Shown here: positions 1 to 64,000 of the stretch, one piece after another
Layout of the letters: each line of letters begins with the position of its first letter
Position numbering within the stretch: position 1 is the stretch's first letter
DNA from: Longilinea arvoryzae
Lineage (GTDB): Bacteria; Chloroflexota; Anaerolineae; Anaerolineales; Anaerolineaceae
Direction of reading: 5' to 3'
DNA length: 64,000 nucleotides
Assembly: GCF_001050235.1 (NCBI RefSeq)
Contig: NZ_DF967972.1
Location: forward strand, 806,171 to 870,170
Notes under the pieces: generated by a model
What the model was told of the DNA's origin: nothing
The model's input: the letters and a program-made list of their open reading frames with translations, nothing else
Databases searched by the model: none
Translations under genes and position numbers: made by a program

Positions 1-33
1 TTCAGCATTCAGCATTCATCATTCAGCAATTCT

Positions 34-636
34 TCAGATCTTGCAATCCGCCAGCGCTCCCAGGACACTGTTCAACGTCGGATAATCGTCCCGTAATAGC
101 GTAATGAGTTCTTGGGATGCCTTGTTGACCCATTCGTCATTTCCGCATGCCTTTTGCGCCGCAGCCGTCTTCTGAATGTGCGCCGCAAGCAGTTCTCCGA
201 TGGGCAGCTCGGCGGCTCGCAGCACGTGCCGGAAGTATCCGAACCTTCCCGCGGCGGTGAAGCGGCACAGCTCGGCCTCGCTGCACGGGTAGATCGCGTC
301 CAGGGTCAGCGGCGGGCGCGGCGGCAGCAGGTGCGAGACGGCCCCGGCCTGCTCGTAGCCCACGAACAACACGCTCACCTCGACCGGCACGTTGCGGTTC
401 TCGCGGTTGTCGCGAATGACCTCCTCGGTGATCGCGTCGGAGGTGACCAACTGGCGCACCAGCCCGTCGTCGTCGATGTGAATGTCGTGAATCAGCCCGA
501 AGACCTGCAGCCCATCGGCCAGCGGGATGCGCACCAGGTCGCCGAAGGCCGGCGCGCTCAACTGCGAAACGCGGCAGCCCACCACGCAGCCGGTGATGCC
601 CGAGCGCAGCAGGCGTCCAATCTCGATTTCAGCCAT
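34..636 (-). CDS. Hypothetical protein (about 200 aa) with an N-terminal beta-barrel-like segment that may be a HAS-barrel; encoded immediately downstream of the NurA-like gene with an 8-nt overlap; no Walker motifs
   Basis: Long ORF; internal ATG at 636 preceded by a purine-rich RBS (aagggaag); start overlaps the NurA stop, consistent with translational coupling. The N-terminus (IEIGRLL..GCVVGCRV..GDLVRIPL) is barrel-like and the C-terminus helical. Assignment is by resemblance only. Confidence 0.45.
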   Translation of the reverse strand: MAEIEIGRLLRSGITGCVVGCRVSQLSAPAFGDLVRIPLADGLQVFGLIHDIHIDDDGLVRQLVTSDAITEEVIRDNRENRNVPVEVSVLFVGYEQAGAVSHLLPPRPPLTLDAIYPCSEAELCRFTAAGRFGYFRHVLRAAELPIGELLAAHIQKTAAAQKACGNDEWVNKASQELITLLRDDYPTLNSVLGALADCKI

Positions 637-1816
637 TGTATCTTCCCTTTCCGCCGGATATGGCGTTCTTGGCGTTTTGTTTGTGCGAGCCGCCTTCCGG
701 CTCGATGCCCTGTTTGCGCAGTTCGAAGGCAATCATGTCGCCGATCTGGCGCTTCTCCTCGAAAGTCACCACGGCAATCTCGTGGGCGCGGTGCAGTGCG
801 TAGGGATAGGCCCTGGGGCCCATCATGCGGCACTGCTCGAGCAGCACGGCGTGAATCGCGCCGGTGACGGCCGCATCTTCGGCAGCCCAGGCCGGGATCT
901 CGACGCGCGCCAGGTAGGGTCTGGCAGCGCCGACGTTGATGTAGAAAAAGTGCGGGCGGGCGGGTTCGCTGAACTCGCGCGCGTCGGTCGATTCGAGGGC
1001 AAAGACCGCCGAACGCTGCCCCGGTTCGAGCAGGCTGCCCAACAGGGCCACGTCGCTGACGCGCCTGAACGGGCGGTGGTCCCTGGCATTCGCCAGGTCA
1101 TCGGCAGGCGCGTCGGCCAGTTCGAGCAGGCGCACCAGCAGGTCGGCTCCGGGCTTGTCGACGTAGCCCGCCATGGCGATCTCGCGCCTGGCCATCTCGT
1201 CCGAGACGGCCAGAAAATCGGCAAAGGCGTCCTTCACCGCCTTGTCGGCGTTTGCGCCGGCCAGGTCGCGCGGCTTGCGATACAGCAGCGGCCCGTCGAC
1301 CAGCGCCAACACCAGATCATCCTCCTGCCTGGCCTTCTCCAGCAGGAAATTGCGCTCGCGCAGGTCGCGCTTGAGCGCCACCAGGTCCTCGTCGATCATG
1401 CCGCCCTGGGCCGGGTAGAGCTCGTCGTCGCTAAAGAGGTGCCCCTCCACGGATTCGCTCGGCGCCCCGCCGCCGCCCATGCGGAACAGCCCGACGTTGA
1501 TCAGGCCGAAGATGACCTCGTCGTGCCGCGATGGAGTCACCTGCGAGCCGTCCGCCGCCAGCACCACCGGCCGGGCGTGCCCGGTGGGCGGGCCGGCGTG
1601 GAAGTCGAGCGGCTCGGTGAGCGGGCGGGCGCAGCGCAGGCCGAACTGGCGCGCGGCAATCTCGACGCGCTGCTGCAGGAAATCGAGCTCGCCGGCATAC
1701 TGGCGGAGCAGCGCTCTGGCTTTCTCCAAACGGTCGGTCAGCTCGCGCTGCTTCAGGCCGGCCTGCGAGGCGTTTTCCTGGATCTGGCGCTTGATATCCT
1801 GATAATTGACGGGCAT
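629..1816 (-). CDS. NurA-like 5'-3' nuclease domain protein
   Basis: 395-aa ORF with motifs resembling NurA catalytic boxes (VVLAADGSQ near the N-terminus, LALVDGPLLY mid-protein); the size is typical of bacterial NurA. High-GC coding bias. Confidence 0.5.
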   Translation of the reverse strand: MPVNYQDIKRQIQENASQAGLKQRELTDRLEKARALLRQYAGELDFLQQRVEIAARQFGLRCARPLTEPLDFHAGPPTGHARPVVLAADGSQVTPSRHDEVIFGLINVGLFRMGGGGAPSESVEGHLFSDDELYPAQGGMIDEDLVALKRDLRERNFLLEKARQEDDLVLALVDGPLLYRKPRDLAGANADKAVKDAFADFLAVSDEMARREIAMAGYVDKPGADLLVRLLELADAPADDLANARDHRPFRRVSDVALLGSLLEPGQRSAVFALESTDAREFSEPARPHFFYINVGAARPYLARVEIPAWAAEDAAVTGAIHAVLLEQCRMMGPRAYPYALHRAHEIAVVTFEEKRQIGDMIAFELRKQGIEPEGGSHKQNAKNAISGGKGRYNG

Positions 1817-1920
1817 GGCAGCCTCGGATGGAACAAATGTTTGAGGATATTATAGCGTGAATTGGGGAGGAGGTATGCGTTGATGAGGTATGGGGTATGC
1901 GGTATGGGTATTCGGAAGGA

Positions 1921-1993
1921 GCCGCCGCGTAGGTTGGGTTGAGTGGCGTGAGCCCATGCCCGGATTGGACCTATACCGGAACGAAACCCAACA
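1921..1993. repeat. Copy A of a dispersed structured element with conserved ends CGCGTAGGTYGGGTTGAG ... CGAAACCCRACRTT, whose terminal 8-bp arms (gttgggtt/aacccaac) can pair
   Basis: Direct comparison with 42003-42098 shows about 20/23 identity at the 5' box and about 12/14 at the 3' box, with a variable internal hairpin region. Confidence 0.6.
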
Positions 1994-2098
1994 TTCCAAA
2001 CCGCCGCCATCGGATTTCTGATTGATATGCCGATGGTAAAGATTCGTTCATTGAATTCAAGAAGAATTCATAATGCATCCCTATTCCTTTGAACGCAT

Positions 2099-2461
2099 TT
2101 ATCCGGCTTTCATAATCACATTCTCTATCCAAAATTTGCGATACTTTTTTCGGGTTTCCAACACATATGGTAACCGCTGGGCAACCAGTTCCTCTTGCGT
2201 CATACCGTCGAATTGTAAACCGCGTTCGGCGGCATGCTCGAAGAAATGATTGTCTGCGGTGTTACAGAAGTTGCATGCAGCGACGATGAAGTCCGGATTG
2301 TCGCGATTAGGATGGCCTTTCGGCAGCAAATGATCCCAGGAGAGTGAGAGCCAGGTGTCGAAGGATTTTGTGCCGTCCGCGCCGCAGTAGCGGCATTTGA
2401 AACCGTCCCGGAGGAGGATCGTGTATGCATAACCTCGCAGGGCGTCATCGAATTTGGGCAT
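2099..2461 (-). CDS. HNH endonuclease (small standalone, about 120 aa)
   Basis: C-x2-C ... WDHLLP ... N ... C-N-F-C-N arrangement typical of the HNH/His-Me finger; AGGAGG RBS 5 nt upstream of the ATG at 2461; sits in an AT-rich patch. Confidence 0.8.
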   Translation of the reverse strand: MPKFDDALRGYAYTILLRDGFKCRYCGADGTKSFDTWLSLSWDHLLPKGHPNRDNPDFIVAACNFCNTADNHFFEHAAERGLQFDGMTQEELVAQRLPYVLETRKKYRKFWIENVIMKAG

Positions 2462-2617
2462 GGAACGCCTCCTGAAAGACCTATTCGTTTGAAAAAGCAC
2501 TATCGATGTGAAAATAAATGATTCCGAATACTACGTATGTAGCACAAAAGGTAGGAAATAGGCAACCTGCCAAAGGTGAAAATCAATCGATTCCACGCGT
2601 TGTACAATGGAGACACT

Positions 2618-3169
2618 ATGGACGATTCCGCACTGAGTTTTCCCATCCTGCACACCGGGCGGCTGCTGCTGCGCGAACTGCGCCCGGCCGACATCGCCCA
2701 ATTCCACCGCATCAAATACGACCCGGCCATCGTCAGCCACTACTACGCCAGACCCAAAACGTACGCCGAATCGCTGGCCAAGCTGGAGGCGCTGAGGACC
2801 GACAACCGCACACGCGAGTCGCTGACCTGGTGCATCGCGTCGATCGGCGAGCCGGACACGCTGATCGGCACGATCTGCCTGTGGAATTTTCGCCTGGCCG
2901 AAGAGGCCGCCGAGCTGGGCTACGAGCTGCTGCCGGAGTACCAGCGTAAAGGCATCATGAGCGAGGCGGCGCGCGGCGTGATCGCGTTTGGCTTTGCGGA
3001 GCTGGGGCTGCGCCTGATCGACGCGTACCCGAACCCGCAGAACGCGGCGTCGTGCGGATTGCTGGAGCGGCTGGGGTTCGAGAGGGTGGGGGTGCTGGAG
3101 GAGGAAGAGGCGGGGGAAGTGCGGAAGTATGTCCGGTATGAGATGGTTTTCGAAAAGGGAAAGGCTTGA
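2618..3169 (+). CDS. GNAT family N-acetyltransferase (RimJ/RimL-like)
   Basis: Acetyltransferase fold signature (LLLRELRP..D, ..GY.L..E.QRKGIMSEA..); high GC like the core genome. Confidence 0.75.
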   Translation: MDDSALSFPILHTGRLLLRELRPADIAQFHRIKYDPAIVSHYYARPKTYAESLAKLEALRTDNRTRESLTWCIASIGEPDTLIGTICLWNFRLAEEAAELGYELLPEYQRKGIMSEAARGVIAFGFAELGLRLIDAYPNPQNAASCGLLERLGFERVGVLEEEEAGEVRKYVRYEMVFEKGKA

Positions 3170-3243
3170 TCGGAAATGAGCTGTTCAGGCCGCGGTTTAG
3201 GAAGGTCGCGCGGTCGGGAGACCGGCGACAGCGGGACTCGAAA

Positions 3244-5037
3244 TTAGCCAAAATCTTGTAATGGAATATTTAATTGATCAATCATCCAATCTGGAAATCT
3301 ATTCCGAAGCAAATTCTCTTGTGTTCCAATCGGAACGCCAATTACTAATATTTTCCTGGGTCTTGTCATTGCCACATATGCAGTTCTGACCTCTTCATTA
3401 TTCAAATCATTTGTTGTTATTTGGGTAATATTTCCTTTCGCCCCTCCTCTGGTGCTGTCATTTACAATATATAAGACGGCTTCGTATGTTTTTCCTTTCG
3501 CGGCGTGAATGGTCTCAATAGTAATTCCATCGACAACAGATTCTGGATCAGAAAATAGTTTAGAAACGGGTTCATCGTAATAGGCGGTAAATTTATGGCG
3601 ATTCATCACTTGGTATTGTTTTATACTAAGATCTAATTTACCTCTGTCAACCTCTCTCCAACTAGGATGGGCATCAAACCACTCATGAAGTTTTCGTGTC
3701 CCATTTATCAACCATAACCTAAGTGCATCACCAGAATTTGGGAGTAATTTCATAATTTGCCATATACCTAAAGGCCATCCCGGATTTAGGTTTCTCGCTT
3801 CTATTTGATTTTCCAGATCGAATTTAGAGATATATCGATCTCCAAATAATATCCGAACTAATGCAGCTTCTGATGAGTTGTGAGATCTGATAATGTCGCC
3901 TTTATCGCGGTAATATGCAACCTGAGCGAGTAGCCGTGTAATAGCATGGTTCCAAGGATCACCCATATCAATAATATCTCTTAATTTTAATAATTGCCTA
4001 TTTGTCCGAACTAAAACAGATATCTCAGATGGTTTTATCTCTAATCCCTGCCTCTCACATAAATTGATAAAATCATTCTTTATGGTTGATAAATGATTTG
4101 GATCATATGTCACTAGTTTTGGGGGCAAACTGAAATTTGCATCAGTTCCTATTGCTTGTGATATATTTCGCAGTGAACTTGAAAAATTCTTAGTTAAGTT
4201 ACAAATTAGCTGTGAACTACGCCGATTCTGATCCAAATAATATGGTTCTTGCCATTCCAATTGACTTGTTTTTCTCATGAATATATCAGGTCTTGCGTCT
4301 CTCCACTCATATATTGCTTGATCTGGATCACCAACTAGCATGACCTCTGAAAGGCCATTCATTACGAGCAAATCGATAATCCTCATTTGAATTTCAGATG
4401 TATCTTGAGCCTCATCAATGATCATTTCTGGAAAACGAGTTGATAGAGATTTGGCAATTCCGGGATACCTTTCGAGAATTCTCATTGTAAAATATTCAGC
4501 ATCCGATTGAGTTGCAAGTCCCATTCTATTGAATCTATTTTTAAGGATCCGACAATGAGTAAAATCAAAAGGACAATTCACTAATCCACCAATAAGTCTG
4601 CCATTAATGTCGTATGAGAAATTCTCCAACTTGCATGAATAACATTTTTGATTTCCCCAATATAAATTGAGTTCTTTTTGATTCCATACATTGCTTCCCA
4701 TTCCAATTAAATTAGGCCTACCAGAACAGCCCATAACGAGATGACCGAATGGAAGAAATATAAATGTATTTATGAAATGATCAATTGTTCCAAGAAAATG
4801 TGGAAACGGAGGAGAGGGACTAAACCCATCGTTTATAAGATCACCGCTAATTTCAGAGTGAGCCACATTTGTGAACGATAGAGTCGCGATACCTGATGAT
4901 TGTCTTTTCCAATCCTTCATTCTTCGCATGAAACGAGTAGAAACAGTGAGAGTCTTTCCACTTCCAGGACAAGCAATTACAACAAATTTTCCTGCTCTAG
5001 TTACTGCCGGTAGTTGTTCGGGTGATAAAATAACCAT
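3244..5037 (-). CDS. UvrD/PcrA-like superfamily-1 DNA helicase (GajB-like partner of an OLD-family nuclease)
   Basis: Walker A (ACPGSGKT), Walker B (IIDEAQDTS), motif III (VGDPDQAIYEWR), motif V/VI (TIHAAKGKTYEAV, YVAMTRPRKILV). Low GC (about 40%). Confidence 0.85.
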   Translation of the reverse strand: MVILSPEQLPAVTRAGKFVVIACPGSGKTLTVSTRFMRRMKDWKRQSSGIATLSFTNVAHSEISGDLINDGFSPSPPFPHFLGTIDHFINTFIFLPFGHLVMGCSGRPNLIGMGSNVWNQKELNLYWGNQKCYSCKLENFSYDINGRLIGGLVNCPFDFTHCRILKNRFNRMGLATQSDAEYFTMRILERYPGIAKSLSTRFPEMIIDEAQDTSEIQMRIIDLLVMNGLSEVMLVGDPDQAIYEWRDARPDIFMRKTSQLEWQEPYYLDQNRRSSQLICNLTKNFSSSLRNISQAIGTDANFSLPPKLVTYDPNHLSTIKNDFINLCERQGLEIKPSEISVLVRTNRQLLKLRDIIDMGDPWNHAITRLLAQVAYYRDKGDIIRSHNSSEAALVRILFGDRYISKFDLENQIEARNLNPGWPLGIWQIMKLLPNSGDALRLWLINGTRKLHEWFDAHPSWREVDRGKLDLSIKQYQVMNRHKFTAYYDEPVSKLFSDPESVVDGITIETIHAAKGKTYEAVLYIVNDSTRGGAKGNITQITTNDLNNEEVRTAYVAMTRPRKILVIGVPIGTQENLLRNRFPDWMIDQLNIPLQDFG

Positions 5038-5047
5038 GCTAACCTTT

Positions 5048-7075
5048 TTAATCTGTTTCTATCACGGCTACATGTTCGATAACTTCAATAATATATTGCG
5101 GAATTGTAAATTGGGTGACGAAGTTACCTTGCTGATTTCGTTTGTTGAGTATAGTAGCCAGCCTTTGAGCAAACTCCGCCTTTGTATCTTTACAAGCTTG
5201 CCAAAAATAAATTGCTTTGAGACTAGGATCATCGATTGCAGCAAATAATCCTCTCAATTCAGCCGTTTTCCTTGGATGAATAGGATCAAGTGCTGATAAA
5301 AGCACAGGAAGATTTAGATCGATTTGTGCTAACTCAAATTCAAAAGTCTTATATGCCATTTTCACTAACAGGTTTTCATTTTGCAGACTCTGGGCTCTTT
5401 CTGCTCTTGGAGAAATATGCCCATTTGGTAACTTTGTCAATATCTCTTCAGGACTCATTTCATCAGTAATTCTGTTTACATCATCCTTTGAGGTGCAACG
5501 ATCATCATCAGTCATAATCACAGATCGAATGTTAATTCTTTTATTTTCATCTGGATCGTTGAAAAGAAGTGCGAAAGGTTCAAAGGCGGTTCCAGATATG
5601 TTTACTACCTCTATTGCATTTTGATCTAACCTTCTATTCATGCGATTTGCAAATATTGGCAGCAATAACGCTTCAGAGATTCCTTCTACAAATATTACGC
5701 CTCTAGAAAAGAAGAGCTGAGATTTGGTAGTATCCAAATATCGTCGTAAGTCATCCTTTTGATCCGGAAGGAGGGGACAATTTATTAGTCCAGTTACAAT
5801 TACTTTATCTTCCTCATTGTGGTTAATCAGTTGAATATTATCAATATCAGCTCTTGATACAAGAGTAGGTGAGTGCGATGTTACAAAGACTTGAACTGAG
5901 TTTGGGGCTGCTCCTCCATTTTGATTTGAGCAAACCCTCTTGAAAAAGTCAAACACCAAATTTTGTAATTGAGGGTGCAGATGGGATTCGGGTTCCTCAA
6001 TAAGAAGAGTGTTGTATGAACATGTTTCGACCTTTTTTAATTCTTGTAAGTCACCAAGTACTGTTCCCATATAAATCAGATTGTTATACCCCATACCATT
6101 CTGATCTAGCTCAAAATAAATAGTATGCTCCAATATTTCCGAATAAATTTCGAGGCCAATATTTTCTTTTTCTTGTTCGGACAACTCACTTATAGAAATA
6201 TAAACACTATTACCCACTACTGTTATTTTTCCATTCAATATCTGTTCAAGTGAATTATTTTGTGCAATCATTGATTGCCATGTTTTTTGGTTTAGAACTG
6301 CTTTTGTTTTATTATTATTGGGTGGAAGTAATGCACGTAAAGAATCGGTAACCCTACCAAAATCAGGTAAAACCAGCCCCAGATTGATATTCTGCTTTAG
6401 CCGGTTCCCTTCAATATCAAGAAGATGATCATTTATTACGGTGCTTGCCTGTTTCACCTTAGGTTCGTTTAAAATTTTTCGATTTGCCGTTTTTATATGG
6501 GCTAGTATTGCCTCTTTTTCATCATCGTTTTCTATCAGCTTTCTAACAAGCTTTCCAATCCTGCTACCCTTGCCTGGACGCAAATCACTTTCCGCATCAC
6601 GTAAAGCCCCAAGGTAATAATGATTTATGAATTCTAAAGTGCCGTAAGAAACAGGCTGACCTTGTTTTTCTCCACCCCATATCTGAGTATTTATTTTTTC
6701 AAATCCTTTAGTAGATTCCTTTTTTACCCTGATATGTAGTTGTGCAGTAAAAACAGCTCCTTCTACAACGAGCAATTCATAAAACCCAGCTTGTTCATCT
6801 TCATTCAAGTCAATAAAATTCAAATCAAAAGATATTTCACTCGCATAGATTCCATTTTCATCAAGATGAAAATCAGAGGTAGTAACAAAAATTTCTCTTT
6901 TCCCTATCCCCAAGCTAAACACAATCCTAAGCGCATCAATTAGGGACGATTTGCCTGAGTTATTTTCACCAATTATGATATTTACACCTGGCTGAAATGT
7001 GAAAACAATCCCAGTTTCATCAAAGCATCTAAAATTTTTAATAGCGATTTTTTGTAGATACATTTTTCCTCTCAA
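5048..7075 (-). CDS. OLD-family AAA/ABC-type ATPase with a C-terminal TOPRIM nuclease domain (GajA-like, Class 2 OLD)
   Basis: N-terminal Walker A (IIIGENNSGKSS), ABC-like Q-loop/signature, Walker B (LLIEEPESHLHPQ) and H-loop (VFVTSHSP); the C-terminus carries the TOPRIM motifs (VIFVEGISEALLLP, IMTDDD). Followed within 10 nt by the UvrD-like gene. Low GC. Confidence 0.85.
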   Translation of the reverse strand: MRGKMYLQKIAIKNFRCFDETGIVFTFQPGVNIIIGENNSGKSSLIDALRIVFSLGIGKREIFVTTSDFHLDENGIYASEISFDLNFIDLNEDEQAGFYELLVVEGAVFTAQLHIRVKKESTKGFEKINTQIWGGEKQGQPVSYGTLEFINHYYLGALRDAESDLRPGKGSRIGKLVRKLIENDDEKEAILAHIKTANRKILNEPKVKQASTVINDHLLDIEGNRLKQNINLGLVLPDFGRVTDSLRALLPPNNNKTKAVLNQKTWQSMIAQNNSLEQILNGKITVVGNSVYISISELSEQEKENIGLEIYSEILEHTIYFELDQNGMGYNNLIYMGTVLGDLQELKKVETCSYNTLLIEEPESHLHPQLQNLVFDFFKRVCSNQNGGAAPNSVQVFVTSHSPTLVSRADIDNIQLINHNEEDKVIVTGLINCPLLPDQKDDLRRYLDTTKSQLFFSRGVIFVEGISEALLLPIFANRMNRRLDQNAIEVVNISGTAFEPFALLFNDPDENKRINIRSVIMTDDDRCTSKDDVNRITDEMSPEEILTKLPNGHISPRAERAQSLQNENLLVKMAYKTFEFELAQIDLNLPVLLSALDPIHPRKTAELRGLFAAIDDPSLKAIYFWQACKDTKAEFAQRLATILNKRNQQGNFVTQFTIPQYIIEVIEHVAVIETD

Positions 7076-7567
7076 ATAGCTTAATCAGACTGGTTGCCAG
7101 ATTTCAAACCCCATTTTCTCTAGGAATTTTGTTATCTATAAACAAACTCATTAAAATAATTAAAGGGTTACATAAATTTACGCGATTGCTTATAAGTTTG
7201 ACTTTAACTTTATAAACGAACATTAACATTTGTCAATAGTATTAACTTTAATCATTCTATAACCTATACCAACGATGTCAAGCTGATTTTTGGATCATTT
7301 TTAATTGTTCTTATCCTAAGTTTCATTCCTCTCTTATAAGATAACAAAATCACCACCGCGTTCACTGCCGCAGTTTACGCCTCATTGGTAACCTCTGCTT
7401 CCGCACCTTTTTACCGTCTTACTCACTTGACGTGTCCATCTCCTGGTGCGTTTGTTGCCACCTCCGTCGCTATAACCGAATTTGAAATGATTAATTGAAA
7501 AAACTCCGCTCTCGGCGCATAATATATTCAGAAACCACCCCCTCGTTTCCCGTAGAAGGAGGGCGCC

Positions 7568-7873
7568 ATGTCCGTGACGGTCGAAGAACTCGTTTCCGCC
7601 TGCTTCGATGAGCTGCAAATGGGGCAGCGCTTCGTGCCTTATATCCGGCGCGCCGAAGAGGCCGGCTTTCCGCAACTAGCCAAGCTCTTCCGCGTCCTGG
7701 TCGCCAGCGAAACCGTCCGCGATACGCTTCTCCGCCAGGGGCTGCTGCACCACGCGGACCTGGAAGGGGACTATTTCGTCTGCCCACACTGCGGGCTGAT
7801 TTTTCATTTCGAACATCCCGATCAATGCCCGGTCGACGAAACCCCCGGCGCCACCTTTATCGCCATCCGGTAA
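7568..7873 (+). CDS. Hypothetical small protein with a CPHCG...C/H metal-binding (zinc-ribbon-like) C-terminus
   Basis: Strong RBS (gaaggaggg) before the ATG; 101 aa; C-x2-C plus downstream His/Cys. Confidence 0.5.
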   Translation: MSVTVEELVSACFDELQMGQRFVPYIRRAEEAGFPQLAKLFRVLVASETVRDTLLRQGLLHHADLEGDYFVCPHCGLIFHFEHPDQCPVDETPGATFIAIR

Positions 7874-7903
7874 CACCCTGCTCCCGCGCGAAAGGAGTCA
7901 GCC

Positions 7904-8020
7904 ATGTCGCTGCTGCCCGCCTTCTCCATGCCTTTGCTGCCCTCGCTGAAGAAGCTGCCGGGCGATGCGAAGTGCGACGCCAGGCGCTTACAACCCTTTC
8001 CCCATCCTCACGTATATTGA
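7904..8020 (+). CDS. Candidate 38-aa small ORF (MSLLPAFSMPLLPSLKKLPGDAKCDARRLQPFPHPHVY), absent from the supplied ORF track
   Basis: AAAGGAG Shine-Dalgarno 6 nt upstream of the ATG; sits between two other small RBS-preceded genes on the same strand. Confidence 0.25.
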   Translation: MSLLPAFSMPLLPSLKKLPGDAKCDARRLQPFPHPHVY

Positions 8021-8056
8021 ATCATGACAAGTCAACTCAACGAAAGGGAATCAACC

Positions 8057-8272
8057 ATGTCTACTGAATCTTGCGAACACGGACACACCCGCACCCGGGT
8101 CGTCCGCCAGGACGGCGCGTCGGGAGCAGTGTACGGACTGGGCTTCATCGGCGCCTGCGTGTACTTCATCGGGCAGGCCACCACATTCTGGCTGGGCGTG
8201 CTGGGCTTCCTCAAGGCGCTGGTCTGGCCGGCGTTCTTGGTGTTCGAGGCCCTGAAGGCGCTGTATCATTAA
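8057..8272 (+). CDS. Hypothetical small membrane protein (72 aa, two predicted TM helices)
   Basis: RBS (gaaagggaa) before the ATG at 8057; hydrophobic GLGFIGACVYFIG...WLGVLGFL segments. Confidence 0.45.
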   Translation: MSTESCEHGHTRTRVVRQDGASGAVYGLGFIGACVYFIGQATTFWLGVLGFLKALVWPAFLVFEALKALYH

Positions 8273-8375
8273 GAAGAAAGAAGAACGACTGACGTCGTTA
8301 CTACAGATTCAACCGGTGGTAAGGGCAATTCATGAATTGCCCTTACCATCGGCCTGTTCATCCTGAATATCCTGT

Positions 8376-9209
8376 TTATCCTGTCTTCTTGGCCGTCACG
8401 TACCAGTTGTGGGGCATGTCCGGCATTTTCACCGGGATGACCGGCAGCGTCCAGCGGCCGTAGTGAGCGTCGGGCGCGCCGGGCTGCGTCATGGATGCCG
8501 TCCAGCCCAGCCCGGCCAGGAAGCCCTCCGGGTCGTCCAGCCCGCCCAGCCAGGGCGCGCCCTGGGCGGCCTGCATCTCGATCCAGGCGTGGGTGATGGG
8601 CGAGGTGAGCGTGGCGTGGTTGACGCAGTCGAAGCCCAGCCATGAGCCGGGCGCGGACAGTTTGTTGATATCGGTCAGCAGGTGGGTGATCGCCTCATCC
8701 GGCAGGTAGAACAGCAGGCCTTCCAGCAGCCACAGGGTGGGGCGTTCGGAATAGAAGCCCATGGTCTGGAGCGGCGCCTGCCAGGGTTTGCTCAGGTCGA
8801 CCCCGATGGCTTTGCGCTGGTGGGCCGGCTTTGCGCCGGCGGTATGCAGCGCCTGCTGCTTGTAGTGCAGGACAACCGGTTGATCCAGCTCGTAGATGCT
8901 GGTGCCCAGCGGCCACTCCAGGCGGTAGGCGCGCGTGTCCAGGCCGGCGGCGACGATCACCACCTGGCGGATGCCTTCTTCGCGCACCACGCGCTGCATG
9001 AAATCGTCGAAGTAGCGGGTGCGGATGACCATGGGGGTCACGCTGCCGCCGCGGGATTGCAGCCATTCGGCGCCTTCCGGACCGGCCAGGGCTTCGGCCC
9101 ACGGGTCGTGAAAGAGCGCGTCGGGGCGGGTGCTTTCCTGGGCGCGCGCGGCGGCGGTCCAGCGGGCGGTGAGACCCAGCGATAACTGCGGCTTGGTATT
9201 TTCCGGCAT
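8376..9209 (-). CDS. Class I SAM-dependent methyltransferase (TIGR00027/leucine-carboxyl-MT-like O-methyltransferase family)
   Basis: VIVAAGLDTRAYRL / LWLLEGLLFYL motifs typical of this methyltransferase family; paralogous to 11557-12426. Confidence 0.75.
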   Translation of the reverse strand: MPENTKPQLSLGLTARWTAAARAQESTRPDALFHDPWAEALAGPEGAEWLQSRGGSVTPMVIRTRYFDDFMQRVVREEGIRQVVIVAAGLDTRAYRLEWPLGTSIYELDQPVVLHYKQQALHTAGAKPAHQRKAIGVDLSKPWQAPLQTMGFYSERPTLWLLEGLLFYLPDEAITHLLTDINKLSAPGSWLGFDCVNHATLTSPITHAWIEMQAAQGAPWLGGLDDPEGFLAGLGWTASMTQPGAPDAHYGRWTLPVIPVKMPDMPHNWYVTAKKTG

Positions 9210-9419
9210 ATCGAACTCCGTTGTCGAAACGATCGGGAAACTGTATTCAGTATAAATCAAAATGGGGGAAGAAGGTGAAGAGTGATGGGTGAAGAGGGAA
9301 GAGGGAAGAGGTATGCGGGATGGGGGATTTGGAAAGAGGGTGAGGGGGGAAGCGGGAAGAAAACCATATACAATAGAAGATAGCGATCGTCCAAATACGA
9401 ACCATTTTCAAAGATAAAG

Positions 9420-9833
9420 ATGCCCAAAAATAAGATCGACCAACCTTTCAGCGCGCGCGAACGCGAGGTCATGGATTTCCTCCTGCAGGGGAAACCCAAC
9501 AAGGAAATCGCGCTCGGGTTGGGAATTACCGAGCGCACGGTGGAGTCGCACCTCAGCTCCATCTACGCCAAGTTGGGCGTTTCATCGCGCACCGAAGCGG
9601 TGATCCGCTTATCCGAAAGGTCACTGCGGGAATCCACAGGCGGATCTCCAGGAAATCCTCAATTGAAAACCGGCCTCCGGCGAGCTAGCCTGTCCTCAAA
9701 GGCCGTCCTTCCAGTGGACCGTTTCCGGAGGTTCAGAACGAAAAATTTTATTCGCATCTGCATTGTTCTTCTGCTTGCCATCCTGATCATCACCCTGGTG
9801 ATCGTCGCTTTTTCCTTGCTGCGGCAGGCCTGA
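9420..9833 (+). CDS. LuxR/GerE-family HTH transcriptional regulator with a C-terminal transmembrane anchor
   Basis: SAREREVMDFLLQGKPNKEIALGLGITERTVESHLSSIYAKLGV is a canonical LuxR-type HTH; the C-terminal ICIVLLLAILIITLVIVAF is a TM helix. Confidence 0.8.
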   Translation: MPKNKIDQPFSAREREVMDFLLQGKPNKEIALGLGITERTVESHLSSIYAKLGVSSRTEAVIRLSERSLRESTGGSPGNPQLKTGLRRASLSSKAVLPVDRFRRFRTKNFIRICIVLLLAILIITLVIVAFSLLRQA

Positions 9834-10041
9834 TCGTCTCTTTTTCAAGTCCGAAAATTTCTGGTCATTCCCAATCATCCTCGTTCCTGATGAACGTCGA
9901 TTTGCGGAAAATGACGCGAGCTGCCACTTTCCATTCAGGTGAATCATGTACCGGAAAAGGAGGTGAATTTCTGATTCCATTTCCATCCCAATCCAGAATG
10001 CTAATTTATACAAGCTAACCTTCCATAAGGAGAAAAATCCC

Positions 10042-10563
10042 ATGAAAAGCAAATTCCTCTTGCTCACGGTGTTGGCCATTGTGGTTTTCGTATCCGCAAC
10101 GCCAGTTCGAGCGGAAACCCTCATTCCTCCTTCCAGCAATCCAAATGCCCAGGTCGGCCGGGTCGAATCCTTTGAAAGGGTCACCTGGGATAAGGCATCG
10201 CTGATTGATGGATATTCAACGCTGGCGACGGGATGTAAGACCTATACGCTGGGGGTAAACGGGTATAGCGCGGTTGGTATAAATATTTGGAGCTATGCCT
10301 GGAATATCAAGTGGTGTTACAACGGCACATCCATCACTTCTCTGAGCAAATGGAGAACCGTATGGGCCAATTACGGCTGGAGTTTCAAGGGGGATATATC
10401 CGATGACCAATCCGGCGGAGTCAATCAGTCTTCCTACTGGCATTATGCTCAGGGAGATTTCTGCTTCATCGAAACCTACACCTGCATAACCCATTCCTAC
10501 CCCTGGGTGGACCAAACGGTTTATGGGAGCGGGAATTATTCAGGAAGCGCGGGAGGGAATTGA
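10042..10563 (+). CDS. Secreted Trp/Tyr/Cys-rich protein of unknown function (signal peptide; 4 Cys)
   Basis: N-terminal signal peptide (MKSKFLLLTVLAIVVFVSATPVRA); aromatic-rich mature domain with no recognised catalytic motifs. Confidence 0.6.
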   Translation: MKSKFLLLTVLAIVVFVSATPVRAETLIPPSSNPNAQVGRVESFERVTWDKASLIDGYSTLATGCKTYTLGVNGYSAVGINIWSYAWNIKWCYNGTSITSLSKWRTVWANYGWSFKGDISDDQSGGVNQSSYWHYAQGDFCFIETYTCITHSYPWVDQTVYGSGNYSGSAGGN

Positions 10564-10564
10564 T

Positions 10565-10726
10565 ATGCTGTACGCGTATCTGGCGCTCATTCCGCTGGCC
10601 GTTGGGGGCGTGGCCCTGTTTTTCAAAGGCCGGAAGACGTGGCATAAAATCACCGGGATGACCCTGTTTGCGCTGGCCATTCTGGCTTTGTTCCTGATCC
10701 CCACCATTTTCAGGCAAGCGGCCTGA
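10565..10726 (+). CDS. Small 2-TM membrane protein (about 53 aa), translationally coupled to the upstream secreted protein (TGATATG overlap)
   Basis: ATG 1 nt after the upstream stop; two hydrophobic helices (LALIPLAVGGVALFF, MTLFALAILALFLIP). Confidence 0.45.
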   Translation: MLYAYLALIPLAVGGVALFFKGRKTWHKITGMTLFALAILALFLIPTIFRQAA

Positions 10727-10806
10727 TCCAGGCGGCCTGGCAATGTAAAACGACGGGAAGAATTCGATTCTTCCCGTCGTTTGTTGATTCCGTGCGCTTT
10801 TCTTCT

Positions 10807-11556
10807 TCATTCCGTCCTACCATCAAAAAAGCGAGCCAGGTCGCGATTTTGGATGCGGCCCAGATCGCGGCGCAGCCGTCCGGCGGCGAACGGCCGGCCG
10901 TGGGCCGGATAGATGCGGCGCGCACCGGCGTCCAGCAGTTTTTGCCAGCTCCGGTAGGCCTGGTCCATGTCGGTCATGAACACGCAGCAGTGGCGCGTCC
11001 CGGCCCAGGTGAGAAAATTGGCGGCCGCGTCACCGCAGAAGGCTTCGCCGCTGTCGAGGACGACGGCCAGATGGTCGATGCAGTGTCCCGGGGTATAGAG
11101 CAGCGCTCCGGGCACGCCCAGCCGGCGCAGGAGCGCGTCGTCGTCGCCGCCCACGCGGAGGTCGCGTTCGCGCAGCGTAAAGGGCGGAAACGAAAGCGAC
11201 CAGCGCGGATCGAAGCGCGCCTTGAGGCCGGCCAGGAAGCGGATGCGCCGGTTGACGTAACCGCCGCCGCGCGAGCGGTCGTTGGCGCCGCCGCGCAGCA
11301 GGTCGCCGGCCAGCCGGTGGGCGATGAGGATCAGGTCGGCGTCGCGGGTCAGTTCGTTGAGGAAACCGGCGTGATCGTCGTGATGGTGGGTCAGCGCCAG
11401 GCAGCGCACCTGCTCGAGCGGGATGCCGGCCTTTGCCAGCCCGCGCCGGTAGGCGGGGTAGTCGTGCTGGTAGCCGGCGTCGATCTGCAGGAAGCCGCCG
11501 TCGCAGGGCAGCAGGTACACGTTGGTCAGGCTGAGGGGAATGCAAACGGGCTGCAT
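10807..11556 (-). CDS. MBL-fold metallo-hydrolase
   Basis: THHHDDH metal-binding motif and a downstream His/Asp pattern. Confidence 0.85.
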   Translation of the reverse strand: MQPVCIPLSLTNVYLLPCDGGFLQIDAGYQHDYPAYRRGLAKAGIPLEQVRCLALTHHHDDHAGFLNELTRDADLILIAHRLAGDLLRGGANDRSRGGGYVNRRIRFLAGLKARFDPRWSLSFPPFTLRERDLRVGGDDDALLRRLGVPGALLYTPGHCIDHLAVVLDSGEAFCGDAAANFLTWAGTRHCCVFMTDMDQAYRSWQKLLDAGARRIYPAHGRPFAAGRLRRDLGRIQNRDLARFFDGRTE

Positions 11557-12426
11557 TTACACCCTCCCCAGCAGGATGCCGTAACCGTTCACCACCGCCC
11601 GCCAGGCGTTGGGGCCGCGGAAATAAGCCGCCTTCAGGTCCGCCGCGTTGACGTCCCTGGCCGCGCGGAAGCCGCGCGCCAGCAGGAAGGCCTCGCCGGT
11701 GCCTTTGGGAATGCCGAAGGTCAGCCCTTCGCCGGTCATGAAGCGGTAGCGGCGCATGTTGCCGACTTCGCGCTGCCTCCCGGCCTCCTCCAGCGCCTCC
11801 CGGTAGAGGTAATCGAAGACGATGGCGCTGCCCGGGGCCGAATTCCGGACCACGAAATCCAAAGTCGCGTCCACCGCCGCGGGGGTCAGGTACATGCTCA
11901 CGCCCTGCCAGATGAACAGGCTGGTCCGGGCGGGGTCGAAACCGGCGGAAAGCAGTCGGTCGGCGAGGGACTGGGTGTTGAAATCGACCGCGACGTAGGT
12001 GACGTGGGCGGGGACGGAACCAAAAATCCGGCGCACTTTTTCCAGCTTGTCGGCCTGGGTGGCGGGATGATCCACCTCGAAGGTCTTTACCCGGCCGGAC
12101 AGGTCGAAGCGGTAGGCGCGTGAATCGAAACCCGCGCCCAGAATGACCAGTTGCTGAATGCCGGCCGCGATGAAGCCGCTCAGGACGTCGTCGATGTAGC
12201 GCTCGCGCGCCGCCAGGAATCCGTTCACGCCCGGCCCGCGCAGTTCGGCGTAACCGCTGCGGATGAAAAAGCCGAGCACGTGGTACATCCAGGCCGGCAC
12301 GAATTGCCTGGCGTAGGGGTCATAACAGATGCGCGCCGGCGCGGGTTTGCTGCTTTCGACGGCGCGGGCAATGGCAATACCCATGGCCGTCACGCTGGTT
12401 TGGTTTTTTCGCATGGCGTTCCTCAA
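11557..12426 (-). CDS. Class I SAM-dependent methyltransferase (same family as 8376-9209)
   Basis: LVILGAGFDSRAYR / LFIWQGVSMYL motifs; abuts the MBL hydrolase gene with no gap. Confidence 0.75.
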   Translation of the reverse strand: MRNAMRKNQTSVTAMGIAIARAVESSKPAPARICYDPYARQFVPAWMYHVLGFFIRSGYAELRGPGVNGFLAARERYIDDVLSGFIAAGIQQLVILGAGFDSRAYRFDLSGRVKTFEVDHPATQADKLEKVRRIFGSVPAHVTYVAVDFNTQSLADRLLSAGFDPARTSLFIWQGVSMYLTPAAVDATLDFVVRNSAPGSAIVFDYLYREALEEAGRQREVGNMRRYRFMTGEGLTFGIPKGTGEAFLLARGFRAARDVNAADLKAAYFRGPNAWRAVVNGYGILLGRV

Positions 12427-12435
12427 AATAGGAGA

Positions 12436-14949
12436 TCAGTCGTGCGCGTGCAGCCGGTTGCTGACTGCCTTGCCCACCTCGACCGAGACCAGCAGGATCA
12501 GGCTGATGCCGATCACCAGCCCCCACTCCTGCAGGCTGAGGGGCACGATTCCCAGCAGCGTACGCAGGCCCGGGAAGAGAAAGGCGATCGCGATGGTGAC
12601 GAAGCCCAGCAGAACGGCCCACATGAGGGGTTTGTTGGTGCTCAGGGGGTTCATGCGGTAGAGCGGCTGGCGCATGCTGCGGTAGGCGAAGATGTAAACG
12701 ATCGAGTTGATGGCGAAGCTGGCGAACACGATGCTGCGGCCTTCGATGGGGTTGTTGTGAATGTGGTAGAAGTGGCCGAACAGGTACAGCGCGAAGACCG
12801 AACTGGTGATGCTGATCACCCCGATCAGGATGGTCGAGAGGCGGGTCAGGATGGGTGCGTTCAGGGCGCGCGGCTTCTCGTCCATGATGCCCGCCTCCCT
12901 GGACTCGAAGCTGAGCACGATATCCAGCGGGCCGTCGCAGATCAGGTGGATCCACAGAATCTGGGCCACCGCCAGGGGCGCCGGCCACTGCAGCATCATG
13001 GCTGTGAAGATGGTCAGCACCTCGGCAAACGAGTTGGACAGGGTGTAAGCAACCACCTTGCGAATGTTGGAGAAGATGACGCGGCCCTCCTCGATGGCGG
13101 CCACGATGGTGCTGAAATTGCTGTCCAGCAGGATCAGGTCGGCGGTCTCCTTGGCCACATCCGTGGCGCTGCCCACCACCACGCCGATGTTGGCGCGCTT
13201 GAGGGCCGGGGCGTCGTTGACGCCGTCGCCGATCATGGCGGTCACCTCGCCGTTGGCCTGCAGGGCCTGGATGATGCGCAGTTTGTCCTGCGGGCGGATG
13301 CGCGAGAACACGGCCGTCTTCTCGACCTGATCGCGGAACTCCGCGTCGCTCAGCGCGGCCACCTGGGCGCCTTCGAGGGTCTCGTCGCCGGGGTGGATCA
13401 GGCCGGTGTTGGCGGCGATGCGTTCAGCGGTGCGGCGGTAGTCGCCGGTGATCATCCTGACGCGGATGCCGGCGTGTTCGGCCACCTGGATGGCGTTCAC
13501 CACGCCGGCGCGGATGGGATCTTCCATGCCGAGCAAACCCAGCCAGGTATAACCGCTGTAATCCTCCAGGATGCCGTCTGTGCGGCAGGCCAGGCCCAGC
13601 AGGCGCAGCCCCTGACCGGCCCATTCGTCGGCCTGAGCCAGGATTTTTTCGCGCTCCGGGTCGGAACCGGCGCACATGCCCAGGACGATCTCGGGCGCGC
13701 CTTTCAGGAAGAAGACGTGCTGCCCGTGAAAGAGAGTGCTGGTCACGTCGGTGATCATATACTTGGTCTCGCTGGTGAACAGCTCTTCGCCCAGGCGCTG
13801 GGTGCTGTCGTATAAATTCTGCGGCCCGCCGTGGTTCAATTTCTCGGCGTACTCCCACAGGGCGATATCCACCGGCCCTTCCAGGTCGTTGCACAGCACC
13901 ATGGTCTGCCAGGCGCGCTCCTCATCCAGCAGGTCGGCGCGGTTGACGCGCATGCGGCCCTCGGTGAGCGTGCCGGTCTTGTCGGTGCAGATGGCCGTCA
14001 CCGAGCCCAGCGTTTCGACGGCCAGCAGGCGCTTGACCAGGCCGTTGCGCTTGAGGATCTTGCGCATGCCCAGTACCAGGATGACCGTGACGGCGATCAG
14101 CAGCCCTTCGGGCACGGCCGCGATGGCCAGGATGATGGAGGTGCGCAGCATCTCGAAGAATTTGTGCCCCAGCATCAGGCCGACCACCAGGATGACCAGC
14201 GTGGCGCCGACGACGATGTAGGTGAGGATCTTGCTGAAGGACTTGAGGCGCGCCTGCAGCGGCGTATCCTCCTCGGCGTGCTCGCTCAGGCTGGCCGCGA
14301 TCTGGCCCAGTTCGGTTTTGATCCCGGTCCGGGTGATGCGCAGGACGCCGCGCCCGGTGACCACGGTGGTGCCCATGAAAACCCGGCTCTGCGGCGCGTT
14401 AGCGGAATCGGCCTGTTCATCCGGTCGGAGGGCCTGCTTGTTGACCGGCTCGCTTTCGCCGGTCAGGATGGCCTCATCGATCGAAATCTTGGTGGATTCG
14501 ATCAGCTCGCCGTCGCCGGGGGCCTTTTCGCCGGCATTCAGCACCACCAGGTCGCCGGGCACCAACTCCCAAACCTCAACCTCCACGCGCTGGCCGCCGC
14601 GGATGACGGTGGTGGTGGGCTTGAGCAGGCCTTTCAGGGCCACGTAGGTACGCTGGGCCTGGTATTCCTGGATGAAACCCATGATCACGTCCACCACCAC
14701 CACGAACAGGATGATGGCGAAGTCGCCGATCTCGCCCAGGAGCAGCGAAATCCCGGCCGCGGTCAGGATGATGTAGACCAGCGGGCTCTTGACCTGGTTG
14801 AGCAGGATCGTCCAGACCGAAACGCCTTTTTCGGCGGGCAGTCGGTTTTCGCCGAACTGCCGGCGGCGTTCCAGAACTTCGGCGGCAGGTAAACCACTGA
14901 GAGGGGCATTTTTTAAGGATGTTTCAGCATCCCGGGGCAGTGCATCCAT
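12436..14949 (-). CDS. P-type cation-transporting ATPase (type II, Ca2+/Mg2+-like; about 838 aa)
   Basis: DKTGTLT phosphorylation motif, TGES, MITGD, GDGVNDAPAL and 10-TM topology; start taken at the internal ATG (MDALPRD) rather than the Arg/Pro-rich upstream extension. Confidence 0.9.
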   Translation of the reverse strand: MDALPRDAETSLKNAPLSGLPAAEVLERRRQFGENRLPAEKGVSVWTILLNQVKSPLVYIILTAAGISLLLGEIGDFAIILFVVVVDVIMGFIQEYQAQRTYVALKGLLKPTTTVIRGGQRVEVEVWELVPGDLVVLNAGEKAPGDGELIESTKISIDEAILTGESEPVNKQALRPDEQADSANAPQSRVFMGTTVVTGRGVLRITRTGIKTELGQIAASLSEHAEEDTPLQARLKSFSKILTYIVVGATLVILVVGLMLGHKFFEMLRTSIILAIAAVPEGLLIAVTVILVLGMRKILKRNGLVKRLLAVETLGSVTAICTDKTGTLTEGRMRVNRADLLDEERAWQTMVLCNDLEGPVDIALWEYAEKLNHGGPQNLYDSTQRLGEELFTSETKYMITDVTSTLFHGQHVFFLKGAPEIVLGMCAGSDPEREKILAQADEWAGQGLRLLGLACRTDGILEDYSGYTWLGLLGMEDPIRAGVVNAIQVAEHAGIRVRMITGDYRRTAERIAANTGLIHPGDETLEGAQVAALSDAEFRDQVEKTAVFSRIRPQDKLRIIQALQANGEVTAMIGDGVNDAPALKRANIGVVVGSATDVAKETADLILLDSNFSTIVAAIEEGRVIFSNIRKVVAYTLSNSFAEVLTIFTAMMLQWPAPLAVAQILWIHLICDGPLDIVLSFESREAGIMDEKPRALNAPILTRLSTILIGVISITSSVFALYLFGHFYHIHNNPIEGRSIVFASFAINSIVYIFAYRSMRQPLYRMNPLSTNKPLMWAVLLGFVTIAIAFLFPGLRTLLGIVPLSLQEWGLVIGISLILLVSVEVGKAVSNRLHAHD

Positions 14950-15014
14950 TTTGTTCCTCGACTTGGATGAGAATCCGGCCGAACGAAGCCGTCCGGCCGG
15001 CGGGCGGGGACGAT

Positions 15015-15314
15015 CTATTTTTCTTTTACATGGTTGATGCCCTGCTGGAACAGGGCGATGATGTGGGGGTCGACGACGGAATAATAGACTTCCTTGCCAT
15101 CCCGCCGGGCGTGGACCAGGTGCATCTGGCGCAGTCCGCGCAGGTGATGCGAGACGGCCGATTCGGTCACGCCGACCCATTCGGCGAGCTGCGTGACGTT
15201 CATCTCGCGGTCGATGATGGCGGAGAGGATGCGCACGCGGCTGGTGTCGCTGAAGGCACGGAAGAGTTCGGCTACGTGCGCGGCCAGGTGTTCATTCAAG
15301 ACGGGAGAGGTCAT
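15015..15314 (-). CDS. ArsR/SmtB-family metalloregulatory transcriptional repressor
   Basis: Winged-helix ArsR signature (RVRILSAI....NVTQLAEWVGVTESAVSHHLRGLRQMHLV); encoded directly upstream of the P-type ATPase in the same orientation. Confidence 0.85.
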   Translation of the reverse strand: MTSPVLNEHLAAHVAELFRAFSDTSRVRILSAIIDREMNVTQLAEWVGVTESAVSHHLRGLRQMHLVHARRDGKEVYYSVVDPHIIALFQQGINHVKEK

Positions 15315-15623
15315 GGTTCAGCCTATAGATGCAACAATTGAGTATATGTTCAGATGTTATTAGTGAATAGTATAGATCGTTTTGGCGTTGAGTCAATCGG
15401 TACCGAGGTGAAAAATCCAAAATGACTGGTAGCAACGGCGTTATTCATTCGACCGCGCATAGAATGGTATTGACGGCGTAAGTCCTTGTATGACCGACGT
15501 CATTCCATCGCAGGCGAGACCTATGGACAGGGCAAGGCCGTTCCTTTGGGGGAGGACATCCATCCCGGCCCCGTTATAATGATTCTCATCCCCATTTAAT
15601 AATGATACCCTGGAGTAATTTGC

Positions 15624-16568
15624 ATGCCTCCTATTCTGGAAGTCCAGCAATTGGTCAAAAAATACGGCGAGAAGACCGCCGTGAACGGCATTAATTTCGA
15701 GATCCAGGAGGCGGAAATCTTCAGCCTGCTGGGACCCAACGGCGCGGGCAAGACCACGACCATTTCCGTGCTGTCGACCCTGTACGCGCCCACTTCCGGC
15801 GACGCATTGATCGGCGGGCATTCGGTGGTGCGCGAGCCGATGGCGGTGCGCAAGCTGATCGGCATTGTGCCGCAGGACCTGGCGCTTTACGAGGACCTGA
15901 CCGCGCGCGAGAATCTCTCCTTCTGGGGGCAGATGTACGATCTGAGCGGCAAGGCGTTGAACGCGCGCATCGATCAGGTGCTGGACCAGATTGGGCTGCG
16001 CGAGCACGCCAACCAGCGCGTGCGCACCTTCTCCGGCGGCATGAAGCGCCGCGTCAACATCGGCGTGGGGCTGTTGCACCAACCCCGCCTGCTGTTCATG
16101 GACGAACCCACCGTGGGCATCGACCCGCAGTCGCGCCGCGCCATTCTCGATTCGGTCAAGGACCTCAATCGCCAGGGGATGACCGTGCTGTACACCACTC
16201 ATTATATGGAGGAAGCCCAGGAGTTATCCGACCGGGTCGGCATCATCGACCACGGCGATTTGATCGCCCTGGGCACGCAGGGCGAACTGACCCGCCAGGT
16301 GGGCGAATACGAATCGCTGCAACTCCACCTGAGCGAAATGGACGACGCCGATGGGCTGGCCAAATCGCTGCGCAGCCTGGAGGGCGTGGTGCGGGCGGAT
16401 GTGATCGATCACAGCATCACGCTGATCACGCCAGACGCCGAACGGATCCTGGCGTCGGCGGTAAGCCGCGCCAACGAGCGCAACATCAAGATTCGTTCGA
16501 TTTCCATCCAGGAACCCAACCTCGAGGCGGTTTTTCTGCACCTGACCGGGCGCGCTCTGCGCGATTAA
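15624..16568 (+). CDS. ABC transporter ATP-binding protein (ABC-2 exporter type)
   Basis: Walker A (GPNGAGKTT), signature (FSGGMKRR), Walker B (LLFMDEPTVGID). Confidence 0.9.
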   Translation: MPPILEVQQLVKKYGEKTAVNGINFEIQEAEIFSLLGPNGAGKTTTISVLSTLYAPTSGDALIGGHSVVREPMAVRKLIGIVPQDLALYEDLTARENLSFWGQMYDLSGKALNARIDQVLDQIGLREHANQRVRTFSGGMKRRVNIGVGLLHQPRLLFMDEPTVGIDPQSRRAILDSVKDLNRQGMTVLYTTHYMEEAQELSDRVGIIDHGDLIALGTQGELTRQVGEYESLQLHLSEMDDADGLAKSLRSLEGVVRADVIDHSITLITPDAERILASAVSRANERNIKIRSISIQEPNLEAVFLHLTGRALRD

Positions 16569-16577
16569 GGAGCCGCC

Positions 16578-17834
16578 GTGAAAAAAATCTTCCTCATCGC
16601 CTGGAAAGACCTGACCCTGAACTTTCGCGACCGGGCGGCCATCATCCTGATGCTGCTGGCGCCGTTTGTGCTGACGCTGGGACTGGGCCTGGTCACCGGC
16701 GGCTTCTCCACATCCAGCAGCTCGAGCGGCATCAGCGCCGTTCCGCTGGCGGTGGTCAATCAGGATGAAGGCGAACTGGGCGGCGAACTGGTCAACGTGT
16801 TCCAATCCGAAGACCTGGCCGACCTGCTGCAGCCCGAAGTATCCTCCGACCCGGCCGCCGCGCGGGCGCGTGTGGACGCAGATGAGATTGCCGCCGCCGT
16901 GGTGATCCCGGCCGGTTTCAGCGCCGGCGTCATTCCCGACCCCGTTACCGGCCAGACCGGCCCGGCCGTGGCCATCGAAATCTATGCCAATCCCACCCGT
17001 CCCAACAGTTCGGGTATCGTCGAATCGATCGTCGAGCAGTTCGTCAACCAGGTCGAAATCGGCCGGGTCGGCGCGCAGGTGGCTGTGAGCGGCCTGATCC
17101 AGACCGGGCGCATCCAACCGCAAGACGCGGCTGTCGCCGGCGCTCAAATTGGCTCCAGCCAGGCCCAAAACGCGGCTTCCAGCCAACGCATCACCTTGAA
17201 GGGGGTGCAGGCGAGCAGCTCCGCGCCGGATTTCAATGTCCTGGCCTACATGGCGCCGGGCATGGCGCTGATGTTTCTCATGTACACGGTAAGCCACGGC
17301 GGGCGCACCCTGCTGGTCGAGAAGACTCACGGCACGCTGCCGCGCCTGCTGGTGGCGCCGGTGAATACCGGTCAGGTGCTGCTGGGCAAAATGTTCGGCA
17401 TCTTCCTGACCGGCGTGGCCCAGATGCTCATCCTCATCATTACCTGCTCGCTGCTCTTCCAGCTCAAATGGGGTGACCCATTGGCGGTGTTGATTCTGGT
17501 GCTGGCTTGCGTGGCCGGCGCGGTGGGCTGGGGCATGCTCATCACCGCCCTGGTGAAATCGCCCGGCCAGGCGGCCAGTTTTGGCTCGGCGGTGATGCTG
17601 ATCTTCGGCATCCTGGGCGGCAGTTTCTTCGATGTCAGCCAACTGCCGGGCTGGTTCCGCGCTTTCAGCCGCATCACGCCCAATGCCTGGGGGCTGGACG
17701 GCTTTACCGCCCTGGCGATGGGCGACGGTCTGGTCAAAATCCTCCCGGATATCGGCGGGCTGCTGGTTATGGGGTTGGTGTTGTTTGGCATTTCATTATT
17801 CTTGTTCAAGCGCCGCGGCGTGCTCCAGGGTTGA
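16578..17834 (+). CDS. ABC-2 family transporter permease
   Basis: Polytopic membrane protein following the ABC ATPase; ABC-2 permease-like topology (N-terminal TM, large extracytoplasmic loop, C-terminal TM bundle). Confidence 0.75.
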   Translation: MKKIFLIAWKDLTLNFRDRAAIILMLLAPFVLTLGLGLVTGGFSTSSSSSGISAVPLAVVNQDEGELGGELVNVFQSEDLADLLQPEVSSDPAAARARVDADEIAAAVVIPAGFSAGVIPDPVTGQTGPAVAIEIYANPTRPNSSGIVESIVEQFVNQVEIGRVGAQVAVSGLIQTGRIQPQDAAVAGAQIGSSQAQNAASSQRITLKGVQASSSAPDFNVLAYMAPGMALMFLMYTVSHGGRTLLVEKTHGTLPRLLVAPVNTGQVLLGKMFGIFLTGVAQMLILIITCSLLFQLKWGDPLAVLILVLACVAGAVGWGMLITALVKSPGQAASFGSAVMLIFGILGGSFFDVSQLPGWFRAFSRITPNAWGLDGFTALAMGDGLVKILPDIGGLLVMGLVLFGISLFLFKRRGVLQG

Positions 17835-17844
17835 GGAGAATCGG

Positions 17845-19038
17845 ATGAACAAACTGCTTGCCATCATTCGCAAGGATACAGAAATTCGCTTCGCCTCATT
17901 TTCGGAGTGGCTGTTCTTCCTGATCCTGCCGATCTTCTTTACATTCGTACTGGCCGGCGGCACCGGCACGTACAACGATCCGCGCACTGCCCTCACGGTG
18001 GTCGATCAGGCCAACTCGCCCCTTTCGGCGCAGTTGGTGACCGAACTGAAAAAATCGGATTCCATCCGGCCGGTGCTCAAGCCGCTGGCCGAAGCCGAGG
18101 ATGAGTTCGAGAAGCGCAACGTTTCGGCGCTGTTGGTCATCCCGCCGGATTTCGACCTGGCCCATCTGCGCGAGGGCTCGCTGAGCCTGGACCTGCGCCA
18201 ACTGCCCAACAACCTGGGCGCGCTGGCGGCCTATCAAACCGTGGAGTCTATCCTGCAGCGCCTGAGCAGCGGGGTGGAGATCGCCGGGCAGAGCGTGGCC
18301 GCCGCCGAGCAAATTCGACCCTTTGCCAGCGCCCAGGAACGCAACGCCTACTTCGATGCGGCCCTGAGCGCTGCCCAGAGCGAGATCGAAGCCGCGCCGG
18401 AACGGGTGAGCATTACCCGGGCCGCCGTCGAGGACCCGGTGGATTACGACCCGGCGGCCAACGCCTCGGCCGGCCAGATCATCACCTGGGTGTTCATTCC
18501 GCTGTTCGGCATTTCGGGCATGTTTGCCTACGAACGCGCCACCGGCACGCTACGCCGCCTGCTCACCTCGCCCACCCGCAAGGCCACCTATCTGCTGGGC
18601 ACGCTGCTGGGCATGGTCTTCTGGTCGCTGGTCCAGATGCTGCTGTTGATCCTGTTCGGAACCTTTGTCATGAAGCTGAATTGGGGCCATTCACCGGCCG
18701 CGCTGGCCGTCATTCTGGTCAGTTCGGCGCTGGCGGCATCGGCCATCGGGGTGGCCTTGGGCGCCTTCGTCAAGACCGAGAGTCAGGCCAGCGGGCTGAG
18801 CATCATGCTGGGCATGGTGATGGCGCTGCTGGGCGGCTGCTGGTACCCGTTGGAACTCTTCCCGTCGGTCGTGCAGCAGGCTGTCAAAGTGCTGCCCACG
18901 CGCTGGGCCATGCAGGGCATGCTGGATATCGTGCTGCGCGGGCAGGGCCTGAGCGCCGTGCTGCCCGAAGCCGCCGTGCTGCTGGGCTTTGCCGCGCTGT
19001 TCTATGGGATTGGGATCTGGCGGTTCCGGTATGAGTGA
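17845..19038 (+). CDS. ABC-2 family transporter permease (second subunit)
   Basis: Start taken at the internal ATG (MNKLLAIIRKD); same architecture as the preceding permease. Confidence 0.75.
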   Translation: MNKLLAIIRKDTEIRFASFSEWLFFLILPIFFTFVLAGGTGTYNDPRTALTVVDQANSPLSAQLVTELKKSDSIRPVLKPLAEAEDEFEKRNVSALLVIPPDFDLAHLREGSLSLDLRQLPNNLGALAAYQTVESILQRLSSGVEIAGQSVAAAEQIRPFASAQERNAYFDAALSAAQSEIEAAPERVSITRAAVEDPVDYDPAANASAGQIITWVFIPLFGISGMFAYERATGTLRRLLTSPTRKATYLLGTLLGMVFWSLVQMLLLILFGTFVMKLNWGHSPAALAVILVSSALAASAIGVALGAFVKTESQASGLSIMLGMVMALLGGCWYPLELFPSVVQQAVKVLPTRWAMQGMLDIVLRGQGLSAVLPEAAVLLGFAALFYGIGIWRFRYE

Positions 19039-19059
19039 AGAGTGATGCGTAAAGAGTGA

Positions 19060-19195
19060 AGGGTCGATTCGGTATTCGTCAATTCGGTATTCGTTGATTC
19101 GGAATACGGAGTCCGAATATCGAGTACCGAATACCGCGTACCGTGTACCGCATACCGAATACCTCATACCGCGTACCGAATACCGTTTTCACTCC
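19060..19195. repeat. Cluster of reiterated cggtattcg / cgaataccg words forming a long imperfect inverted repeat (hairpin-capable)
   Basis: The left half carries attcggtattcg twice and the right half carries the reverse-complement cgaataccg words several times; related ggtatKcg words also occur at 1868-1915 and 9320-9330. Confidence 0.7.
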
Positions 19196-19230
19196 CTCCC
19201 GCGGTATAATCCAACGCGTTAACTCTGGCG

Positions 19231-19809
19231 TTGGAGACCAACTTGGAACTCGTAACCGATATCATCATTGCCGTTGGACTGGCAATGGATGCGTTTGCCG
19301 TGTCGCTGGGTGTGGGCACCAGCGGCCGCGCCCGGGATGGGCGGTCCGTTTTTCGCCTGGCGTTTCATTTTGGCTTTTTTCAGGGCGGAATGACCCTGTT
19401 GGGTTGGCTGCTGGGCAGCACCGTGGTCGATCTGATTGCCAACTTCGACCACTGGCTGGCGTTCGTCCTGCTGGCCTGGGTGGGTCTGCGCATGGTCAAG
19501 GAAGGTTTTGCCAGGGACGGCGAGGAAAGCGCCTTTGCGGCGGATCCATCGCGCGGGCGCGTTTTGATGGTCCTGTGCGTGGCCACCAGCATCGATGCGC
19601 TGGCGGTGGGCCTGAGCATGGCCATGCTCGACACGAACGTGATCTTTGCCAGCGTGGTCATCGCCGTCATCACATCCGCCCTTTCGCTGGTGGGCCTGCT
19701 GGGCGGCAACCGGTTGGGCAGCCACTTCGGCAAGCGCATGGAAGTGCTCGGCGGTCTGCTGCTGGTGGGTATTGGGGTGAGGATACTGGTGAGCCATCTG
19801 TTGGCATGA
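19231..19809 (+). CDS. mntP: Manganese efflux pump MntP (DUF204 family)
   Basis: Two-repeat DUF204 architecture with MDAFAVSLG and IDALAVGLS signature boxes; probable TTG start; a TATAAT-like -10 at about 19203-19211. Confidence 0.8.
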   Translation: METNLELVTDIIIAVGLAMDAFAVSLGVGTSGRARDGRSVFRLAFHFGFFQGGMTLLGWLLGSTVVDLIANFDHWLAFVLLAWVGLRMVKEGFARDGEESAFAADPSRGRVLMVLCVATSIDALAVGLSMAMLDTNVIFASVVIAVITSALSLVGLLGGNRLGSHFGKRMEVLGGLLLVGIGVRILVSHLLA

Positions 19810-19811
19810 AG

Positions 19812-19885
19812 AGTGAAGAGTGAGGAGTGAAATGAAAGAATTCACGGTTCACTCTTCACCCATCACTCCTCACTTCTTCTTGATA
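19812..19885 (+). terminator. Inverted repeat of gtgaaga/gtgagga words immediately after the mntP stop (hairpin; weak U-tract)
   Basis: gtgaagagtgaggagtgaaatg ... ttcactcttcacccatcactcctcac are near-perfect reverse complements. Confidence 0.45.
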
Positions 19886-19913
19886 TAATTAGGACATAGG
19901 AGGCCCGAATTCT

Positions 19914-20552
19914 ATGTCCGATCGTTTTTTCCGCCGAAAAGAAGACGAGCTCAAGGCGCGCAGTCAGAAACGGCTCCCGCCCGGCCAGGCGTTGACCAAC
20001 AAATTCCCGGTCCTTCATTATGGGCCGGTTCCGGCCTTCAACCCTGCCACCTGGGATTTTCGCATCTGGGGCGAAGTGGAAAGCCCCCTGCGTCTATCGT
20101 GGGAAGAATTCAACCAGCTCCCGCGCACGCGTCTGGTGATGGACATTCACTGCGTAACGCGCTGGAGCAAGCTGGATACCGCCTGGGAGGGCGTGTCGTT
20201 GCGCGACCTGGTCGAGCGCGGCATCCTCAAGCCGTTGCCGACCGCCCGTTTTGTTTTTCAGCATGCCGAATATGGGTTCACCGCCAACCTGCCGCTGGAA
20301 GTGTGCCTGCAGGAGAATTTCCTGCTGGCCACGCACTACGATGGCCAGCCGCTCAGCCCCGAACACGGCTACCCGCTGCGCGGCATCATCGGCGCCATTC
20401 CGAGACGGGATGACCTGAACGTGCCTTATTTTTGGAAGGGCGCCAAATGGCTGCGCGGCCTGGAATTCATGAGTCAGGACCGCCTGGGCTTCTGGGAACA
20501 ATCCGGTTATCACAACGACGCGGACGTGTGGAAAGAGCAGCGCTACGCCTGA
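19914..20552 (+). CDS. Molybdopterin-dependent oxidoreductase, sulfite-oxidase/MsrP(YedY)-like catalytic domain
   Basis: The HCVTRWS motif and overall length fit the sulfite oxidase family Mo-binding domain; no obvious signal peptide. Confidence 0.7.
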   Translation: MSDRFFRRKEDELKARSQKRLPPGQALTNKFPVLHYGPVPAFNPATWDFRIWGEVESPLRLSWEEFNQLPRTRLVMDIHCVTRWSKLDTAWEGVSLRDLVERGILKPLPTARFVFQHAEYGFTANLPLEVCLQENFLLATHYDGQPLSPEHGYPLRGIIGAIPRRDDLNVPYFWKGAKWLRGLEFMSQDRLGFWEQSGYHNDADVWKEQRYA

Positions 20553-20612
20553 CGGCGTCCGTTTTGCGAATCATCTTTTCGATCCAGGTCCCAAGCGCGA
20601 CCATCCAAACGA

Positions 20613-20692
20613 CGGGCAGGCACACTCTCCCAACCCCGTGCGGGGAGCGTGCCTGCCCGAAATGTTGGCGGGTCGCCTTTTTTCGATTCTTC
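20613..20692 (+). terminator. Rho-independent terminator (two hairpins; the second, ggcgggtcgcc, is followed by TTTTTT)
   Basis: gggcaggcac..ggagcgtgcctgccc stem-loop, then a GC hairpin plus a T-tract, right after the stop codon of the oxidoreductase gene. Confidence 0.6.
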
Positions 20693-20950
20693 TTCAATCA
20701 CCCCTATCATTTTTGATAAATGGTTTCAATAATTGCTAAAACCGGGTAATTATTACCGATCTATTCTTTTTCTGGCCTGATGCATAGTTGACAGGGGAAC
20801 CTCGAGATGTATAATGCTTAACATGCGATTGGCGGATCGCATTCCATTACCGGTTCGCCCGGTAATTTTTGTAAGTCAATCCCGATTTCTTCACAACATA
20901 ACTCAACACAACCAGTACGACCCAAAAGCAAGAGCCTTAGGAGGAGATGT

Positions 20951-22624
20951 ATGAAATCTCGGAAGTTTTTTGTATTCATTACCGCCATTGTGGCATTGGC
21001 GATGCTGCTGAGCGCTTGCGCCCAGGCAACGCCAGCCGCCACAGCGGAACCGACCGCTGCGCCGGCAGCGACCGAAGAACCCACCGTGGCGCCGGTCGAA
21101 CCGACGGCAGCCCCAGAGCATCCACTGTGGAGCAAGGAACTTAGAGAGGCCATTGCTGCCGCCATCGACCGCGAAGTAATCGTGGACCGCGTGTTCGAAG
21201 GCCGCAACACACCGGCCTATTCCATGGTCCCGTCCGATTATCCTTACGCCACGGAACCCTTCCTGGATAAATACGGCACCCGCGACCTGGAGTTGGCCAA
21301 GAAGCTGCTGACAGACCTGGGCTATACAGCCGACAAGCCTTTCAACTTCGAACTCTGGTACCCGCCCGAGCACTATGGCACCACCACCGCGGATGTCATG
21401 CAGGTCATCAAGGAACAGCTCGAAGAGACCGGCCTGATCAAGGTGGATCTCAAGTCGCAGAACTGGGCTGAATACGTCGACAGCTTCGTTGCCGGCAAGC
21501 TGCCCGCCTTCATCCTGGGCTGGTTCCCCGATTTCGTCGACCCCGACAACTGGCTGACCCCGTTCGCCTCCTGCCTGCAGTCGCCGGATAATGGCGTGAA
21601 CTACTGCAACCCGGCAATGGACGAACTGTTGACCAAGGCCGCCACCACCCCGGATGGACCCGATCGCGAGGCCCTCTACAAGCAAATTGGTGAGCTGTAC
21701 GCCGACGAAGTGCCCACCCTGCCGCTCTTCTGGGAGCCCGAGTTCATCACCTACCGCAATGGCGTGGAAGGCATCAAGATCAGCTCGGCCTTCGAGTTCA
21801 ATTACTACCCGCTGTCCTTCACCGCAGATGCCAAACCCGCTTCTGGCAAAACCGACACCATCATCATCGGTACTACGGATGAGGTCAACAGCCTGGATGC
21901 GCAGGACGCCTACGCCACTCACGACTGGGAAATCATCAAGAACACGGGTATGCCGCTGCTGACCTACGAGCCCGGCACCACGAACCTGATTCCCGCCGCC
22001 GCGGCCGATCTACCCAAGGTCAGCGAAGATGGCCTGACCTACACCTTCACCCTGAAAGACGGCCTCAAGTTCGCGGATGGCACCCCGGTCACTTCGGCCG
22101 ATTACCTCCGCGCCTGGCAGCGCATCGGCCTCGAGGGGCAGGTTTCCGGTCTGGTGCAGAACTACGTCAAAGACGTAACCGCGCCTGATGCGAAGACTGT
22201 GGTCTACACCCTGAAGAACAGCTACGGCTTCTTCCCCGCGCTGGCTGCCACGGCCCCGTTTGTGGTTACCAACCCGGCCGAATTCCCCACCGATAAGATC
22301 GTGGCCTTCCCCGAGAAGATCGATGGCATCGGCCCATACCGCATGGTTTCGCACACCCCCGGCGAGCAGTTGGTCCTGGAAGCCAATCCGAATTACATCG
22401 GCGAAGCCCCCAAGATCAAGAATGTGATCATCCGCTACTACGCTGACCCGGCAACCCTGGCCAACGCGGTCGAAAAGGGTGAGATCGACATCGCCTGGCG
22501 CACGGTCGGCCCGGTGGAAGCCGTTCGTCTGCAATCCGTAGCCGGCCTGACCGTCGAAACCGTCAACGCCCCCGCGCTGCGCTACCTGGTATTCAATGAC
22601 ACCTTCATGGTCGGGAGCAAATAA
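20951..22624 (+). CDS. ABC transporter substrate-binding lipoprotein, family 5 (Opp/Dpp/Nik type), apparently circularly permuted
   Basis: Lipobox (LLSAC) and a Thr/Pro/Ala linker. The segment order is reversed relative to the canonical DppA/OppA order: domain-II-type boxes come first (ELREAIAAAIDREVIV, LAKKLLTDLGY, GWFPDFVDPDNW) and N-terminal-type boxes come last (TYTFTLKDGLKFADGTPVTSADY, EANPNYIGEAPKIKNVIIRY, YLVFND). Confidence 0.85.
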   Translation: MKSRKFFVFITAIVALAMLLSACAQATPAATAEPTAAPAATEEPTVAPVEPTAAPEHPLWSKELREAIAAAIDREVIVDRVFEGRNTPAYSMVPSDYPYATEPFLDKYGTRDLELAKKLLTDLGYTADKPFNFELWYPPEHYGTTTADVMQVIKEQLEETGLIKVDLKSQNWAEYVDSFVAGKLPAFILGWFPDFVDPDNWLTPFASCLQSPDNGVNYCNPAMDELLTKAATTPDGPDREALYKQIGELYADEVPTLPLFWEPEFITYRNGVEGIKISSAFEFNYYPLSFTADAKPASGKTDTIIIGTTDEVNSLDAQDAYATHDWEIIKNTGMPLLTYEPGTTNLIPAAAADLPKVSEDGLTYTFTLKDGLKFADGTPVTSADYLRAWQRIGLEGQVSGLVQNYVKDVTAPDAKTVVYTLKNSYGFFPALAATAPFVVTNPAEFPTDKIVAFPEKIDGIGPYRMVSHTPGEQLVLEANPNYIGEAPKIKNVIIRYYADPATLANAVEKGEIDIAWRTVGPVEAVRLQSVAGLTVETVNAPALRYLVFNDTFMVGSK

Positions 22625-22852
22625 CGCTCCCTTAATCCGCCAACGCTGAATGAATCTGGGGGCGAGGGTAACCTTGCCCCCAGGAGTTATTGAAGGCTCC
22701 CCCCGTTATTTTACATAGAAGGTCCAAGGCTTTCGATGCCTTTTCTATTGCCAGAATCCGTCAATTCTGGCGAGAGAGCGTGTTAATCAAGACTTGAAAC
22801 TTCCAACGATATGCTATTTTAAGTAAAAAATCTCTCCTTTTGGAGACGCCGT

Positions 22853-23875
22853 ATGTCCGCATCTCTACGCAAATTTCTAATCACCCGTATTCTTCTCACC
22901 ATTCCCATGGTGTTGATCCTGATTACGCTGGTGTTTCTCATCATGCGCATCCTACCCGGCGATCCGATCCGCTCACAGCTTGGCCCGCGCGTCAGTGAAG
23001 AGCAGGCCAACCAGTTACGCGAACGCCTGGGCCTGAACCGCCCGTTGATCGTCCAGTATGGCGAATTCCTCTGGCAGATGGTCACGTTCGACTTCGGCAC
23101 CGCGCTCACCCAGGGTGAACGCCCGATCAAACAGGAACTGGCCGAAAAACTCCCCGCCACCATCGAGCTCTCCATCCCGGCGGTCATTTTCATGGCCGTT
23201 TTTGGGGTGGGTTCGGGCGCCTACGCCGCCAAGAACCGCAAAAAACCAGTCGATTATCTCCTGCGACTGTTCAGTATTGTCATTTACTCCATCCCGATCT
23301 TCTTTATGGGTTTGATGTTTCAAATTGCCTTTTCGGTAAAGCTGCCCGTGTTCCCGCTGGCCGGACGCATGGATACTTTGATGCAGGTGAACTTTGTTTC
23401 ACCCACTCATTTCTATGTCATCGATGCCATCCTCACCCGCAACTGGCCGGCATTGGGTTCGGCATTAATGCATTTGATCCTGCCCTCCTTTACACTGGGA
23501 CTGGCGCTGACCGGTGTCTTCATCCGCCTGACGCGCGTCAACATGATCGAAATCCTGCAGTCCGATTTCATCACCGCCGGGCGCGCGCGCGGCATCTCCG
23601 AAAGACGGCTGGTCTACAAACACGCCCTGCGCAATACGTTTATTCCCATCCTGACGCTGATCGGTCTGCAGTTCGCCGCCCTTATGGCGGGCGCGGTGCT
23701 GACCGAAACGACCTTCTCGTGGCCTGGCATTGGGCGTTACCTGGTGGAGCGCATCCAACTCCGCGATTACACCGCCGTGCAGTCTACGATCGGTGTGTTC
23801 GCCATGTTCGTCGCGGCCATCAGCCTGATCATGGATGTGTTGTATGCATTCGTCGATCCCCGCATCCGGTACTGA
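22853..23875 (+). CDS. ABC peptide/nickel transporter permease (DppB/OppB-like)
   Basis: BPD_transp_1-type permease with the EAA-like loop; first permease of the operon. Confidence 0.9.
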   Translation: MSASLRKFLITRILLTIPMVLILITLVFLIMRILPGDPIRSQLGPRVSEEQANQLRERLGLNRPLIVQYGEFLWQMVTFDFGTALTQGERPIKQELAEKLPATIELSIPAVIFMAVFGVGSGAYAAKNRKKPVDYLLRLFSIVIYSIPIFFMGLMFQIAFSVKLPVFPLAGRMDTLMQVNFVSPTHFYVIDAILTRNWPALGSALMHLILPSFTLGLALTGVFIRLTRVNMIEILQSDFITAGRARGISERRLVYKHALRNTFIPILTLIGLQFAALMAGAVLTETTFSWPGIGRYLVERIQLRDYTAVQSTIGVFAMFVAAISLIMDVLYAFVDPRIRY

Positions 23876-23900
23876 TCCGGCGTAAAGGAGAAATGATCCC

Positions 23901-25151
23901 ATGGAAGAAAAACAAATAACTCCTGAAGCCGTTCCCCAATGGCAGTTGGACCTGGACAAGGTCGGTTTCGTGCGCAAGCTTTTCCTGGCGCGCAAGTGGT
24001 ACGGCGGTGATTGGTGGTTCGTGGCCGTCAGCGCCGTGCTGTTGTTGTTCATCATCCTGTTGGGTGTGGCGCCGAAATGGTTTGCCCCCTACGATCCGCG
24101 AGCCGAGGTCGGCCCGGCCCTGCTGTCTCCGGGTGAAATCCCTCTGGGCTATGTGCTGGTGGTCCAGGCTGACAGCACTGTGACTTCCTTGAAAGAAATC
24201 GGAACCAACAAGAACAATATCGGTTACGTGGTGGGCAGCGCTGCCAGCCAGGCGCTGCGGGATACCATCGACGAATTGAACGCCGCCGAAAAAGCGGCCG
24301 GCTCGGGCATCACCTACCAGCCCCGGCCGCGCCGGTATGAGACGAACGACCTGGGGTTGGCCGATCTCCAGGACGGCAAGCTGGACGCCTTCGTGGCCAG
24401 CATGGAAGAGCTGACGCCCCTGCTGCCGAAGTTCCCGGGCGTCAAAGTGGCCGGCAATCTGACCGGCAATACCAAAACGTTTACCCTGGGCACCAACCAA
24501 CTCGGCCAGGACGTGCTCAGTCGAATCATCTGGGGCACGCGCATCGCTTTGATCGTCGGCCTGAGTTCGGCCATCATCTCGTTCTTACTGGGCGTACCGC
24601 TGGGCCTCATATCCGGTTTCATCGGCGGACCGTTCGACCGCGTGCTGACCATGTTGATGGACAGCCTGTACTCCTTCCCGGGTCTGATCCTGGCGATTGC
24701 CATTGCCGCGGTGCTGGGGGCCGGCATTGGAAATATCATTGTGGCCATCGCGGTGTTGTACATTCCAACCTACTTCCGGATCGTGCGCGGGCAGACTCTT
24801 TCGGTCAAGAACGACCTGTACGTCGAAGCGGCCCGCAGCCTGGGCACGCCCCCCTGGCAGATCCTGACCAAATACATCCTGCCCAACGTCATCCCGTCGG
24901 TTGTGATCATCTTCTCGGTCAACGTGGCGGACGCCATCCTGACCGAGGCCGGCCTGAGCTTTTTGGGCCTGGGCCTGCCGCCGGACACACCCGACTGGGG
25001 CATCGACCTGTCGCGCGGGCAGGATTACATCCGCCGCGCCTGGTGGTTGATCACCTTCCCCGGCGTGATGGTCAGTCTGGTCACTTTATCATTCAGCATG
25101 CTGGGTGAGAGTCTCGCCGAGATTCTCAACCCGCGGCTGGCGGAGTTGTAA
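23901..25151 (+). CDS. ABC peptide/nickel transporter permease (DppC/OppC-like) with an approximately 150-aa extracytoplasmic insertion after TM1
   Basis: The C-terminal 250 aa are a canonical OppC-type permease. The insert (IGYVVGSAASQALRDT...DLQDGKLDAFVASMEEL) resembles one lobe of a type-2 periplasmic-binding fold. Confidence 0.85.
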   Translation: MEEKQITPEAVPQWQLDLDKVGFVRKLFLARKWYGGDWWFVAVSAVLLLFIILLGVAPKWFAPYDPRAEVGPALLSPGEIPLGYVLVVQADSTVTSLKEIGTNKNNIGYVVGSAASQALRDTIDELNAAEKAAGSGITYQPRPRRYETNDLGLADLQDGKLDAFVASMEELTPLLPKFPGVKVAGNLTGNTKTFTLGTNQLGQDVLSRIIWGTRIALIVGLSSAIISFLLGVPLGLISGFIGGPFDRVLTMLMDSLYSFPGLILAIAIAAVLGAGIGNIIVAIAVLYIPTYFRIVRGQTLSVKNDLYVEAARSLGTPPWQILTKYILPNVIPSVVIIFSVNVADAILTEAGLSFLGLGLPPDTPDWGIDLSRGQDYIRRAWWLITFPGVMVSLVTLSFSMLGESLAEILNPRLAEL

Positions 25152-25154
25152 ACG

Positions 25155-26168
25155 ATGGACCAATCTTTTCCTCTGGTACAAATCCGCGATCTATCGGTCA
25201 CCTATAACACCCGCCTGGGTCCGACCAGCGCGGTGGATAAGATCAGTTTCGACATTCGCCGCGGCGAAATCATGGGTCTGGTAGGCGAGAGCGGCTGCGG
25301 AAAGAGCACGCTCGGCAAAGCCCTGCTGCGCATGATCATGCCCCCTGGCTACATCAGCGGCGGCCAGATCATCTTCAACGGCGAAAACGTCATGAAGTTC
25401 GACGAAAAACGCCTGCGGGATTACCGCGGACGTCAGGTTAGCATGATCTTCCAGGACCCGATGACCTCGCTCAACCCGGTGCAAACCGTGGAGCAGCACC
25501 TGGAGGAAGCCATTCAGGTGCACGAGGCCGAGACCAAAACGCCCTATATCATCAAGCGCATCCAGACCCTGATCGAACGATTGGGCATCATGCAAAGCCG
25601 CCTCGACAGCTACCCGCACCAGCTTTCGGGCGGCATGCGCCAGCGCGTTATGGTCGGTCTGGGGCTGGTGTTGAACGCCGGGCTGATCATCGCCGATGAA
25701 GCCACCACCTCACTGGATGTAATCGTAGAGGCCAAGCTGGTCGACCAATTGCGCGAGATCCGCGACGAATTTGGGGTGAGCATCCTGGCGATCACGCACA
25801 ACATCGCCCTGGTGGCCGAAATCGCAGACCGCGTGGCGGTGATGTACGCCGGCAATCTGGTGGAACTGGGGGATGTCAACCGCATCTTCGACGCGCCCCT
25901 GCACCCCTACACCCAGGGCCTGCTGGCATCGGTGCCCACCACCGAAATCAACGCAAAGAAGGAGCTCTACAAAATGCCCGGCGAGCCGCCCAACCTGGCG
26001 CGCCCGCCGTCCGGCTGCCGTTTCCATCCCCGCTGCCCCGCGGCCATGCCCATTTGTTCGCGCTACCGGCCCGCGCTGGAAGAAGTTGCGCCCGGGCATT
26101 GGGTGCACTGCTGGTTGTATCAAGATCACCCGGAAAAGGTTGAAAAGACGATCAAGGTGGCCGCATGA
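25155..26168 (+). CDS. ABC transporter ATP-binding protein (DppD/OppD-like)
   Basis: Walker A (GESGCGKST), signature (LSGGMRQR), Walker B ([11 protein letters not shown]) and the C-terminal oligopeptide-ABC extension. Confidence 0.9.
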
Positions 26169-27184
26169 ACGTGGAAATGTCTGCTCATCAACAGGAAAAC
26201 CTGGTGGAAATCCAGGACCTGAAAAAATGGTTTCCGGTGCAAAAAAGCTTCCTCGACCAGATCCTGGCCGGGCGCAAGGATTTCGTTCGCGCGGTCGATG
26301 GGGTGACTTTTAACATCAAACGCGGCGAGGCATTTGGCCTGGCGGGTGAATCGGGCAGCGGGAAGACGACCATCGGCCGCCTGGCGATCGGCCTGGAAAC
26401 ACCCACCGAGGGCACGGTGCGCTTCGACGGCATCGATCTCAGCACGCAAAACGAACGCGAGATGCGCCACCTGCGCCGGCGCATGCAGGTGATCTTCCAG
26501 GATCCGATGGCCTCGCTCAACCCGCGCATGACCCTGGGCGACAGCGTGGTGCAGGGCCTGAAGATTCACTACCCCGAGGCGGCCGAAAAACACCGCGACA
26601 CACTCCTGGAAATCTTCGAACGCGTGGGACTCAGTCCGGCGCGCTACTTCATCAATAAATACCCGCACCAGATTTCGGGTGGGCAGCGCCAGCGCGTGGT
26701 CATCGCGCGCGCGTTGATCACGCGCCCCGATCTGGTGCTGGCCGACGAACCCATCGCCATGGCGGATGTGAGCGTGCGCGCGCTGCTGCTGGATTTGATG
26801 GTTCAACTGAAGCAGGAATTCAACCTGACCTATCTGTTCATCACGCACGATCTGGCGACGGCCAAATACATTTGCGACCGCATCGGCATCCTCTACCTGG
26901 GCCGGTTGGCCGAAGTGGGCGAGCTGAAAGAGGTCTACAGCTACCCGTTGCATCCCTACACCCAGGCCCTGATGGCGGCCGTGCCCGTCCCCGACCCGCA
27001 CAAACGCCGCACTCAGCCCATGCCGGCCGGTGAAATTCCGAACCCCATCAACCCGCCCTCGGGCTGCCGTTTTCACCCGCGCTGCCCCATCGCGCAGGCG
27101 ATCTGCTCGGTGGAGGAACCCGAACTGCGCGAACTGCGCCCCGGTCATCTGGTGGCGTGCCATTTCGCCGAGAAGTTCCTGTAG
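26165..27184 (+). CDS. ABC transporter ATP-binding protein (DppF/OppF-like)
   Basis: Walker A (GESGSGKTT), signature (ISGGQRQR), Walker B (LVLADEP); 4-nt overlap with the upstream gene. Confidence 0.9.
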   Translation: MNVEMSAHQQENLVEIQDLKKWFPVQKSFLDQILAGRKDFVRAVDGVTFNIKRGEAFGLAGESGSGKTTIGRLAIGLETPTEGTVRFDGIDLSTQNEREMRHLRRRMQVIFQDPMASLNPRMTLGDSVVQGLKIHYPEAAEKHRDTLLEIFERVGLSPARYFINKYPHQISGGQRQRVVIARALITRPDLVLADEPIAMADVSVRALLLDLMVQLKQEFNLTYLFITHDLATAKYICDRIGILYLGRLAEVGELKEVYSYPLHPYTQALMAAVPVPDPHKRRTQPMPAGEIPNPINPPSGCRFHPRCPIAQAICSVEEPELRELRPGHLVACHFAEKFL

Positions 27185-27216
27185 GAAATTCACAGGATCG
27201 ACAGGATTTTAAGGAT

Positions 27217-27258
27217 CAAAATCGGATGCTGCGTTTTTGACAGCATCCGATTTTTTAC
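27217..27258 (+). terminator. Rho-independent terminator after the Opp/Dpp operon
   Basis: Perfect 14-bp stem (aaaatcggatgctg / cagcatccgatttt) with a T-tract. Confidence 0.6.
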
Positions 27259-27563
27259 GCTGGGGTACGGTCGGGCCAACGCCTAGGGGGCACGGCTGTG
27301 TCTTTTTAACCCATGCGTATGGGCACGGCTATGTGGGGAATATACGTAATATCGTAACCCGGCAGGCGACTCGAACGGCGCTGGAAGGGTTGCATACTAA
27401 AATTGTTTATTGTTTTTTTCAGGAACCGCTGTCAGCGATCAATCCAACCAATTTCTTAAGGAATGGAACCGGCAGGGCCATTTGGACGTTTAATACAAAA
27501 AGGATACAATGGGTGGAATTCTGGCATTCTTCTGGCAATCGAGGATCAAATAGGTTGACATTC

Positions 27564-28706
27564 ATGCAACGAATTCGTTCGATCTTCCGGCGAGGCGGAG
27601 CGGTGTGGCTGGCGCTGCTGCTGGTTTTGCTGTTCACCTGGACCGCCAGCGCGGCCGGCGGCGGCACGACCATCTATCTGCCGTACGTGGCCAAACAGCC
27701 CACGCCTACCGCCACGCCTACACCCTTACCGCCGCTGCCGTCCGATTATTCGGTAAGTTATTACGTGCAGACCAACAGCAATCAGGCGGCCTACGACAAG
27801 GGTTGTGCGCTCGGCCAGACCGATTTGAACCTGGCCGGCGCTCAGGACCGGCTGGTCATCCTTGACTTCGGCCAGCCCTGGTATGACGATTACGGCACGC
27901 TGGGAACGTTGATTTTCCGCGTTCCGCCGAACACGAACTGGACGTTCATGTCGATCGGCGCCATTGGCGAATTCGCCAAGAATTTTGCCACCGGTTACTG
28001 GGTCTGCACGGGCAGCGATAAGGCCTCACACCTGACTCTGGGCATTGGCACCAGCAATTACCTGGGCACCGATCCGCCGGTGGACATGAAAGTGCCCGGC
28101 ACGGTTCGAAATCACGGCAGCCAGTGGGCTCAAATGGTGTTGAACGTGAATGCCTGGTTGTCCACCCAGCATTACGCCGCGCAGGTGACCGCCGCCGGCG
28201 CCAATGACATGGAACTCTCCTGGGCCACTTCCGCGCTGACCCGCGCCTGGGTGGACGGGTTCGATTCGGCGGATAACAATTCAGCTCTCTACTATAATTA
28301 CGGCGCCTGCGAGGGCTGCCCGCAGACTTATTACGCCGACATCGGTTCGTGGACTGGAGGGAAGAATTATTCCTGGCATGTCGAAGATGTCTGGTACATT
28401 TCCTGGGGCATCCCGCCGGCCTGGGTGGTGCCGGAGATCTATTTGAGCAATGAAGCCAACGCCAAGCAATGGCAGACCGTCAGCAAATACGCCAAGGTGC
28501 AAAAGGGAATGCGCATCGATTTCTCAGGCGTGATGACCCAATCCGGCGCCTGCCAGCAGCGCGGCGGCTGCACCGGCACCAGCAGTGATACGATGAACAC
28601 CCCACAGGAGGGTTGGAACCAGTTGTGGAAGTACACCTTCGCCGATCCCGACACGCGCATGAACCGCCTGCCCTGGATGACGGACATCCGCTATTGGACC
28701 AACTGA
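27564..28706 (+). CDS. Secreted hypothetical protein (signal peptide plus Pro/Thr linker; Trp-rich domain of unknown function)
   Basis: Start at the internal ATG giving a classic signal peptide (MQRIRSIFRRGGAVWLALLLVLLFTWTASAAG); PTPTATPTPLPP linker. Confidence 0.6.
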   Translation: MQRIRSIFRRGGAVWLALLLVLLFTWTASAAGGGTTIYLPYVAKQPTPTATPTPLPPLPSDYSVSYYVQTNSNQAAYDKGCALGQTDLNLAGAQDRLVILDFGQPWYDDYGTLGTLIFRVPPNTNWTFMSIGAIGEFAKNFATGYWVCTGSDKASHLTLGIGTSNYLGTDPPVDMKVPGTVRNHGSQWAQMVLNVNAWLSTQHYAAQVTAAGANDMELSWATSALTRAWVDGFDSADNNSALYYNYGACEGCPQTYYADIGSWTGGKNYSWHVEDVWYISWGIPPAWVVPEIYLSNEANAKQWQTVSKYAKVQKGMRIDFSGVMTQSGACQQRGGCTGTSSDTMNTPQEGWNQLWKYTFADPDTRMNRLPWMTDIRYWTN

Positions 28707-28759
28707 AGAGGAGTGATGAGGGATGGGTCGAAGCGTTGAGAAAAAATGGATTACAATTT

Positions 28760-28801
28760 CTCATAACTCATAACTCATAACTCATAACTCATAACTCGTA
28801 A
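28760..28801. repeat. Tandem heptanucleotide repeat (ctcataa x5 followed by ctcgtaa)
   Basis: Six contiguous 7-bp units read directly from the sequence, about 40 bp upstream of the 28839 gene. Confidence 0.85.
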
Positions 28802-28838
28802 CGAAGAACGAATCAACCCCTCACGAATAACGCAACCT

Positions 28839-29516
28839 ATGAAACGCATCTACTTCTTTATCGGAACCCTCTTACTGATCGGCCTGCTCTTCTGGGGCGG
28901 GAGCGTGCTCGCCAGCTCGAAGACCCCCGAACAGCAGCAGCTCGATTCGTTGCAGGACCAGGCCGCCAACGCTTCAGACCCGGCCGTGAAGGCGCTGCTG
29001 CAGCAGAAGGCCGAGCCGTTGAGCGCGGCCCAGGCTGCCCAGGCGACCGCCCAGGCCAACGCGCCGGATAAGCCCAGCGACGTGTGCGGGCTGCGACCGG
29101 CGGCCGATCCGAACGCCACCCCGGCCCCGACGATCGAAATTCCGCGCGGCATCAGCGACTGGCTGCAGCCGCCCTTTTCGCCGCAGGAATTCAGCGTGAC
29201 CAATCAGTGGAACGACCAGGTGGACGGCGTCTGGCTGACCGCCTACGCCGGCGTGCTGGGTGATGACCCCGATCAGGGCGCGATCGTCGCCGTGGATGCG
29301 CAGGGCAACTACTTCCGCTACCTGTTGAACAGGGGCTCCGGCGCGGCCCGATTTGCCGCCGCTGACGGCTCGCTGCTGACCGTCGAAACCGGCAACGGAT
29401 CGACCTACCAGCTCGATATGGCCGCTTTGACGCTCACCGACGCGCAGGGGCAGGTGCTGCAGGGCGTCCAGCAGGCCGCTCCGGCTACCGTGAGCAGTTC
29501 AGGTCCGTGCCAATAG
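28839..29516 (+). CDS. Secreted hypothetical protein (signal peptide; Gln/Ala-rich N-terminus)
   Basis: Signal peptide (MKRIYFFIGTLLLIGLLFWGGSVLA); no recognisable domain. Confidence 0.55.
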   Translation: MKRIYFFIGTLLLIGLLFWGGSVLASSKTPEQQQLDSLQDQAANASDPAVKALLQQKAEPLSAAQAAQATAQANAPDKPSDVCGLRPAADPNATPAPTIEIPRGISDWLQPPFSPQEFSVTNQWNDQVDGVWLTAYAGVLGDDPDQGAIVAVDAQGNYFRYLLNRGSGAARFAAADGSLLTVETGNGSTYQLDMAALTLTDAQGQVLQGVQQAAPATVSSSGPCQ

Positions 29517-29521
29517 ACCGT

Positions 29522-30202
29522 TCAGGCTTCGCCCGGCGGCCCTTTTTCGACATCCATTAAATCGGTTTCACGAAGGCCCTGACGCAACATCACGGCCTTC
29601 TTTATCGTTTCCAACAGCAGCGGCCACAACTGCGGGCGCGCAACCTGGAACTGCTCCAGCATGTTCTGGATGGATTTGATATCTTGCGCCAGAGCCAGGG
29701 TTTCTGGCGGTACTGCATAGCTGCGCTTGACCGATAACAGCTTGCGCTCTTCGATCACGTTCAGCAGGCCGCGCGCGGCCAGACCGTTCTGGATGCGCGT
29801 CACCACTTCGGCAAACGGATCATCGTAACTGGTCTTCAACCAGACGTAGATCAGGCGCGCCAGGTCACCGCTTTCTTTATGCACGTCGCTCGAACCGGCG
29901 GCAGCCAACACATCGGCTTCCAGGGTTTGAGCGGGCCAGTCGGCGGATTTTCCGGTCGGTTCGACGGAGAGAATTTCTTTCTTGACGAGGCCGAACCAGC
30001 GCGAGTGTTCGCGCTGCGATAGCAGCAGGGTTCCTGTTTGAAGATTGGCCAACAGCGCGCTGGCCAGCGCCGCCTGCACCAGTTGGGCAAGATGGACTTC
30101 GCGGCCGGAATGCAGCAAGCGCGTGCGCCGGGAAGCGCGCGGTTCGCCGGCGAATTGTTCGCCGTTCAGGTAGACCAGTTCGCTGGGGGTCAACTGGGCC
30201 AA
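29522..30202 (-). CDS. Hypothetical protein
   Basis: 226-aa ORF with high-GC codon bias; no recognisable motifs. Confidence 0.45.
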   Translation of the reverse strand: MAQLTPSELVYLNGEQFAGEPRASRRTRLLHSGREVHLAQLVQAALASALLANLQTGTLLLSQREHSRWFGLVKKEILSVEPTGKSADWPAQTLEADVLAAAGSSDVHKESGDLARLIYVWLKTSYDDPFAEVVTRIQNGLAARGLLNVIEERKLLSVKRSYAVPPETLALAQDIKSIQNMLEQFQVARPQLWPLLLETIKKAVMLRQGLRETDLMDVEKGPPGEA

Positions 30203-30341
30203 AGGGGTCTCCTTGAAAAGGGATAACGCTAAGTGAGCTAAATTTTATCAGAAATCCGGCGCCCGGCCAGAAGAATAGTTGTGCAAATTGATTAATAGAA
30301 CTACAATTCTATTATCCAACCACTTGAAAAAGGAGATCCCC

Positions 30342-30689
30342 ATGTCGAAGATCAAGCGCATCCCCACGCCCTTCAGTTATTCAGACGCTGTTCAGGCCGG
30401 CGACACGGTTTATCTGGCGTTGCACCGCGGATTCGCCGAGGATTTCGAAGGCCAGTGCCGCAACGCGCTGGAAGGCATTCGCAAGTCGCTGGCGCATTTC
30501 GACCTGGGATTGGAGAGCCTGGTCAAGGTAAACGTGTGGCTGAAGCACGTCAGCGACCTGCCCAGGATGGAGAAGATTTTCTTCGATTATTTCGAAAAGG
30601 ACGGTTTTCCGGTGCGCATGACCTCCACCACCGAGTTCATCGACGAGGATTGCCTGATCATGATCGACGGGGTGGCTTTTATCGAATAG
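30342..30689 (+). CDS. RidA/YjgF/TdcF-family reactive-intermediate deaminase
   Basis: Size (about 115 aa) and sequence pattern typical of the YjgF family; AAAGGAG RBS before the ATG at 30342. Confidence 0.75.
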   Translation: MSKIKRIPTPFSYSDAVQAGDTVYLALHRGFAEDFEGQCRNALEGIRKSLAHFDLGLESLVKVNVWLKHVSDLPRMEKIFFDYFEKDGFPVRMTSTTEFIDEDCLIMIDGVAFIE

Positions 30690-30994
30690 CGGTTCGCGAA
30701 TCTCCGGATCGGTCATCGGACCCGGATGGGGCAGCCGGTTTTCGTTTCCGGTCTCCAACCGGCCGTTCAACGCTACGGCGCGGGCTCCGGCGGGCGAACC
30801 CCGGTGAAGAACAGGATGGTAAAGGCCTTTAAGCGACCTTTCTCGAAGCGCAACGTATACTTAATTAATACCATTCGACGGAACAAGCCCCAGCAGCCCG
30901 GTTGATCCGGTTCCTCCCTCGGACTGGTCTGTACAGAATCCGGAAAAGGGTATACTCGATTCTTAGGCGCCGTTCAGCGCGTCAAGGAGAAGGA

Positions 30995-33007
30995 ATGACT
31001 CTGAATTTTGGCAGTACCCTGTTAATCGCAATCGGGATCATCGTGATTCTGATCCTGTTATCCGGGATCCGCTTCATCCCCAACAACCGGATTGGTATCG
31101 TCGAAAAGCGCTTTGGCAGCAAGTCGCTCAAAGGCGGTTTCATCGCGCTACACGGCGAGGCCGGCTACCAGCCCGACGTGCTGCGCGGCGGTTTGCATTA
31201 CTTGATCCCCATCCAGTACGTGGTTCACATTGCCCCGCTCGTGACCATTGCCCAGGGCAAGATCGGCTACCTTTTCGCGCGCGATGGTGAGCCGCTCAGC
31301 GCCATGCAGGTGCTGGCCACCAACACCACTGCCAACGATTTCCAGAACGTGGCTCATTTCCTTAGCCACGGCGGGCAGCGCGGTCCGCAGCGCCAGATTT
31401 TGCGTGAAGGTACCTACGCCATCAACCTGGCCCAGTTTGTGGTCATCACCGAAGAACGCGTCTATTACATGCCGCTCAGCCGGGATGATCAGACCGTCAT
31501 CCAGAGCATGGCCGAAGTGATCGCCAAACGCAACGGTTTTACCCCGGTGGTGATCAAGGATTCGGACGATTCGATCGGCGTCGTCACCGTGCATGACGGC
31601 CCGTCCCTGCCCTCAGGTGAAATCATTGCGCCGGTGGTGGGCGGGGATTCCAACGATTCGCTGACCTATCACAACAATTTCCAGATGCCGGATCGCTTCA
31701 TCAACGCTCACGGCCTGCGCGGACGCCAGCTTCAGGTGCTGGTCGAAGGCACCTACTACCTCAACCGGCTGTTTGCCACGGTCGAGATGATTCCCAAGAC
31801 CGTCATCGAGGTCGGCTTCGTGGGCGTGGTTGTTTCCTACACCGGCGGTCTGGGTGAGGATCTGTCGGGCAGTGAATACCGCCACGGCGAACTGGTGAGC
31901 ACCGGCAGCCGGGGTGTGTGGAGCGAACCGCTGCTGCCCGGCAAGTACGCCTTCAACACCTATGCCGGCAAGGTGGTGTCGGTGCCGACCACCAACATCA
32001 TCCTCAAGTGGATCAAGAGCGAAATCGGCTCGCACCACTTCGATGAAAACCTCTCCGAAGTCTCGCTGATCACCAAGGACGCTTTCGAGCCTTCCCTGCC
32101 GCTCTCGGTGGTCATGCACATCGACTACCAGAAGGCCCCGCTGGTCATCCAGCGCTTCGGCGACGTGAAGAAACTGGTCGAGCAGACTCTCGACCCGATG
32201 GTCTCGGCGTACTTCAAGAACATCGGCCAGACGCGCACGTTGATCCAGCTCATCCAGGAGCGCAACGACATTCAGCGCATTTCCAGCCAGGAAATGAAGG
32301 ATAAGTTCACCCATTACAACCTGGAACTGGAGGAAGTGCTGATCGGCACGCCGACCACGACCGGCGAGGATAAACAGATCGAGATCATCCTCAACCAGTT
32401 GCGCGCGCGCCAGATCGCTGTGGAACAGATCGAGACCTACCAGCGCCAGCAGGTGGCGGCCGCCAAGGAACGCGAACTGCGCGAAGCGCAGGCGCGCACC
32501 GAACAGCAGCGCAACATCACCGAATCCGAACTGAGCATCACGGTCCAGTCCAACCAGGGTAAGGCCGAATACCAGCGCGCCCTGCAACAGGCGGCCCAGA
32601 TCCGCGCCCTGGCTGAAGCGGAATCCGAACGCATCGCCCGTACGGGTATCGCCCAGGCCATCGCCACCGAGGAACAGGTGGCCGCGTACGGCGGGCCGCA
32701 GTTCCAGGTGACCCAGCAGGTGATGAACCGCTTCGCCGAAGCCGTGCAGCAGTCCCGCGTGGACGTGGTGCCGCGGGTGGTGGTGGGCGGCAACGGCGGC
32801 GAAGGCGGCGCCTCCGGCAGCAGCATCATGGAAGGGCTGCTGACCCTGCTGCTCTCGGATAAGCTTAACCTGGCCGTCACCGGCGAAACCGCCGGCAAGG
32901 AACGCAGCCCTGAAGCGGATAAGCTGCGCGAGGAAATTCGCCAGAGCCTGAGCGAAAAACGCCAGGCGCCCGACGCGGGAACGACCCCGCCGGCGGCTAA
33001 AGCGTAA
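30995..33007 (+). CDS. SPFH/band-7 domain protein, flotillin-like, with a long C-terminal coiled-coil
   Basis: N-terminal TM helix, SPFH core, then an extended heptad-like Ala/Glu/Gln/Arg-rich region (REAQARTEQQRN...); AAGGAG RBS. Confidence 0.8.
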   Translation: MTLNFGSTLLIAIGIIVILILLSGIRFIPNNRIGIVEKRFGSKSLKGGFIALHGEAGYQPDVLRGGLHYLIPIQYVVHIAPLVTIAQGKIGYLFARDGEPLSAMQVLATNTTANDFQNVAHFLSHGGQRGPQRQILREGTYAINLAQFVVITEERVYYMPLSRDDQTVIQSMAEVIAKRNGFTPVVIKDSDDSIGVVTVHDGPSLPSGEIIAPVVGGDSNDSLTYHNNFQMPDRFINAHGLRGRQLQVLVEGTYYLNRLFATVEMIPKTVIEVGFVGVVVSYTGGLGEDLSGSEYRHGELVSTGSRGVWSEPLLPGKYAFNTYAGKVVSVPTTNIILKWIKSEIGSHHFDENLSEVSLITKDAFEPSLPLSVVMHIDYQKAPLVIQRFGDVKKLVEQTLDPMVSAYFKNIGQTRTLIQLIQERNDIQRISSQEMKDKFTHYNLELEEVLIGTPTTTGEDKQIEIILNQLRARQIAVEQIETYQRQQVAAAKERELREAQARTEQQRNITESELSITVQSNQGKAEYQRALQQAAQIRALAEAESERIARTGIAQAIATEEQVAAYGGPQFQVTQQVMNRFAEAVQQSRVDVVPRVVVGGNGGEGGASGSSIMEGLLTLLLSDKLNLAVTGETAGKERSPEADKLREEIRQSLSEKRQAPDAGTTPPAAKA

Positions 33008-33211
33008 CCCGGCCGTTCAGCCAATAAAACGCGCCCTCCTTGAAAAGGAGGGCGCTTTCTATAAAAGACTTTGATGGCGCCGGTCGCCCGCCCTCGTCGA
33101 GGGCAGACCATGCGCCGCTTCTTTCCTGGTTTCCGACCGAATCATCGCTTTCAAAATATCCTTGCTACCGGCTCAAACATTTTTGATTCCGTGATAAATT
33201 TCGACATCTTT

Positions 33212-33233
33212 GTAAATGCTGCGATCGCTTTAC
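33212..33233. promoter_or_regulatory. Palindromic candidate operator (GTAAA-TGCTGCGATCGC-TTTAC) upstream of the EamA transporter gene
   Basis: The gtaaa/tttac arms flank a GCGATCGC palindrome in an AT-rich leader; a TATACT -10-like hexamer follows. Confidence 0.3.
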
Positions 33234-33306
33234 ACCGTATTATTTACAGGATGGCAACCATAAACTGTAAATCGCAATTCCGGGGTTGCCTGATATACTC
33301 GGGGGC

Positions 33307-34230
33307 ATGACTCGCTCGCGGCTCGTTCCGTACCTCCAGGCAACCTTCGCGGTGCTGCTGTGGGGGGCGTCGTTCGTTGCCACCAAGGTGGCGCTGCGCT
33401 ACCTTGCGCCGGATGCGCTGGTCTGGCTGCGCTTTGGCATGGGGCTGGCCCTGCTGGGCCTGACCATGCTCGCGCGCCGGCAGTTCGAGCTGCCCGGGCG
33501 CAACGACCTGGCCTATTTTGCCCTGCTCGGTTTGATCGGCATCACCTTTCACCAGTGGCTGCAATCCAATGGGCTGGTCACGGCCCAGGCCACCACCGGC
33601 TCATGGATCGTCGCCACCTCGCCCATTTTTATCGCGCTGCTGGGCTGGCTGGCGCTCAAGGAAAAGCTGAGTGCCTTCCAGATCCTCGGCATCGGGGTAG
33701 CCGTGCTGGGCGTGCTGCTGGTGGTGTCGCGCGGCGACCTGCGCGCGCTGGTTGGCGGCAGGGCAGCGACGACCGGCGACTTCCTGATGATGGTCAGTGC
33801 CCCCAACTGGGCGGTGTTCTCGATCCTATCGCGGCGCGGGCTGAAGCAGCACCCGGCGGCGCGCATGATGTTCTACGTGATGGCTTTTGGCTGGGGCTTC
33901 ACCACGCTGCTTTTCCTGCTCAACCCGCAGTTCGCGGCCATGCGCCAGATGCCCTGGGACGGCTGGATCGGCGTGATTTTCCTGGGCGTTTTCTGCTCGG
34001 GGCTGGCGTACATCTTCTGGTATGACGCGCTGAAATCCATCCCGGCCTCGCAGGTGGGCGTGTTCCTGTACATCGAGCCGCTGGTGACGGTGGCAGTGGC
34101 CTGGGCGGTCCTCGGTGAGCGGCTGACCTGGGCTTCGCTGATCGGCGGGGCGGTGACACTGACGGGCATCTGGATGGTCAACCGGCTCAAGCCGGCTCCC
34201 CGGGATGAAAAGGTGGAAGGCGCGGTTTAA
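33307..34230 (+). CDS. EamA/DMT-superfamily transporter
   Basis: 10-TM duplicated EamA architecture (two EamA domains). Confidence 0.8.
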   Translation: MTRSRLVPYLQATFAVLLWGASFVATKVALRYLAPDALVWLRFGMGLALLGLTMLARRQFELPGRNDLAYFALLGLIGITFHQWLQSNGLVTAQATTGSWIVATSPIFIALLGWLALKEKLSAFQILGIGVAVLGVLLVVSRGDLRALVGGRAATTGDFLMMVSAPNWAVFSILSRRGLKQHPAARMMFYVMAFGWGFTTLLFLLNPQFAAMRQMPWDGWIGVIFLGVFCSGLAYIFWYDALKSIPASQVGVFLYIEPLVTVAVAWAVLGERLTWASLIGGAVTLTGIWMVNRLKPAPRDEKVEGAV

Positions 34231-34352
34231 CTGCAAAGTGCGCGAAGAACTCAAAGAAGGAAAGAAAGCGCTCTCCATTTTTAATGATGGAGAGCGCTTG
34301 TTTTATGCAGGGCGGGCCAGGCCGGCACCCCGATAGCGAACCGGATCGATTA

Positions 34353-34886
34353 CTACGCCGGAGCGTAGATCAAGGCCAGCACACCCCCGGCGAAGGTGCG
34401 GCTGGACACCAGGCGCAGCGCAGATTGGGCGCTGTTGGTGAAGATGCGCTTGCCCTTGCCCAGCAGCAGCGGATAGACCAGCAGGTGCAGTTCATCCACC
34501 AGCCCTGCCGAAAGCAGGAAGTCCACCAGCATGCCGCTGCCGCTGACGACGATATCCTTACCGGGCTGCCCCTTGAGGTCCTTCACGGCCGCGGTGATAT
34601 CGCCACGGATGGGATGCGAATTGTTCCACTCGAGCGTTTTCAGGGTGCGCGTGACCACATACTTGGGCATGCTGTTGAACTGCTCGGCGCCTTCATCCGT
34701 GCTCTTCGGCCAGGCTTTGGCGAAACCCTCGTAGGTCACGCGCCCCAGCAGTTGGGCGTCGCAGGCGCTGAATTCAGCCCCTTTGAATTGGGCGATTTCA
34801 GCGTTCCAATAGGGCAGCGACCACAGGCCGGGCTCTTCCATCCCGCCGTCCAGTGAAACGAACTCCGTTACGATCAGTTTTCTCAA
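34353..34886 (-). CDS. Dihydrofolate-reductase-like protein (RibD C-terminal domain family)
   Basis: RKLIVTEFVSLDG ... YPLLLGKGKRIF pattern of the RibD_C/DHFR-like fold; probable TTG start right after the upstream stop (ATG at 34931 is the alternative). Confidence 0.65.
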   Translation of the reverse strand: MRKLIVTEFVSLDGGMEEPGLWSLPYWNAEIAQFKGAEFSACDAQLLGRVTYEGFAKAWPKSTDEGAEQFNSMPKYVVTRTLKTLEWNNSHPIRGDITAAVKDLKGQPGKDIVVSGSGMLVDFLLSAGLVDELHLLVYPLLLGKGKRIFTNSAQSALRLVSSRTFAGGVLALIYAPA

Positions 34887-34887
34887 C

Positions 34888-35151
34888 TCAGCGCTCCTGT
34901 ATTGTGAACCGGTGAGATCGGACCGCCACAACCGTCCGGCTGCGGGGCGGGGCGGCCGTTTCGAGCCCGCCGATCAGGGCTTTGGAGGCGGCCGCGACGG
35001 CCGCCACCGCGGCATCGAAGACGGCCCGGTTGGCCTGCGACGGCCGGTTGAAGCCGCTGATCTTGCGCACGTACTGCAGCGCGGCTTCCTGAATTTCGGT
35101 CTCGCCGGCCGGCGGCTCGAGGTGATAGAGCGTCTTAATGCTGCGGCACAT
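34888..35151 (-). CDS. Hypothetical small protein (87 aa) inside the DHFR-like/AHSA1 operon
   Basis: ORF tightly packed between flanking genes on the same strand. Confidence 0.4.
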   Translation of the reverse strand: MCRSIKTLYHLEPPAGETEIQEAALQYVRKISGFNRPSQANRAVFDAAVAAVAAASKALIGGLETAAPPRSRTVVAVRSHRFTIQER

Positions 35152-35154
35152 GGA

Positions 35155-35643
35155 TCAGGATTTTTCGGCCGCGCCGACGCGCGCCAGCAGTTTTTCCAGC
35201 CGTTTGACCATCTCGACCGCGCCTGCTTCCATGCCGGTAGCCAGCATACCGTCCCGATCGGCCACCGATTGGAAAAGCGTATGCTCGATCACCCGCGTCT
35301 TGCTGCCCAGAGCCTCGAGCCGGTAAATTTCCAGCAGGACGTGATCCGGCATCGCTTCCCACTCGAAGGTGTAGATGTACGTTTCGGGGAACTTCAGGCT
35401 GTGGAACACACCGTGGAAGGCATATTCCGTACCCGCCGGATCGTGCTGGATCACGCGCCACTGGCCGCCCGGGCGGACGTCCATCTTTTCCACCACGGTG
35501 GTCAGGGATGCCGGTCCCCACCACTCGCCGACCAGGGATGGGTCGGTCATCACCTTGAAGACCAGTTCGCGCGGCGCGTTGAGTTCATAGGTGGTGAAGA
35601 TCTCCTGCTTTCCGGGTTCAGCCGTCATCTGCATGTTGCCCAT
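35155..35643 (-). CDS. SRPBCC-superfamily protein (AHSA1/Aha1-like activator-of-Hsp90-ATPase domain)
   Basis: Size and WWGP / tryptophan pattern typical of the AHSA1 (PF08327) family. Confidence 0.65.
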   Translation of the reverse strand: MGNMQMTAEPGKQEIFTTYELNAPRELVFKVMTDPSLVGEWWGPASLTTVVEKMDVRPGGQWRVIQHDPAGTEYAFHGVFHSLKFPETYIYTFEWEAMPDHVLLEIYRLEALGSKTRVIEHTLFQSVADRDGMLATGMEAGAVEMVKRLEKLLARVGAAEKS

Positions 35644-35654
35644 AAGATTACCTC

Positions 35655-36215
35655 CTAGACCTGGACCGGTTGATAGTTCAACTGGACCAGGCCTGATTTG
35701 AAAATTTTGGAACCGACCAGTTTGAGGGGAATCCGATCCAGCAGCCCCTTGAAAGCCGGATGGCCTGCACCCAGGATGATGGGATTGAAGAACAGGCGAT
35801 ATTCGTCGATCAGCCGGTGCTGGATCAACGTCGTCGAAAGGTCGGCGCTGCCAAAGATGGCCATGTTCTTGCCGGGCAGCGCTTTCAGGCGCGCCACCTC
35901 GACGGCGGGATCGCTTTTCACCAGGCGCGAATTCTCCCAGTCTACGTGGTCGAGCATGCGCGAGAAAACGACCTTTTGCAGGCGGTTCATCATGTCCGCC
36001 ACCAGCGGGTCGTCGCGTCTGGCTTCCGGCGAGGGCCAGTACGCCGCCATGAGTTCATAGGTCCGGCGCCCGAACAACAGCGTATCCAGTTCGGCGTTCA
36101 ACGCGATGGCATATTCGTTGAATTCCGCGTCCACCGTATGCCAGTCGATTTCGTGCTGCGGCCCTTCGAAGAGGCCGTCCAGGGTGAGCATGTTTTGAAA
36201 GATCACTTTTCGCAT
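35655..36215 (-). CDS. Dihydrofolate-reductase-like protein (RibD C-terminal domain family), paralogue of 34353-34886
   Basis: MRKVIFQNMLTLDG ... IFGSADL ... NPIILGAGHPAF signature. Confidence 0.75.
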   Translation of the reverse strand: MRKVIFQNMLTLDGLFEGPQHEIDWHTVDAEFNEYAIALNAELDTLLFGRRTYELMAAYWPSPEARRDDPLVADMMNRLQKVVFSRMLDHVDWENSRLVKSDPAVEVARLKALPGKNMAIFGSADLSTTLIQHRLIDEYRLFFNPIILGAGHPAFKGLLDRIPLKLVGSKIFKSGLVQLNYQPVQV

Positions 36216-36397
36216 TTGCTTTCCTCAAACCGATAAATATGACAATGTAGGTCAATTATAGAATATATATTCGAAGAATGCAAGATATTTTAAGAAAGAA
36301 GACAATATTTGTAAACAATGCGCCGATTTATGAGATTGCGGTGGACCTCGATCTCCCCGCCCGTGCGATGGACATGGGGTCTTGCGGTTCAAGGCGC

Positions 36398-36580
36398 GGC
36401 AGGCAAATTTCACAATCAGGTAGATTTCTCACACAGCCGTGCCCCTACGCATATGGCGATGCAGGCAAATGCCATAATCATTCACGAAATCGCCGGCCCC
36501 GCCCGCAGACAATTCGAAGGGGCACGGCTGTGCAGGCAAATGCCGCAATGGATCACGGCTTTGCCGTGTCCCGACCGACG
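36398..36580. repeat. Degenerate tandem repeat (period about 70 bp; gcaggcaaat box x3 and cacggctgtg/cacagccgtg box x3) in a 560-bp intergenic region
   Basis: Repeated boxes read directly from the sequence; it contains a copy of the ATGCGTAGGGGCACGGCTGTG motif also found at 27287-27332. Confidence 0.6.
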
Positions 36581-36773
36581 CTGTCAGGACACTCCGAGGA
36601 CAAGAAAGCGTACGTTAATGACAAAGGTTCGTTGTGGATCCCACCGCGGCTTGTCTTCAATCAGCAATCCGCCATCAGAAATCAGCAATTCATTCAGCCG
36701 CCTAGCCGGGTAAGGGTCAACATTCAGCATTTTTTCCTGCCCCTTTCTTTCCAATCTGCTGTAAGATATTCCC

Positions 36774-38081
36774 ATGTCCAATTCACCTTCCTCCTCCACA
36801 CGCATCACGCCGCGGGCCTGGTTCGTCATGGCCGCGCTGGCCATCACCGGGCAAATCGCCTGGGCGGTCGAAAACTCGTGGTTCAACACCTTCGTCTACG
36901 ACACCATCACCCCCGACCCGCGTCCGGTGGCCTGGATGGTGGCGTGCAGCGCCATCACCGCCACGCTGACCACGCTGCTGATGGGCACGCTCAGCGACCG
37001 GGCGCACACGCGCTGGGGCCGCCGCCGGCCGTTCATCCTGTTCGGCTACATTTGCTGGGGTATCTCCACCATCCTCTTCCCCACCGTGGCCTACATCAAG
37101 GTCACCAGCGTGGCCGTGGTGATGGTGGTGCTGGCCGATTCGCTGATGACCTTCTTCGGCTCCACCGCCAACGACGCCGCCTTCAACGCCTGGACGGCGG
37201 ATATCGCTGCCAGCGATCAGCGCGGCCGGGTGGAGGGCGTGCTCAATCTGAGCGTGTTCATCGCGCAGATCGTGGCCATGGTGGCGGCGGGTATGCTGAT
37301 CGACAGTGTGGGGTATTTCATTTTCTTCTACGCGCTGGGCGCGATTGTGCTGGTGGTGGGCTGGGTGGCCGGCAGCCTGTTGCGCGAACCGCCGCAGCCC
37401 GCGGTGGATGTACACCAACGCTCGTTTTGGGCCGAGTTTGGTGAGTTGTTCAGCCTGGATACGCTCAGGCAGAACCGCGCCCTGTTTATTCTGCTGCTCT
37501 TCATCATGATTACCAGTATCGGCATGCAGATTTCGTTCCCCTACATGATCGTTTATCTGCTGAATTATGTGGGCATCACCAAGACGGATTTCAGCATCGT
37601 CGGCGGGGCGGTGATGGTGGGCAGCGCCCTGGTGGCCATCCCCTTCGGCATGCTGGCCGACCGCTGGAATAAGCGCGCCATGATGGCGATTGCGCTGGTG
37701 GTCAGCAGCCTGGGCGGGATTCTGCTCTCGCTGGTGAAGACACTGCCGCTGCTGGCGACGGCGGGTTTCCTGTGGCAGGGTTTTGCGGTGGCCGTTTCGG
37801 TGGCCTCCGTGGCCTGGTTGAAGGACCTGCTGCCCGAACAAAACCGCGGCAAATTCCTGGGCATCCGCATGATCTTCTGGATCGCCATCCCCATGATCAT
37901 CGGCCCGGCCATCGGCTCGGCCTTGATTCAGGCTTACGGCATCCCCACTGTCTCCAACGGCGAGGCCGGCTTCATCCCGGTGCCCATCATCTTCCAGGTG
38001 GGCTCACTGGTATCCCTGCTGGGACTCCTGCCCTTATTCTTTACAGGTAAAAAGCATGCGAATCGCCTCCCTTCTGCCTGA
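36774..38081 (+). CDS. MFS transporter (probable glycoside/oligosaccharide:cation symporter)
   Basis: 12-TM MFS architecture; encoded immediately upstream of two glycoside hydrolases. Confidence 0.8.
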   Translation: MSNSPSSSTRITPRAWFVMAALAITGQIAWAVENSWFNTFVYDTITPDPRPVAWMVACSAITATLTTLLMGTLSDRAHTRWGRRRPFILFGYICWGISTILFPTVAYIKVTSVAVVMVVLADSLMTFFGSTANDAAFNAWTADIAASDQRGRVEGVLNLSVFIAQIVAMVAAGMLIDSVGYFIFFYALGAIVLVVGWVAGSLLREPPQPAVDVHQRSFWAEFGELFSLDTLRQNRALFILLLFIMITSIGMQISFPYMIVYLLNYVGITKTDFSIVGGAVMVGSALVAIPFGMLADRWNKRAMMAIALVVSSLGGILLSLVKTLPLLATAGFLWQGFAVAVSVASVAWLKDLLPEQNRGKFLGIRMIFWIAIPMIIGPAIGSALIQAYGIPTVSNGEAGFIPVPIIFQVGSLVSLLGLLPLFFTGKKHANRLPSA

Positions 38082-40005
38082 TTTCTGGTACGAACGCCAG
38101 CAGGTCAACGCGCAGCAGGCCATCTTTCATCAGTGGCGCCAGCTCGAAGCCTCGGGCTGTATCGAAAACTTCCGCATCGCCGCCGGTCTGAGCGACGGGC
38201 TGCGTGAAGGCTGGTTCTTTGCCGATTCAGACGCATACAAATGGCTGGACGCGGCCGTGCGCATCCTGCGCGACCGGCCCGATCCTCACCTGGCAGAGCT
38301 GGCGGACGGGTTCATCGATCTGCTGGCGCGCGCGCAAATGCCGGACGGTTACCTGTTCACCTACAACCAGATCCATTTTCCGGGTGTCCGCTGGCGCAAT
38401 TTACAGATCGAACACGAACTGTACTGCCACGGCCACCTGATCGAGGCCGGCGTCTCGCATTTCGAGGCCAGCGGGCGGACGGACCTGCTGGCGGTCGCCC
38501 GGCGCGCGGCCGACCGGATCGTGGCCGATTTTCGCGGCCAGGGCGCCGCTTACACCCCCGGGCATGAGGAGATCGAGATCGCGCTGCTGCGGCTGCATGC
38601 CATCACCCCGGGGGATACCGATTACCTGGGCATGGCCCGCCAGTTCCTCGAGCGGCGCGGGCGGGCCTGGTTTCTGGGCGTCGATCTCTTCCGGCAATTG
38701 TCCGATTCCAACCGGCGGCTGGCTTTTGTGAAGCAGCAAAAGCAGGATTACCGGGCCACCCACCCCGATTTCAAGCCCTTCGAACTGCCGCCCGGGAACA
38801 AATCCATCCGGCCGGGCAACATCATGCTGCGCTGGTACGTTTCGGTATTGAACGGCAAGTATTTTCAGCAGCACGCCCCCATTCGCCGGCAGTGTGTGCC
38901 AGAGGGGCACGCGGTGCGCTTTGCCTATCTCGAAACCGCCACAGCGATGCTTGCGCGCGCCACCGGCGACCGTTCGCTGCTACCGGCGCTGGAAGCAGCC
39001 TGGGAGCGCATGGTGACGCGGCGCATGTACGTCACCGGAGGCATCGGTTCGCTGCCCGTGCTGGAGGGCTTCGGCAACGACGACGAACTGGATCCCGAAT
39101 ACGCCTACGCTGAGACATGCGCGGCGCTGGGCAGCCTGTTCTGGAACTGGCAGATGGCTCAGATCACCGGCGCGGCAAAGTACAGCGACCTGTTCGAATG
39201 GCAGCTCTACAACGCCGCCGCTGTGGGCATGGGACTGGACGGGACAGGCTATCTGTACAATAATCCGCTGGCCTGCCGCGGCGGGGTGACGCGCAAACCC
39301 TGGTACGCGGTGCCGTGCTGCCCGTCCAATCTTTCGCGCACCTGGGCCGATCTGGGCGGCTACATATATACCAACAACGCGGACAGCCTGAGCGTGCACC
39401 AATATATCAGCAGCAGCTTTACAGACGGGCCGCTGAATCTGGAGATGCGCTCGGAACTGCCCTGGCAGGGTCATGTACGCCTGACGGTGAAGGCGGTCCG
39501 CGGACCTGAGCCGGTCGCGCTGCGGCTGCGTTTGCCGGCCTGGGCGGCGGGGATGCGCACCCGCGTCAACGCCCAACCCGCCGAGGCTTTTCCCTTGCCG
39601 GTCCGTTCGGATGAACCGACCGACGCGGGCTACGATCCGCGCAAGGCTGTTTTCGTCCCGCTCGAGCGAGCCTGGTCGGTGGGAGATGTCGTTGAGATTG
39701 ATTTCGACATGCCGGTGCGGCTGCTGCGCGCCCACCCGCGCGTCAAAGGTCACGACGGCAGGGTCGCCGTCACGCGCGGTCCGCTGGTTTACTGCCTGGA
39801 GGACTGCGACAACCTGGGCGTGGATCTTTTCGACGCGCGCCTCGATCCAGAATCGCTTTCGTGGGTCGAGGATGAGGCGCTGCTGGGCGGCATCGTCAAA
39901 CTGGTTGGCAGGACCGTGGATGGTCAAGCGCTGACCTTTATTCCCTACTTCCTGTGGGGCAACCGCGGCCCGTCGCAGATGACAGTGTGGGTGAAAGAGG
40001 GATAA
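38056..40005 (+). CDS. Glycoside hydrolase family 127-like (DUF1680; beta-L-arabinofuranosidase type)
   Basis: N-terminal FADSDAYKWLDAA box and the roughly 650-aa size fit DUF1680/GH127; the start overlaps the MFS gene end by 26 nt. Confidence 0.55.
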   Translation: MRIASLLPDFWYERQQVNAQQAIFHQWRQLEASGCIENFRIAAGLSDGLREGWFFADSDAYKWLDAAVRILRDRPDPHLAELADGFIDLLARAQMPDGYLFTYNQIHFPGVRWRNLQIEHELYCHGHLIEAGVSHFEASGRTDLLAVARRAADRIVADFRGQGAAYTPGHEEIEIALLRLHAITPGDTDYLGMARQFLERRGRAWFLGVDLFRQLSDSNRRLAFVKQQKQDYRATHPDFKPFELPPGNKSIRPGNIMLRWYVSVLNGKYFQQHAPIRRQCVPEGHAVRFAYLETATAMLARATGDRSLLPALEAAWERMVTRRMYVTGGIGSLPVLEGFGNDDELDPEYAYAETCAALGSLFWNWQMAQITGAAKYSDLFEWQLYNAAAVGMGLDGTGYLYNNPLACRGGVTRKPWYAVPCCPSNLSRTWADLGGYIYTNNADSLSVHQYISSSFTDGPLNLEMRSELPWQGHVRLTVKAVRGPEPVALRLRLPAWAAGMRTRVNAQPAEAFPLPVRSDEPTDAGYDPRKAVFVPLERAWSVGDVVEIDFDMPVRLLRAHPRVKGHDGRVAVTRGPLVYCLEDCDNLGVDLFDARLDPESLSWVEDEALLGGIVKLVGRTVDGQALTFIPYFLWGNRGPSQMTVWVKEG

Positions 40006-40160
40006 CCACGGAGACACGGAGTCCACGGAGGAAGAGAAGAAAACAGCCACAGAGTTCACAGAGGACACAGAGGGGAAAAAAGAAGAAGAAAAAACAAGGA
40101 ATTCTCTCTTCTTTTCTATGAATCTTCTCCGTGTCCTCCGTGTCTCTGTGGTGAATCCCT
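40006..40160. repeat. Inverted-repeat element built from cacggag/cacagag words (cacggagacacggag ... ctccgtgtcctccgtgtctctgtgg) between the GH127 and GH2 genes
   Basis: The two arms are reverse complements about 100 nt apart. Confidence 0.7.
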
Positions 40161-40178
40161 CTTTATTAGGAGCTAAAT

Positions 40179-41960
40179 TTGTCAATCGAACCTTTACGCA
40201 CTCCCTGGGTGCCCGATAGCCCGATCCCGCTGCCCGAATACCCGCGCCCGCAGATGACACGCCCGCACTGGGCCAACCTGAACGGCGCCTGGCAGTACGC
40301 CATCCTGCCCAAAGATGCCCCAGCGCCGCAGACCTTCGACGGCGAGATTATGGTGCCGTATGCGGTCGAGTCGCTGCTCTCCGGTGTGCAGAAACCCCTG
40401 CTGCCGGAACAGCGGCTGTGGTATCGACGCAACTTCAGCGATCCGCGCCCACAGTGGAGCGATGCCCACGTTTTATTGCACTTCGGCGCGGTGGATTACC
40501 TGTGCCGGGCCTGGCTGAATGGCGTTGAACTGGGCCAGCACCGCGGCGGTTACCTGCCCTTCACCTTCGACATTACGGACGTGCTTCGGGAGGGTGATAA
40601 CGAACTGCTGGTCTCGGTCTGGGACCCGACCGACGCGGGCTTGCAACAGCGCGGCAAGCAGGTCCTCAAACCCGGCGGCATCTGGTACACGCCCGTTTCC
40701 GGCATCTGGCAGACCGTCTGGCTGGAGGGTGTGCCGGCGGTGAGCATCGCGGGCCTGAAATTAACGCCCGACCTGGACTGGCAGACGCTGCAGGTCGAGG
40801 TGCGCCTGCGCGGCGGAACGTACGCGGTGGACCTGTGCCTGGAGGTCGAAGCCATGGACGGTGGCCAGGTGGTGGCCAGCGGCGCCTGCCCGGCGGATAA
40901 ACCCCTGCGCCTGAATATTCCCGGCTCGCACGCCTGGAGCCCGGACGACCCGCACCTTTATGATCTGCGGGTGCGCCTGGTGCAGGCCGGGAATGTGCTG
41001 GATGAAGTCGGCAGTTACTTTGCCATGCGCAAGTTCGGACTGGCCGCCGACGGCGCGGGCCACCTGCGCTTCACGCTCAACGACCGGCCGCTGTTCCTCT
41101 ACGGCCCGCTGGATCAGGGTTACTTCCCGGACGGCCTGTACACGCCGCCCAGCGAGGCAGCCATGCTCTACGACATCGAGTACGTGCGCAATCTGGGCTG
41201 CAACATGATCCGCAAGCACATCAAAGTCGAGCCACTGCGCTGGTATGCCGCCTGCGACCGTCTGGGTATGATCGTCTGGCAGGATATGCCCAACGGCGGG
41301 CGCATCGACGGCATGCCGGTGGCGATCGCCGCCCAGGCGTTCGGCTTCTGGCGCAGCGACCGGCGCTGGTTGAGCCGTTTCGGCCGCGCCGAGGAGGCCA
41401 ACCGGGTCGAATATCGCGCCGACCTGCAGGCCATGGTCGATCATCTGTACAACGCCGCCTGCCTCGCCGTGTGGGTACCCTTCAACGAGAGCTGGGGGCA
41501 GTTTCATGCCAAAGAAACCGCCCAATGGCTCAAGGGCTACGATCCCACCCGCCTGGTGGATCACGCGTCCGGCTGGTTCGACCAGGGCGGCGGCGACTTT
41601 CAAAGCAAGCACATCTATTTTAAAAAGCTTTCCCGTCCCCGGCCCGACCGGCGCGCCTTCGTCATCTCCGAATTCGGCGGTTACAGCCTGACGACGCCCG
41701 GCCACGTTTGGGATGTGACCCAGAAGTTCGGCTATCGTTTCTATGACACGCCCGAAGAATTGACAGCCGCCTACCTGAAGCTGTTGGAAGAGGAACTCCT
41801 GCCGCTCATTCCGCAGGGTTTGACCGCGGCGATCTACACCCAGACCACGGACGTGGAAATCGAGATCAACGGCTACCTGACCTACGACCGCAAGGTTGAA
41901 AAGATGGACGCCGAGGCGGTTCGTAAAGCGCACGAGAAATTGATTAATTCACAGGGATGA
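40179..41960 (+). CDS. Glycoside hydrolase family 2 (beta-galactosidase/beta-glucuronidase/beta-mannosidase type)
   Basis: YPRPQ..R..W..LNG.W N-terminal sugar-binding box, [22 protein letters not shown] motif, and a TIM-barrel segment with conserved acidic residues. Confidence 0.75.
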
Positions 41961-42002
41961 AGAATTCACAGGATAGGCAGGATGTTCAGGATTGGAATCT
42001 TC

Positions 42003-42098
42003 GCGTAGGTCGGGTTGAGGGACGAGCAATCAAGATTGTGGCCGGTGAAAAGTATCGTTGAGTTTGGATGGCCTGTCCCGAAACCCGACGTTATGGCC
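42003..42098. repeat. Copy B of the dispersed structured element (CGCGTAGGTCGGGTTGAGGGACG ... CCGAAACCCGACGTT)
   Basis: Shares both terminal boxes with 1921-1993 and lies at the left edge of a low-GC patch. Confidence 0.6.
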
Positions 42099-42258
42099 AC
42101 GATTATGCAATGTCGGTTCTTCAGGGCGATATAGGCTATTCCGACACATTTCTCTATCCCGCCCCTCCGCCCATCCAGGGTAGGACCGACCTGTAAAATT
42201 GAGTTATCGAAGGAATTTCAGTGTGTGCCGCCCACCCGGCCTTTACGGAATTCCCGCA

Positions 42259-43590
42259 TTAATTAAGCTTGCAGAATTCACTCGTTGCGCTGTATGACAC
42301 ATTCATGAAACCCCAATCGCCGATGTGGCCTTTGAGGACATCCGGATAATCGGTATCCAGGATCTTAACCGCTTCTAGACAGGAGGTCATGGCCTTGTGG
42401 GTAACTTCGTATTGCGTGGCAAACTCCTTCGCCACAACGACAAATTCGTTGCCCGGCGTGCCGTCCGGAAAAGATTCGCTCATCTCATGAATGACCTCAT
42501 CCGCCATATCGACCCGATTTTGCGAAAACCAGATCACCACGATGCGGAAAAACGCAAAGGCCTTTTGGTAAGGCTCGGCTAATTCCGTTTGATTTTCAGT
42601 CAATTCATAAGTTGTGAAATAGCTGGAAAGATTCGAGTCTCTGGCAGCAATTTCATAATATGCAATCGCCATCATCAGATTGCCCTTCTTGGATGCGTCA
42701 GCACCATCTCCAAGATAATGGACCCGATCGTCACCTGGCGGTAGATCGGAATAAGAATACTCAAAATTCTTTCCATTCCAGGCAAATACATCTATTTCGT
42801 CCCGGCTTGCACCGCCCCAGAACCCTGTCGAATTTCCAGTCAGGACCAAAACCTCTTTGGTTCCATCGCCATCCTGGTCATCCAGCATGATCTCGCTACC
42901 GACTAGGCCACCGCCAAGAAATATTTCTTTCCATTGATTTTCGCGCCACCCGAATGCATAATATTTCGTTCCCCATCCAATAGTCGCCCTGATTTTGACA
43001 ATGATAAATGGAAGTTCCTTTTCAAAAATTTGTTCTACGAACAGAATGTCACCAGAAGAGACATCCTCAGTTTGAAAGGATTGGACCAGTCGATACGCAT
43101 TTGTACTGCATTGGTAAATATTTATAAGATTTATATCGTCCGAAGGCGAGCCTTCGTTAATTATTGTAATTGACCCGCTCACAACAATTTCTTCCAGCGC
43201 ATCCCCGTCCAAATCCGCAACCGCTGCGCTGACTCTGAGCAAATCCGTGGATGCAAGCAGCGATTTCAGGCTGGCAGGATCTCCTCCATGGTTTACATAA
43301 TCCAAAATGGCGGCATCCAGCTCAACCAGGTTGCTGTAGCCTTTGAGTTCAGCGCCGCCGGTCAAGACCGGGCATCTGTGTTCCGGGGTGGGTGTTGAGG
43401 TTGCCTTCATCTCAGGCGTGTTCGTTTTCGTCTGGATTGCCCTGGTCGCTGTGCCTGTCGCTAGGACTGGCGGAATATTTTGGCCAGGAGCACAGGCCGC
43501 TAACGCTATCATTGCCATGAGTAGAAAGAAAATAACGGGATGAAAATTATTACGATAATATTTCATCTTTTTTGCCTGTTTTCGAGTCAC
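42259..43590 (-). CDS. Secreted lipoprotein with FG-GAP/VCBS-like repeats (LDGDALEEIVV, DQDGDGTKEVLV)
   Basis: Signal peptide with lipobox (LAACA), Thr-rich linker; low GC. Confidence 0.55.
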   Translation of the reverse strand: MTRKQAKKMKYYRNNFHPVIFFLLMAMIALAACAPGQNIPPVLATGTATRAIQTKTNTPEMKATSTPTPEHRCPVLTGGAELKGYSNLVELDAAILDYVNHGGDPASLKSLLASTDLLRVSAAVADLDGDALEEIVVSGSITIINEGSPSDDINLINIYQCSTNAYRLVQSFQTEDVSSGDILFVEQIFEKELPFIIVKIRATIGWGTKYYAFGWRENQWKEIFLGGGLVGSEIMLDDQDGDGTKEVLVLTGNSTGFWGGASRDEIDVFAWNGKNFEYSYSDLPPGDDRVHYLGDGADASKKGNLMMAIAYYEIAARDSNLSSYFTTYELTENQTELAEPYQKAFAFFRIVVIWFSQNRVDMADEVIHEMSESFPDGTPGNEFVVVAKEFATQYEVTHKAMTSCLEAVKILDTDYPDVLKGHIGDWGFMNVSYSATSEFCKLN

Positions 43591-43750
43591 AAATAGGTCG
43601 GAAAACTGGCTGGCAAACTGAAACGATTTTTATTGATACGCTTTATTTAAGCCATCATTTTCCATTATACAATTGCTTTTTTAACCCATGAAATAAACCT
43701 CTCACCCTTAACGGCCCCATTGTCAGGATTGGGTCGCAGGGGAGGCTGGT

Positions 43751-43948
43751 ATGAATTGTCAATGGACCTATGTTTCCCCGAAGACCCGGCGTTATGGCCG
43801 CCCGGTGGATTTGGGCACGGCGGATGGGATCAAGGAGCGCTGCCGTTCCCGCATTTTGGCGGAAAGCATCGATGTCGCCTGGACTTTAATCGGACCGGAG
43901 GACGGATTTACCCCCAATAAAAGCATTGTTGAATTCACTTCTCGATAA
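43751..43948 (+). CDS. Possible small protein (65 aa)
   Basis: GGGAGG RBS 5 nt before the ATG; located in a low-GC intergenic stretch; no motifs. Confidence 0.3.
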   Translation: MNCQWTYVSPKTRRYGRPVDLGTADGIKERCRSRILAESIDVAWTLIGPEDGFTPNKSIVEFTSR

Positions 43949-44038
43949 AGTAGGTCCTTCTTGATAAACGATTGGGGGATTAGGTCTGGGAGCTTAAGGG
44001 TCCAACCCATTTACAAATTCTTCGCCAAAAAGTCTCAA

Positions 44039-45622
44039 TTATCTTAGCTTGAATACCGAGAGGATCTTGGCTCCGTCCAACTCAACTGAATACACTTCCC
44101 GATACTCGCTGGGGTAGGACTTCTTCCAGCGATAGTTGATGATCAGGTACCTGGCCTGATCGTCGGCTTCGATTCCAAGCCAGTTCAATCGTTTTTCATC
44201 CGCCTCTGGAAGGATGAAAGTATAACCTCCCGGGGTGGTTTCCGAAATATAATCGATGACCGGGCTGGGGTCCGTCCGGCTGATATATTCCAGCCCCTGG
44301 CGGTAGGACAGCCCCCAATAATCCAGTTCGTAGCGGCTCTTGAGATCTGCCAGGTTCCCTCCCGCCAGGCGGTTGAAGTACAACTGCTCGTATGGATGCG
44401 CCTGGATCATGAAAACGGCGGTGGAGACGAATGTGGCGCCGAGAATGAGAATCAAACCCAGCGAAGCCACATTGAAACGGCCGAATTTGGCGCTCAACTG
44501 GGCCAGCGTCTTTTCGAAGCCCCAAAAAGCCAACAACAAAAAAGCCGGATAGATAAAGAACAGGTGCCTCCACGAGTCGTAAAGGACTGATTTCAGAAAA
44601 ATGACCAGGAGCAGGGGCACGAAAAACCAGGCTGCGATCGCGAGTAATTTCAGCGCCTGGTTTTCAAAGAAACCGCGAACGGTAAAATGGATCCCGGCGA
44701 TCCACTTGATGGCGCCGGTGAAAAACAGAACCGAATAAAAAATGGGCGTCGAAATCAGGATCCAAACAATCGAGTAGAACCAGGGCAGCTCGGTGGCGGA
44801 GTACGAGGTCCCCATGAACAACACGGGGAGATTCCAGCGAAAATGGCTGAACTCGTTGAGCGCCAGGATGAAATTACCGATTGGATTCTTCCACAGGATC
44901 GGCCAGAATAGAACGCTGAAAAACGCGAACAGGAGCAGGAACAGGGCCAGTTTTGGCAGACCTGCGCGCATCTTCTTCTTCCAGCCCTCGGGCGAACGCA
45001 TAAAGCCCACAATCAGGGTGAGGACGGTGAGAAATGGGATCAACAACCCGGCGAGGCGGATGGTGGTGGTAATCGCCGAAGAGACGGCCAGAAAAATCAG
45101 ATAAACGAATTTTCGCGTGTCCACGTAAACCATGAAGAATGTAAAGCTGATGATAAAGAAAACCAGCAGCGGGATGTCTTTCGTGTTGTAGAAGGCATTG
45201 TCGAAGATGCGTGGACTCAGGATCAGGGCGGCCGTACACAGGAGCGCTGTAATCGCGTTCTTGAATATTCTTTTGGAAAGGATGTAAAAGAAAACCGTTC
45301 CAACGAAGAAGGTCAGAAATGTGAGGAGGTGCCGCAAGAAGTAGATATCCTGATGGGACGCCGGGGGAAAAAACTTCAGTTCAGCTCCCAGCAGGAAGAG
45401 CTCGAAGAATGGGCCGTAGAAGCGGTCTGCCATGCTCACCAGCGGATCTTCGTGCCCCAGGATGAATCTCAGATTGGCCACCCCGATATCTCTCTGGAGC
45501 GGTTCATCCCAGGATACGCCGTAATCTCTGTAAATGGAAAGACCGGCGATCAGGAAAACGGAAAACAACAGGATGGGGAGAATATTCTCCCTGAGCTTGC
45601 GCAGTGCCAGAGTCATGCTCAT
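44039..45622 (-). CDS. Polytopic membrane glycosyltransferase, GT-C fold (GT39/ArnT/PMT-like)
   Basis: About 12 TM helices with an N-terminal first-loop acidic motif region (YGVSWDEP), as in dolichyl-phosphate-mannose / ArnT-type transferases. Confidence 0.55.
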   Translation of the reverse strand: MSMTLALRKLRENILPILLFSVFLIAGLSIYRDYGVSWDEPLQRDIGVANLRFILGHEDPLVSMADRFYGPFFELFLLGAELKFFPPASHQDIYFLRHLLTFLTFFVGTVFFYILSKRIFKNAITALLCTAALILSPRIFDNAFYNTKDIPLLVFFIISFTFFMVYVDTRKFVYLIFLAVSSAITTTIRLAGLLIPFLTVLTLIVGFMRSPEGWKKKMRAGLPKLALFLLLFAFFSVLFWPILWKNPIGNFILALNEFSHFRWNLPVLFMGTSYSATELPWFYSIVWILISTPIFYSVLFFTGAIKWIAGIHFTVRGFFENQALKLLAIAAWFFVPLLLVIFLKSVLYDSWRHLFFIYPAFLLLAFWGFEKTLAQLSAKFGRFNVASLGLILILGATFVSTAVFMIQAHPYEQLYFNRLAGGNLADLKSRYELDYWGLSYRQGLEYISRTDPSPVIDYISETTPGGYTFILPEADEKRLNWLGIEADDQARYLIINYRWKKSYPSEYREVYSVELDGAKILSVFKLR

Positions 45623-45944
45623 TCCTTTGTAGATGGCATCTTGAGCCAGGCCGACCAAAAGCTTTTAATTTGGCTGTAAGGCATCTCGCGTCCGCCTTGC
45701 AGCAATTCAGTGACGTTTACTTCTTTTGATTCAAAAATCTTCCAGATATTAGTGAGGGCTAAATGCCCTCATCAGAGCCTCAACCGTCAAGGATAGTTGC
45801 CGAACAATTGTACGCGGATTGTGAAAATTGCGGAAGGTTTGCCGGTATGCGACAGAGACTCATTTGGGGCAGTTCTCGAAGACAGGCCCGTTTGCCCTCT
45901 TTCGAGACGCGCACCCCGCGTATAATGATTGGAAAACAAGAGGA

Positions 45945-46820
45945 ATGATGCGCAGCGAAAATGAAATGCTGGATTTGATCCTGACGGTCGCCCGCGCCGA
46001 CGAACGCATCCGCGCCGTGGTGATGAACGGCTCGCGCGCCAACCCAAACGCGCCGCGCGACCTGTTCCAGGATTTCGATATCATTTACCTGGTGCGCGGC
46101 AGCAGCGCGCCCTTTCGCAACAATCCGGCCTGGATCCGCCAGTTCGGCGAGCTGATGATCCTGCAACTGCCCGAGGAGATGGGCGATCCGCCGTCTTCCG
46201 GTCATTACGATGCGGTTTATCTGGCGCAGTTCGCGGATGGCAACCGCATCGACCTGAGCGTGTATCCTTTGGAGCGCTGGCCTGAGCTGAAAAACGACAG
46301 CTTGAGCGTGCTGCTGTTGGACAAGGACGGCAGCATCGGGCCACTGCCGCCGCCGAGTGAAAACAGCTATCTGCCCAAACCTCCGGATGCAAAGGCTTTC
46401 GGCGACTGCTGCAACGAGTTCTGGTGGGTTTCGCCTTATGTGGCCAAGGGACTGTGGCGGCGCGAGCTGCCCTATGCCAGAGCGATGTTGGAAATTTACG
46501 TGCGCGAGCAGCTTACCAAAATGCTGCGCTGGCAGATCGGCATCCAAACCGAATTCAAGGCCAACCCGGGCAAGGAGGGCAAGTATTTCGAGCGCTACCT
46601 GCCGAAAGCGCAGTGGCAATTATTGCTGCAGACCTTTGCCGGCGCCGATGATGATTCCACCTGGGACGCGCTGGAAGCCATGGGCGCGCTTTTCCGTCAG
46701 GCGGCGCTGTTCGTGGCCGGGCAGTACGGATTCGATTATCCGCACGGCGACGACGAACGGGTGAGCGCGTTCCTGCGAAAAATTCGGGCGCTGCCGCCGG
46801 ACGCGAAGGATATCGCCTAA
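45945..46820 (+). CDS. Aminoglycoside 6-nucleotidyltransferase, ANT(6)/AadK family (streptomycin adenylyltransferase-like)
   Basis: Length (about 290 aa) and conserved N-terminal boxes (LDLILTVARADERIRAVVMNGSR...DFDIIYLV) of the PF04439 family; AAGAGGAA RBS. Confidence 0.7.
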   Translation: MMRSENEMLDLILTVARADERIRAVVMNGSRANPNAPRDLFQDFDIIYLVRGSSAPFRNNPAWIRQFGELMILQLPEEMGDPPSSGHYDAVYLAQFADGNRIDLSVYPLERWPELKNDSLSVLLLDKDGSIGPLPPPSENSYLPKPPDAKAFGDCCNEFWWVSPYVAKGLWRRELPYARAMLEIYVREQLTKMLRWQIGIQTEFKANPGKEGKYFERYLPKAQWQLLLQTFAGADDDSTWDALEAMGALFRQAALFVAGQYGFDYPHGDDERVSAFLRKIRALPPDAKDIA

Positions 46821-46854
46821 GGACGCCGTCATTTCTTCCGAAGAGGGTAAAGCC

Positions 46855-47880
46855 ATGCCGTTCGATGCCGCAATCGATGAACTCTTGAACCGGGCCTGCC
46901 CGTCGATCCGCTACCGCCTGCGCGCTGAAATTCTAAACCAACCGCGCGGAAGCGCTGAAATGCACCGCCTGCAGGCGGAAATTCTGGGGGATGGAGTAGT
47001 CAAGGAAGTCGCCGGCTGGCAGCAGCCGGACGGCTGGCTGGCCTGGAATTTTCACGGATCTATGAGCACGGAGTGCGGTATCCGGCTGCTGTGTGAAAAG
47101 GGCATGGAACGCGATCAGCCGCTTCTTTCCCGGGCGCTGCACGCGTTGGCCGGCGCCGACCCGATCCGGTTGACGCGCGGCATTGGCAGGGTTGGCGGGC
47201 TGCTGGACGATCTGGGGTTGGGAGGGTCGCAGATGATCCGGGCGGCGGTGCTGGCCTACAGCGGCGTCGAAAACCTGCCCGGCGTGCAGGCGCAGATCGA
47301 ACGCGCGTTGGCCGGGTTCGCGGCCGTGCTGGACGTCCATTCCGAGGCGGATTTATTCGATGTTTACCGCGGAAAACGGGTGATCAGGCCCGGCGTCGCC
47401 TGGCCGAGTCTCTATCACCTGCGTTTGCTGGCCTATACGCGGGCCTGGCGCACGCCCCACAGGCTGGACGGGCTGGTGCAAAGCGTGCAGCGCCTGGTGG
47501 AGCTTTCGCCTGTTCCGGAATATAACGCCCGGCACGGGTCGCAGCTCATTGCGCCGGCTTCCTTCTGCATGCACGATTTCAGGCCGGTCCTGGCGGAACT
47601 GGACGCGGCCGGTTGGATGATGGAATTCCAGCGCCTGGAGTTGCTGGCGCGGTTAGGCGTCGTGAGCCGGGTCGCGGCGCTCCAAAACCAGGTGGCCGCG
47701 CTTGAGGAAATCCTGGAGGCGGGCGACGGGCTGTTCCGGCTGAAGTTGAACCACGCCTACTTCAAGCAGTGGGGCGCATACACCGGGCTGATGCTTGAAT
47801 CCGATTGGCGCGAGGCGCAACGCAGGATGTATGATCTGACCTTCCGCAGCCTGTTGATTTTGCATTACGCCCGATCCTAA
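46855..47880 (+). CDS. Hypothetical protein (possible alpha/alpha-toroid fold; Q-x2-DGW box)
   Basis: 341-aa ORF downstream of ANT(6); fold guessed from the QQPDGWLAW motif only. Confidence 0.45.
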   Translation: MPFDAAIDELLNRACPSIRYRLRAEILNQPRGSAEMHRLQAEILGDGVVKEVAGWQQPDGWLAWNFHGSMSTECGIRLLCEKGMERDQPLLSRALHALAGADPIRLTRGIGRVGGLLDDLGLGGSQMIRAAVLAYSGVENLPGVQAQIERALAGFAAVLDVHSEADLFDVYRGKRVIRPGVAWPSLYHLRLLAYTRAWRTPHRLDGLVQSVQRLVELSPVPEYNARHGSQLIAPASFCMHDFRPVLAELDAAGWMMEFQRLELLARLGVVSRVAALQNQVAALEEILEAGDGLFRLKLNHAYFKQWGAYTGLMLESDWREAQRRMYDLTFRSLLILHYARS

Positions 47881-47949
47881 GGCCGATCGGATATTTTTGC
47901 TATACTGAATCCATCATGATCTTCATCTTAGGGGGTTGGGAAACACGCT

Positions 47950-49053
47950 ATGGCCAAAATCTTAATCCTGGGTGGATATGGGCAGACCGGAAAACCATTG
48001 GCCCATCATTTACTGCAAGAATCACAGGCCGAGATCGTCCTTGGCGGGCGCAGCCTGGAAAAAGCGGCCGCGTTGGCCGCTCAGCTCAACGCGCAGTATC
48101 CCGGCGGGCGCGCCAGCGCCGTCCGCGTGGATGCAGCCAACGCGGAGAGCCTGCGCGCGGCCTTGCAGGGCGTCGATCTGCTGGTGGCAGCTGCGCCGAC
48201 CATGCGCCATGCCGAAACGGTGGCGCGCGCGGCGCTGGAGGCGGGCGCGGATTACCTGGACGTGCAGTTGGATTCCGGCAAGCTGGCCGTCCTGCGGGCG
48301 TTGGCGCCGGAAATTGAGCGCGCCGGGCGCTGCTTCATCACCGAGGCGGGTTTTCACCCCGGGCTGCCGGCGGCGATGGTGCGGTATGCGGCGGCGCGTC
48401 TCGATCGCCTGGATACCGCGATCACAGCCGCTTATTTGAACATGGGCCGGAACCTGCCTTATTCGGAAGCAGTCGATGAACTGATGCAGGTCTTTCAGAA
48501 CTACCAGGCGCAGGTATTTAAGAACGGTGCCTGGACGAAGGCCGGTTCGTACGAGATGCGCCAGGTGAATTTTGGCGGCGAGATCGGCGAACGGCGCTGT
48601 TATTCGATGTTCTTCGAAGAACTACGCGAATTACCGCACCTGTACCCGTCGTTGCGTGAAGTCGGCTTTTTTATTGCCGGTTCTGATTGGGCGACCGATT
48701 GGGTCATTACCCCGATTGTCATGCTGGGACTCAAACTGGCGCCAAAACGCGGCATCCGGCCGATGGGTAAATTGATGTGGTGGAGCATGCAAACCTTCAG
48801 CCGCCCGCCTCATATCGTCTTGTTGAAGGTCATCGCAAACGGAGAAAAGGATGGACGCACGGCTTGCGTGCAGGTCGCTCTCAGCCACCCGGATGGCTAC
48901 GAACTGACGGCCATCCCGGTGGCGGCCTGCCTGCTGCAGTGGCTGGACGGCTCAGTGCGCCGCCCCGGCCTGTGGATGATGGGACATCTGGCCGAGCCGC
49001 AGCGCCTGTTCGCGGATATGCGGCGTATGGGGGTGAAGGTGGAAGAAAGATAA
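47950..49053 (+). CDS. Saccharopine dehydrogenase NAD(P)-binding domain family oxidoreductase
   Basis: Rossmann GxGxxG (ILILGGYGQTG) at the N-terminus and overall similarity to the Sacchrp_dh family. Confidence 0.7.
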   Translation: MAKILILGGYGQTGKPLAHHLLQESQAEIVLGGRSLEKAAALAAQLNAQYPGGRASAVRVDAANAESLRAALQGVDLLVAAAPTMRHAETVARAALEAGADYLDVQLDSGKLAVLRALAPEIERAGRCFITEAGFHPGLPAAMVRYAAARLDRLDTAITAAYLNMGRNLPYSEAVDELMQVFQNYQAQVFKNGAWTKAGSYEMRQVNFGGEIGERRCYSMFFEELRELPHLYPSLREVGFFIAGSDWATDWVITPIVMLGLKLAPKRGIRPMGKLMWWSMQTFSRPPHIVLLKVIANGEKDGRTACVQVALSHPDGYELTAIPVAACLLQWLDGSVRRPGLWMMGHLAEPQRLFADMRRMGVKVEER

Positions 49054-49104
49054 CAGGGATGGGGAGGATGAAGAGGATTATTAAGAAAGAAACCATCCTC
49101 TAGA

Positions 49105-49563
49105 TTGCCAATGACGAATGCACCCGCTGAAACCATGAAAAGTGTAGATCATTTCAAGTTCGCGCGCTGGTTCGCGCGGCTGGCCGTGGCGACGGTGTTC
49201 GCCCTGAATGTAAGCTGCGCGCTGCTCTTCATTTTTCAGCCGCAGAATTACACCGGCGGGTTCGAAGTCTCCGGTGTGGCCGGCGAGGCGGTCGTGCGCG
49301 GTTACGGGATCCTGTTTCTGATGTGGAACGTCCCTTATCTCCTGGTCATCCTGCAGCCGCAGCGTCACAAAACGTTGTTCGGGGTAGTGCTGGCCCAGCA
49401 GGCCATCGGCGTGCTGGGCGAGAGCTGGATGTGGCTGGCGCTGCCGCCGGGGCACGCCGCGTTGAGCGCCACCGGGCTGCGGTTCATTTTCTTCGACGGC
49501 GGCGGGTTGATCTGGATGGGCGCGGCGTTCCTTGGGTTGAGGACCGCCAACCGGTCGCAGTAA
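49105..49563 (+). CDS. Hypothetical membrane protein (4 predicted TM)
   Basis: Hydrophobic helices throughout; no motifs. Confidence 0.45.
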   Translation: MPMTNAPAETMKSVDHFKFARWFARLAVATVFALNVSCALLFIFQPQNYTGGFEVSGVAGEAVVRGYGILFLMWNVPYLLVILQPQRHKTLFGVVLAQQAIGVLGESWMWLALPPGHAALSATGLRFIFFDGGGLIWMGAAFLGLRTANRSQ

Positions 49564-49657
49564 CGCATTTCCTCGTAGCGGTCGGCCTGCGTGCCGACCC
49601 AACGCCCGAAGAGCGGCATCCTACGGGTGTAGGCACGCCGGTCCGTCGCAACGATCG

Positions 49658-51136
49658 TCAACTGCGATTGGGACGCTGGCGGATCGAGATCAACATGAAG
49701 ACCAGCGCGACCAGGGCCAACGGCAGCCAGATGAAGGGTTCGAAGCCGGTCAGTCCCCGGGCCGGCGTGGGCGTGACGGTCGGGGTGAAGAGGGGTTTCC
49801 CGGTCGGGGTGATGGATGTGGCGCTGGGCTGTAAAGCCGCCGCCGTGCTTGTGGCGCTCAGGGCCTGTTGAGTGGCCTGTCGCGCAGCCCCGTCCGCCGT
49901 GGCGGTCTGGTCGAGAGCAGCCTGGGTGGCGTAGGGAGCGGCCTCGGTCTGGAGCGATTGAATCTCGGCGTTGATCTGGATCAGATCGGCGTTTTCCGGA
50001 AACAGGCTCAACCCGCGGCTGACCAGATCGCACAATTCCGGCGGGCAGACGCCTTTGAACATCAGGCTGGACCAGCCGCCGGTGCGCATCAACCAGCGGG
50101 CATATTCGGCGTAAATCTCCGCGCGCTGCGGGGCCAATTCCAACGCGCGCCGGTAGGCGACGTTGGCCTGATCTGCCAGGGTAACCCCGCCGCCGTGCTG
50201 GCCGACCGATTTGACAATCATCACGGCACCCTGGATGGCGTTGGCCAGTTCCAGTTGCGCGTCGGCCGAATCCGGGCTGTTGGCGGCCTGGGCGCGCGCC
50301 CGCACCAGGGCGCGGTAGCGCTCGGGTTCGAGCACGTCCACGTAGATGTTGTCCTTTGCGCCGGGTTCCAGATCGGTCAATTCCCAGTGAATCACGTTGT
50401 TTTCGATGCTGTAACCGGTCGGCTGCGGCGCGATGGGCAGGCCTTCGATGGATTTTCCGGACAGCGAGACGCTTTCGGCGGTGACCGTATCCGGCAGGTA
50501 CACGTTGATCACAGCTTTGCCGATGCTATCCTTCCAGCCGGCGCCGGTCTGCAGGATGTACTCGAAACCGCCGAAAGGCCGCCGTCCGCTGGGATAGAGC
50601 GTGTAATTAACCCGCACGGTCACGTCCTTGCCGGCTGGGAAGGTCATCCCGAAGCGCGCCCAGGCGCTTTGCTGGGCCGGGTCGCTCACGTCCGGTGCCT
50701 GCACCTGTTCGGTCGCGGTCGGTTGCCCGTCCACCCAGACCTTGAAATCGCTGACGATGTTCTCAGGGGTATAGGGCAGCATGCCGGGGTAGCGCAGCGA
50801 TGCGGCCAGCGGGAACCACACGTCGAAGGCTTCATCCGCTGTGCCCAGGTTGCGCATGGTGAACACCGCTTCGACCAGCGCGCGCATGTGATAGGCCGGC
50901 GACTGCTCGCCGCCTGCCGGGACGGGACGCTCGAAGGATTCGATGGTCAGGTTGACTTCTTCGGCCAGCATGCGCACGTTGGTATCGACGCCCTGCGGCG
51001 CCTCCAGCGACGATCCGCCCGGACTGAGCGGCGGCCAACCGATGTCGGCACGGGTTGTGGATGGCGGCGATGAGATCCAGGCAGCGGCCAATAACACCAG
51101 CGCCGCGCAAATCTGAAAAATCGATCTGGATTTCAT
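49658..51136 (-). CDS. Secreted protein with a C-terminal membrane anchor, unknown function
   Basis: N-terminal signal peptide, about 430-aa ectodomain, C-terminal TM helix plus basic tail (FIWLPLALVALVFMLISIRQRPNRS). Confidence 0.55.
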   Translation of the reverse strand: MKSRSIFQICAALVLLAAAWISSPPSTTRADIGWPPLSPGGSSLEAPQGVDTNVRMLAEEVNLTIESFERPVPAGGEQSPAYHMRALVEAVFTMRNLGTADEAFDVWFPLAASLRYPGMLPYTPENIVSDFKVWVDGQPTATEQVQAPDVSDPAQQSAWARFGMTFPAGKDVTVRVNYTLYPSGRRPFGGFEYILQTGAGWKDSIGKAVINVYLPDTVTAESVSLSGKSIEGLPIAPQPTGYSIENNVIHWELTDLEPGAKDNIYVDVLEPERYRALVRARAQAANSPDSADAQLELANAIQGAVMIVKSVGQHGGGVTLADQANVAYRRALELAPQRAEIYAEYARWLMRTGGWSSLMFKGVCPPELCDLVSRGLSLFPENADLIQINAEIQSLQTEAAPYATQAALDQTATADGAARQATQQALSATSTAAALQPSATSITPTGKPLFTPTVTPTPARGLTGFEPFIWLPLALVALVFMLISIRQRPNRS

Positions 51137-51351
51137 GGCGTACTCCTGACGGCAATTTTCCTCTTTCCCTGTAGTTTCATTTTAAGACATTTCCGGGCGT
51201 TGATTCGTTCCATTTTTCCCAAGACTCATACGCCAGATATATCCTGGAACCAAAATCAGTTATGAAAATCACATCAATTTTTAAGTTTTACAATGTATAA
51301 TAATGGTGAATACTTCAGAAAAATGGCATTTAGTCATTAAAGGTTCGAAAA

Positions 51352-52212
51352 ATGGACGAAAATCGGATTGCAATCCTTACCGACAGCACCTGTGATGTCC
51401 CCCAGGCGTTGATCGATCGGTATAATATTAGCGTGATCCCGCACGTGGTGATCTGGGGCAACGAGCAATACCGCGACCGGGTGGACATCCAACCCGAGGA
51501 TTTTTACAAACGTCTGGTCACGGACCCGCAGCGCCCGACCTCCTCCCAGGCCGGCATTCCGGATTTTACAGAGGCTTATGAAAAGGCGGCCAGCCGCGGC
51601 GCGAAGGAAATCATCATCCTGACGGTCAGCAGCGCCATGAGCGGCGCCTACCAAATGGCCCAAAAAGCTGCCCGGCTGGTCAAAATTCCGGTTTCGGTGG
51701 TCGATTCCAAAGGCCCGACCATGACGCTGGGCTGGCAGGTGCTGGCGGCGGCGCGCGCCGTCGCCGCCGGACTGGACGTCAAGGGCGTGCTGAACGCGGT
51801 GGATGCCGTGCGCAAGAATATGGTCCAGGTGGTGGCGATGGATACGCTCGAATACCTGCAAAAGGGCGGGCGCATCGGCAACGCGGTGAAATGGGTGGGC
51901 GGCCTCTTGCAGGTGAAACCCCTGGTTTCGATCAATCACCAGACCGGGCTGGTGGAGCCGGTGGGTCTGGCGCGCACGCACAAAAGCCTGGTGGAAATGC
52001 TCTACAGCAAGTTCTTCGACAGCCTGAAGAGCACCGAGAACCTGCATGTGGCCGTTCTGCATGGCAACGTGATGCAGGAAGCCGAGGCTCTGGCCGGGCG
52101 CATTCAAAAGGAATTCCATCCCGTCGAACTGCTGGTCAACATCACCGGGCCGGTGCTGGGCATCAATACCGGGCCGGGCGCGCTGGCCTTGTGTGGCTAT
52201 TCCGAAGGCTGA
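51352..52212 (+). CDS. DegV-family fatty-acid-binding protein
   Basis: N-terminal ILTDSTCD motif and the length (about 285 aa) typical of DegV. Confidence 0.85.
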   Translation: MDENRIAILTDSTCDVPQALIDRYNISVIPHVVIWGNEQYRDRVDIQPEDFYKRLVTDPQRPTSSQAGIPDFTEAYEKAASRGAKEIIILTVSSAMSGAYQMAQKAARLVKIPVSVVDSKGPTMTLGWQVLAAARAVAAGLDVKGVLNAVDAVRKNMVQVVAMDTLEYLQKGGRIGNAVKWVGGLLQVKPLVSINHQTGLVEPVGLARTHKSLVEMLYSKFFDSLKSTENLHVAVLHGNVMQEAEALAGRIQKEFHPVELLVNITGPVLGINTGPGALALCGYSEG

Positions 52213-52316
52213 GACTCCCGGAAGAGTAAAAGACAGTGGACATGGACCTGAGCCGTCTGTGAAAACAGGGGGCTGTTTTGGTTTGACAGCCCGTTGGCCG
52301 GCTCTATAATTTTTCT

Positions 52317-54017
52317 ATGTCCCACGAAGCATTCGAACTGAATATCGACGTGCTGGATGTCTCGCAATGCAGTTATGCCGAGCGCATTTGCGCTGCCGCG
52401 CTGCAGGGATTGGCCAACCGGGCCGGGCCGCGGCTGTATCTGGATTACGGCACCTACGACGATCCGGCCGCGCGCCGTACCAACGAAGTCTTCATGTCTG
52501 ACGAATTCTGGTACGGTAAATACCGCGACCTGGTCGGGGCGCAGGACCGCCGCAACCTGGAGTATTACCGCCAGGAACACAGCGCGCGGATCCGCGAGGC
52601 CGGGAACCTGGACGAACTGATTCGGAAATACGCCGCCGAATTGAACGGCTGTGTGGTGTGGGACGCGGCCGTTCCCGACACGGTCAACCTGGCGCTGATG
52701 CTGGCCGCACAGCAAAATTTGCTGCCGGTGGATGAAACGTTGTTGCCTCGGGTTTCAGCCTGCGGTCTGGAGGTGCGCCAGGACCTGCGCGGCTGTTTCG
52801 GCGAGCGGGTGGATCTGTACCGCTGGGCGTTGGAGAACCTGATGCCGGGTTGCAAGCCGGGCTGGTTGGGCTGCATCGAACCCGAATGGCAGCGCCCCGA
52901 ATTCGTCGATTTTCTGGTCCAGAATAAGGTCTTTATCTACAACCTCTCCAGCCGTGAAAAAGGACTGGGCGGTGACCTGCTGCTCCTGCTGGCGTTCGGA
53001 CCGGCCTGGCTGCGCGAGGTTCTCTTCGCATTGCGGCTGGATATACTCGTCCGGCGCTACGCGCTGCGTTGGCTGGGGACGCATTCGCCCGAGGTTGGCC
53101 TGAACATTCGCATTCAGCAGCGCGCCCGGCGGGAGGCGATCCAGTCGGATGAATTTCCGACGTTATTTGGCTGGCACACCTGCCGCGACGATGAGCTGAG
53201 CCTGATGCTGCTGCTCTCGGCCAACGGGCTGCGGCTGGCGCCGGCCCACCTGGCGGGCAACTTTTCGTTTCACAACCGGGTGAAGCCGCTGGACGGCGTC
53301 GGCCCCGCGCCGGCGGTCGAAACCCGCCTGGATGAGCAGGGCGTCTACCTCACCTTCACGCTTTCGGACGGCGACCAGTTGATGATGATGAGCACCGCCG
53401 AACTGGGCAACTGGTACAGCCCGGCGCGCGGCCGGGTGTGCTTCAATTGGGAGACGCAGCCGCTGCTGGCCGAACTGGCGCCGGCGCTGCTGGAAAAATT
53501 CCAGCGTTCCGCCAGCGTCACCGACTGCCTGATCGCCGGTCCTTCCGGGGCGGGCTACGTCGTCCCACCGCTGGCCCCGGACCTGCCGGGCTACCTGCGT
53601 GAGACGGTTCGCCTGTGCCAGGCCGCCGGCCTGCGCGTGGCGACCACCTACGTGGCCGACCCGCCGCGGCGCGTGCTCCGCCAGCTTGCCCGTCACGGTG
53701 GAGGGCTGGATTTCCTGGCCGGTTACGCCGTGATCCAGCGCAAGCCGCAAACGCGCATCGGCGACTGCGTGGTGATTGCCAATGAAATTCCGGCCGTGAG
53801 CCAGATCTGGGACGCGGCCGAACAGACCCTGGCGAACGTGCGCCGGTTGATCGAAGCGCCCGGACCGCGCCCGCGCTTCATCGGCGTGCACCTGTTCGCC
53901 TATCGCACCACGATCGAAGACGTGGCGCGCTTCGCCGAGACCCTGCAGGATGCGCACGTGCACATCGTTCGCGCGGATACCTTCCTATCCTTGGCCAAAG
54001 GGCATTTGCGGCGCTGA
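52317..54017 (+). CDS. Hypothetical 566-aa protein; a candidate carbohydrate-active enzyme coupled to the downstream GPH transporter
   Basis: No signal peptide; conserved acidic/aromatic boxes; followed 23 nt later by the sugar:cation symporter gene. Confidence 0.5.
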   Translation: MSHEAFELNIDVLDVSQCSYAERICAAALQGLANRAGPRLYLDYGTYDDPAARRTNEVFMSDEFWYGKYRDLVGAQDRRNLEYYRQEHSARIREAGNLDELIRKYAAELNGCVVWDAAVPDTVNLALMLAAQQNLLPVDETLLPRVSACGLEVRQDLRGCFGERVDLYRWALENLMPGCKPGWLGCIEPEWQRPEFVDFLVQNKVFIYNLSSREKGLGGDLLLLLAFGPAWLREVLFALRLDILVRRYALRWLGTHSPEVGLNIRIQQRARREAIQSDEFPTLFGWHTCRDDELSLMLLLSANGLRLAPAHLAGNFSFHNRVKPLDGVGPAPAVETRLDEQGVYLTFTLSDGDQLMMMSTAELGNWYSPARGRVCFNWETQPLLAELAPALLEKFQRSASVTDCLIAGPSGAGYVVPPLAPDLPGYLRETVRLCQAAGLRVATTYVADPPRRVLRQLARHGGGLDFLAGYAVIQRKPQTRIGDCVVIANEIPAVSQIWDAAEQTLANVRRLIEAPGPRPRFIGVHLFAYRTTIEDVARFAETLQDAHVHIVRADTFLSLAKGHLRR

Positions 54018-54039
54018 CCCGCCACAAGAGAGGGGCACG

Positions 54040-55389
54040 ATGAACGCCAAACTTTCCGCCGGCACCAAAGTGTTTTATGGAATCGCCGACCTGGGCATTT
54101 CCATGCTGACCGCTTCGATCCAGTTCTTCCTGCTGTTTTTCTACACCGACATCGCCGGCATCGATCCGGCCCTGGCTGGTTCGGCGCTGCTGGTGGGCAA
54201 ACTGACCTGGGATGCCATCAACGATCCTTTCTTCGGATTTCTCTCGGACCGCACCCGCAGCCGCTGGGGACGCCGCAAGCCCTACATGCTGTTGGGTGCC
54301 ATCCCCTTCGGCCTGTCGATCTGGCTGCTGTTCTCGCTGCCGCCGGGCCTGGTGGGGGTGAAGGCGTTTCTGGCCGTGCTGGGTTCCTTCCTGCTGGCGG
54401 ATACCTTCCAGACCATGGTGAGCGTACCCTATTACGCGCTCTCCGCCGAGCTGACTTACGACTACGACGAGCGCACCTCATTGATCTCGGTGCGCATGAT
54501 CTTTACCGTGCTGGGGTATATCCTCGGCGCGGCGCTGACCACGGCCGTGGCGGGTTTCTTCATCGGCCTGGGTTGGACGAAGAACGCCGCTTACAGCGGG
54601 ATGGGCGGGGTGTTCGGCGTGGTCGCTGTCATCACCCTGCTGGTGACAACCTTCGGCGTCAGGGAGCGCCCCAACCCCGACCTGCAGCCGGCGAAAATGC
54701 CGGCGCTCTCGCAGATCCAGCACGTGCTGCGCAACCGGCCCTTCGTGCAGTACATGATCATGAGCACCATCATCAGCATCAGCTTCACATTACTGACCAG
54801 CCTGCTGCCGTACTATTTGACCTACCAGCTCCAGATGACCGATCAGATTTCCTTCGTCATGTTCGTCATGCTGGCAACCATTGGCGTCTTCCTGCTGCCC
54901 TGGCGCTACGCGTCGACCCGGATGAGCAAGGGACCCGCCTATGCGTTGGGTCTGGCGATCGCCTGCGTGGCGATTGGGGTGGCCTTTTTCCTGCCGCCAG
55001 GACCCACGCCCATCATCTACGGGGTGGCATTCGTGGCCGGGCTGGGGTTCTCTGCCCAGTACGTCTTCCCGTGGAGCATGGTGCCCGACGTGATCGAGGT
55101 GGATCAGGCCAAAACCGGCGAACGCCACGAGGGTATCTACTTTGGCATCAATGCCTTCCTGGGCAAGATGACCGGCGCCCTGGGCATCGCTGCCAGCGGT
55201 TGGGCGCTCAAACTGTACGGGTACGTGCCCAACGCGGTCCAAACGCCGCACGCCCTGTTTGGCATCCGTTTTTTCTTCGCCGTGGTGCCGGTGATCGCCT
55301 TCCTGGCGGCGCTGCCGCTCTTGATCTGGTACCCGATCAACCGTAAGAATCACGCCGAATTGGTGGCGGGGGTGAAGGAAGCAGATTAG
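54040..55389 (+). CDS. MFS transporter of the glycoside-pentoside-hexuronide (GPH):cation symporter family
   Basis: N-terminal GPH signature (YG..D.G......Q.FLLFFYTD..GI..A.AG.....K.WDAINDP..G...DRT....GRRKP). Confidence 0.8.
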   Translation: MNAKLSAGTKVFYGIADLGISMLTASIQFFLLFFYTDIAGIDPALAGSALLVGKLTWDAINDPFFGFLSDRTRSRWGRRKPYMLLGAIPFGLSIWLLFSLPPGLVGVKAFLAVLGSFLLADTFQTMVSVPYYALSAELTYDYDERTSLISVRMIFTVLGYILGAALTTAVAGFFIGLGWTKNAAYSGMGGVFGVVAVITLLVTTFGVRERPNPDLQPAKMPALSQIQHVLRNRPFVQYMIMSTIISISFTLLTSLLPYYLTYQLQMTDQISFVMFVMLATIGVFLLPWRYASTRMSKGPAYALGLAIACVAIGVAFFLPPGPTPIIYGVAFVAGLGFSAQYVFPWSMVPDVIEVDQAKTGERHEGIYFGINAFLGKMTGALGIAASGWALKLYGYVPNAVQTPHALFGIRFFFAVVPVIAFLAALPLLIWYPINRKNHAELVAGVKEAD

Positions 55390-55419
55390 TCTTCGATTGT
55401 TTTCAACAATCGGCGAAAC

Positions 55420-56799
55420 CTATTTCCGGACGGCCGGGATATAGGTCATGTGAGCGTTGAAGGCCAGCCAGGTGGCCAGACGGCCGTCGCTCTGAATTTC
55501 GTTCCAGATGCCGGCCACATATTCGCCATTGACGGCCATATCCAGCCCGCCGCGGCCGTTCCAATCGGTGGAATGGATGATCTTCTTTCCATTGACCAAA
55601 TCATAAAAATAAATATCGTCTGCCATGGTCGGAAATCCGCAAATATGCCAGCCGATCACCGGAACCAACCCGTCCACCAGGCCGATCCTGGGATGGCAGG
55701 CGTGGTCAGTGCCCGTGTAGAACGGTTCAAGGCGCGAAGGCGTACAGGTGGAACCATTCGGATAACAGGCGGTCATGTAGAGATCACCCTGGTTGATGTG
55801 ATCGTTATTGTGGGCAGAAAATACGATCCAGACGCGATCGCTGGTGGAGGCGATGGCGGGGCCGCCGTAGAAGTACCAGGATTTGGCCGCTGGTAGGTCG
55901 ATCGTCTTCAAACCGCCAACGTTTTTACAATCGCTGGGAGCGCAGTAATACAATCTCATCCAATCACTGCTGCTCTCGTCGGCGGCCATGGCGATGTAAA
56001 GATACCCATCGTCGGATTCGATGCTGATGGCGGGTGGAAAGAAGGGACCGGTTTCATATTGTAATTCGTGCGCCATATCGACATCCACGGCGCCGTAATT
56101 ATCGTTGAGATAGCCGGTTTTGCTGTTTCCGGAACCCTGCAGCCAGGCGACGTGCAATGAGCCGGCCGTGCTCACCGCCGCAGCGGGGTTGGTGCGCCGT
56201 ATGCCGTCATCCGCAACGGGATGGTCGCTGACAAAATGGCAGCCAAAGCCTGCATCACTGATCCGGCAGAAACGCAAGACGCTGCCGGTGGCGTAGTCGT
56301 TGGTGACTTCATGAACCGCGTACACCGTATCACCGCGGCTGGCCAGGATGGGCGCCGACAGGCTGTGCGTACCCAGGTCGAGCACCTGCGGATCCATCTG
56401 GTCGCTGGTGGTGTACCAGGTGGAACACTCCCGCCCATTGACATTGTTTGCCGGGCAATTCTGCCAGATCATATAGGCCGGGCCCGAGTCGGTGACCACG
56501 ATGTCCGGGTTGCGGAAGGTATATCCGGAAGCCGGGGTGAAGTACCACAACACCCCCACTTCACCGATATGCGTCATTTCGTAGGTCAATTCACAGGACG
56601 GATTGGAACCCGATGGGCATTCGGCGTGCAGGAGGTATTTGGCACCACCCGAATCCACGGCGATCGCCAGTTGCGAATCGGCGGTGGCGCTATGATTGAT
56701 ATCCATCAGCGAACGCGGCGCTGGCTTTGGATAAGAATCGATACAACCCGTCAGCAGCAGGACGCTCAATGCCAGGAACCAGGAAAGGCGACGTTTCAT
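55420..56799 (-). CDS. Cys-rich secreted lipoprotein, unknown function (probable beta-propeller/sandwich)
   Basis: Lipobox (LLTGC); about 20 Cys; no catalytic motif recognised. Confidence 0.55.
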   Translation of the reverse strand: MKRRLSWFLALSVLLLTGCIDSYPKPAPRSLMDINHSATADSQLAIAVDSGGAKYLLHAECPSGSNPSCELTYEMTHIGEVGVLWYFTPASGYTFRNPDIVVTDSGPAYMIWQNCPANNVNGRECSTWYTTSDQMDPQVLDLGTHSLSAPILASRGDTVYAVHEVTNDYATGSVLRFCRISDAGFGCHFVSDHPVADDGIRRTNPAAAVSTAGSLHVAWLQGSGNSKTGYLNDNYGAVDVDMAHELQYETGPFFPPAISIESDDGYLYIAMAADESSSDWMRLYYCAPSDCKNVGGLKTIDLPAAKSWYFYGGPAIASTSDRVWIVFSAHNNDHINQGDLYMTACYPNGSTCTPSRLEPFYTGTDHACHPRIGLVDGLVPVIGWHICGFPTMADDIYFYDLVNGKKIIHSTDWNGRGGLDMAVNGEYVAGIWNEIQSDGRLATWLAFNAHMTYIPAVRK

Positions 56800-56920
56800 G
56801 GCGATCTGTTCCTTGTATTCGTTTAAAATAACTGGTGAAAAGCTGTAACTATTTTACCGAATTATTATGAAAATAGATATCGGATCAATATCGTTAATTG
56901 ACGGTCTGATTAAAGAACAG

Positions 56921-56962
56921 CCGTCCGGCTCTGAATCAGGCTGCGGACGGCTGTTGGTCACC
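56921..56962 (-). terminator. Stem-loop (acagccgtccg ... cggacggctgt) downstream of nirS
   Basis: 11-bp perfect stem about 15 nt after the nirS stop; weak T-tract. Confidence 0.4.
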
Positions 56963-56974
56963 TGCCCGGATCGT

Positions 56975-59047
56975 TCAATAGATGTCGTAAACGGTGTTAT
57001 AGACGTTGAATTTGCCGGTCGGCGTCACCAGGTTGGGGATGCGCGCCACCTCTTTCAAGGTGGCGTCGTCGTAGATGACGATTTCCCCGGTTTGCCCGGG
57101 TTTGCTGGCGTCGCCCCAGACGCTCACCCACACCTGGGTGCCCTGCTTGTTGTATTCGAAGTGCACGGCCCGGCCGTAGTCGGCCACCTGCCAGCACTTG
57201 TGGACTGCATCCGGTTGAGCCTTCGCGACGACGCAGATCGTGCGCGCCAGAACCGGATCGGTGTTGAGGGTCATGTCCACCCAGATCCACTTGCTGTCCG
57301 GGTGGGTTTTGATGAACAGGCTGCCGTCGCCGGGCAGCGGGGTGGTGCGTACGACCTTCCAGACGTGGTCGGGGTGATTTTCAGGGTCGGTACCGATCGA
57401 AACGATGGCGCCGTCGCCCAGGTGTGAGGTGCTCCACACCGGCCCGAACTCGGGATCGATCCAGTTGGCGCCGCGGCCCGGATGGGGGATGGCGTCCGTT
57501 TCCACCTTCGCAACCAGCTTTTCTTCCAGCAAATCGATCACCGCGATCTTGTTGGACTGGTTGGCTGCCACCAGGAAGTAGCGTTTGGTCGAATCCAATC
57601 CGCCGTCGTGCAGGAAGCGCTCGGCCTCGATCATCTTGATGGTCGGGTTGTTCGGATCGGAGTAGTCGACGATCCATACCAGGCCGGTTTCTTTGATGTT
57701 GACGATCCATTCGGGCTTGAAGTGCGAGGCCAGAATGGAAGCCACGCGCGGCTCGGGATGATATTCTTCGGTGTCGTAGGTGTAGCTGCGCGTGCTGACG
57801 ATCTTGAAGGGTTCGAGAGTCTGACCATCCAGGAAGACGAAGTGCGGCGGCCAATAGCAGCCGACGATGGCGTATTTATCCTCGAAGTTGCCCTTTTCAC
57901 CGTTGTATTTACTCACCTCGACCGAGCGCGCGTCATAGCAGACCTGCACCTGGGCGACCACGTCCGGCTTTTCCATCCACAGGTCGATCAGGGCCAGCTT
58001 GCCGTCGCGCCCGATGACGTAGGCGTAGCGTCCGGTGGCCGACATGCGCGTGATGTGCACGGCATAGCCGCTGTTGACCGTGTTGACGATCTCGTGTGTG
58101 TCGCCGTCGATGATGGCCACCTGGCCGGCGTCGCGCAGGGTGACGATGAAGTAATTCTGCCAGTCGCGTTGAGTCTGGGGTTGGGTGGGGCGCTCGGCGG
58201 GTGGAACCAGGACTTTCCAGGTCTCTTTCATTTGAGCCAGGGAGTATTCAGGCGGGGTGGGCGGTTCCTGCTGCAGGAATTTGGCCATGATTTCGGTCTG
58301 CTCCTGGGTCAGCAGGCCCTGTTTGCCCCAGTCGGGCATCCCGCCGGTGGTGCCGTTGAAGATGATGGCCGCCAGGGCCAACGTGCCCATGGGCTGGGTC
58401 ACATCCGGGGTGAGCGCCGGGCCGGTGGCGCCCATGCGCAGCGTGCCGTGGCAGCCGGCGCAGCGTTCGAAATAGGTCTGTTTGGCCCAGTCGAAATCCG
58501 CCTGGCTTAATTCTGGGGCATTGCCGGCCTGAAGAGTGCTTTGCGGAGTGGCCGTGACTCCGGAGGCCGCGTTTTCCTGCGCGGGCAGGGCCAGCATGTA
58601 GCTGACGATTGCGTCAAGTTCGGCGTCGCCAAGCGTTTCTGCCAGGTTGGCGGGCATCAACCCTTTCTGACAGGCTTTTCCGCCGCAATCGGCCGCGATG
58701 TAAGCATCCGGTTTGGAGATCGATTCGCGCAGGAAATCCGCAGCCGTTTTGGCCTGGCCGGTATAAGTGCTGGACAAAACGGTTTCCTGGGCGGTCTGGC
58801 CGATCGCACTCAAATCCGGCCCGAGCGTTCCCGCCGCTCCCGGCACGCCGGGGATGATGTGACAGGCGCCGCAGCCGCCATCCTTGAATCCCTTCAGCGC
58901 CAGATCGCGATCGGTTTGTCCGGAGACCCCGCCGGCTTCTTCTGGCCGCGTACTCACCGGCGGGGCCGGGGTTTGGGTTGCCCGGCCGCAGGCGGAAATG
59001 AGAATAAGAACGCCCAGCAGAATAAGGACAAATTTAAGGGATTTCAT
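56975..59047 (-). CDS. nirS: Cytochrome cd1 nitrite reductase NirS with an additional N-terminal mono-haem cytochrome c domain and a lipoprotein signal
   Basis: Canonical NirS c-domain (CAGCHGTLRMGATGPALTPD) and d1 beta-propeller boxes (TLRDAGQVAIIDG, HPGRGANW, FIKTHPDSK, C-terminal TPTGKFNVYNT), plus an extra CGACH haem-c motif near the N-terminus and a lipobox (ISACG). Confidence 0.85.
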   Translation of the reverse strand: MKSLKFVLILLGVLILISACGRATQTPAPPVSTRPEEAGGVSGQTDRDLALKGFKDGGCGACHIIPGVPGAAGTLGPDLSAIGQTAQETVLSSTYTGQAKTAADFLRESISKPDAYIAADCGGKACQKGLMPANLAETLGDAELDAIVSYMLALPAQENAASGVTATPQSTLQAGNAPELSQADFDWAKQTYFERCAGCHGTLRMGATGPALTPDVTQPMGTLALAAIIFNGTTGGMPDWGKQGLLTQEQTEIMAKFLQQEPPTPPEYSLAQMKETWKVLVPPAERPTQPQTQRDWQNYFIVTLRDAGQVAIIDGDTHEIVNTVNSGYAVHITRMSATGRYAYVIGRDGKLALIDLWMEKPDVVAQVQVCYDARSVEVSKYNGEKGNFEDKYAIVGCYWPPHFVFLDGQTLEPFKIVSTRSYTYDTEEYHPEPRVASILASHFKPEWIVNIKETGLVWIVDYSDPNNPTIKMIEAERFLHDGGLDSTKRYFLVAANQSNKIAVIDLLEEKLVAKVETDAIPHPGRGANWIDPEFGPVWSTSHLGDGAIVSIGTDPENHPDHVWKVVRTTPLPGDGSLFIKTHPDSKWIWVDMTLNTDPVLARTICVVAKAQPDAVHKCWQVADYGRAVHFEYNKQGTQVWVSVWGDASKPGQTGEIVIYDDATLKEVARIPNLVTPTGKFNVYNTVYDIY

Positions 59048-59160
59048 GGAGGTCTCCTGATATGAGGATCCTGAAATTTGCAGAGATTCGGCGCCGGCAA
59101 GAAAAACGGGAATTGTTCTTTATTCTGATTTTAATTATATAGTATTCGAATGTGAAATCT

Positions 59161-59174
59161 TTGCGCTGGCGCAA
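59161..59174. promoter_or_regulatory. TTGCG-CTGG-CGCAA palindrome matching the NnrR/DNR (CRP-FNR family) box, about 120 bp upstream of the nirS start
   Basis: Perfect 5-N4-5 palindrome in the AT-rich nirS leader. Confidence 0.5.
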
Positions 59175-59294
59175 AAACAGCCTGAAGCTGAGATCCGCTT
59201 CCATACTTCGTTCGGAATCCAGATAGAACCATTCGACTGGGTTGGTCCGCGCGTAGCCTGAAAATTCAGTACAATAAAGAGCGAAAGGGTTGTC

Positions 59295-59690
59295 ATGATT
59301 TCAGTGCGTGAATTGGAAGCACATTTTGCGGACCTGCCGCCTGAGTTGCTGGATATCGTGGTGGAGCTGCGCAACCTGGTGGCAGAGATCGCCCCCCAGG
59401 CCTGCGAAGAAGTGCGCAGCCGGGGCCTGGTTTATCATTATGCCGGGGGCGGACCGGTCAGCGCCGGAATTTGCGGCATTCACGTCGAGCGGGATCATGT
59501 GCGCCTGTATTTCACGCAAGGCGCCTTTATCCCCGATCCGCACGGGCGGCTGGTCGATGAGGGCCGCAAAGCCATGCGTTTTGTTCGGATCGAGTCTTTC
59601 GACTCGGCGCCCTGGGATGATCTGCGTGCGCTGATCGAATCCCATGCGCGTTTCAATCCTTACACGCAGACGTTTCGCTCCGCCCGATGA
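59295..59690 (+). CDS. DUF1801 (YdhG-like) domain protein
   Basis: Size and N-terminal pattern are typical of this family; assignment tentative. Confidence 0.5.
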   Translation: MISVRELEAHFADLPPELLDIVVELRNLVAEIAPQACEEVRSRGLVYHYAGGGPVSAGICGIHVERDHVRLYFTQGAFIPDPHGRLVDEGRKAMRFVRIESFDSAPWDDLRALIESHARFNPYTQTFRSAR

Positions 59691-59891
59691 CTCGGCGAGA
59701 GGACTTCACGTGGATAGCACGGACGAACTGGATGGCATTTTGGCGCTCTGCCCGCCTGAAGTGCGCCATCTGGCGCTGCAAACGCGGGCCTTGATCCGGC
59801 ATGTCCAGATCACGACCCGGGCCGATCTGAGCACCCCTCGCTTCGGGCGCTCATCGAGGAAGCCGTTAACTTTTAGGTTTACAGAGAGAAT

Positions 59892-60302
59892 ATGTTATCG
59901 AACCATGATTTGATCAACCGAGCCAAAGCCGTGCTAAACCCGCGCCGGCTGCCGCACGAAAACACTGCCGGAGACGTGGCCTGCGCGCTGGAAAGCGCCA
60001 GCGGGAACGTCTACCTGGGGGTGTGCATCGACGTGGGCAGCGGCATGGGCTTCTGCGCCGAGCACGCCGCCATCGCCGCCATGGTCACCGCCGGCGAAAC
60101 CCGCATCGCCAGAATCGTGGCGGTGTATGGCGAAGATACCGTGCTGGTACTGCCGCCCTGCGGGCGCTGCCGCGAGTTCATGTACGCCATCGACCATGCC
60201 AACCTGAACAATACCGAGGTGGTTCTGGGCGAAAACCAGACCATCCGGCTCAAAGAATTGCTGCCGCATCCATACGACGAGGTGTGGGGACCGAACACCT
60301 GA
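59892..60302 (+). CDS. Cytidine/deoxycytidylate deaminase family zinc enzyme (blasticidin-S/cytidine deaminase-like)
   Basis: CAEHAAI (H/C-A-E zinc motif) and PCGRCRE (PC-x2-C) boxes. Confidence 0.7.
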   Translation: MLSNHDLINRAKAVLNPRRLPHENTAGDVACALESASGNVYLGVCIDVGSGMGFCAEHAAIAAMVTAGETRIARIVAVYGEDTVLVLPPCGRCREFMYAIDHANLNNTEVVLGENQTIRLKELLPHPYDEVWGPNT

Positions 60303-60303
60303 T

Positions 60304-61200
60304 TCACGCAGCCGGCGACTGGCCCTTCAACCCGGCCAGGCGTTCGGTCTCATCCCACAGCCGTTTCCAGGTTTCGCGGTTGTAGGACTTGGGACTGGAG
60401 CGCACCTGCTGGTTGTTCTCATCCCAATAGGCGCCGGTGATTTCCTGCACGGCCGGGTCGGCCGCCAGATAGACATAAGTTTGAGCCTGGCGCTCGGGCC
60501 GGATCGACATGCGGCGTTTGATCTCATACAGCCGGCGGACCCACGGGTCCAGGCCGGTCAGGCGTTCGTCGGCAACGGCCACGTTCGTCACGCGCACGCA
60601 GTTGACGGTGACGCCGGTTCCCCGCAGGCGCTCGGCCAGGTCGTAGGTAAACAGGATTTGAGCCAGTTTGGAATGGTAATAGGCGTGCTGCGGCGAGAAA
60701 TTGCGCTGACCGTTCAGATTATCGAATTCGATATCCAGGAACGGGTAGACACTCAGGCCTTTGGAGGCGACAGTGAGGATACGGCTGGGCGCGCTGGCTT
60801 TGAGCGTTTCCAGCAGCAAATGGGTGAGCAGGAAAACGCCGACGTGGTTGGTGGCGAAAATGGTCTCGACGCCGTCGCCCGTCAGGACGGGCGTTTTGAG
60901 GGATTGGTCGAAGTTGGCGGCGTTATGGATCAACACGTCCAGATGCGAATGGCGCGCCTGAAATTCAGCGGCGAACGCTCGAATGCTGGCCTGCGAGGAC
61001 AGGTCGACCTGCATCAACTCGACCTTTTGGCTGTTGGCGTTCGTTCTAACATCGTGCAGCGCCTGCTCGCCGCGTTCGCACGAGCGGCAGGCCAGGACGA
61101 CGGTGGCTCCCATGGCCGCCAACTGTACGGCGGCAGCTTTGCCGATGCCTGAATTGGCGCCGGTGATGAGGATGGTCTTGTTTTCCAGGTTGTAATTCAT
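60304..61200 (-). CDS. Short-chain dehydrogenase/reductase (SDR), retinol-dehydrogenase-like
   Basis: TGANSGIG Rossmann motif, NAA box, catalytic Y-x3-K (YYHSK). Confidence 0.85.
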   Translation of the reverse strand: MNYNLENKTILITGANSGIGKAAAVQLAAMGATVVLACRSCERGEQALHDVRTNANSQKVELMQVDLSSQASIRAFAAEFQARHSHLDVLIHNAANFDQSLKTPVLTGDGVETIFATNHVGVFLLTHLLLETLKASAPSRILTVASKGLSVYPFLDIEFDNLNGQRNFSPQHAYYHSKLAQILFTYDLAERLRGTGVTVNCVRVTNVAVADERLTGLDPWVRRLYEIKRRMSIRPERQAQTYVYLAADPAVQEITGAYWDENNQQVRSSPKSYNRETWKRLWDETERLAGLKGQSPAA

Positions 61201-61613
61201 CTCATTACCTGTGTCTTATACCCTGTCCACCGATCTCAGGTTTGGCAAACAACCCCATTCGGAATTTTAGCATCCCGGGAGTGGATATACAACAAAGCGA
61301 TCGACAAAAAGATGCCCGGCAAGCTGGCTTCAAGGGTCATAAATCTGCGGCGGATCGATCCGCGTTGGCGGATGGATACAAACAGAACCTGCGGAATCAC
61401 CGGATTTCAATTCAGAATGGGAATGATGGCTGTTCTGCGCGCGGATGAGTCTTGGATGAGAAAACCTGCCGGAGAATTGCCGGGATCCTGCCCTGGTGGT
61501 AGGATTTGGACGAGCGTATGGATAATATTACGGCGACGAACTGCTCCGGCGCCGGGATCGCATTCGAACTTTTTTCCTGAAGGACTCACCACATCCGCAA
61601 AGGAGCTTCTGCC

Positions 61614-62000
61614 TTGAAAATCAAATCGTTTCTTCTCGTGACGCTTGCCTTCGTTTTGTTGGTGACGGGCTGCACCGCCACGCCAACAGCGCCGACCCCT
61701 CAGGTCACGCCCACCCGCGCGCCGGCGGTGAAACCGGATATCGATTACTCGGTCCTCAATATGGAAATCGGTCGCGCGGGCAAATGCATCCTGGAAATCG
61801 AATTGCCCGACCGCATTTCCGAGGACGAAGTCACCCGGATGGCTTATTACTTATCCGAAAACGAAGGCAAAGATTGCGCGCCTCTGTTTATCTTCTATTA
61901 TCTGCCGGGGCAGGAAAGAAAATACGAGTTGGCGTGGGCTTACAGCCACTTCAACCCGGACCTGCAGGTCAAGATCAGCGACGCGCAACCGGAGAACTAG
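61614..62000 (+). CDS. Small secreted lipoprotein, unknown function
   Basis: Lipobox (LLVTGC), Pro/Thr linker, 128 aa. Confidence 0.5.
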   Translation: MKIKSFLLVTLAFVLLVTGCTATPTAPTPQVTPTRAPAVKPDIDYSVLNMEIGRAGKCILEIELPDRISEDEVTRMAYYLSENEGKDCAPLFIFYYLPGQERKYELAWAYSHFNPDLQVKISDAQPEN

Positions 62001-62059
62001 CCCGGGCGCAACGCTGCGGTGAGGAACGCCTCCCTCACGTTCGCAGCCGTCCCAAGCAG

Positions 62060-62746
62060 TTATGAGGCGTTTTCTTGCGCGGGAACCAGGTAGCGATAAA
62101 CCGGCCTGTCCGCGAAAGCGTATACCCCCCGGTATCTTTCGGGCAGCAGCTCGGCGATTTTATACATCATCTCATCGCTGACCGCCTCGCGAATCTCACG
62201 CGACAGGCTGGCGCCTTCGGCGGTCAGGTAAAAGGGCTGGCCGACCTCGATGTGAAAATCGGTGCGGCGCAGATGCCTGAGGTTGCTCCAGACGGCTTCG
62301 TGCCCCCAGTAAGCCAATGGCAAAATTGGGGCATGGCTGCGCGCGGCCAGCAGGGAAACGCCCGGCTTGCCCTTTTGCATCTGACCCGTTTTACTGCGCG
62401 TGCCTTCGGGGGCAATGGAGAGCACTTTGCCCTGCTTGAGGGCCGCCAGGGCCAGGTTGAAGGCGTCCCGGTCGACCATGCCGCGGTCGATGGGGATGAT
62501 TTCCCAGAGTTGAAACAGAAAATGGATGAACGGATTCTTCCAGAGTTCGCGCTTGCCAATCCCGGTTACGGCCGGATTATCCAACCAGCACACCATGACG
62601 GGCGCTTCGAAGGAGTTGATATGATTGGCAATGGCAACCAGGGGGCCCTGGCGGGGAATGCGGTCGAGATGGCTGGTGTCCACTCGAAAAAGGATGGAGA
62701 GCAGAGTCCGCATCACCCGATTGACAGCATGAAAACCAGGTTTCAT
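62060..62746 (-). CDS. 1-acyl-sn-glycerol-3-phosphate acyltransferase-like (PlsC/LPLAT family)
   Basis: NHINSFE (H-x4-D/E acyltransferase box) and a PEGTR motif. Confidence 0.75.
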   Translation of the reverse strand: MKPGFHAVNRVMRTLLSILFRVDTSHLDRIPRQGPLVAIANHINSFEAPVMVCWLDNPAVTGIGKRELWKNPFIHFLFQLWEIIPIDRGMVDRDAFNLALAALKQGKVLSIAPEGTRSKTGQMQKGKPGVSLLAARSHAPILPLAYWGHEAVWSNLRHLRRTDFHIEVGQPFYLTAEGASLSREIREAVSDEMMYKIAELLPERYRGVYAFADRPVYRYLVPAQENAS

Positions 62747-62857
62747 AAGAGTAGCCTACGATAAATCAAAATTGCCTGCGCGAGGCAGGAGGAATGGGAG
62801 TTCCCGGCCAAAGTAACCTTGGATGGTCGCGCCCGGATGACCGGGCGCTTGGGGGGC

Positions 62858-63532
62858 TCAATTCGCCGGAACCAGGTAGCGGTATTCCACCGGCTGGTCG
62901 AAGGCGTACGCCCCGCGGTATTTTTCAGGTAAAAGTTCAGCCAGTTTATACATCATCTCATCGGCCACGGCATCGCGCACTTCACGCGCCTGGCTGGCGC
63001 CTTCCGCCGTCAGCCGAAAGGGTGTTCCCACGGCGATGTGCAGTTCGGTGCGGCGCAGGCGTTTGAGGTTTTTCCAGAAATCTTCATGGCCCCAAAAAAC
63101 GGCCGGCAATACGGCCGCGCCGCTGCGCGCAGCCAGGAAGGAAACACCCGGTTTGCCTTTGACCAGTTTTCCGGTTCCGTTGCGCGTGCCCTCGGGCGAG
63201 ATGGCCAGGATCTTACCCCGCGCGAGAGCGTCGAAGGAGCTGCGAAAGGCTTCCCGGTCGACCATGCCGCGGTCGATGGGAATGATTTCCCACAGATTGA
63301 AGAGAAAATAGAACAGCGGGTTTTTCCAGCTTTCGCGCTTGGCGATGCCGGTGATGGCCGGGTTGTCCATCCAGGACACAAAAATGGGCGTTTCCAAAAA
63401 GTTGATATGGTTGCCAATGAGGATCAGCGGCCCGTTCCTGGGAATCCGGGCCAGTTCGCGATCGTCGACCTTGCAGACCAGCCGGAATACACCGCGCAGG
63501 AATGCATTGACCGCATGATAACCAGGTCTCAT
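62858..63532 (-). CDS. 1-acyl-sn-glycerol-3-phosphate acyltransferase-like, tandem paralogue
   Basis: Aligns residue-for-residue with 62060-62746 (GNHINFLE, PEGTRN); start chosen at the ATG homologous to the paralogue's start; overlaps the upstream gene stop (ATGA). Confidence 0.7.
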   Translation of the reverse strand: MRPGYHAVNAFLRGVFRLVCKVDDRELARIPRNGPLILIGNHINFLETPIFVSWMDNPAITGIAKRESWKNPLFYFLFNLWEIIPIDRGMVDREAFRSSFDALARGKILAISPEGTRNGTGKLVKGKPGVSFLAARSGAAVLPAVFWGHEDFWKNLKRLRRTELHIAVGTPFRLTAEGASQAREVRDAVADEMMYKLAELLPEKYRGAYAFDQPVEYRYLVPAN

Positions 63533-63990
63533 GCCTGCCATCCGTTGGAATGTGTCAGCACGTCCAGCGCGCCCGGCAGAATCTCGATGGTCAGTTGCTC
63601 GCCGGCCGTGCAAATGGTTTCGCCGTCGGCGTGAGCCGGGATGCTGCCCTCGATGGCTCGAATGGTGATCTTGCGCGAACGGCGCATGCTGACCGCCGGA
63701 TCGCTGCCCTGCTTGCCGCTGATGAAGGTGGCCGCCACCGGCAAAATTCGGATCTGGCTGACCTGTCCGGTCAGACAAAGATCGAAGGTCCGGTCGGAGG
63801 GATCGCCGTCCGGCGCCATCATGAACGCGCCGCCCATGCGCCGCCCGTTCATCACCGACACCATCAGGAAGGGCTGACGCAGCACGCCATCGTCGAGTGT
63901 GACTTCGTAGACGGGCGCCTTGGCGTATTTGAAGATGGTGCGGATGACCGCCACCAGATAGGAGGCGCCGCCGTGCAGCCAGGTCATCTT
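63529..63990 (-). CDS. Lipid kinase (diacylglycerol-kinase catalytic-domain family, YegS/BmrU-like), C-terminal part; the 5' end lies outside the window
   Basis: C-terminal half of a DAGK_cat-type fold; the ORF runs off the window edge. Confidence 0.5.
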   Translation of the reverse strand, partial: KMTWLHGGASYLVAVIRTIFKYAKAPVYEVTLDDGVLRQPFLMVSVMNGRRMGGAFMMAPDGDPSDRTFDLCLTGQVSQIRILPVAATFISGKQGSDPAVSMRRSRKITIRAIEGSIPAHADGETICTAGEQLTIEILPGALDVLTHSNGWQA

Positions 63991-64000
63991 GGCGGCCTCG

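What the first reader, a model, noticed from the sequence alone, without database searches (positions are those of the whole stretch)
1921..1993. Dispersed structured element with conserved ends, copy A, flanking the HNH/Gabija low-GC region
A roughly 75-nt sequence (CGCGTAGGTTGGGTTGAG ... GAACGAAACCCAACATT) has terminal 8-mers that are reverse complements (gttgggtt/aacccaac), so it can close a stem. It shares both terminal boxes with a second copy at 42003-42098, at about 85% identity in the boxes. Each copy sits exactly at the transition from high-GC core DNA to a low-GC patch. The family may mark integration sites (att-like), be a MITE, or encode a small structured RNA associated with island acquisition.
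Basis: seen in the sequence. Interest (0 to 1): 0.65.

Follow-up and report, generated by a model that had tools for sequence, protein, structure and literature searches.

The report
Long-loop REP hairpins of a RAYT family
The two look-alike sequences are copies of a known kind of small bacterial hairpin repeat (REP elements, moved by a dedicated RAYT transposase), here in an unusually long-looped form; they are not markers of island integration, so the finding is largely ordinary.

Summary
Copy A (1929-1994) and copy B (42005-42091) share GTAG+GTYGGGTT+GAG ... CGA+AACCCRAC+RT, with a compensatory T-A to C-G change in the 8-bp stem. They are the only two copies in the window, which comes from Longilinea arvoryzae.

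The boxes are the two halves of a GTAG-headed repetitive extragenic palindrome (REP). Its 31-34-nt short form occurs in Cyanobacteria, Poribacteria, Desulfobacterota, Gammaproteobacteria and Chloroflexota. In eight related loci the element lies directly beside a REP-associated tyrosine transposase (RAYT) gene. In six of these it lies on both sides, with the GTAG heads pointing outward in five.

Copies A and B are long-loop variants. Copy A falls on a sharp 65-66-nt length class that also flanks RAYT genes.

The element is extragenic: 7% of copies lie in long open frames, against 72% of random positions. Across the family it shows no link to GC boundaries (p = 0.10).

There is no integrase and no second att-like half-site. 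Both window copies do sit at synteny breakpoints relative to their closest relatives. Copy A is conserved at the orthologous site in a relative whose NurA protein is 80% identical.

Verdict: a new variant of a known kind, of modest interest. The unexplained 37-nt minimum loop length is the only real oddity.

The parts
1929..1994 (+). Copy A: 66-nt long-loop REP. It comprises the GTAG head (1929-1932), 5' stem arm GTTGGGTT (1933-1940), GAG (1941-1943), a 38-nt variable interior (1944-1981), CGA (1982-1984), 3' stem arm AACCCAAC (1985-1992) and tail AT (1993-1994).
   Evidence: Pattern match. The ssDNA fold shows an unpaired GTAG, an 8-bp stem, a 2x2 GA/GA internal loop and an inner stem; energy -11.6 kcal/mol, z = -2.3. 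It is intergenic, between the NurA start (1816) and the HNH stop (2099). An orthologous copy lies at L123 225-289(-) with both boxes identical.
42005..42091 (+). Copy B: 87-nt long-loop REP. It comprises the 5' box GTAGGTCGGGTTGAG (42005-42019), a 59-nt interior (42020-42078) that starts GGGAC and ends GTCCC, and the 3' box CGAAACCCGACGT (42079-42091).
   Evidence: Pattern match. The ssDNA fold has the same architecture; energy -16.9 kcal/mol, z = -3.7, with 0 of 200 shuffles folding as well. It lies between the convergent GH2 stop (41960) and the stop of ORF 42259-43590(-). The GTC/GAC stem variant is also found in short copies, for example from Poribacteria, and the 11 distinct GTC/GAC sequences include copy B.
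42054..42067 (-). Degenerate inverted 3' box (CCAAACTCAACGAT) inside the loop of copy B. It may be the remnant of a nested REP. This is tentative.
   Evidence: It is a 3-mismatch hit to the 3' box. Such hits are at chance frequency across the window (17 observed, 18.9 expected), so this one is only suggestive. Nested inverted REPs are common in the longer forms elsewhere.

Best explanation
Copies A and B are members of a widespread family of GTAG-headed repetitive extragenic palindromes (REPs).

The unit has this layout:
- an unpaired GTAG head;
- an 8-bp stem (GTYGGGTT/AACCCRAC);
- a conserved 2x2 GA/GA internal loop closed by a G-C pair;
- an apical part of free sequence;
- a 2-nt tail.

On single-stranded DNA this hairpin is the substrate of a REP-associated tyrosine transposase (RAYT, or TnpA-REP; an HUH/Y1 enzyme of the IS200 superfamily). 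The enzyme recognises the GTAG head and the hairpin foot, and cleaves and rejoins beside it. This spreads and maintains the repeats as non-autonomous elements.

Copies A and B are long-loop variants, with 38-nt and 59-nt interiors against 3-10 nt in the canonical 31-38-nt form. They sit where REPs usually sit: in spacers at gene ends. There they can also act passively as hairpins in mRNA 3' ends or as sites prone to rearrangement.

Shown here: family membership by sequence, stem covariation, extragenic location, and direct RAYT linkage of both short and long forms in other genomes.

Inferred: that a RAYT acts, or once acted, on these two copies in Longilinea arvoryzae, and any effect at the RNA level.
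For: 1. The two boxes are the halves of a palindrome. Its short form, GTAGGTTGGGTTGAG-GAA-CGAAACCCAACAT, recurs in 120 or more genome loci from Cyanobacteria, Poribacteria, Thermodesulfobacteriota/Desulfobacterales, Gammaproteobacteria, Brocadiaceae and Chloroflexota.

2. RAYT genes lie directly beside the element.
- Short form: L013 (Nostoc) has REP(+) 3836-3866, RAYT 3950-4492(-) and REP(-) 4623-4653. L047 (Microcystis) has a partial RAYT next to a copy.
- Long form: L129 has REP(+) 573-640, RAYT 667-1206(+) and REP(-) 1209-1277. L145, L199, L218, L221 and L241 also carry a RAYT beside a long form.
- The GTAG heads point outward in 5 of the 6 loci flanked on both sides.

3. The three RAYT proteins scanned (L013, L129, L145) score 194-209 bits on NCBIfam NF047646, REP-associated tyrosine transposase (cut-off 80). 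L013 also matches Pfam Y1_Tnp, and L145 matches E. coli TnpA-REP, PDB 4ER8, at E = 4.5e-42. The others were found by tblastn at about 51-62% identity to L013.

4. The stem covaries. At three stem positions the search pattern allowed either transition on each side independently. Of 267 distinct copies, 223 are GTT/AAC, 18 are GCT/AGC and 11 are GTC/GAC. Those two classes are fully compensated. Only 15 copies are changed on one side, and 5 of those are G-T pairs. L127 (Bellilinea) adds a further compensated pair, GTCGGGTC/GACCCGAC.

5. The element is extragenic. 20 of 278 copies lie inside an open frame of at least 150 codons, against 72% of random positions.

6. Copy A's interior length (38 nt) is the mode of a discrete long class. 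That class holds 61 distinct interiors of 31-45 nt, nearly all of them 37 nt or longer.

7. All forms fold alike as ssDNA.

8. Di Nocera et al. 2013 (PMC3733652) describe GTAG-tagged REP families in Cyanobacteria and Chloroflexi. Their GTAG-15 family has loops of 9-15 nt. That equals GAG + 3-9 nt + CGA here.
Against: - No RAYT gene lies in the 64-kb window (tblastn). The rest of the L. arvoryzae genome could not be read, so an active partner there is unproven.
- Only 2 copies occur in 64 kb, and no short-form copy. High copy number in this genome is therefore not shown.
- At 66 and 87 nt, the copies exceed the 20-40 bp usually used to define REPs.
- The equation with the published GTAG-15 family rests on loop length and host range only. 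The consensus is in a figure that I could not read.
- Copy A has been stable at one orthologous site since the split from a relative whose NurA is 80% identical. This fits a relic as well as a live element.
Confidence: 0.85

Rival explanations
1. The REP copies are hotspots, or scars, of genome rearrangement and insertion. The hairpin attracts insertions or recombination, which is why foreign low-GC blocks (HNH/Gabija and the glycosyltransferase patch) abut them. This adds to the REP identity rather than replacing it.
For: - Homology between the window and L123 (NurA 80% identical) runs through copy A and stops at window position 2002, 8 nt beyond the element. Beyond that point the genes are unrelated.
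- In three relatives the gene after GH2 is RidA. In the window, GH2 is followed by copy B and a 47-52% GC patch, and the RidA block lies inverted at 27.5-30.7 kb.
- Longer forms elsewhere carry whole REPs nested in the loop, so the hairpin does receive insertions.
- From my own knowledge, not checked here: REPs are published targets of insertion sequences (Tobes and Pareja 2006).
Against: - There are only two cases.
- Breakpoints have to fall in spacers, and spacers are where REPs live.
- Across the family there is no excess of GC discontinuity at copies (p = 0.10).
- The region upstream of NurA differs in every relative, with or without a REP.
- The Gabija block proper is separated from copy A by a high-GC GNAT gene.
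Confidence: 0.25
2. The element acts mainly as a structured RNA. It could be an mRNA 3'-end stabiliser or attenuator, or a small RNA. The conserved stem and GA/GA loop would then be RNA features.
For: - Both copies lie downstream of gene ends.
- G-T (G-U) pairs occur among the stem variants.
- Copy B folds well as RNA on both strands, z = -3.6 and -3.1.
- Tandem G-A pairs are a common RNA motif (my own knowledge).
Against: - There is no Rfam match, even at E <= 1.
- There is no T-run terminator and no promoter beside either copy.
- Copy A does not fold better than shuffled sequence as RNA, z = -1.3 and +0.3.
- A-C mismatches (8 copies), which would read as G-U only on the opposite strand, outnumber G-T pairs (5 copies), so the wobble pairs favour no one transcribed strand.
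- The interior is unconserved.
- The RAYT linkage explains the conservation of the ends.
Confidence: 0.12
3. The element is an att-like integration site, or island border repeat, left by a site-specific recombinase that brought in the low-GC DNA.
For: Both copies lie at a GC drop and at a synteny breakpoint.
Against: - Neither patch holds an integrase or recombinase. They hold HNH, GNAT, GajB and GajA in one, and an unknown ORF plus a PMT_2 protein in the other.
- No box, even with 3 mismatches, lies at the far borders.
- Copy A is on the conserved side and is orthologous in L123, which lacks the island.
- The same element is an ordinary spacer repeat in hundreds of other loci.
Confidence: 0.03
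4. The element is a classical MITE, with terminal inverted repeats mobilised by a DDE transposase and flanked by target-site duplications.
For: It has conserved inverted ends with a variable interior, and it is multi-copy.
Against: - The inverted ends are only 8 bp, with asymmetric GTAG and AT extensions.
- I noticed no repeated bases flanking the copies listed with their 12-nt flanks, but I did not test this formally.
- The gene that recurs next to copies is a Y1/HUH RAYT, not a DDE transposase.
Confidence: 0.03

Closest known systems
REP/BIME elements of E. coli and their RAYT (TnpA-REP, PDB 4ER8; Nunvar 2010 PMC2817692; Messing 2012 PMC3479197)
   Same: - A GTAG head 5' of an imperfect hairpin with an internal mismatch.
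- An extragenic location at gene ends.
- A single RAYT gene bracketed by inverted copies.
- The RAYT next to the long form in L145 aligns with 4ER8 at E = 4.5e-42.
   Different: - The stem sequence is different.
- The family is nearly identical across several phyla rather than specific to one species.
- Copies A and B carry 38-nt and 59-nt apical inserts, for total lengths of 66 and 87 nt against about 35 nt.
GTAG-tagged REP super-family, probably family GTAG-15 of Anabaena, Nostoc and Cyanothece (Di Nocera et al. 2013, PMC3733652)
   Same: - The GTAG tag.
- A stem of 6-9 bp.
- Loops of 9-15 nt, which equals GAG + 3-9 nt + CGA in the short form.
- The hosts include Cyanobacteria and Chloroflexi.
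- Dimers and grouped copies occur.
   Different: - The identity of the consensus could not be checked, because it is only in a figure.
- That survey discarded repeats with unusual loop lengths (Methods), so the 65-66-nt class and the nested forms are not described there.
- The Chloroflexi genome seen in the paper's strain list is Chloroflexus aggregans; whether Anaerolineae were surveyed was not checked.
REPINs of Pseudomonas (Bertels and Rainey 2011, PMC3116915)
   Same: [quoted passage not shown] The 99-110-nt forms seen here contain two REPs in inverted orientation.
   Different: - In this family the second REP sits inside the loop of the first, rather than beside it.
- Copies A and B contain a single REP.
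- REPIN-RAYT systems are reported to be inherited vertically. This family and its RAYT clade (55-67% identity) span several phyla.
Subterminal hairpins of IS200/IS605 elements and their palindrome-associated derivatives
   Same: Both are recognised by a Y1/HUH transposase acting on ssDNA hairpins. The RAYTs here also score weakly on the IS200 model.
   Different: There is no transposase or TnpB cargo between the ends. There is one symmetric hairpin rather than distinct left and right ends.

Membership tests
REP (repetitive extragenic palindrome), GTAG-tagged | An imperfect palindrome able to form a stem-loop | tested here: met
   There is an 8-bp perfect stem plus an inner stem in both copies. 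Compensatory changes occur across the family.
REP (repetitive extragenic palindrome), GTAG-tagged | A conserved unpaired GTAG tetranucleotide at the 5' foot | tested here: met
   GTAG lies at 1929-1932 and at 42005-42008 and is unpaired in the folds. The collection scans fixed GTAG in the pattern, so its conservation elsewhere was seen only in copies found by mismatch-tolerant search. Most of those keep GTAG, and a few have GCAG, TTAG or GTTT.
REP (repetitive extragenic palindrome), GTAG-tagged | Extragenic location, mostly at gene 3' ends | tested here: met
   Copy A lies between the HNH stop and the NurA start. Copy B lies between convergent stops. Across the family, 7% of copies lie in long open frames, against 72% of random positions.
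REP (repetitive extragenic palindrome), GTAG-tagged | Length of about 20-40 bp | tested here: not met
   Copy A is 66 nt and copy B is 87 nt. The short form of the same family is 31-38 nt. The two copies are therefore filed as a long-loop variant.
REP (repetitive extragenic palindrome), GTAG-tagged | Many copies in the host genome | not testable with these tools
   There are 2 copies in 64 kb. Other genomes yielded several loci each even in the truncated scan, for example Scytonema NUACC26 and Poribacteria p16x63bins.62.
REP-RAYT system | A RAYT gene (Y1/HUH, NF047646) flanked by inverted copies of the same REP | tested here: met
   This is met in related loci: L013, L129, L145, L199, L221 and L241, plus partial cases in L047 and L218. 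It was not testable in L. arvoryzae itself, and no RAYT lies in the window.
att site of an integrative element | A direct repeat of the site at both island borders, plus an integrase or recombinase gene | tested here: not met
   There is no second box at the far borders, and no recombinase among the island genes.
MITE | Terminal inverted repeats matching a DDE transposon, with target-site duplications | tested here: inconclusive
   Inverted ends are present. I noticed no flanking duplication in the copies listed with their 12-nt flanks, but I made no formal test. The gene linked to the element is a RAYT. No empty-site comparison was available.
Curated structured RNA family (Rfam 15) | A match to a covariance model | tested here: not met
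   There is no match at gathering score over the whole window. There is none at E <= 1 around either copy.

The most novel reading that the evidence does not exclude
The apical loop of this REP family may be a programmed acceptor site. The evidence does not exclude that short REPs are converted into the 65-66-nt class by taking in about 34 nt of unrelated DNA, and then whole inverted REPs. This could be RAYT-mediated strand transfer into the loop.

That would explain three things:
- the near-empty gap between 11-nt and 36-nt interiors;
- the hard 37-nt minimum;
- the unrelated interiors.

The same property would make REP copies landing pads next to which foreign blocks, such as the HNH/Gabija region, accumulate.
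Probability: 0.08. Interest if true: 0.6.

Novelty: new variant of a known kind. Interest (0 to 1): 0.3.

Why it matters
For this window it mostly removes a false lead. The conserved ends are not an island attachment site or an unknown RNA. They are a REP hairpin of a RAYT-linked family.

Three points are of modest wider interest:
- One REP sequence and its RAYT clade are shared almost unchanged across Cyanobacteria, Poribacteria, Desulfobacterota, Gammaproteobacteria and Chloroflexota. This sits uneasily with the view that REP-RAYT systems are lineage-specific and inherited vertically.
- There is a discrete long-loop class, plus REP-in-REP nesting. Earlier surveys filtered out unusual loop lengths and so would have missed these forms.
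- Both copies mark synteny breakpoints, one of them beside a defence locus. That is worth a proper genome-wide test.

Tried and rejected
- **Literature search by sequence strings**. It returned only unrelated primer hits.
- **Look-ups of the window's own contig by three window proteins**. None was on record, so no genome-wide census of L. arvoryzae was possible.
- **Covariance model R1 of the short form, run over the window with filters off**. It found no short copies. It also did not recover copies A and B, because the long inserts exceed what the model tolerates, so it is useless for long forms.
- **tRNA and tmRNA** **and Rfam**. Nothing was found.
- **Terminator and promoter scans beside both copies**. 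Nothing relevant was found.
- **Hammerhead-like reading of UUGAG...CGAAAC.** I rejected this by eye, because the CUGAUGA core is absent.
- **Spacer-like origin of the interiors.** 55 distinct long-form interiors gave no match to 50,697 phage records at E <= 0.01.
- **A role for the adjacent HNH gene as partner of the element.** It gives only weak, sub-threshold family hits, and it is absent next to the orthologous copy in L123.
- **Clean-insertion model for the Gabija block.** The gene upstream of the copy in L123 has no counterpart anywhere in the window.

Full report
**Observation**

The described sequences exist. Copy A is GTAGGTTGGGTTGAG-[38 nt]-CGAAACCCAACAT at 1929-1994. Copy B is GTAGGTCGGGTTGAG-[59 nt]-CGAAACCCGACGT at 42005-42091. 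Both are on the + strand.

The combined two-box pattern occurs twice in the window, against 0.00 expected in shuffles. Searches allowing up to three mismatches per box find no third copy.

The stem 8-mers are exact reverse complements in each copy. The single difference between the copies (T in A, C in B) is compensated on the other arm (A in A, G in B).

The window carries no tRNA gene and no Rfam family.

**Organism and gene context**

The NurA protein (629-1816, minus strand) and the GH2 protein (40179-41960) are each 100% identical to proteins of Longilinea arvoryzae (Anaerolineae, Chloroflexota) on a 4.15-Mb contig.

- Copy A lies between the NurA start and the stop of a small HNH gene (2099-2500, minus strand). 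Next come a GNAT gene (2576-3169), GajB (3244-5037, minus strand) and GajA (5048-7075, minus strand).
- Copy B lies between the convergent ends of GH2 and an unannotated 443-aa ORF (42259-43590, minus strand). A PMT_2 glycosyltransferase-like gene follows.

**What the boxes are**

Exact-pattern scans of public collections show that the two boxes are the halves of a short palindrome. I let three stem positions on each side vary by transition, independently of each other.

The commonest form is the 31-mer GTAGGTTGGGTTGAGGAACGAAACCCAACAT. The hosts include:
- many Nostocales and other Cyanobacteria;
- Poribacteria;
- Thermodesulfobacteriota and Desulfobacterales;
- Gammaproteobacteria;
- a Brocadiaceae MAG;
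- Chloroflexota.

The layout is a GTAG head, an 8-bp stem, GA facing GA, a closing G-C pair, a short apical loop and an AT tail. As ssDNA, the short and long forms all fold into this shape.

**Link to a transposase**

In the Nostoc locus L013, a 180-aa ORF (3950-4492, minus strand) sits between two inverted copies of the element at 3836-3866(+) and 4623-4653(-). It matches Pfam Y1_Tnp.

A tblastn search with this protein over all fetched loci found homologues immediately beside the element in seven more contigs. Six of them carry long-loop forms. In L129, for example, the order is REP(+) 573-640, RAYT 667-1206(+), REP(-) 1209-1277.

The three proteins I scanned (L013, L129, L145) score 194-209 bits on NCBIfam NF047646, REP-associated tyrosine transposase, whose cut-off is 80. 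The L145 protein aligns with E. coli TnpA-REP (PDB 4ER8) at E = 4.5e-42.

Their closest database relatives are annotated as REP-associated tyrosine transposases in Scytonema, Anabaena, Coleofasciculus, Desulfobacter and Candidatus Kentrum. These are largely the same groups that hold the repeat.

A RAYT gene bracketed by inverted copies of its own REP is the diagnostic arrangement for REP-RAYT systems (Nunvar 2010, PMC2817692; Di Nocera 2013, PMC3733652).

**Further family-level tests**

- *Covariation.* Among 267 distinct copies, 223 have GTT/AAC at the free stem positions. Another 18 have GCT/AGC and 11 have GTC/GAC, and both of these classes are fully compensated. Only 15 copies are changed on one side. 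A Bellilinea copy adds another compensated pair, GTCGGGTC/GACCCGAC.
- *Location.* Only 7% of copies lie inside an open frame of at least 150 codons, against 72% of random positions in the same loci.
- *Published families.* Di Nocera et al. describe GTAG-tagged REP families in Cyanobacteria and Chloroflexi. Their GTAG-15 family has loops of 9-15 nt, which equals GAG + 3-9 nt + CGA here. Their Methods state that repeats with unusual loop lengths were discarded. I could not read the consensus in their figure, so the equation with GTAG-15 is probable but not shown.

**The long-loop forms**

Interior lengths fall into discrete classes:
- 3-10 nt, the short form;
- almost nothing from 11 to 36 nt;
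- a sharp class at 37-45 nt, with its mode at 37-38 nt;
- 66-84 nt, in which a complete or partial inverted REP is usually nested inside the loop of another.

The long class holds 61 distinct interiors of 31-45 nt. They are essentially unrelated in sequence: the median normalised edit distance is 0.56, against 0.58 for shuffled sequences. Most begin and end either with C-G or with 3-5 complementary G/C bases.

Copy A (38 nt) lies on the mode. Copy B (59 nt) lies between classes. Its loop contains a weak inverted 3'-box-like segment at 42054-42067, which may be the remnant of a nested REP.

Long forms flank RAYT genes directly, so they are cognate substrates and not decay products.

I have no explanation for why unrelated interiors keep a hard minimum of 37 nt. 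A spacer-like origin found no support: 55 interiors gave no match to phage genomes.

**The island-border idea**

*Against it:*
- There is no recombinase in either patch.
- There is no second box at the far borders.
- Across 94 copies elsewhere, the GC difference between the 2-kb flanks is no larger than at random positions (0.031 against 0.025, p = 0.10).
- At copy A the very low-GC Gabija block begins only at about 3200, after a GNAT gene with 60-69% GC.

*For a weaker version:*
- A relative with 80% identical NurA (L123) carries an orthologous copy of A at the same distance upstream of NurA. Both boxes are identical, the first 18 interior bases match at 17 positions, and the rest of the interior has diverged.
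- Homology between that contig and the window ends at position 2002, 8 nt past the element. Beyond that point the genes differ.
- In three relatives, GH2 is followed by RidA. In the window, GH2 is followed by copy B and a 47-52% GC patch, and the RidA block lies inverted at 27.5-30.7 kb.
- Those relatives carry other GTAG- or GTAA-headed palindromes in the same spacer.

So both copies sit at breakpoints. With only two cases, and with breakpoints confined to spacers anyway, this is suggestive and not evidence.

**Mechanism and verdict**

*Shown:* the two copies belong by sequence to a REP family whose short and long forms are bracketing partners of RAYT genes in other genomes. The stem is maintained by compensatory change. 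The family is extragenic.

*Inferred from established knowledge of TnpA-REP* (Messing 2012, PMC3479197; Corneloup 2021, PMC8266576): the enzyme recognises the GTAG head and the hairpin on ssDNA and cleaves and rejoins next to it, spreading the elements. Whether this still happens in L. arvoryzae is unknown. No RAYT lies in the window, and the rest of the genome could not be read. RNA-level effects, such as protection of mRNA 3' ends, are possible but untested. There is no terminator or promoter signal.

The finding is a real repeat family that is explained by a known kind of system. Its long-loop form is a variant that earlier surveys would have missed. Interest is modest.

Noticed in passing
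window 8316-8345; L085 3859-3889: GTGGTAAGGGCAATTCATGAATTGCCCTTACC is a perfect palindrome with a GTGG head. It lies between a small membrane-protein ORF and the LCM methyltransferase gene. A copy with 31 identical bases directly abuts a GTAG REP in a Chloroflexota MAG. It is probably a second REP-like family shared between Chloroflexota genomes.
   Followed up: partly
window 1873-1915, 9266-9311, 19063-19186, 19807-19831, 28760-28802, 36658-36689; L123 about 300-350: Tandem heptamer repeats (TACCGCA, CTCATAA, GGGAAGA, TGAAGAG and others) fill many intergenic spacers. One run lies directly beside copy A. The orthologous spacer in L123 has a different heptamer (CTCATYA). They resemble the short tandem heptamer repeats of cyanobacteria.
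   Followed up: partly
L139 3631-3729, L156 5560-5668, L130, L165, L169 and about 30 other metagenome loci: REP-in-REP nesting. A complete inverted short REP sits inside the loop of another REP of the same family, giving 99-110 nt in total with about 14 nt and 25 nt of spacer. This creates four mutually complementary arms. Identical copies recur in several samples.
   Followed up: partly
all loci: Interior lengths show a near-empty gap between 11 and 36 nt and a hard minimum of 37 nt for the long class, although the interiors are unrelated in sequence. This is unexplained.
   Followed up: partly
window 1822-1860 (minus strand); L123, L124, L125 upstream of NurA: A conserved block, TTCACGCTATAATATCC...AAACA(A/T)TTGTTC, lies just upstream of NurA in all four relatives. 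It is a likely promoter with a TATAAT box plus a conserved leader. It lies between copy A and the gene.
   Followed up: no
window 2099-7075: The defence locus consists of Gabija GajA (5048-7075, minus strand; AAA_15 plus OLD-like TOPRIM) and GajB (3244-5037, minus strand; UvrD-like helicase) at 35-44% GC. Beside it lie a GNAT acetyltransferase gene of host-like GC and a 133-aa HNH protein with only weak family matches.
   Followed up: partly
window 27564-30686 compared with 40179-41960; L248, L249, L250: The RidA-containing gene block that follows GH2 in three relatives lies about 10 kb upstream and inverted in L. arvoryzae. The rearrangement has one end at copy B.
   Followed up: partly
window 40010-40143: A long AG-rich inverted repeat (GGAGACACGGAG...CTCCGTGTCC) occupies the spacer between the GH127 and GH2 genes.
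   Followed up: no
L172 2563-2667: There is a tandem array of four 5' half-boxes (CGTGTAGGTTGTGTTGAG repeated) in front of a normal short REP. This suggests slippage or repeated half-site joining.
   Followed up: no

Follow-up and report, generated by a model that had tools for sequence, protein, structure and literature searches.

The 64,000-nucleotide stretch of Longilinea arvoryzae DNA analysed here (the window) carries on its minus strand two intact, adjacent genes in the order gajA to gajB. The gajA-like gene (5048..7063, 671 aa) is recognised by the PADLOC GajA model, by Pfam and by AF2 modelling with Foldseek, and the gajB-like gene (3244..5037, 597 aa, ATG start) encodes a helicase-like (d)NTPase of the UvrD/PcrA/Rep type (SF1A). 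Both products are 100% identical to annotated proteins of this species, the first of them to a 671 aa 'ATP-dependent endonuclease of the OLD family'. Long ORFs in DNA of 36% GC, together with the HMM E-values given below, rule out chance as the source of the pair.

The locus and its origin

As the original prediction had it, the two genes lie on the same strand 10 nt apart, the spacer between the gajA stop and the gajB ATG occupying exactly 5038..5047 (minus strand). It contains AAAGG, likely the ribosome-binding site of gajB; gajA and gajB probably share a transcript and, we infer, are translationally coupled. The first gene had been drawn up to 7075, which holds for the longest ORF (5048..7075, minus strand, TTG start, 675 aa) but not for the start of translation. 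Translation almost certainly starts from the ATG at 7063, with a product of 671 aa, given the GAGAGG ribosome-binding site just before it (7068-7073, minus strand), the alignment of homologues from M1, and the length of the identical database protein.

Upstream of gajA, the sequence is AT-rich (28% GC) over 7064..7345 (minus strand), a region that includes this ribosome-binding site and a promoter-like site. An AT-rich leader of 480 bp (7076-7560) had been proposed as the likely promoter region; only these ~280 bp are AT-rich and look foreign, 7346-7567 being at 49.5% GC and probably assignable to a divergent host gene with its start at 7568, whilst the promoter proposal itself retains one consensus match. 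This is TTGACA-16-TAGAAT (7281..7254, minus strand), the best promoter-like site, which agrees with a sigma-70-like consensus at 11/12 positions about 190 nt upstream of gajA, and it is on this single match that a promoter is assigned. The number of promoter-like sites in the region (21 observed against 14.8 +/- 3.8 expected) is not significantly enriched. Judging from the sequence, gajA and gajB are probably transcribed jointly from a promoter within 7064-7345. Conservation with the closest relative does not extend into the leader beyond 7089, and all that the two loci have in common is the two ORFs and the ribosome-binding site. A relaxed Rfam scan of 2900-7700 returned nothing, neither a riboswitch nor an sRNA for the leader. 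A structured leader RNA was considered and rejected (fold z-score -1.9, unremarkable), and so were small leader ORFs of 26-41 aa, whose sequences are implausible.

Base composition is 36-37% GC for the two genes and 62-65% for their flanks, in a host genome of 58% GC. The low GC of the island and the high GC of its flanks are thus as predicted, although the island value, previously put at about 40%, was too high. The contrast is sharper at third codon positions, where GC3 is 0.27-0.28 in gajA and gajB versus 0.83-0.86 in three neighbouring genes, and it strongly supports the acquisition of the pair by horizontal transfer that had been proposed from the composition of the island. The closest relative is itself located on a contig of 37% GC.

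As to the vehicle of this transfer, megablast of window positions 1-12000 found no match to plasmid or phage DNA, and there is no evidence for the region being a plasmid or prophage; searches of the window detected neither a tRNA nor an Rfam family, and no tRNA integration site is present. Flanking repeats were examined as att sites or target duplications and rejected as short imperfect matches at chance level (e.g., 1882-1908 versus 9298-9324, 81% over 27 nt in a 9.5-kb self-comparison). Among 185,579 species representatives, searched for a donor or an empty site, no close relative was returned (best 31% identity), and neither was the genome of L. arvoryzae itself.

In all five distinct homologue loci (5/5), an OLD gene is directly followed by a UvrD-like gene of 581-599 aa. 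The genes around these pairs vary and are often defensive (HsdR/GmrSD, TIR, McrBC, DNA methylase), and integrases or a transposase adjoin them as well. None of the 10 ORFs flanking the present pair has a PADLOC match and every relative has other neighbours, which is why we regard the system as one of two genes. Nearby in the window are an HNH ORF (2099-2500), with an opposite-strand GNAT gene between it and the pair, and a NurA-domain gene (629-1816) of host-like GC that is not adjacent to the pair.

The two proteins

The GajA-like protein matches the PADLOC GajA model (PDLC00071) with E 2.5e-146, its residues 1-667 covering profile positions 1-583 of 588, and GajA models make up 24/25 of the PADLOC matches listed. 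Pfam divides it into AAA_15 and OLD-like_TOPRIM (PF20469, E 3e-14). The former is the ABC-ATPase part (residues 1-402; 5858..7063, minus strand), with Walker A at G32-S39 (K38), a signature-like motif at Q321-N328, Walker B at L353-E359 and the H-loop at H397; within it, an insertion at about residues 245-315 is enlarged and variable, and a Pfam scan of residues 245-328 gave no meaningful match. The Toprim core (residues 451-521; 5501..5713, minus strand) holds E460, E464, G491, D519 and D521, and three more catalytic residues, T573, E575 and K628, follow downstream of it (within 5180-5347, minus strand). All seven catalytic residues of Class 2 OLD proteins, mapped onto the Burkholderia pseudomallei (Bp) OLD set through 6nk8 and 6njv alignments, are present (E460, E464, D519, D521, T573, E575 and K628). 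Together with the ATPase motifs they are invariant among 21 homologues (alignment A1), and K38, E356/E357 and H397 also align to the Bacillus cereus protein (BcGajA). The loss of Walker or Toprim residues on proper alignment, once named as a possible refutation, is therefore not what is found. The AF2 model (monomer, pLDDT 84.2) has GajA itself as its top PDB match in Foldseek (8u7i_A, E 2.9e-21), so that the structure prediction, too, places it closest to solved GajA.

The GajB-like protein matches PADLOC GajB (PDLC00138) with E 4.6e-203, its residues 2-581 covering positions 2-579 of the 581 in the profile, and contains the Pfam domains UvrD-helicase, AAA_19 and UvrD_C. The helicase motifs said to be readable in its sequence are indeed all there for an SF1A enzyme: I (22-29, with Walker A GSGKT at 25-29), Ia (54-59), II (206-212, with the DEAQD box at 208-212), III (234-248), IV (270-274), V (509-521) and VI (554-562). 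Over its 200 N-terminal residues it is closer to BcGajB than to Rep or PcrA. The AF2 model (monomer) has a pLDDT of 86.8.

Between motifs Ia and II lies a module of four cysteines, C132-x2-C135 ... C155-x6-C162 (4552..4644, minus strand), with a predicted secondary structure of a CxxC knuckle, a beta-hairpin (140-150) and a helix from 160. In 119 homologues the cysteines come all or none, 54 having all four, 64 none and a single one just one Cys, a pattern that suggests a clade-specific, putative structural metal site. A Pfam scan of the segment gave no match, and a literature search on GajB, zinc and cysteine found nothing relevant.

A probable Gabija system and its alternatives

Gabija is a two-protein anti-virus system, a nuclease with a helicase, and ranks among the commonest, occurring in about 15% of sequenced genomes. 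Full-length PADLOC matches, motifs, gene order and a GajA-like fold all bear out the identification of the present pair as GajA-GajB, the PADLOC GajA and GajB models being the best matches by far and the PDB sequence matches being Class 2 OLD nucleases, GajA and GajB. Taken together with the base composition and the pairing kept in relatives, they make it highly probable that the pair is a two-gene Gabija anti-phage system, which came in by horizontal transfer from a donor of low GC as an inserted patch of ~4.1 kb (about 3244-7345). What counts against this reading is the low sequence identity shared with the validated pair of B. cereus, phmmer giving no better than E ~7e-10 against GajA, along with the extreme codon usage, the lack of enrichment in promoter-like sites, a GajB model globally nearer to UvrD, PcrA and Rep, and the affinities of the Toprim region described below.

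The way in which such a system would work can be drawn from the published Gabija of B. cereus and Pseudomonas and from the Class 2 OLD nucleases of Bp and Xanthomonas campestris (Xcc), Class 2 OLD being synonymous with GajA (PMC10568477). By analogy, GajA would form a tetramer through its ABC-ATPase and dimerisation regions and bind GajB in a 4:4 complex, its Toprim nuclease being held inactive at normal cellular NTP levels. Upon phage infection, nucleotide depletion and/or exposed DNA ends lacking RecBCD would act as the trigger, and GajA would nick or cleave DNA by two-metal catalysis, with E460, D519 and D521 as the candidate residues at metal A, E464, T573 and E575 as those at metal B, and K628 in addition (active-site definitions as in PMC10781630). 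GajB would sense the resulting DNA ends and hydrolyse (d)ATP and (d)GTP, which would reinforce the activation and block phage replication. The published Class 2 enzymes differ, however, on whether NTPs inhibit DNA nicking or cleavage, those of Bp and Xcc being reported as non-specific nucleases on which nucleotides have little effect and which ATP does not inhibit. As the Toprim region of the present protein is closer to the Bp/Xcc enzymes, sequence specificity and NTP control are not confidently transferable to it.

Among the alternatives, the one that survives best concerns not the identity of the cassette but its activity in this host, where it could be intact but silent or non-functional, a recent passenger that is unexpressed or poorly translated. 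The extreme codon mismatch (GC3 0.27 versus about 0.85, in a host of 58% GC) would be in keeping with this, as would a leader that is not conserved with relatives and offers one consensus match for a promoter. Even so, both ORFs have stayed uninterrupted in AT-rich DNA, where stops arise readily, all catalytic residues are kept, a good ribosome-binding site precedes each gene and the 11/12 sigma-70-like site lies on the correct strand ~190 nt upstream of gajA, and we consider a silent cassette unlikely, if well worth keeping in mind.

Far less probable is that the UvrD-like helicase and the nuclease form a module of DNA repair or recombination rather than an immune system. The resemblance of the GajB model to UvrD, PcrA and Rep rather than to BcGajB, the NurA-domain gene nearby and the Bp/Xcc Class 2 OLD enzymes, which have no demonstrated phage target, could be read that way. 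Yet an accessory trait fits genes of foreign composition and patchy distribution better than housekeeping does, relatives of the pair sit among restriction, McrBC, TIR and mobile-element genes, both proteins match defence-curated HMMs over their full length, and the NurA gene resembles the host in GC and does not adjoin the pair.

That the OLD protein belongs to another system, a possibility raised beforehand, with the helicase there by coincidence, is hardly credible and already largely refuted, none of the other OLD families compared fitting better than GajA/GajB: the cross-match to PADLOC AriA of PARIS (E 1.4e-39) is weak, confined to the ATPase region (residues 1-402) and ~100 orders of magnitude below that to GajA, and ATPase and Toprim are joined in a single protein, with no AriB present; the NCBIfam models of the retron Eco8 effector (NF038234, Class 3 OLD) and Septu PtuA (NF041760), both also listed by Foldseek, reach 57.5 bits against a cutoff of 250 and 51.5 against 500; there is neither a reverse transcriptase among the neighbours nor an ncRNA or Rfam match for a retron; the HNH ORF that might suggest Septu has no PADLOC match, is not adjacent, differs in GC and has the GNAT gene in between; and a stand-alone Class 1 OLD is at odds with a helicase gene 10 nt downstream, just as coincidence is with a pairing kept in 5/5 relatives.

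The locus is, then, predicted to be an ordinary member of the known Gabija system, one that changes little and that standard defence-finder tools would call. It nonetheless provides a clean textbook case of a minimal immune cassette of two genes crossing very recently between phyla, here into a genome of the Anaerolineae, a class poorly studied for phage defence. Its research value is confined to the all-or-none 4-Cys module and to the larger, more UvrD-like helicase of its clade. It is tempting to speculate that the cysteines bind zinc in a treble-clef-like site, or perhaps make up an Fe-S site, and that the long-form clade, with its fuller UvrD-like architecture and enlarged GajA ATPase insertion, is a mechanistically distinct Gabija subtype with, e.g., real unwinding activity or metal- or redox-dependent control; we hold this to be conceivable but on balance doubtful. 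In the literature found, the short Bacillus form accounts for all of the solved structures and most of the biochemistry, so that a representative of the long form could reveal whether GajB is ever a true helicase or is regulated by metal.

Comparison with known systems

The Gabija of B. cereus VD045 (PDB 8SM3, 8J4T, 8JQB, 8U7I) has the same order of A before B with a short gap, and its GajA the same succession of an ABC ATPase, into which a dimerisation region is inserted, a Toprim and a helical domain. K38, H397, E460, G491 and D519/D521 correspond to its K35, H320, E379, G409 and D432/D434, and BcGajB shares the Walker A, the DEAQD box and the segment F(L/I)GT(I/N)D(H/G)F...PF. In structure alignments, however, identity to the B. 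cereus proteins is just about 13-16% for GajA and 18-19% for GajB. The present proteins had also been described as about 100 aa longer than theirs, and so they are (by 93 and 103 aa), but such sizes are the norm in a large clade: of the 120 best GajA homologues most have 655-710 aa, and the GajB homologues listed mostly 560-600 aa. About 60 of the extra GajA residues fall in the ATPase insertion, between 113 and 340 (8jq9_B alignment), whilst those of GajB comprise ~34 between motifs Ia and II (among them the 4-Cys module, which solved B. cereus GajB lacks) and about 40-50 in the C-terminal half.

The Class 2 OLD proteins of Bp and Xcc (6NK8, 6NJV), from a different phylum and with structures of their C-terminal regions only, rank first among the PDB sequences matched by the C-terminal region of GajA (E 8e-16 and 9e-15) and likewise have a UvrD-like gene directly downstream. 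The conserved catalytic set of Bp OLD (E400, E404, D455, D457, T506, E508 and K562; Schiltz et al. 2019, PMC6755086) corresponds here, in that order, to the seven residues from E460 to K628. The Class 1 OLD of Thermus scotoductus (6P74) has the same overall ATPase-Toprim architecture and is the best full-length PDB profile match of GajA (E 1.8e-25) and the second in Foldseek. It is, however, stand-alone, shorter (528 aa) and without a partner helicase, as opposed to the Class 2 helical-domain residues and the adjacent helicase gene of the present locus.

As for GajB, the top Foldseek matches of its model are E. coli UvrD and Rep and Geobacillus PcrA, with which it shares all SF1A motifs and a full four-subdomain-like size. 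Globally the model is nearer to them (E ~1e-23) than to BcGajB (E ~5e-15), and for this reason the protein may be a more complete helicase than BcGajB. It is set apart from these enzymes, on the other hand, by NCBIfam uvrD, pcrA and rep scores of 74-83 bits against cutoffs above 900, by its GajB-like N-terminal segment and 4-Cys insertion, and by the pairing of its gene with that of an OLD nuclease.

Identity of the two proteins

The original prediction had read this pair of genes as Gabija and proposed a search with GajA and GajB profiles, and PADLOC-DB models of both do match: the best for the first protein, GajA, is PDLC00071 (E 2.5e-146; residues 1-667 align with positions 1-583 of a 588-position profile), and the best for the second is the GajB model PDLC00138 (E 4.6e-203; residues 2-581 align with positions 2-579 of 581). 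GajA models make up 24 of the 25 PADLOC-DB matches listed for the first protein. Pfam assigns AAA_15 (1-402) and OLD-like_TOPRIM (451-521) to GajA, and UvrD-helicase, AAA_19 and UvrD_C to GajB; no NCBIfam equivalog lies above its cutoff for either protein, with the retron Eco8 effector, PtuA, UvrD, PcrA and Rep far below theirs. In a PDB sequence search, the C-terminal region of GajA finds its best matches in the Class 2 OLD nucleases from Burkholderia pseudomallei (Bp) and Xanthomonas campestris (Xcc) (E 8e-16 and 9e-15); GajA entries come next.

The Walker and Toprim residues claimed from a plain reading of the sequence are present and invariant on alignment. A profile of 21 GajA sequences aligns with the Bacillus cereus protein (BcGajA) over Walker A, Walker B, the H-loop and Toprim, and, with key residues defined as in PMC10781630 and PMC6755086, K38, E356/E357, H397, E460, E464, G491, D519, D521, T573, E575 and K628 are invariant in all 21. 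The AF2 model of GajA is confident (pLDDT 84.2), and its top PDB match is GajA 8u7i_A (E 2.9e-21), with TsOLD and the retron Eco8 OLD protein ranking lower.

In GajB the SF1A motifs are complete (GSGKT at 25-29, a TFTN-type Ia, DEAQD at 208-212, and III, IV, V and VI). Its N-terminal 200 residues are more similar to B. cereus GajB (BcGajB, E 4e-4) than to Rep or PcrA (E about 1), and the segment F(L/I)GT(I/N)D(H/G)F...PF is common to BcGajB and the window protein. The AF2 model, again confident (pLDDT 86.8), is matched best by UvrD, PcrA and Rep (E ~1e-23) and less well by BcGajB (E ~5e-15), a ranking of the predicted fold that fits a window protein larger than the trimmed Bacillus one.

Between helicase motifs Ia and II, GajB carries four cysteines, C132-x2-C135 and C155-x6-C162 (residues 132-162, encoded at 4552-4644 on the minus strand). 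They behave as all-or-none among 119 full-length homologues, with all four in 54, none in 64 and a single one in 1, and the sequence flanking them is otherwise variable. This suggests a clade-specific, putatively metal-binding module. In the AF2 model, where local confidence is only 47-83, a CxxC knuckle is followed by a beta-hairpin (140-150) and a helix from 160, a layout similar to that of a treble-clef zinc site. Pfam has no match for this segment, and our literature search on Gabija found no mention of such a site in GajB.

Gene layout, composition and origin

Two minus-strand ORFs make up the cassette. That of gajA, in its longest form, spans 5048-7075 (TTG start, 675 aa), and gajB lies at 3244-5037 (ATG start, 597 aa). 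The true gajA start is almost certainly the ATG at 7063 (671 aa): GAGAGG lies before it, alignments with homologues begin at this methionine, and the identical database protein also has 671 aa. As read from the sequence, the spacer is exactly 10 nt (TAA-AAAGGTTAGC-ATG) and includes a ribosome-binding-like AAAGG. GC content shifts abruptly at the borders: 0.37 in gajB, 0.36 in gajA and 0.28 at 7064-7345, then 0.50 at 7346-7567, against 0.63 both at 2576-3243 and at 7568-9000. The earlier description of two same-strand ORFs with a 10-nt gap and a GC contrast thus stands, apart from small numerical points.

Of the 480-bp AT-rich leader that had been proposed as the likely promoter region, only 7064-7345 is AT-rich. 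It holds the best sigma-70-like site of the region, a predicted promoter at 7281-7254 on the gajA strand (TTGACA-16-TAGAAT, 11/12 positions); the overall number of promoter-like sites (21 observed, 14.8 +/- 3.8 expected) is no significant excess. The remainder, 7346-7567, is host-like, and in it lie a ribosome-binding site and a promoter-like site belonging to a divergent gene that starts at 7568. The gajA leader has no conservation in relatives, no RNA family match and no notable fold.

Annotated proteins of Longilinea arvoryzae (Chloroflexota, class Anaerolineae), encoded on a 4.15-Mb contig, match both at 100% identity, and the nearest relatives of the pair come only from metagenome assemblies (80%/77%, 64%/57% and lower identity). 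The horizontal acquisition originally proposed is borne out by GC3, which is 0.27-0.28 in gajA and gajB versus 0.83-0.86 in three neighbouring genes, and by the closest relative, which lies in a contig of 37% GC. As the similarity to that locus (78.6% DNA identity) is limited to 3280-7089, that is, the two ORFs and 26 nt upstream, the transferable unit is the two genes alone; the donor was a low-GC organism. Five distinct homologue loci (two metagenomic lineages, Sporomusa, Clostridium tetani and an acidobacterial MAG) have a UvrD-like gene of 581-599 aa immediately after the OLD gene, amid varying neighbours that often belong to defence or mobility (HsdR with GmrSD, TIR, McrBC, a DNA methylase, integrases, a transposase, a resolvase).

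Surroundings of the cassette

The neighbours of the cassette are an HNH ORF and genes for a NurA-domain protein, a GNAT acetyltransferase and methyltransferases of LCM type. No neighbouring gene matches PADLOC, and searches for a tRNA, an integrase, a convincing flanking repeat and similarity to plasmids or phages found nothing. The NurA nuclease ORF (629-1816, minus strand; PF09376, E 4.7e-22) has a host-like GC of about 65-70% and no PADLOC match, and no HerA-like partner was identified in the examined part of the window. The small HNH-endonuclease ORF (2099-2500, minus strand; borderline Pfam match, E 2.7e-4) sits in a patch, 1901-2575, whose 48.6% GC differs from both host and cassette, suggesting repeated uptake of foreign DNA in this neighbourhood.

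Directly upstream of the cassette, three short plus-strand ORFs overlap in different frames (7568-7873, 7825-8067 and 8024-8272) with no significant Pfam match; they may represent a single gene broken by frameshifts, or ORFs that arose by chance where GC is high. Farther on are paralogous LCM-type (leucine carboxyl methyltransferase family) O-methyltransferase genes (PF04072) at 8376-9260 and 11557-12426, both on the minus strand (E 1e-51 and 3e-51), about 2.3 kb apart, and between them 9000-10750 has 48-53% GC and ORFs without family matches. A near-perfect palindrome with 21-nt arms (8313-8352) and a perfect hairpin with 16-nt arms and a 3-nt loop (10748-10782) are located within intergenic DNA or close to it and may serve as terminators or as sites of protein binding. 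A second lower-GC region (42000-46000, 47-52% versus about 60%) includes ORFs for a PMT_2-like membrane glycosyltransferase (44039-45658, minus strand) and a 443-aa product with no Pfam matches (42259-43590, minus strand). At its edge lies an ORF that matches streptomycin (aminoglycoside) adenylyltransferase very strongly (45828-46820, plus strand; PF04439, E 2.1e-106), a putative aminoglycoside-resistance gene.

Comparison with known Gabija systems

Full-length PADLOC matches, key residues, a GajA-like fold and conserved pairing together support the Gabija interpretation. Compared with BcGajA, the window protein has 93 extra residues, about 60 of them between positions 113 and 340, in what is the ABC ATPase's dimerisation-type insertion; a small alpha/beta element of low conservation is predicted there by AF2 at ~250-315. 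Compared with BcGajB, the stretch from motif Ia to motif II is longer by about 34 residues and the C-terminal half by about 40-50. The noted excess of some 100 aa per protein over the B. cereus pair is thus real, though judging from homologue lengths it is not peculiar to this locus: most of the best 120 GajA homologues have 655-710 aa, the listed GajB homologues mostly 560-600 aa, and the C. tetani homologue is colinear with the window protein across its whole length. On its sequence, then, the locus is an intact, recently imported and typical Gabija of the common long form.

Gabija acts as a 4:4 GajAB complex, in which NTPs restrain the DNA-cutting Toprim nuclease of GajA and GajB hydrolyses (d)NTPs (PMC10957863). 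According to a preprint, DNA termini from GajA nicking trigger this hydrolysis (bioRxiv 10.1101/2023.05.02.539174), and recent work describes a preference for DNA ends lacking RecBCD (PMC12407980). The residues required for this scheme are all present in the window pair, which by analogy would work as a 4:4 complex with DNA-end-triggered (d)NTP hydrolysis and whose nuclease may be either ATP-inhibited and site-specific, like that of Bacillus, or non-specific, like those of Bp and Xcc. Gabija being already known, the pair adds another member to that system. Class 2 OLD is treated as a synonym of GajA (PMC10568477); the enzymes differ, that of Bacillus being ATP-inhibited and site-specific and those of Bp and Xcc non-specific.

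What the first reader, a model, noticed from the sequence alone, without database searches (positions are those of the whole stretch)
20951..22624. Family-5 (Opp/Dpp) solute-binding lipoprotein appears circularly permuted
The sequence blocks of a canonical DppA/OppA fold appear in rotated order. After the lipoprotein signal and linker the protein starts with the block that is normally around residue 290 (KELREAIAAAIDREVIV, LAKKLLTDLGY, GWFPDFVDPDNW). It then continues with the blocks that normally form the N-terminal region (TYTFTLKDGLKFADGTPVTSADY, EANPNYIGEAPKIKNVIIRYYAD). It ends at YLVFND, which in canonical proteins directly precedes the block it begins with. The ORF is continuous, at 557 aa, and heads an otherwise standard five-gene Opp/Dpp operon, so this looks like a functional permutant rather than an assembly artefact.
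Basis: partly seen in the sequence, partly recalled or inferred. Interest (0 to 1): 0.7.

Follow-up and report, generated by a model that had tools for sequence, protein, structure and literature searches.

The report
Naturally circularly permuted peptide-type binding protein
The gene encodes a working-looking nutrient-capture protein of an ABC importer whose chain is cut and rejoined so that its two halves come in swapped order, and this rearrangement is conserved across many Anaerolineae and has arisen independently in other bacteria and archaea, apparently without prior description for this protein class.

Summary
The observation and the interpretation both hold. ORF 20951-22624 (557 aa, Longilinea arvoryzae) is a family-5 (cluster C) ABC substrate-binding lipoprotein with its halves in swapped order. 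Residues 58-290 match canonical residues ~286-518. A 12-residue junction follows. Residues 303-553 match canonical ~32-285.

It is not an artefact. At least 120 protein clusters and 80 species-level Chloroflexota genomes, including isolate genomes, carry the same order, and it heads the same five-gene operon in 65 of 65 testable loci.

The closest canonical-order relative (P0122, 59% identical after re-permutation) heads a homologous operon. Fold searches align the permuted model to solved structures over about 250 residues only. The canonical sister aligns over about 500.

The cut lies in the loop after the first inter-lobe crossover strand (RYLVFN). The same loop was cut independently in at least three other lineages, and two other cut sites occur in archaea.

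The likely origin is tandem duplication, in-frame fusion and loss of the outer halves. The function is probably peptide capture, since the Asp that anchors the peptide amino group is invariant.

The only published precedent found is a permuted cluster B protein (TpMglB-2). I rate it a new variant of a known kind, with interest 0.6.

The parts
20788..20815 (+). sigma-70-like promoter TTGACA-16-TATAAT (12 of 12), about 135 nt upstream of the start codon
   Evidence: a consensus scan only; not evidence of function
20939..20944 (+). Shine-Dalgarno sequence AGGAGG, 6 nt before the ATG
   Evidence: read from the sequence
20951..22624 (+). complete gene for the circularly permuted family-5 (cluster C) substrate-binding lipoprotein, 557 aa plus stop
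20951..21019 (+). lipoprotein signal peptide, residues 1-23, with lipobox LLSAC; Cys23 is the predicted lipid attachment site
   Evidence: Read from the sequence. Cys23 is conserved in at least 90% of the family alignment. A lipobox is present in 46 of 48 aligned members.
21020..21121 (+). Pro/Ala/Thr/Glu-rich flexible tether, residues 24-57
   Evidence: pLDDT is below 50 for residues 19-55. The composition is read.
21122..21820 (+). block equivalent to the canonical C-terminal half, residues 58-290. It comprises the C-lobe (domain III), the second inter-lobe crossover strand (model strand 256-269) and the last N-lobe segment. It contains W191 and D194, which align with OppA W416 and D419.
   Evidence: the role of Asp-419 is from PMC3173086
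21821..21856 (+). new junction TADAKPASGKTD, residues 291-302, joining the old C-terminus to the old N-terminus
   Evidence: pLDDT is 94-97 over residues 281-300
21857..22597 (+). block equivalent to the canonical N-terminal half, residues 303-549. It comprises N-lobe domains I and II and ends with the first crossover strand LRYLVFN (model strand 533-548).
22598..22624 (+). short C-terminal tail DTFMVGSK plus the stop codon; the chain ends in the loop where canonical proteins continue into the first C-lobe helix
   Evidence: pLDDT is about 69 for residues 551-557
22656..22683 (+). GC-rich hairpin (11 of 12 bp stem, GTAA loop) just after the SBP stop codon, with no T-run; possibly an intra-operon attenuator or mRNA stabiliser
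   Evidence: Read from the sequence. The function is inferred.
22853..23875 (+). permease 1 (OppB/DppB type, 340 aa)
   Evidence: BPD_transp_1_N plus BPD_transp_1
23901..25151 (+). permease 2 (OppC/DppC type, 416 aa) with an extracytoplasmic insert of about 130 aa
25155..26168 (+). ATPase 1 (ABC_tran plus oligo_HPY)
26165..27184 (+). ATPase 2 (ABC_tran plus oligo_HPY)

Best explanation
The gene encodes a functional, lipid-anchored cluster C (family 5, Opp/Dpp/Nik type) substrate-binding protein of an ABC importer whose chain is a true circular permutant.

Shown: after the lipid-modified Cys23 and a disordered tether of about 34 residues, the chain starts at the first helix of the C-lobe (canonical residue 286 in the sister P0122). 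It runs through the C-lobe and returns to the N-lobe through the second crossover strand. A 12-residue junction bridges the old C- and N-termini. The chain then runs through the whole N-lobe and stops a few residues after the first crossover strand (RYLVFN).

Inferred: the protein still works as a Venus-flytrap receptor. It closes its two lobes on a ligand that carries a free alpha-amino group, most likely a peptide anchored by the invariant Asp194, which aligns with OppA Asp419. It then delivers the ligand to the OppBCDF-type translocator encoded downstream.

Inferred consequences of the permutation: (i) the C-lobe is covalently joined to the N-lobe by one crossover instead of two, and the first crossover strand is now a free C-terminal end; (ii) both termini, and therefore the membrane tether, sit in the hinge region.

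Inferred origin: tandem duplication and in-frame head-to-tail fusion of a canonical gene, followed by in-frame loss of the first N-half (keeping the signal peptide) and loss of the last C-half. This happened once at the base of an Anaerolineae clade. The same loop was cut independently in at least three other lineages. I think this site is hit repeatedly mainly because it is structurally permissive: it is a surface loop at the hinge, and the native termini lie close together. A benefit for tether geometry or hinge mechanics is possible but not shown.
For: Rotated order. After re-permutation the query aligns with P0122 over 494 residues at 59% identity, and the two independent AlphaFold models agree in 96% of secondary-structure states.

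Real and under constraint: more than 120 clusters share the order. 80 of 114 confirmed genome loci are listed, all Chloroflexota, including isolates. The family alignment averages 69% column identity with about 170 invariant positions. 65 of 65 loci keep the five-gene operon.

Same transporter: the P0122 operon has the same five genes, including the long second permease, and its partners are 60-68% identical to the window's.

Ligand anchor: query W191 and D194 align with OppA W416 and D419 and are invariant. The role of Asp-419 is given in PMC3173086.

Independent recurrences: P0172 is closest to canonical P0181 (64/58% identity in the two halves), P0199 to P0204 (61/61%) and P0206 to P0242 (64/67%), against 29-43% to the query clade. 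Bootstrap support is 59-60 of 60. The cut loop is the same in all of them. P0199 and P0206 are each found in two assemblies and each heads an Opp operon.

Other cut sites: 22 clusters have the order C2-N1-N2-C1 and one has N2-C-N1, in Asgard archaea and Thermoplasmata, also in Opp operons.

Plausible intermediate: P0233 is a head-to-tail NCNC fusion whose internal junction is of the same kind. The junctions are only 0-12 residues long, so the native termini must lie close together.

Against: No coordinates were available, so no permutation-aware superposition (CE-CP or TM-align -cp) was done. Equivalence of the whole fold rests on pTM, on matches to each half separately and on secondary-structure agreement.

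There is no experimental evidence for binding, ligand identity or transport. All NCBIfam equivalog scores are far below their cut-offs, so the substrate is unknown.

Monophyly of the query's permuted clade has only 39 of 60 bootstrap support; the clade plus P0122 has 57 of 60. A reversion, or two events inside the clade, is therefore not excluded.

No remnants of a second gene copy remain in the flanks, so the duplication route is inferred from analogy and from P0233, not from this locus.

The adaptive idea is weak. Canonical sisters use the same translocator. The tether is long and disordered, so geometry may not be limiting. Anchoring type does not track chain order across lineages.

The mapping of the Mtb DppA hinge contacts onto the RYLVFN strand is my inference from residue spacing. 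It was not aligned.
Confidence: 0.85

Rival explanations
1. Assembly join, frameshift or chimeric contig: the rotated order is an artefact of this one assembly.
For: None found.
Against: The same order is found in more than 120 independent protein clusters and in 80 species-level genomes, including a complete isolate genome. The ORF is continuous and GC content is even. The order is collinear at 63-83% identity throughout.
Confidence: 0.01
2. A decaying relic: two partial SBP fragments fused into a non-functional protein, or into one with an unrelated role.
For: The protein scores far below every NCBIfam equivalog cut-off. No experiment exists.
Against: Conservation is strong, with about 170 invariant positions including the ligand-anchoring Asp and Trp. 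It always sits first in a complete transporter operon (65 of 65 loci). The window holds no other family-5 SBP that could serve this transporter. A promoter, a ribosome-binding site and a lipobox are all intact. The compact model is confident.
Confidence: 0.03
3. The permutation is adaptive. Moving both termini to the hinge puts the lipid or transmembrane tether at the face that sits on the translocator, and/or leaving a single covalent crossover changes the open-closed equilibrium. On this view selection, not mere tolerance, explains why the same loop was hit repeatedly.
For: The same loop was cut in at least four lineages. All permutants are membrane-tethered: by a lipobox, by an N-terminal transmembrane helix, or, in P0199, by a C-terminal transmembrane anchor kept at the new C-terminus. 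In Mtb DppABCD the hinge region contacts DppB and DppC (PMC10954201). A similar tethering idea was proposed for the permuted cluster B protein TpMglB-2 (PMC4990184). The four closest canonical relatives lack a lipobox and a long linker, whereas the permuted clade has both.
Against: The canonical sister works with a homologous translocator. More distant canonical relatives are also lipoproteins with long linkers. The tether is 25-50 disordered residues long, so its attachment point may not matter. Other cut sites away from this loop also exist. Nothing was measured.
Confidence: 0.3
4. The origin was not duplication and truncation. Instead the gene split at the hinge loop into two genes whose products reassembled, and the two genes later fused in the opposite order.
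For: The cut sits exactly at a domain boundary, where a split protein could plausibly reassemble. No remnants of a duplication are left.
Against: All half-only proteins in the hit lists look like contig-end fragments or frameshifted calls, not signal-peptide-bearing split genes. A head-to-tail fusion does exist (P0233). The N-lobe is built from segments of both halves, so a split protein would have to assemble outside the cell.
Confidence: 0.1

Closest known systems
Canonical cluster C / Pfam SBP_bac_5 substrate-binding proteins (E. coli YliB/GsiB 1UQW, OppA, DppA, NikA, MppA)
   Different: The chain order is rotated. The termini lie in the hinge loop instead of in the N-lobe, and the old termini are fused by a 12-residue junction. 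No solved structure aligns over more than about half of the model. The protein scores far below all NCBIfam equivalog cut-offs.
P0122, the closest canonical-order relative (519 aa; assembly GCA_900175145.1, locus L081)
   Same: It is 59% identical over 494 residues once the query is re-permuted. The two predicted structures agree in 96% of secondary-structure states. The operon has the same five genes, including a 419-aa second permease, and the partners are 60-68% identical.
   Different: It has the canonical N-to-C order and aligns full length to PDB structures. It has a plain signal peptide with no lipobox and no long linker.
TpMglB-2 (Tp0684) of Treponema pallidum, proposed 'Cluster Bc' (PMC4990184)
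   Same: It is a natural circular permutant of an ABC substrate-binding lipoprotein. The permuted topology is conserved in a clade, and the protein sits in an operon with its transporter. It still binds ligand and changes conformation.
   Different: It has a different fold class (type I / cluster B, sugar-binding). Only about 100 residues are moved, and this creates a fourth hinge crossover. The moved part has only about 13% identity to the canonical protein, so its authors could not exclude acquisition from another gene. Here the two halves are 56-64% identical to a canonical sister, the cut is clean, and the event recurs independently.
Engineered circular permutants of binding proteins used in biosensors
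   Same: They show that bilobed binding proteins tolerate new termini and rejoined old termini.
   Different: They are artificial, are mostly cluster B, D or F scaffolds, and are not coupled to a transporter.

Membership tests
Pfam PF00496 SBP_bac_5 / cluster C substrate-binding proteins | Sequence match above the curated Pfam threshold | tested here: met
   265.5 bits against a cut-off of 32.4, E=1e-78
Pfam PF00496 SBP_bac_5 / cluster C substrate-binding proteins | One collinear match to the family profile or structures (canonical chain order) | tested here: not met
   There are two stretches in swapped order. Structural aligners cover only about 250 of about 500 residues. The canonical sister control covers about 500.
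Pfam PF00496 SBP_bac_5 / cluster C substrate-binding proteins | Bilobed three-domain fold | tested here: inconclusive
Pfam PF00496 SBP_bac_5 / cluster C substrate-binding proteins | Encoded with OppB/OppC-type permeases and two oligo_HPY ATPases | tested here: met
   conserved in 65 of 65 related loci
Pfam PF00496 SBP_bac_5 / cluster C substrate-binding proteins | Export signal and membrane tether | tested here: met
   The lipobox LLSAC is read from the sequence. Cys23 is at least 90% conserved. A lipobox is present in 46 of 48 members.
Peptide-binding OppA/DppA/MppA subgroup | Asp that salt-bridges the peptide alpha-ammonium group (OppA Asp-419, MppA Asp-417) | tested here: met
   Query D194 aligns with OppA D419 and W191 with W416. 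Both are invariant. The role is given in PMC3173086.
Peptide-binding OppA/DppA/MppA subgroup | Score above the NCBIfam equivalog cut-off (OppA, DppA, NikA, GsiB, SapA and others) | tested here: not met
   The best hit is nikA at 114 bits against a cut-off of 393; OppA scores 105 against 947.
Peptide-binding OppA/DppA/MppA subgroup | Demonstrated peptide binding and transport | not testable with these tools
   This needs ITC or DSF with peptide libraries, plus uptake assays.
Circular permutant (general definition) | Two homologous segments in swapped order relative to a close homologue, each present once, in one continuous chain | tested here: met
   there is no second copy in the gene or its flanks
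TpMglB-2-like 'Cluster Bc' permuted binding proteins | Type I / cluster B sugar-binding fold with the first three N-lobe strands moved to the C-terminus | tested here: not met
   The query is SBP_bac_5 (cluster C) and its cut site is different.

The most novel reading that the evidence does not exclude
Cluster C substrate-binding proteins have a permutation hot-spot in the hinge loop, after the first crossover strand. It has been hit independently at least four times in bacteria and archaea, and two further cut sites are fixed in Asgard and Thermoplasmata archaea. The novel reading is that this recurrence reflects selection. Moving the membrane tether to the translocator-facing hinge, and leaving one covalent crossover, would change docking or open-closed dynamics. 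That would define a functionally distinct subclass (a 'Cluster Cc') of tethered binding proteins.
Probability: 0.3. Interest if true: 0.75.

Novelty: new variant of a known kind. Interest (0 to 1): 0.6.

Why it matters
Substrate-binding proteins are classified largely by their hinge connectivity, and their hinge mechanics set ligand affinity and transport rate. Here nature supplies matched pairs that differ mainly in chain connectivity at the hinge. Each pair is a permuted protein and a canonical sister at about 60% identity, and each heads an Opp-type transporter operon (shown to be homologous, gene for gene, for the query and P0122). At least four independent replicates exist, plus two alternative cut sites.

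This gives a ready-made system for three questions. One is how crossover number and tether position affect Venus-flytrap dynamics and docking to the translocator. Another is how secreted proteins undergo circular permutation while keeping their export signal.

The third is practical. These proteins are currently annotated as ordinary family-5 SBPs, and profile or structure searches cover only half of each, which can mislead domain-architecture pipelines. The natural cut sites also point to permissive sites for engineering biosensors on the peptide-binding scaffold.

Tried and rejected
(1) Assembly artefact or frameshift: rejected on conservation.

(2) A hidden second copy or decayed remnants in the flanks 20553-20950 and 22625-22852: only noise was found, with the best E about 0.25 in a search space of about 600 bp.

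(3) Another family-5 SBP in the 64-kb window that might be the real partner of the transporter: none.

(4) A split-gene origin: the half-only hits are contig-end fragments or frameshifted calls.

(7) A riboswitch or known RNA in the 5' leader: no Rfam match at E<=1.

(8) A Pfam identity for the insert in the second permease: none, even at E<=10.

(9) Literature: nine full-text searches, eight of them on circular permutation and binding proteins and one on the organism. They found no description of a natural permutation in family-5 / cluster C SBPs, only TpMglB-2 and engineered cases. The library covers open-access papers only.

(10) A simple link between chain order and anchoring type: not consistent across lineages.

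(11) Placing the cut from remembered OppA/DppA domain boundaries: I could not verify the boundaries from the papers read. I therefore describe the cut only relative to the model's secondary structure and to the 'hinge region' wording of PMC10954201.
Full report
**Observation.** The window holds an uninterrupted 557-codon ORF at 20951-22624 (+). An AGGAGG ribosome-binding site lies 6 nt upstream of the start. A perfect TTGACA-16-TATAAT promoter-like site lies at 20788-20815.

Pfam SBP_bac_5 matches at E=1e-78, but in two stretches. phmmer against all PDB sequences pairs query 57-280 with OppA/DppA residues ~274-494, and query 302-551 with canonical ~13-266. So the rotated order is real and far beyond chance.

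**Not an artefact.** The exact protein is on record from Longilinea arvoryzae. The 120 best-scoring protein clusters (65-84% identity) all match collinearly over 89-100% of the query. A scan of one genome per species found 114 confirmed loci. The 80 returned are all Chloroflexota, mostly Anaerolineae, and include Pelolinea submarina MO-CFX1 (complete genome) and Ornatilinea apprima P3M-1. All have the same order.

In all 65 loci with at least 4.6 kb downstream, the gene heads the same five-gene operon: two permeases and two oligo_HPY ATPases. The family alignment has 69% mean column identity and about 170 invariant positions. GC content is even across the gene.

**Structure.** AlphaFold2 with 48 family sequences gives pLDDT 85.2 and pTM 0.82. 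Only the signal peptide and the tether (residues 19-55) are disordered. The new junction is modelled at pLDDT 94-97.

As a control I modelled the closest canonical-order relative, P0122, with the same pipeline (pLDDT 93.6). It aligns full length (489-551 columns, TMq 0.73-0.83, E about 1e-45).

Rotating the query sequence in silico (291-557 followed by 56-290) gives one global alignment with P0122: 494 residues at 59% identity. The DSSP strings of the two independent models agree at 96% of aligned positions. In the native order only 290 residues align.

Whole-fold equivalence is therefore strongly indicated but not directly shown.

**Anatomy of the cut and the junction.**
- The break falls between P0122 residues 285 and 286 (…RYIVLNHAM | APHDNRAINQAIAAAIDRE…).
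- The query ends …RYLVFNDTFMVGSK. After its linker it begins …PLWSKELREAIAAAIDRE.
- In the models, the cut follows the long strand 533-548 (P0122 265-280) and precedes the first helix of the C-terminal half.
- The old termini are joined by TADAKPASGKTD (residues 291-302), between …FEFNYYPLSF (the canonical C-terminus) and TIIIGTTDE (the canonical first strand).
- The C-lobe therefore remains covalently attached to the N-lobe only through the second long strand (256-269).
- The first crossover strand is now the free C-terminal end, with at most 9 residues beyond it (pLDDT about 69).
- The lipid anchor (Cys23) and its tether of about 34 residues now attach at the hinge-side loop of the C-lobe, instead of at the first strand of the N-lobe.

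**Evolution.** HMMER against 1.84 billion representatives and a half-by-half mapping show both canonical and permuted relatives near the query. In a neighbour-joining tree of the two halves concatenated in canonical order (103 sequences), the query's clade groups with canonical P0122 (57 of 60 bootstraps) and then with P0126. Monophyly of the permuted clade itself gets 39 of 60.

P0122 heads an operon with the same five genes, including a 419-aa second permease. Its partner proteins are 60-68% identical to the window's. So the transporter stayed the same while the SBP chain order changed.

Other proteins with the same C-then-N order are each most similar to a different canonical protein:

| Permuted protein | Canonical partner | Identity, N-half / C-half | Bootstrap |
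|---|---|---|---|
| P0172 | P0181 | 64 / 58% | 60/60 |
| P0199 | P0204 | 61 / 61% | 59/60 |
| P0206 | P0242 | 64 / 67% | 60/60 |

These three are only 29-43% identical to the query clade. P0205 and P0132 are weaker candidates for further events. In every case the cut is in the same loop and the junction adds only 0-12 residues.

P0199 and P0206 each occur in two assemblies, and each heads an Opp operon with a normal-length OppC. P0199 keeps a C-terminal transmembrane anchor at its new C-terminus and has a permuted relative at 67% identity.

Among the 101 relatives of P0199, mostly Asgard archaea, 73 are canonical. Another 22 have a different permutation (C2-N1-N2-C1, cut before the strand equivalent to query 131-137), two have the C-then-N order, one is N2-C-N1, and three are N-terminally truncated fragments. 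Representatives of the two other types also head Opp operons, in Thermoplasmata and Heimdallarchaeota genomes.

P0233 (1202 aa) is a head-to-tail NCNC fusion with the same kind of internal junction. It shows that the classical duplication intermediate can exist. No remnant of a second copy is left in this window, and half-only hits are fragments.

**Function and mechanism.** Shown: family membership, operon partners, export and lipidation signals, and conservation. Query W191 and D194 align with OppA W416 and D419. They are invariant in the family. Asp-419 is the residue that salt-bridges the peptide alpha-ammonium group (PMC3173086).

Inferred: the protein captures peptides, or another ligand with a free amino group, between its lobes and delivers them to the permeases. 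The substrate itself is unknown, because all NCBIfam equivalog scores are far below their cut-offs.

On why the hinge loop is hit repeatedly, my preferred reading (about 0.55) is structural permissiveness. The site is a surface loop at a domain boundary, and the native termini are close enough to be joined by a few residues.

[quoted passage not shown] It also draws on the tethering idea proposed for TpMglB-2 (PMC4990184). The spacing of the Mtb contact residues (D259, L261, N264) fits the RYLVFN strand, but I did not align the sequences, so this is inference only.

**Comparison with known systems and novelty.** By sequence and fold the protein belongs with cluster C / SBP_bac_5 binding proteins, but it fails the canonical chain-order criterion. 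No solved structure shares its order.

The only natural permutation of an ABC binding protein that I found in the literature is TpMglB-2. That is a cluster B sugar-binding lipoprotein, for which a 'Cluster Bc' subclass was proposed. It moves a smaller and poorly conserved segment and adds a hinge crossover.

Nine full-text searches, eight on the permutation question and one on the organism, found nothing on family-5 permutants. Subscription-only papers were not searchable. Public records annotate these proteins as ordinary family-5 SBPs.

I therefore rate this a new variant of a known kind. It is robustly real, and it is more interesting than a single odd gene because of the clade-wide conservation, the matched canonical sister and the independent recurrences.

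**Limits.** There are no experiments and no permutation-aware superposition. The trees are neighbour-joining trees on a sample of about 100 sequences. The independent lineages are metagenome-derived, with few members each. The origin route and any selective advantage are inferred.

Noticed in passing
window 23901-25151 (insert roughly 24123-24515, residues ~75-205): The OppC/DppC-type second permease is 416 aa long because of an extracytoplasmic insert of about 130 aa between TM1 and the conserved core. Motifs such as GKLDAFV are reminiscent of a class II binding-protein lobe, but there is no Pfam match even at E<=10. The insert is conserved in 65 of 65 permuted-SBP operons and in the canonical sister's operon (419 aa). 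It is absent from the operons of the independently permuted SBPs (OppC of 291-319 aa).
   Followed up: partly
relatives P0089, P0113 (about 800 aa, permuted order) and P0133 (800 aa, canonical order; P0259, P0260, P0264, P0268 and P0270 have a similar length and layout but were not scanned): Some close relatives carry a complete family-3 (amino-acid type, PF00497) binding domain fused in front of the family-5 protein. This was confirmed for one permuted-order and one canonical-order example, so double-receptor fusions exist in this neighbourhood.
   Followed up: partly
relative P0121 (1036 aa): One family-5 SBP appears to be inserted inside another: N, C(5-70), a full N-C copy, then C(74-225). 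The insertion point coincides with the second natural cut site seen in archaeal permutants.
   Followed up: no
relatives P0190, P0193, P0214, P0258 and 22 clusters among P0277-P0373; loci L086-L088: Thermoplasmata and Asgard archaea (Hod-, Heimdall-, Prometh- and Hermod-archaeota) carry family-5 SBPs permuted at two other positions (C2-N1-N2-C1 and N2-C-N1). They also head Opp operons and are anchored by terminal transmembrane helices.
   Followed up: partly
window 20846-20876: A terminator-like hairpin (ATTACCGG-TTCGC-CCGGTAAT followed by TTTTTG) sits in the 5' leader between the promoter-like site and the start codon, so a leader attenuator is possible. Rfam has no match at E<=1.
   Followed up: partly
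window 22656-22683: A GC-rich hairpin (11 of 12 bp) lies directly after the SBP stop codon and has no T-run. Its position fits the intra-operon elements that raise SBP expression relative to the permeases, but this was not tested.
   Followed up: no
window 27237-28706: A 489-aa ORF directly downstream of the operon has a hydrophobic N-terminal region, a Thr/Pro-rich stretch and no Pfam match. Its function is unknown.
   Followed up: no
window 19914-20552 and 19231-19809: The genes upstream of the operon are a molybdopterin-oxidoreductase-domain protein (PF00174) and a small multi-pass membrane protein. Neither has an evident link to the transporter.
   Followed up: no
query residue W60 (window 21128-21130): A Trp at the very start of the folded part (PLW[ST]KE) is invariant in the core of the query's permuted clade (alignment A1). 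It is absent from canonical relatives and from the independently permuted lineages. It may cap the new terminus.
   Followed up: no

Follow-up and report, generated by a model that had tools for sequence, protein, structure and literature searches.

The closest described counterparts of the element reported here are the REPs (repetitive extragenic palindromes, small hairpin repeats) and BIMEs of E. coli together with their domesticated transposase TnpArep (PDB 4ER8, PMC3479197), a REP-associated tyrosine transposase (RAYT), which falls into RAYT group 2 of Bertels and into subclass 2.2 of Quentin et al. (PMC6006769). In E. coli, the described role of the RAYT is to bind the hairpin once it has folded on single-stranded DNA, to recognize the GTAG at the hairpin foot, and to cut and rejoin DNA nearby, and REPs are described to spread into intergenic DNA (PMC3479197 and PMC8266576, as reported in PMC6006769). 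The GTAG serves as guide and recognition tag of TnpArep (PMC6006769, PMC3479197). The motifs DHLH, WE and YIHYNP are listed for RAYTs of subclass 2.2, their REPs are described as hairpin-bulge-hairpin, and insertions of REPs into RAYT genes were reported (PMC6006769). Further relatives are the GTAG repeats of cyanobacteria, among which GTAG-15 from Anabaena, Nostoc and Cyanothece is characterized by "large loops, 9-15 bp" in Di Nocera et al., 2013 (PMC3733652), the REPINs of Pseudomonas (PMC3116915) and the subterminal hairpins of IS200/IS605 elements. Here, two copies of an element with conserved ends and a variable middle are compared with these systems.

Structure of the two copies in Longilinea arvoryzae

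The window, i.e., the whole 64-kb stretch of L. arvoryzae DNA that was analyzed, contains two copies of the element, termed A and B (Table 1). Copy B covers 42005-42089 of the plus strand (85 nt) and is composed of GTAG, GTCGGGTT, GA, 61 variable nt, GA and AACCCGAC. Its basal stem is fully paired over 8 bp. The inner helix comprises 5 bp formed by GGGAC (42019-23) and GTCCC (42075-79), and the interior beyond is poorly structured. The predicted RNA fold of the plus strand reached -38.6 kcal/mol (z = -4.06 versus shuffles; minus strand z = -2.79) and the DNA fold -16.9 kcal/mol (z = -3.76 versus shuffles). In copy A the GTAG (1929-1932) abuts the hairpin (1933-1992), yielding a unit of 64 nt, the DNA fold of which was only marginally below shuffles (z = -1.96).

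The terminal boxes of both copies read CGCGTAGGT[C/T]GGGTTGAG and CGAAACCC[G/A]AC. The original prediction had called them identical; they are nearly so, but one base pair differs, and this sole difference is a compensatory exchange of C-G for T-A. The interior of copy B is longer and different, as had been proposed (61 nt versus 39 nt in copy A), and with their conserved ends and variable interior both copies represent one element family. For the pattern GGGTTGA..GAAACCC, 0.01-0.04 occurrences per window are expected; in the 64 kb it was found only at copies A and B, so chance is no explanation. Allowing up to 3 mismatches, the 5' box was matched 3 times in the window compared to 0.29 matches expected.

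Both copies are extragenic. Copy A is found between nurA (629-1816, minus) and an HNH gene (2099-2500, minus) of a low-GC block, copy B between two convergent genes (41960 / 42259). By inspection no target-site duplications were seen at copy A (GCCGCC(GC) in front of the GTAG, ATTCC behind the terminal AAC) or at copy B (TCTTCGC in front of the GTAG, GTTATGG behind the terminal GAC). A classification as MITE was dismissed, with no flanking direct repeats at either copy and no matching IS seen in the window. The interior of copy B had no match elsewhere in the window or in the fetched loci, where the interiors of both copies gave only chance 10-14-mers; phages and plasmids yielded no relevant match and metagenome contigs none.

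The element is an imperfect palindrome, its ends are conserved, its centre of about 60-85 nt is variable, and it is located beside apparently acquired genes; it might also be an integron attC or another cassette recombination site, with the low-GC genes as integron-like cassettes. In copy A, GTTGGGT and ACCCAAC indeed fit the words GTTRRRY and RYYYAAC. However, an attC site reads 5'-RYYYAAC...GTTRRRY-3' on either strand, while by inspection the element reads 5'-GTTGGGTT...AACCCAAC-3' on either strand. We rejected this reading because the order of the core sites is reversed; moreover, each patch has a single site, no IntI-like gene was present among the scanned ORFs of the window, and we give it practically no credit.

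Table 1. Positions of copies A and B, of the parts of copy B and of neighboring features in the window.
Feature	Position	Strand	Remark
Copy A, probable REP: GTAG + GTTGGGTT + GA + 39 nt + GA + AACCCAAC	1929..1992	+	
Three nnnCAGGAT words of 9 nt, immediately behind the GH2 stop codon	41963..41999	+	context; outside the REP
Copy B, probable long-loop REP: GTAG tag + 81-nt hairpin	42005..42089	+	sequence; RNA and DNA folds
Copy B, GTAG tetranucleotide abutting the 5' hairpin foot	42005..42008	+	sequence
Copy B, basal stem, 5' arm GTCGGGTT	42009..42016	+	pairs with 42082-42089; position 3 covaries
Copy B, GA, 5' half of the symmetric 2x2 GA/GA internal mismatch	42017..42018	+	
Copy B, variable inner region, 61 nt	42019..42079	+	closed by inner helix GGGAC/GTCCC
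Copy B, GA, 3' half of the internal mismatch	42080..42081	+	
Copy B, basal stem, 3' arm AACCCGAC	42082..42089	+	
Candidate decayed inverted partner of copy B	42113..42179	-	tag side outward, as in REP dimers of relatives

A family with a conserved basal stem in other genomes

The family was searched for with the pattern GTAGGTYGGGTTGAG-N35-65-GAAACCCRAC in one genome per species. This species-representative scan gave at least 118 stretches from other genomes with both boxes, the hosts belonging to the Cyanobacteria, the Anaerolineae and other Chloroflexi, the Poribacteria, the Desulfobacterota and the Zixibacteria (individual loci are given as L numbers). Among the cyanobacteria, members were found in Nostoc, Anabaena, Dolichospermum and many others. 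In related genomes several copies were present within 8 kb, and one MAG had matches on several contigs. A literature search with sequence words of the element returned only unrelated primer matches.

The canonical, common form elsewhere is a 29-nt hairpin, GTAGGTTGGGTTGAGGAACGAAACCCAAC. Canonical hairpins of 29-32 nt share the frame GTAG GTTGGGTT GA-GG(N)AC-GA AACCCAAC with an inner region of 5-8 nt, and the units are arranged singly, in tandem arrays or in inverted pairs. The long form has the same ends with 39-68 nt between the stem arms and is common in Anaerolineae, including Longilinea MAGs (L039, L047, L101). A total of 71 distinct long-loop units with the frame of copy B were counted, both window copies included. 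At the third stem position and its partner, which the pattern had left free, T-A was observed 122, C-G 7, T-G 3 and C-A 0 times (Fisher p = 1e-9), indicating that pairing of the basal stem is under selection. Among 256 units with a GTRG tag, GA is found at the start of the inner region in 229 and at its end in 222, a count partly biased by the search pattern.

The interiors were unrelated between genomes and on average folded no better than shuffles (mean z = -0.2). Within one genome, long units sharing their interior at different sites were found (L037, L101, L051, L093, L107). Remnants resembling AACCCAAC were slightly overrepresented in long loops (mean best match 4.91 versus 4.67; p = 0.014, exploratory), and fresh duplications of the 3' half or arm with flank were observed in L004, L023, L070, L073, L102 and L116. 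As a working idea, a long loop would arise when the 3' arm and some flanking sequence are duplicated and the inner copy then decays. Tandem REP arrays including flank were seen in L028, L042, L052, L056, L063, L093 and L107; they are regular, the short forms repeating every 39-56 nt and the long forms every 82-134 nt. Such arrays, together with the partial duplications of 3' arm and flank, suggest that slippage or unequal exchange took place at the hairpins.

With respect to the surrounding genes, rough gene calls in the other genomes classified REP-containing gaps as convergent, tandem and divergent in 32, 64 and 15 cases, compared to 70, 202 and 80 for other gaps (p = 0.038). Hence, REP gaps were enriched between convergent and depleted between divergent genes.

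In Anaerolineae the units often form inverted pairs with outward tags and spacers of 12-24 nt (L039, L047, L049, L051, L074), and most of these pairs combine a type 1 unit (GAGCG..AGCGA) with a type 2 unit (GAGGGG..CCCCGA). No inverted partner unit was seen for copy A. For copy B, a candidate follows after a spacer of 23 nt (42090-42112). Compared to type 2 units, it agrees at 13 of 19 positions of the 5' box and 12 of 15 of the 3' box; the inner stem GGGCG/CGCCC is kept and the basal stem is lost. Since scores of 24 or more occur only about twice per shuffled window, its two-box score of 25/34 within a slot of 100 nt is unlikely by chance, although the test was post hoc. The similarity is no more than suggestive of a decayed inverted partner; if the partner is real, copy B would be the intact half of a decayed inverted dimer.

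The partner transposase

In all seven RAYT-bearing loci examined (L071, L024, L034, L092, L123, L127, L128) the RAYT gene was flanked by hairpins of the family. A motif screen of the 118 pattern-fetched loci identified 4 ORFs of the HUH/Y1 type, each adjoining the element, and all 4 matched Pfam Y1_Tnp. In L071, a Poribacteria chromosome, the RAYT gene is preceded by one unit and followed by two inverted units, with the tags pointing outward, and the same layout was found in L123, L127 and L128, which were fetched via the protein. In L123, from the Anaerolineae, both flanking units are of the long-loop form; the downstream one, GTAG GTTGGGTT GA GGCGGGCC..GGCCCGTCC CGA AACCCAAC, has exactly the frame of copy B.

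The RAYT scored 206 bits with the NCBIfam model REP_Tyr_transpos (cutoff 80), is a close homologue of E. coli TnpArep (PDB 4ER8; E = 3e-43) and carries the motifs DHLH, WE and YIHYNP. A single RAYT scored with the IS200 model as well, and reached only 22.7 bits (cutoff 55). No RAYT of L. arvoryzae was among the best 120 matches listed in two protein searches, which is uninformative either way. In L024 (5591-6190, minus), a RAYT gene has an in-frame REP insertion, read as PVGWVEQSETRQ, between conserved protein blocks.

These data also bear on a reading of the element as a structured RNA gene or a cis-regulatory RNA that is independent of any transposase and exposes a variable loop on a closing stem with a tandem G-A motif. 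The better RNA fold of the plus strand of copy B, the tolerance of G-T combinations in the stem (3 units), the strongly asymmetric orientation of GA..GA relative to the tag (biased by the search pattern) and the location in a 3' UTR are consistent with an RNA. However, Rfam 15 gave no match in the window at the gathering score and nothing relevant around either copy at E ≤ 1, the interiors are unconserved between genomes and on average fold no better than shuffles, and units are present in both orientations and as inverted dimers. The association with the RAYT accounts for the tag and for the strand asymmetry, and we regard an RNA function of this kind as very unlikely.

Copies A and B as probable long-loop REPs

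Based on its anatomy and on RAYT genes flanked by the same hairpins, the element is a REP with a GTAG tag as understood in PMC3733652 and PMC6006769, and copies A and B are very probably REPs of the E. coli-type RAYT family. For REPs, a GT[AG]G 0-2 nt 5' of the hairpin foot is expected, and in both copies it abuts the stem. Of the 7-20 bp expected for a fully paired basal stem 8 bp are present, with a compensatory change, and in other genomes a cognate RAYT is flanked by the same REPs in inverted orientation. The size deviates. REPs measure about 20-40 nt and have either a 2-5 nt loop or a short upper stem attached via a bulge of 1-3 nt; the GA/GA bulge and an upper helix are present, but the units comprise 85 and 64 nt with inner regions of 61 and 39 nt, while the canonical 29-nt form falls into the usual size range. 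Long-loop units exceed the usual REP size (20-40 nt) and the loop limits of REP finders as given in the methods of PMC6006769 and PMC12306157. Thus, the window copies are long-loop REP variants outside current REP definitions. Such long-loop REPs of Anaerolineae would be missed by REP finders, which limit loops to 5-11 nt, and the REP content of these genomes is therefore probably under-counted.

In terms of mechanism, the GTAG followed by a hairpin on single-stranded DNA would be the substrate of a RAYT (TnpArep, an HUH/Y1 enzyme), and the L. arvoryzae copies would have been spread, formerly or still, by a RAYT acting on single-stranded DNA. By analogy with E. coli, we infer that the GTAG of copy B is a guide and recognition tag of the TnpArep type. 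The 64-kb window of L. arvoryzae holds 2 REP copies, with large loops that are mostly unstructured. An element with conserved ends and a variable middle would then be explained as a REP, making a new class of island junction unnecessary. An E. coli-type RAYT and a nearly invariant REP stem, GTYGGGTT, are common to at least five phyla.

Comparison with E. coli REPs shows agreement in the GTAG at the hairpin foot, in the hairpin-bulge-hairpin architecture (basal stem of 7-8 bp, a non-complementary dinucleotide on each side, upper helix), in the extragenic location at gene ends, in inverted dimers and RAYT genes flanked by inverted REPs, and in the close relationship of the flanked RAYT to 4ER8 with its motifs. 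Differences concern the stem sequence (GTYGGGTT versus GCCGGAT in E. coli), the hosts (Anaerolineae, Cyanobacteria, Poribacteria and Desulfobacterota versus Proteobacteria for E. coli-type REPs) and the inner region, which amounts to 39-61 nt in the window copies compared to an upper stem with a short loop in E. coli. Unlike proteobacterial REPs, which are mostly genus-restricted, the family has nearly the same stem across phyla.

Matched by description, the family is probably the cyanobacterial GTAG-15 of Di Nocera et al., 2013 (PMC3733652). Both share the GTAG tag, dimers and tandem clusters, and the canonical form found here has a loop of 9-12 nt on an 8-bp stem; inner regions of up to 27 bp are given there (GTAG-14 of Bradyrhizobium), while loops of 40-65 nt and Anaerolineae hosts are not described in that study. 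Pseudomonas REPINs (PMC3116915) resemble the pairs in related Anaerolineae, which are inverted with outward tags and a short spacer, and whole pairs recur identically at different sites (L051). Unlike in REPINs, the two units of an Anaerolineae pair differ (type 1 versus type 2), and the pair therefore does not form a single long hairpin; copy B, in contrast to paired REPINs, has at best the decayed candidate partner. The subterminal hairpins of IS200/IS605, and those of their derivatives that lack a transposase gene, are likewise targets of a Y1 HUH enzyme that recognizes them on single-stranded DNA, and a short guide sequence precedes the stem on its 5' side. However, the units enclose neither tnpA nor tnpB, the window shows no pairing of left and right ends around a cargo, and the associated enzyme scores as RAYT (206 bits).

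Relation to low-GC DNA

The original prediction had linked the element to the insertion of foreign DNA, and it may accordingly be read as an attachment site, a scar or the end of a mobile island, causally tied to the low-GC insertion. The boundary behavior described for both copies was confirmed: each is located at a GC step (delta-GC 0.133, 94th percentile of the window positions) and has a rank of 0.87 in comparison with 23 other intergenic gaps. A lineage-specific synteny breakpoint coincides with copy B, in L051 a single-ORF segment of 39% GC is found between two identical REP dimers, and large GC steps at the element were also observed in L049, L008, L080 and L022. REPs are known as IS targets and as join-points of duplications.

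At the level of the family, however, no such link became visible. For 88 element clusters of other genomes the percentiles of |delta-GC| look uniform (mean 0.54, KS p = 0.40), and among 25 Chloroflexi clusters 4 were above the 90th percentile (p = 0.24); using 1.5-kb flanks, 5 of 21 Chloroflexi clusters were (p = 0.05). Compared to other intergenic gaps of the same loci, REP gaps ranked at 0.42 for the GC step. Many genomes thus carry the element without an adjacent GC change, the kind of finding that the original prediction itself had named as refuting, and at family level this speaks against the proposed link. In the window, the element borders each low-GC patch at one edge, with no second copy at the far edge; the ORFs scanned in the two patches included no integrase or recombinase, and no target-site duplications were seen by inspection at either copy. 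In L132, the only usable locus (2 kb) obtained from metagenomes, a homologue of the adjacent patch gene (69% identity) is present without the element. The demonstrated partner of the element is a RAYT, not an island recombinase. A causal role as junction is consequently considered unlikely; REP and low-GC DNA do adjoin at these two sites, probably by local coincidence, but not as a rule in the family. Most likely, the neighborhood of low-GC DNA would reflect shared use of the same permissive gene-end spacers, with no dedicated insertion function of the element; possibly, REPs are also recombination-prone sites.

A combined reading, in which the long-loop REPs of Anaerolineae are hairpins with 40-65 nt of sequence that was captured or duplicated, and REP units or dimers are preferred recombination or insertion points for foreign low-GC gene cassettes, appears improbable as well. 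Hints in its favor are the segment in L051, the GC steps in L049, L008, L080 and L022, and both window copies. If true, REPs would not only mark genomic-island borders in Anaerolineae but also contribute to their formation. Useful markers of island borders they would be if the weak local link were general in this class, which the family-wide tests do not support.

In L051, identical REP dimers of 141 bp (3090-3229 and 3961-4100) surround the 39%-GC segment in DNA of about 57% GC (3090-4100 in total). The segment contains one ORF of 140 aa without Pfam match and resembles a gene cassette between two REP dimers. Next to copy A, the low-GC block (2099-7075, minus, 35-44% GC) encodes an HNH nuclease (2099-2500), a UvrD-like helicase (3244-5037) and an OLD-type ATPase-TOPRIM protein (5048-7075). 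Helicase and ATPase-TOPRIM protein look like an anti-phage pair of the Gabija type (GajA/GajB) in an acquired island.

The comparison of homologous loci proposed for copy B could be carried out in part. L119, L122 and L130 retain the gene order MFS-GH127-GH2, after which GH2 converges on RidA, and carry no element of this family. L119 is a Longilinea MAG with 78% GH2 identity; the nearest relatives have 75-79% and differ in downstream synteny. Similarity to the relatives ends just past the GH2 stop codon and the first words, and the 3' flank of GH2 is therefore a lineage-specific breakpoint. The breakpoint is real, but a clean empty site for the 42.1-45.7 kb patch could not be defined. In the window, the RidA block is located at 27.5-30.7 kb. 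In the Longilinea MAG L119, an opp-type ABC transporter operon and the block ending with RidA adjoin GH2. Their counterparts in the window (20951-30686) are found 10-20 kb upstream of GH2, with the RidA block inverted relative to its neighbors. This shows that the region underwent several rearrangements in L. arvoryzae. The GH2-RidA spacer of the relatives holds other conserved palindromes, in L119 (3103-3154) and L122 (10195-10246), AGCAGGTCGG..CCGACCTGCT inside GGGCGA..TCGCCC, which is absent from the window and had no Rfam match in either locus, and in L130 (6390-6420) the palindrome GTAGGGGCGAGCC-GGC-GGCTCACCCCTAC.

The 3' flank of the GH2 gene

On the plus strand, GH127 (38056-40005), GH2 (40179-41960), three nnnCAGGAT words (41963-41999) and copy B follow each other, with copy B starting 45 nt past the GH2 stop codon (41960). 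The setting is as it had been described, with copy B between the terminator-like words of GH2 and the low-GC patch at 42.1-45.7 kb (47-52% GC). The names given to the two patch genes were less well founded. For the gene at 42259-43590 (minus), which is convergent with GH2 and had been called an FG-GAP lipoprotein, no Pfam family scored above threshold and the FG-GAP match (E = 0.018) is below the cutoff, leaving the label weak. The assignment of the gene at 44039-45658 (minus) as GT-C glycosyltransferase is marginal (PMT_2/GT-C, 25.5 bits versus a cutoff of 26.1). Both genes lie in DNA of 47-52% GC compared to about 60% elsewhere.

CAGGAT word arrays after stop codons were found three times in the window, at 41963-41999 (+), 27187-27223 (+) and 8353-8384 (-). 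They consist of three or four 9-nt words, and CAGGATN2-4MAGGAT was observed 6 times compared to 0.05 times expected. The word nnnCAGGAT resembles the GGA-type binding consensus of CsrA/Rsm. Two of the arrays are directly followed by an ordinary GC hairpin, at 27224-27256 (then a T-run) and at about 8300-8345 (minus); at GH2 the REP fills the slot held by this hairpin after the other arrays. An intrinsic (Rho-independent) terminator was rejected because copy B is not followed by a T-run (the sequence after the stem is GTTATGGCC) and the terminator scan of 41800-42400 detected no terminator-like site. Because copy B occupies the hairpin slot of a CAGGAT array 45 nt past the GH2 stop, it may, in analogy to E. 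coli REPs, be the 3'-end hairpin of the GH2 transcript and protect it against 3' exonucleases, or cause pausing or ending of transcription.

Further repeats were noted in the intergenic regions. The GH127-GH2 spacer (40005-40152) contains a long inverted repeat of 8-9-nt words (CACGGAG / CACAGAG) with an A/G-rich centre, and this architecture is kept in relatives with different words (L130, 4405-4612; L119, 950-1180). Short tandem arrays of 7-nt words were found in many intergenic regions, with a different word at each site (1-28, 1883-1908, 9262-9346, 19033-19196, 19807-19879, 28760-28802 and 36658-36689); the words include TTCAGCA, GGTATG-type, GGGAAGA, GAATACC/TACCGCA, CTCATAA and CAATCAG. 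Some of these arrays form distant inverted pairs, such as 9275-9307 with 19841-19873, and the arrays recall the STRR heptamer repeats of cyanobacteria. Finally, two stretches of 300 nt (62078-62377 and 62864-63163) form a direct repeat with 72% identity at a distance of 786 nt and probably represent paralogous gene segments.
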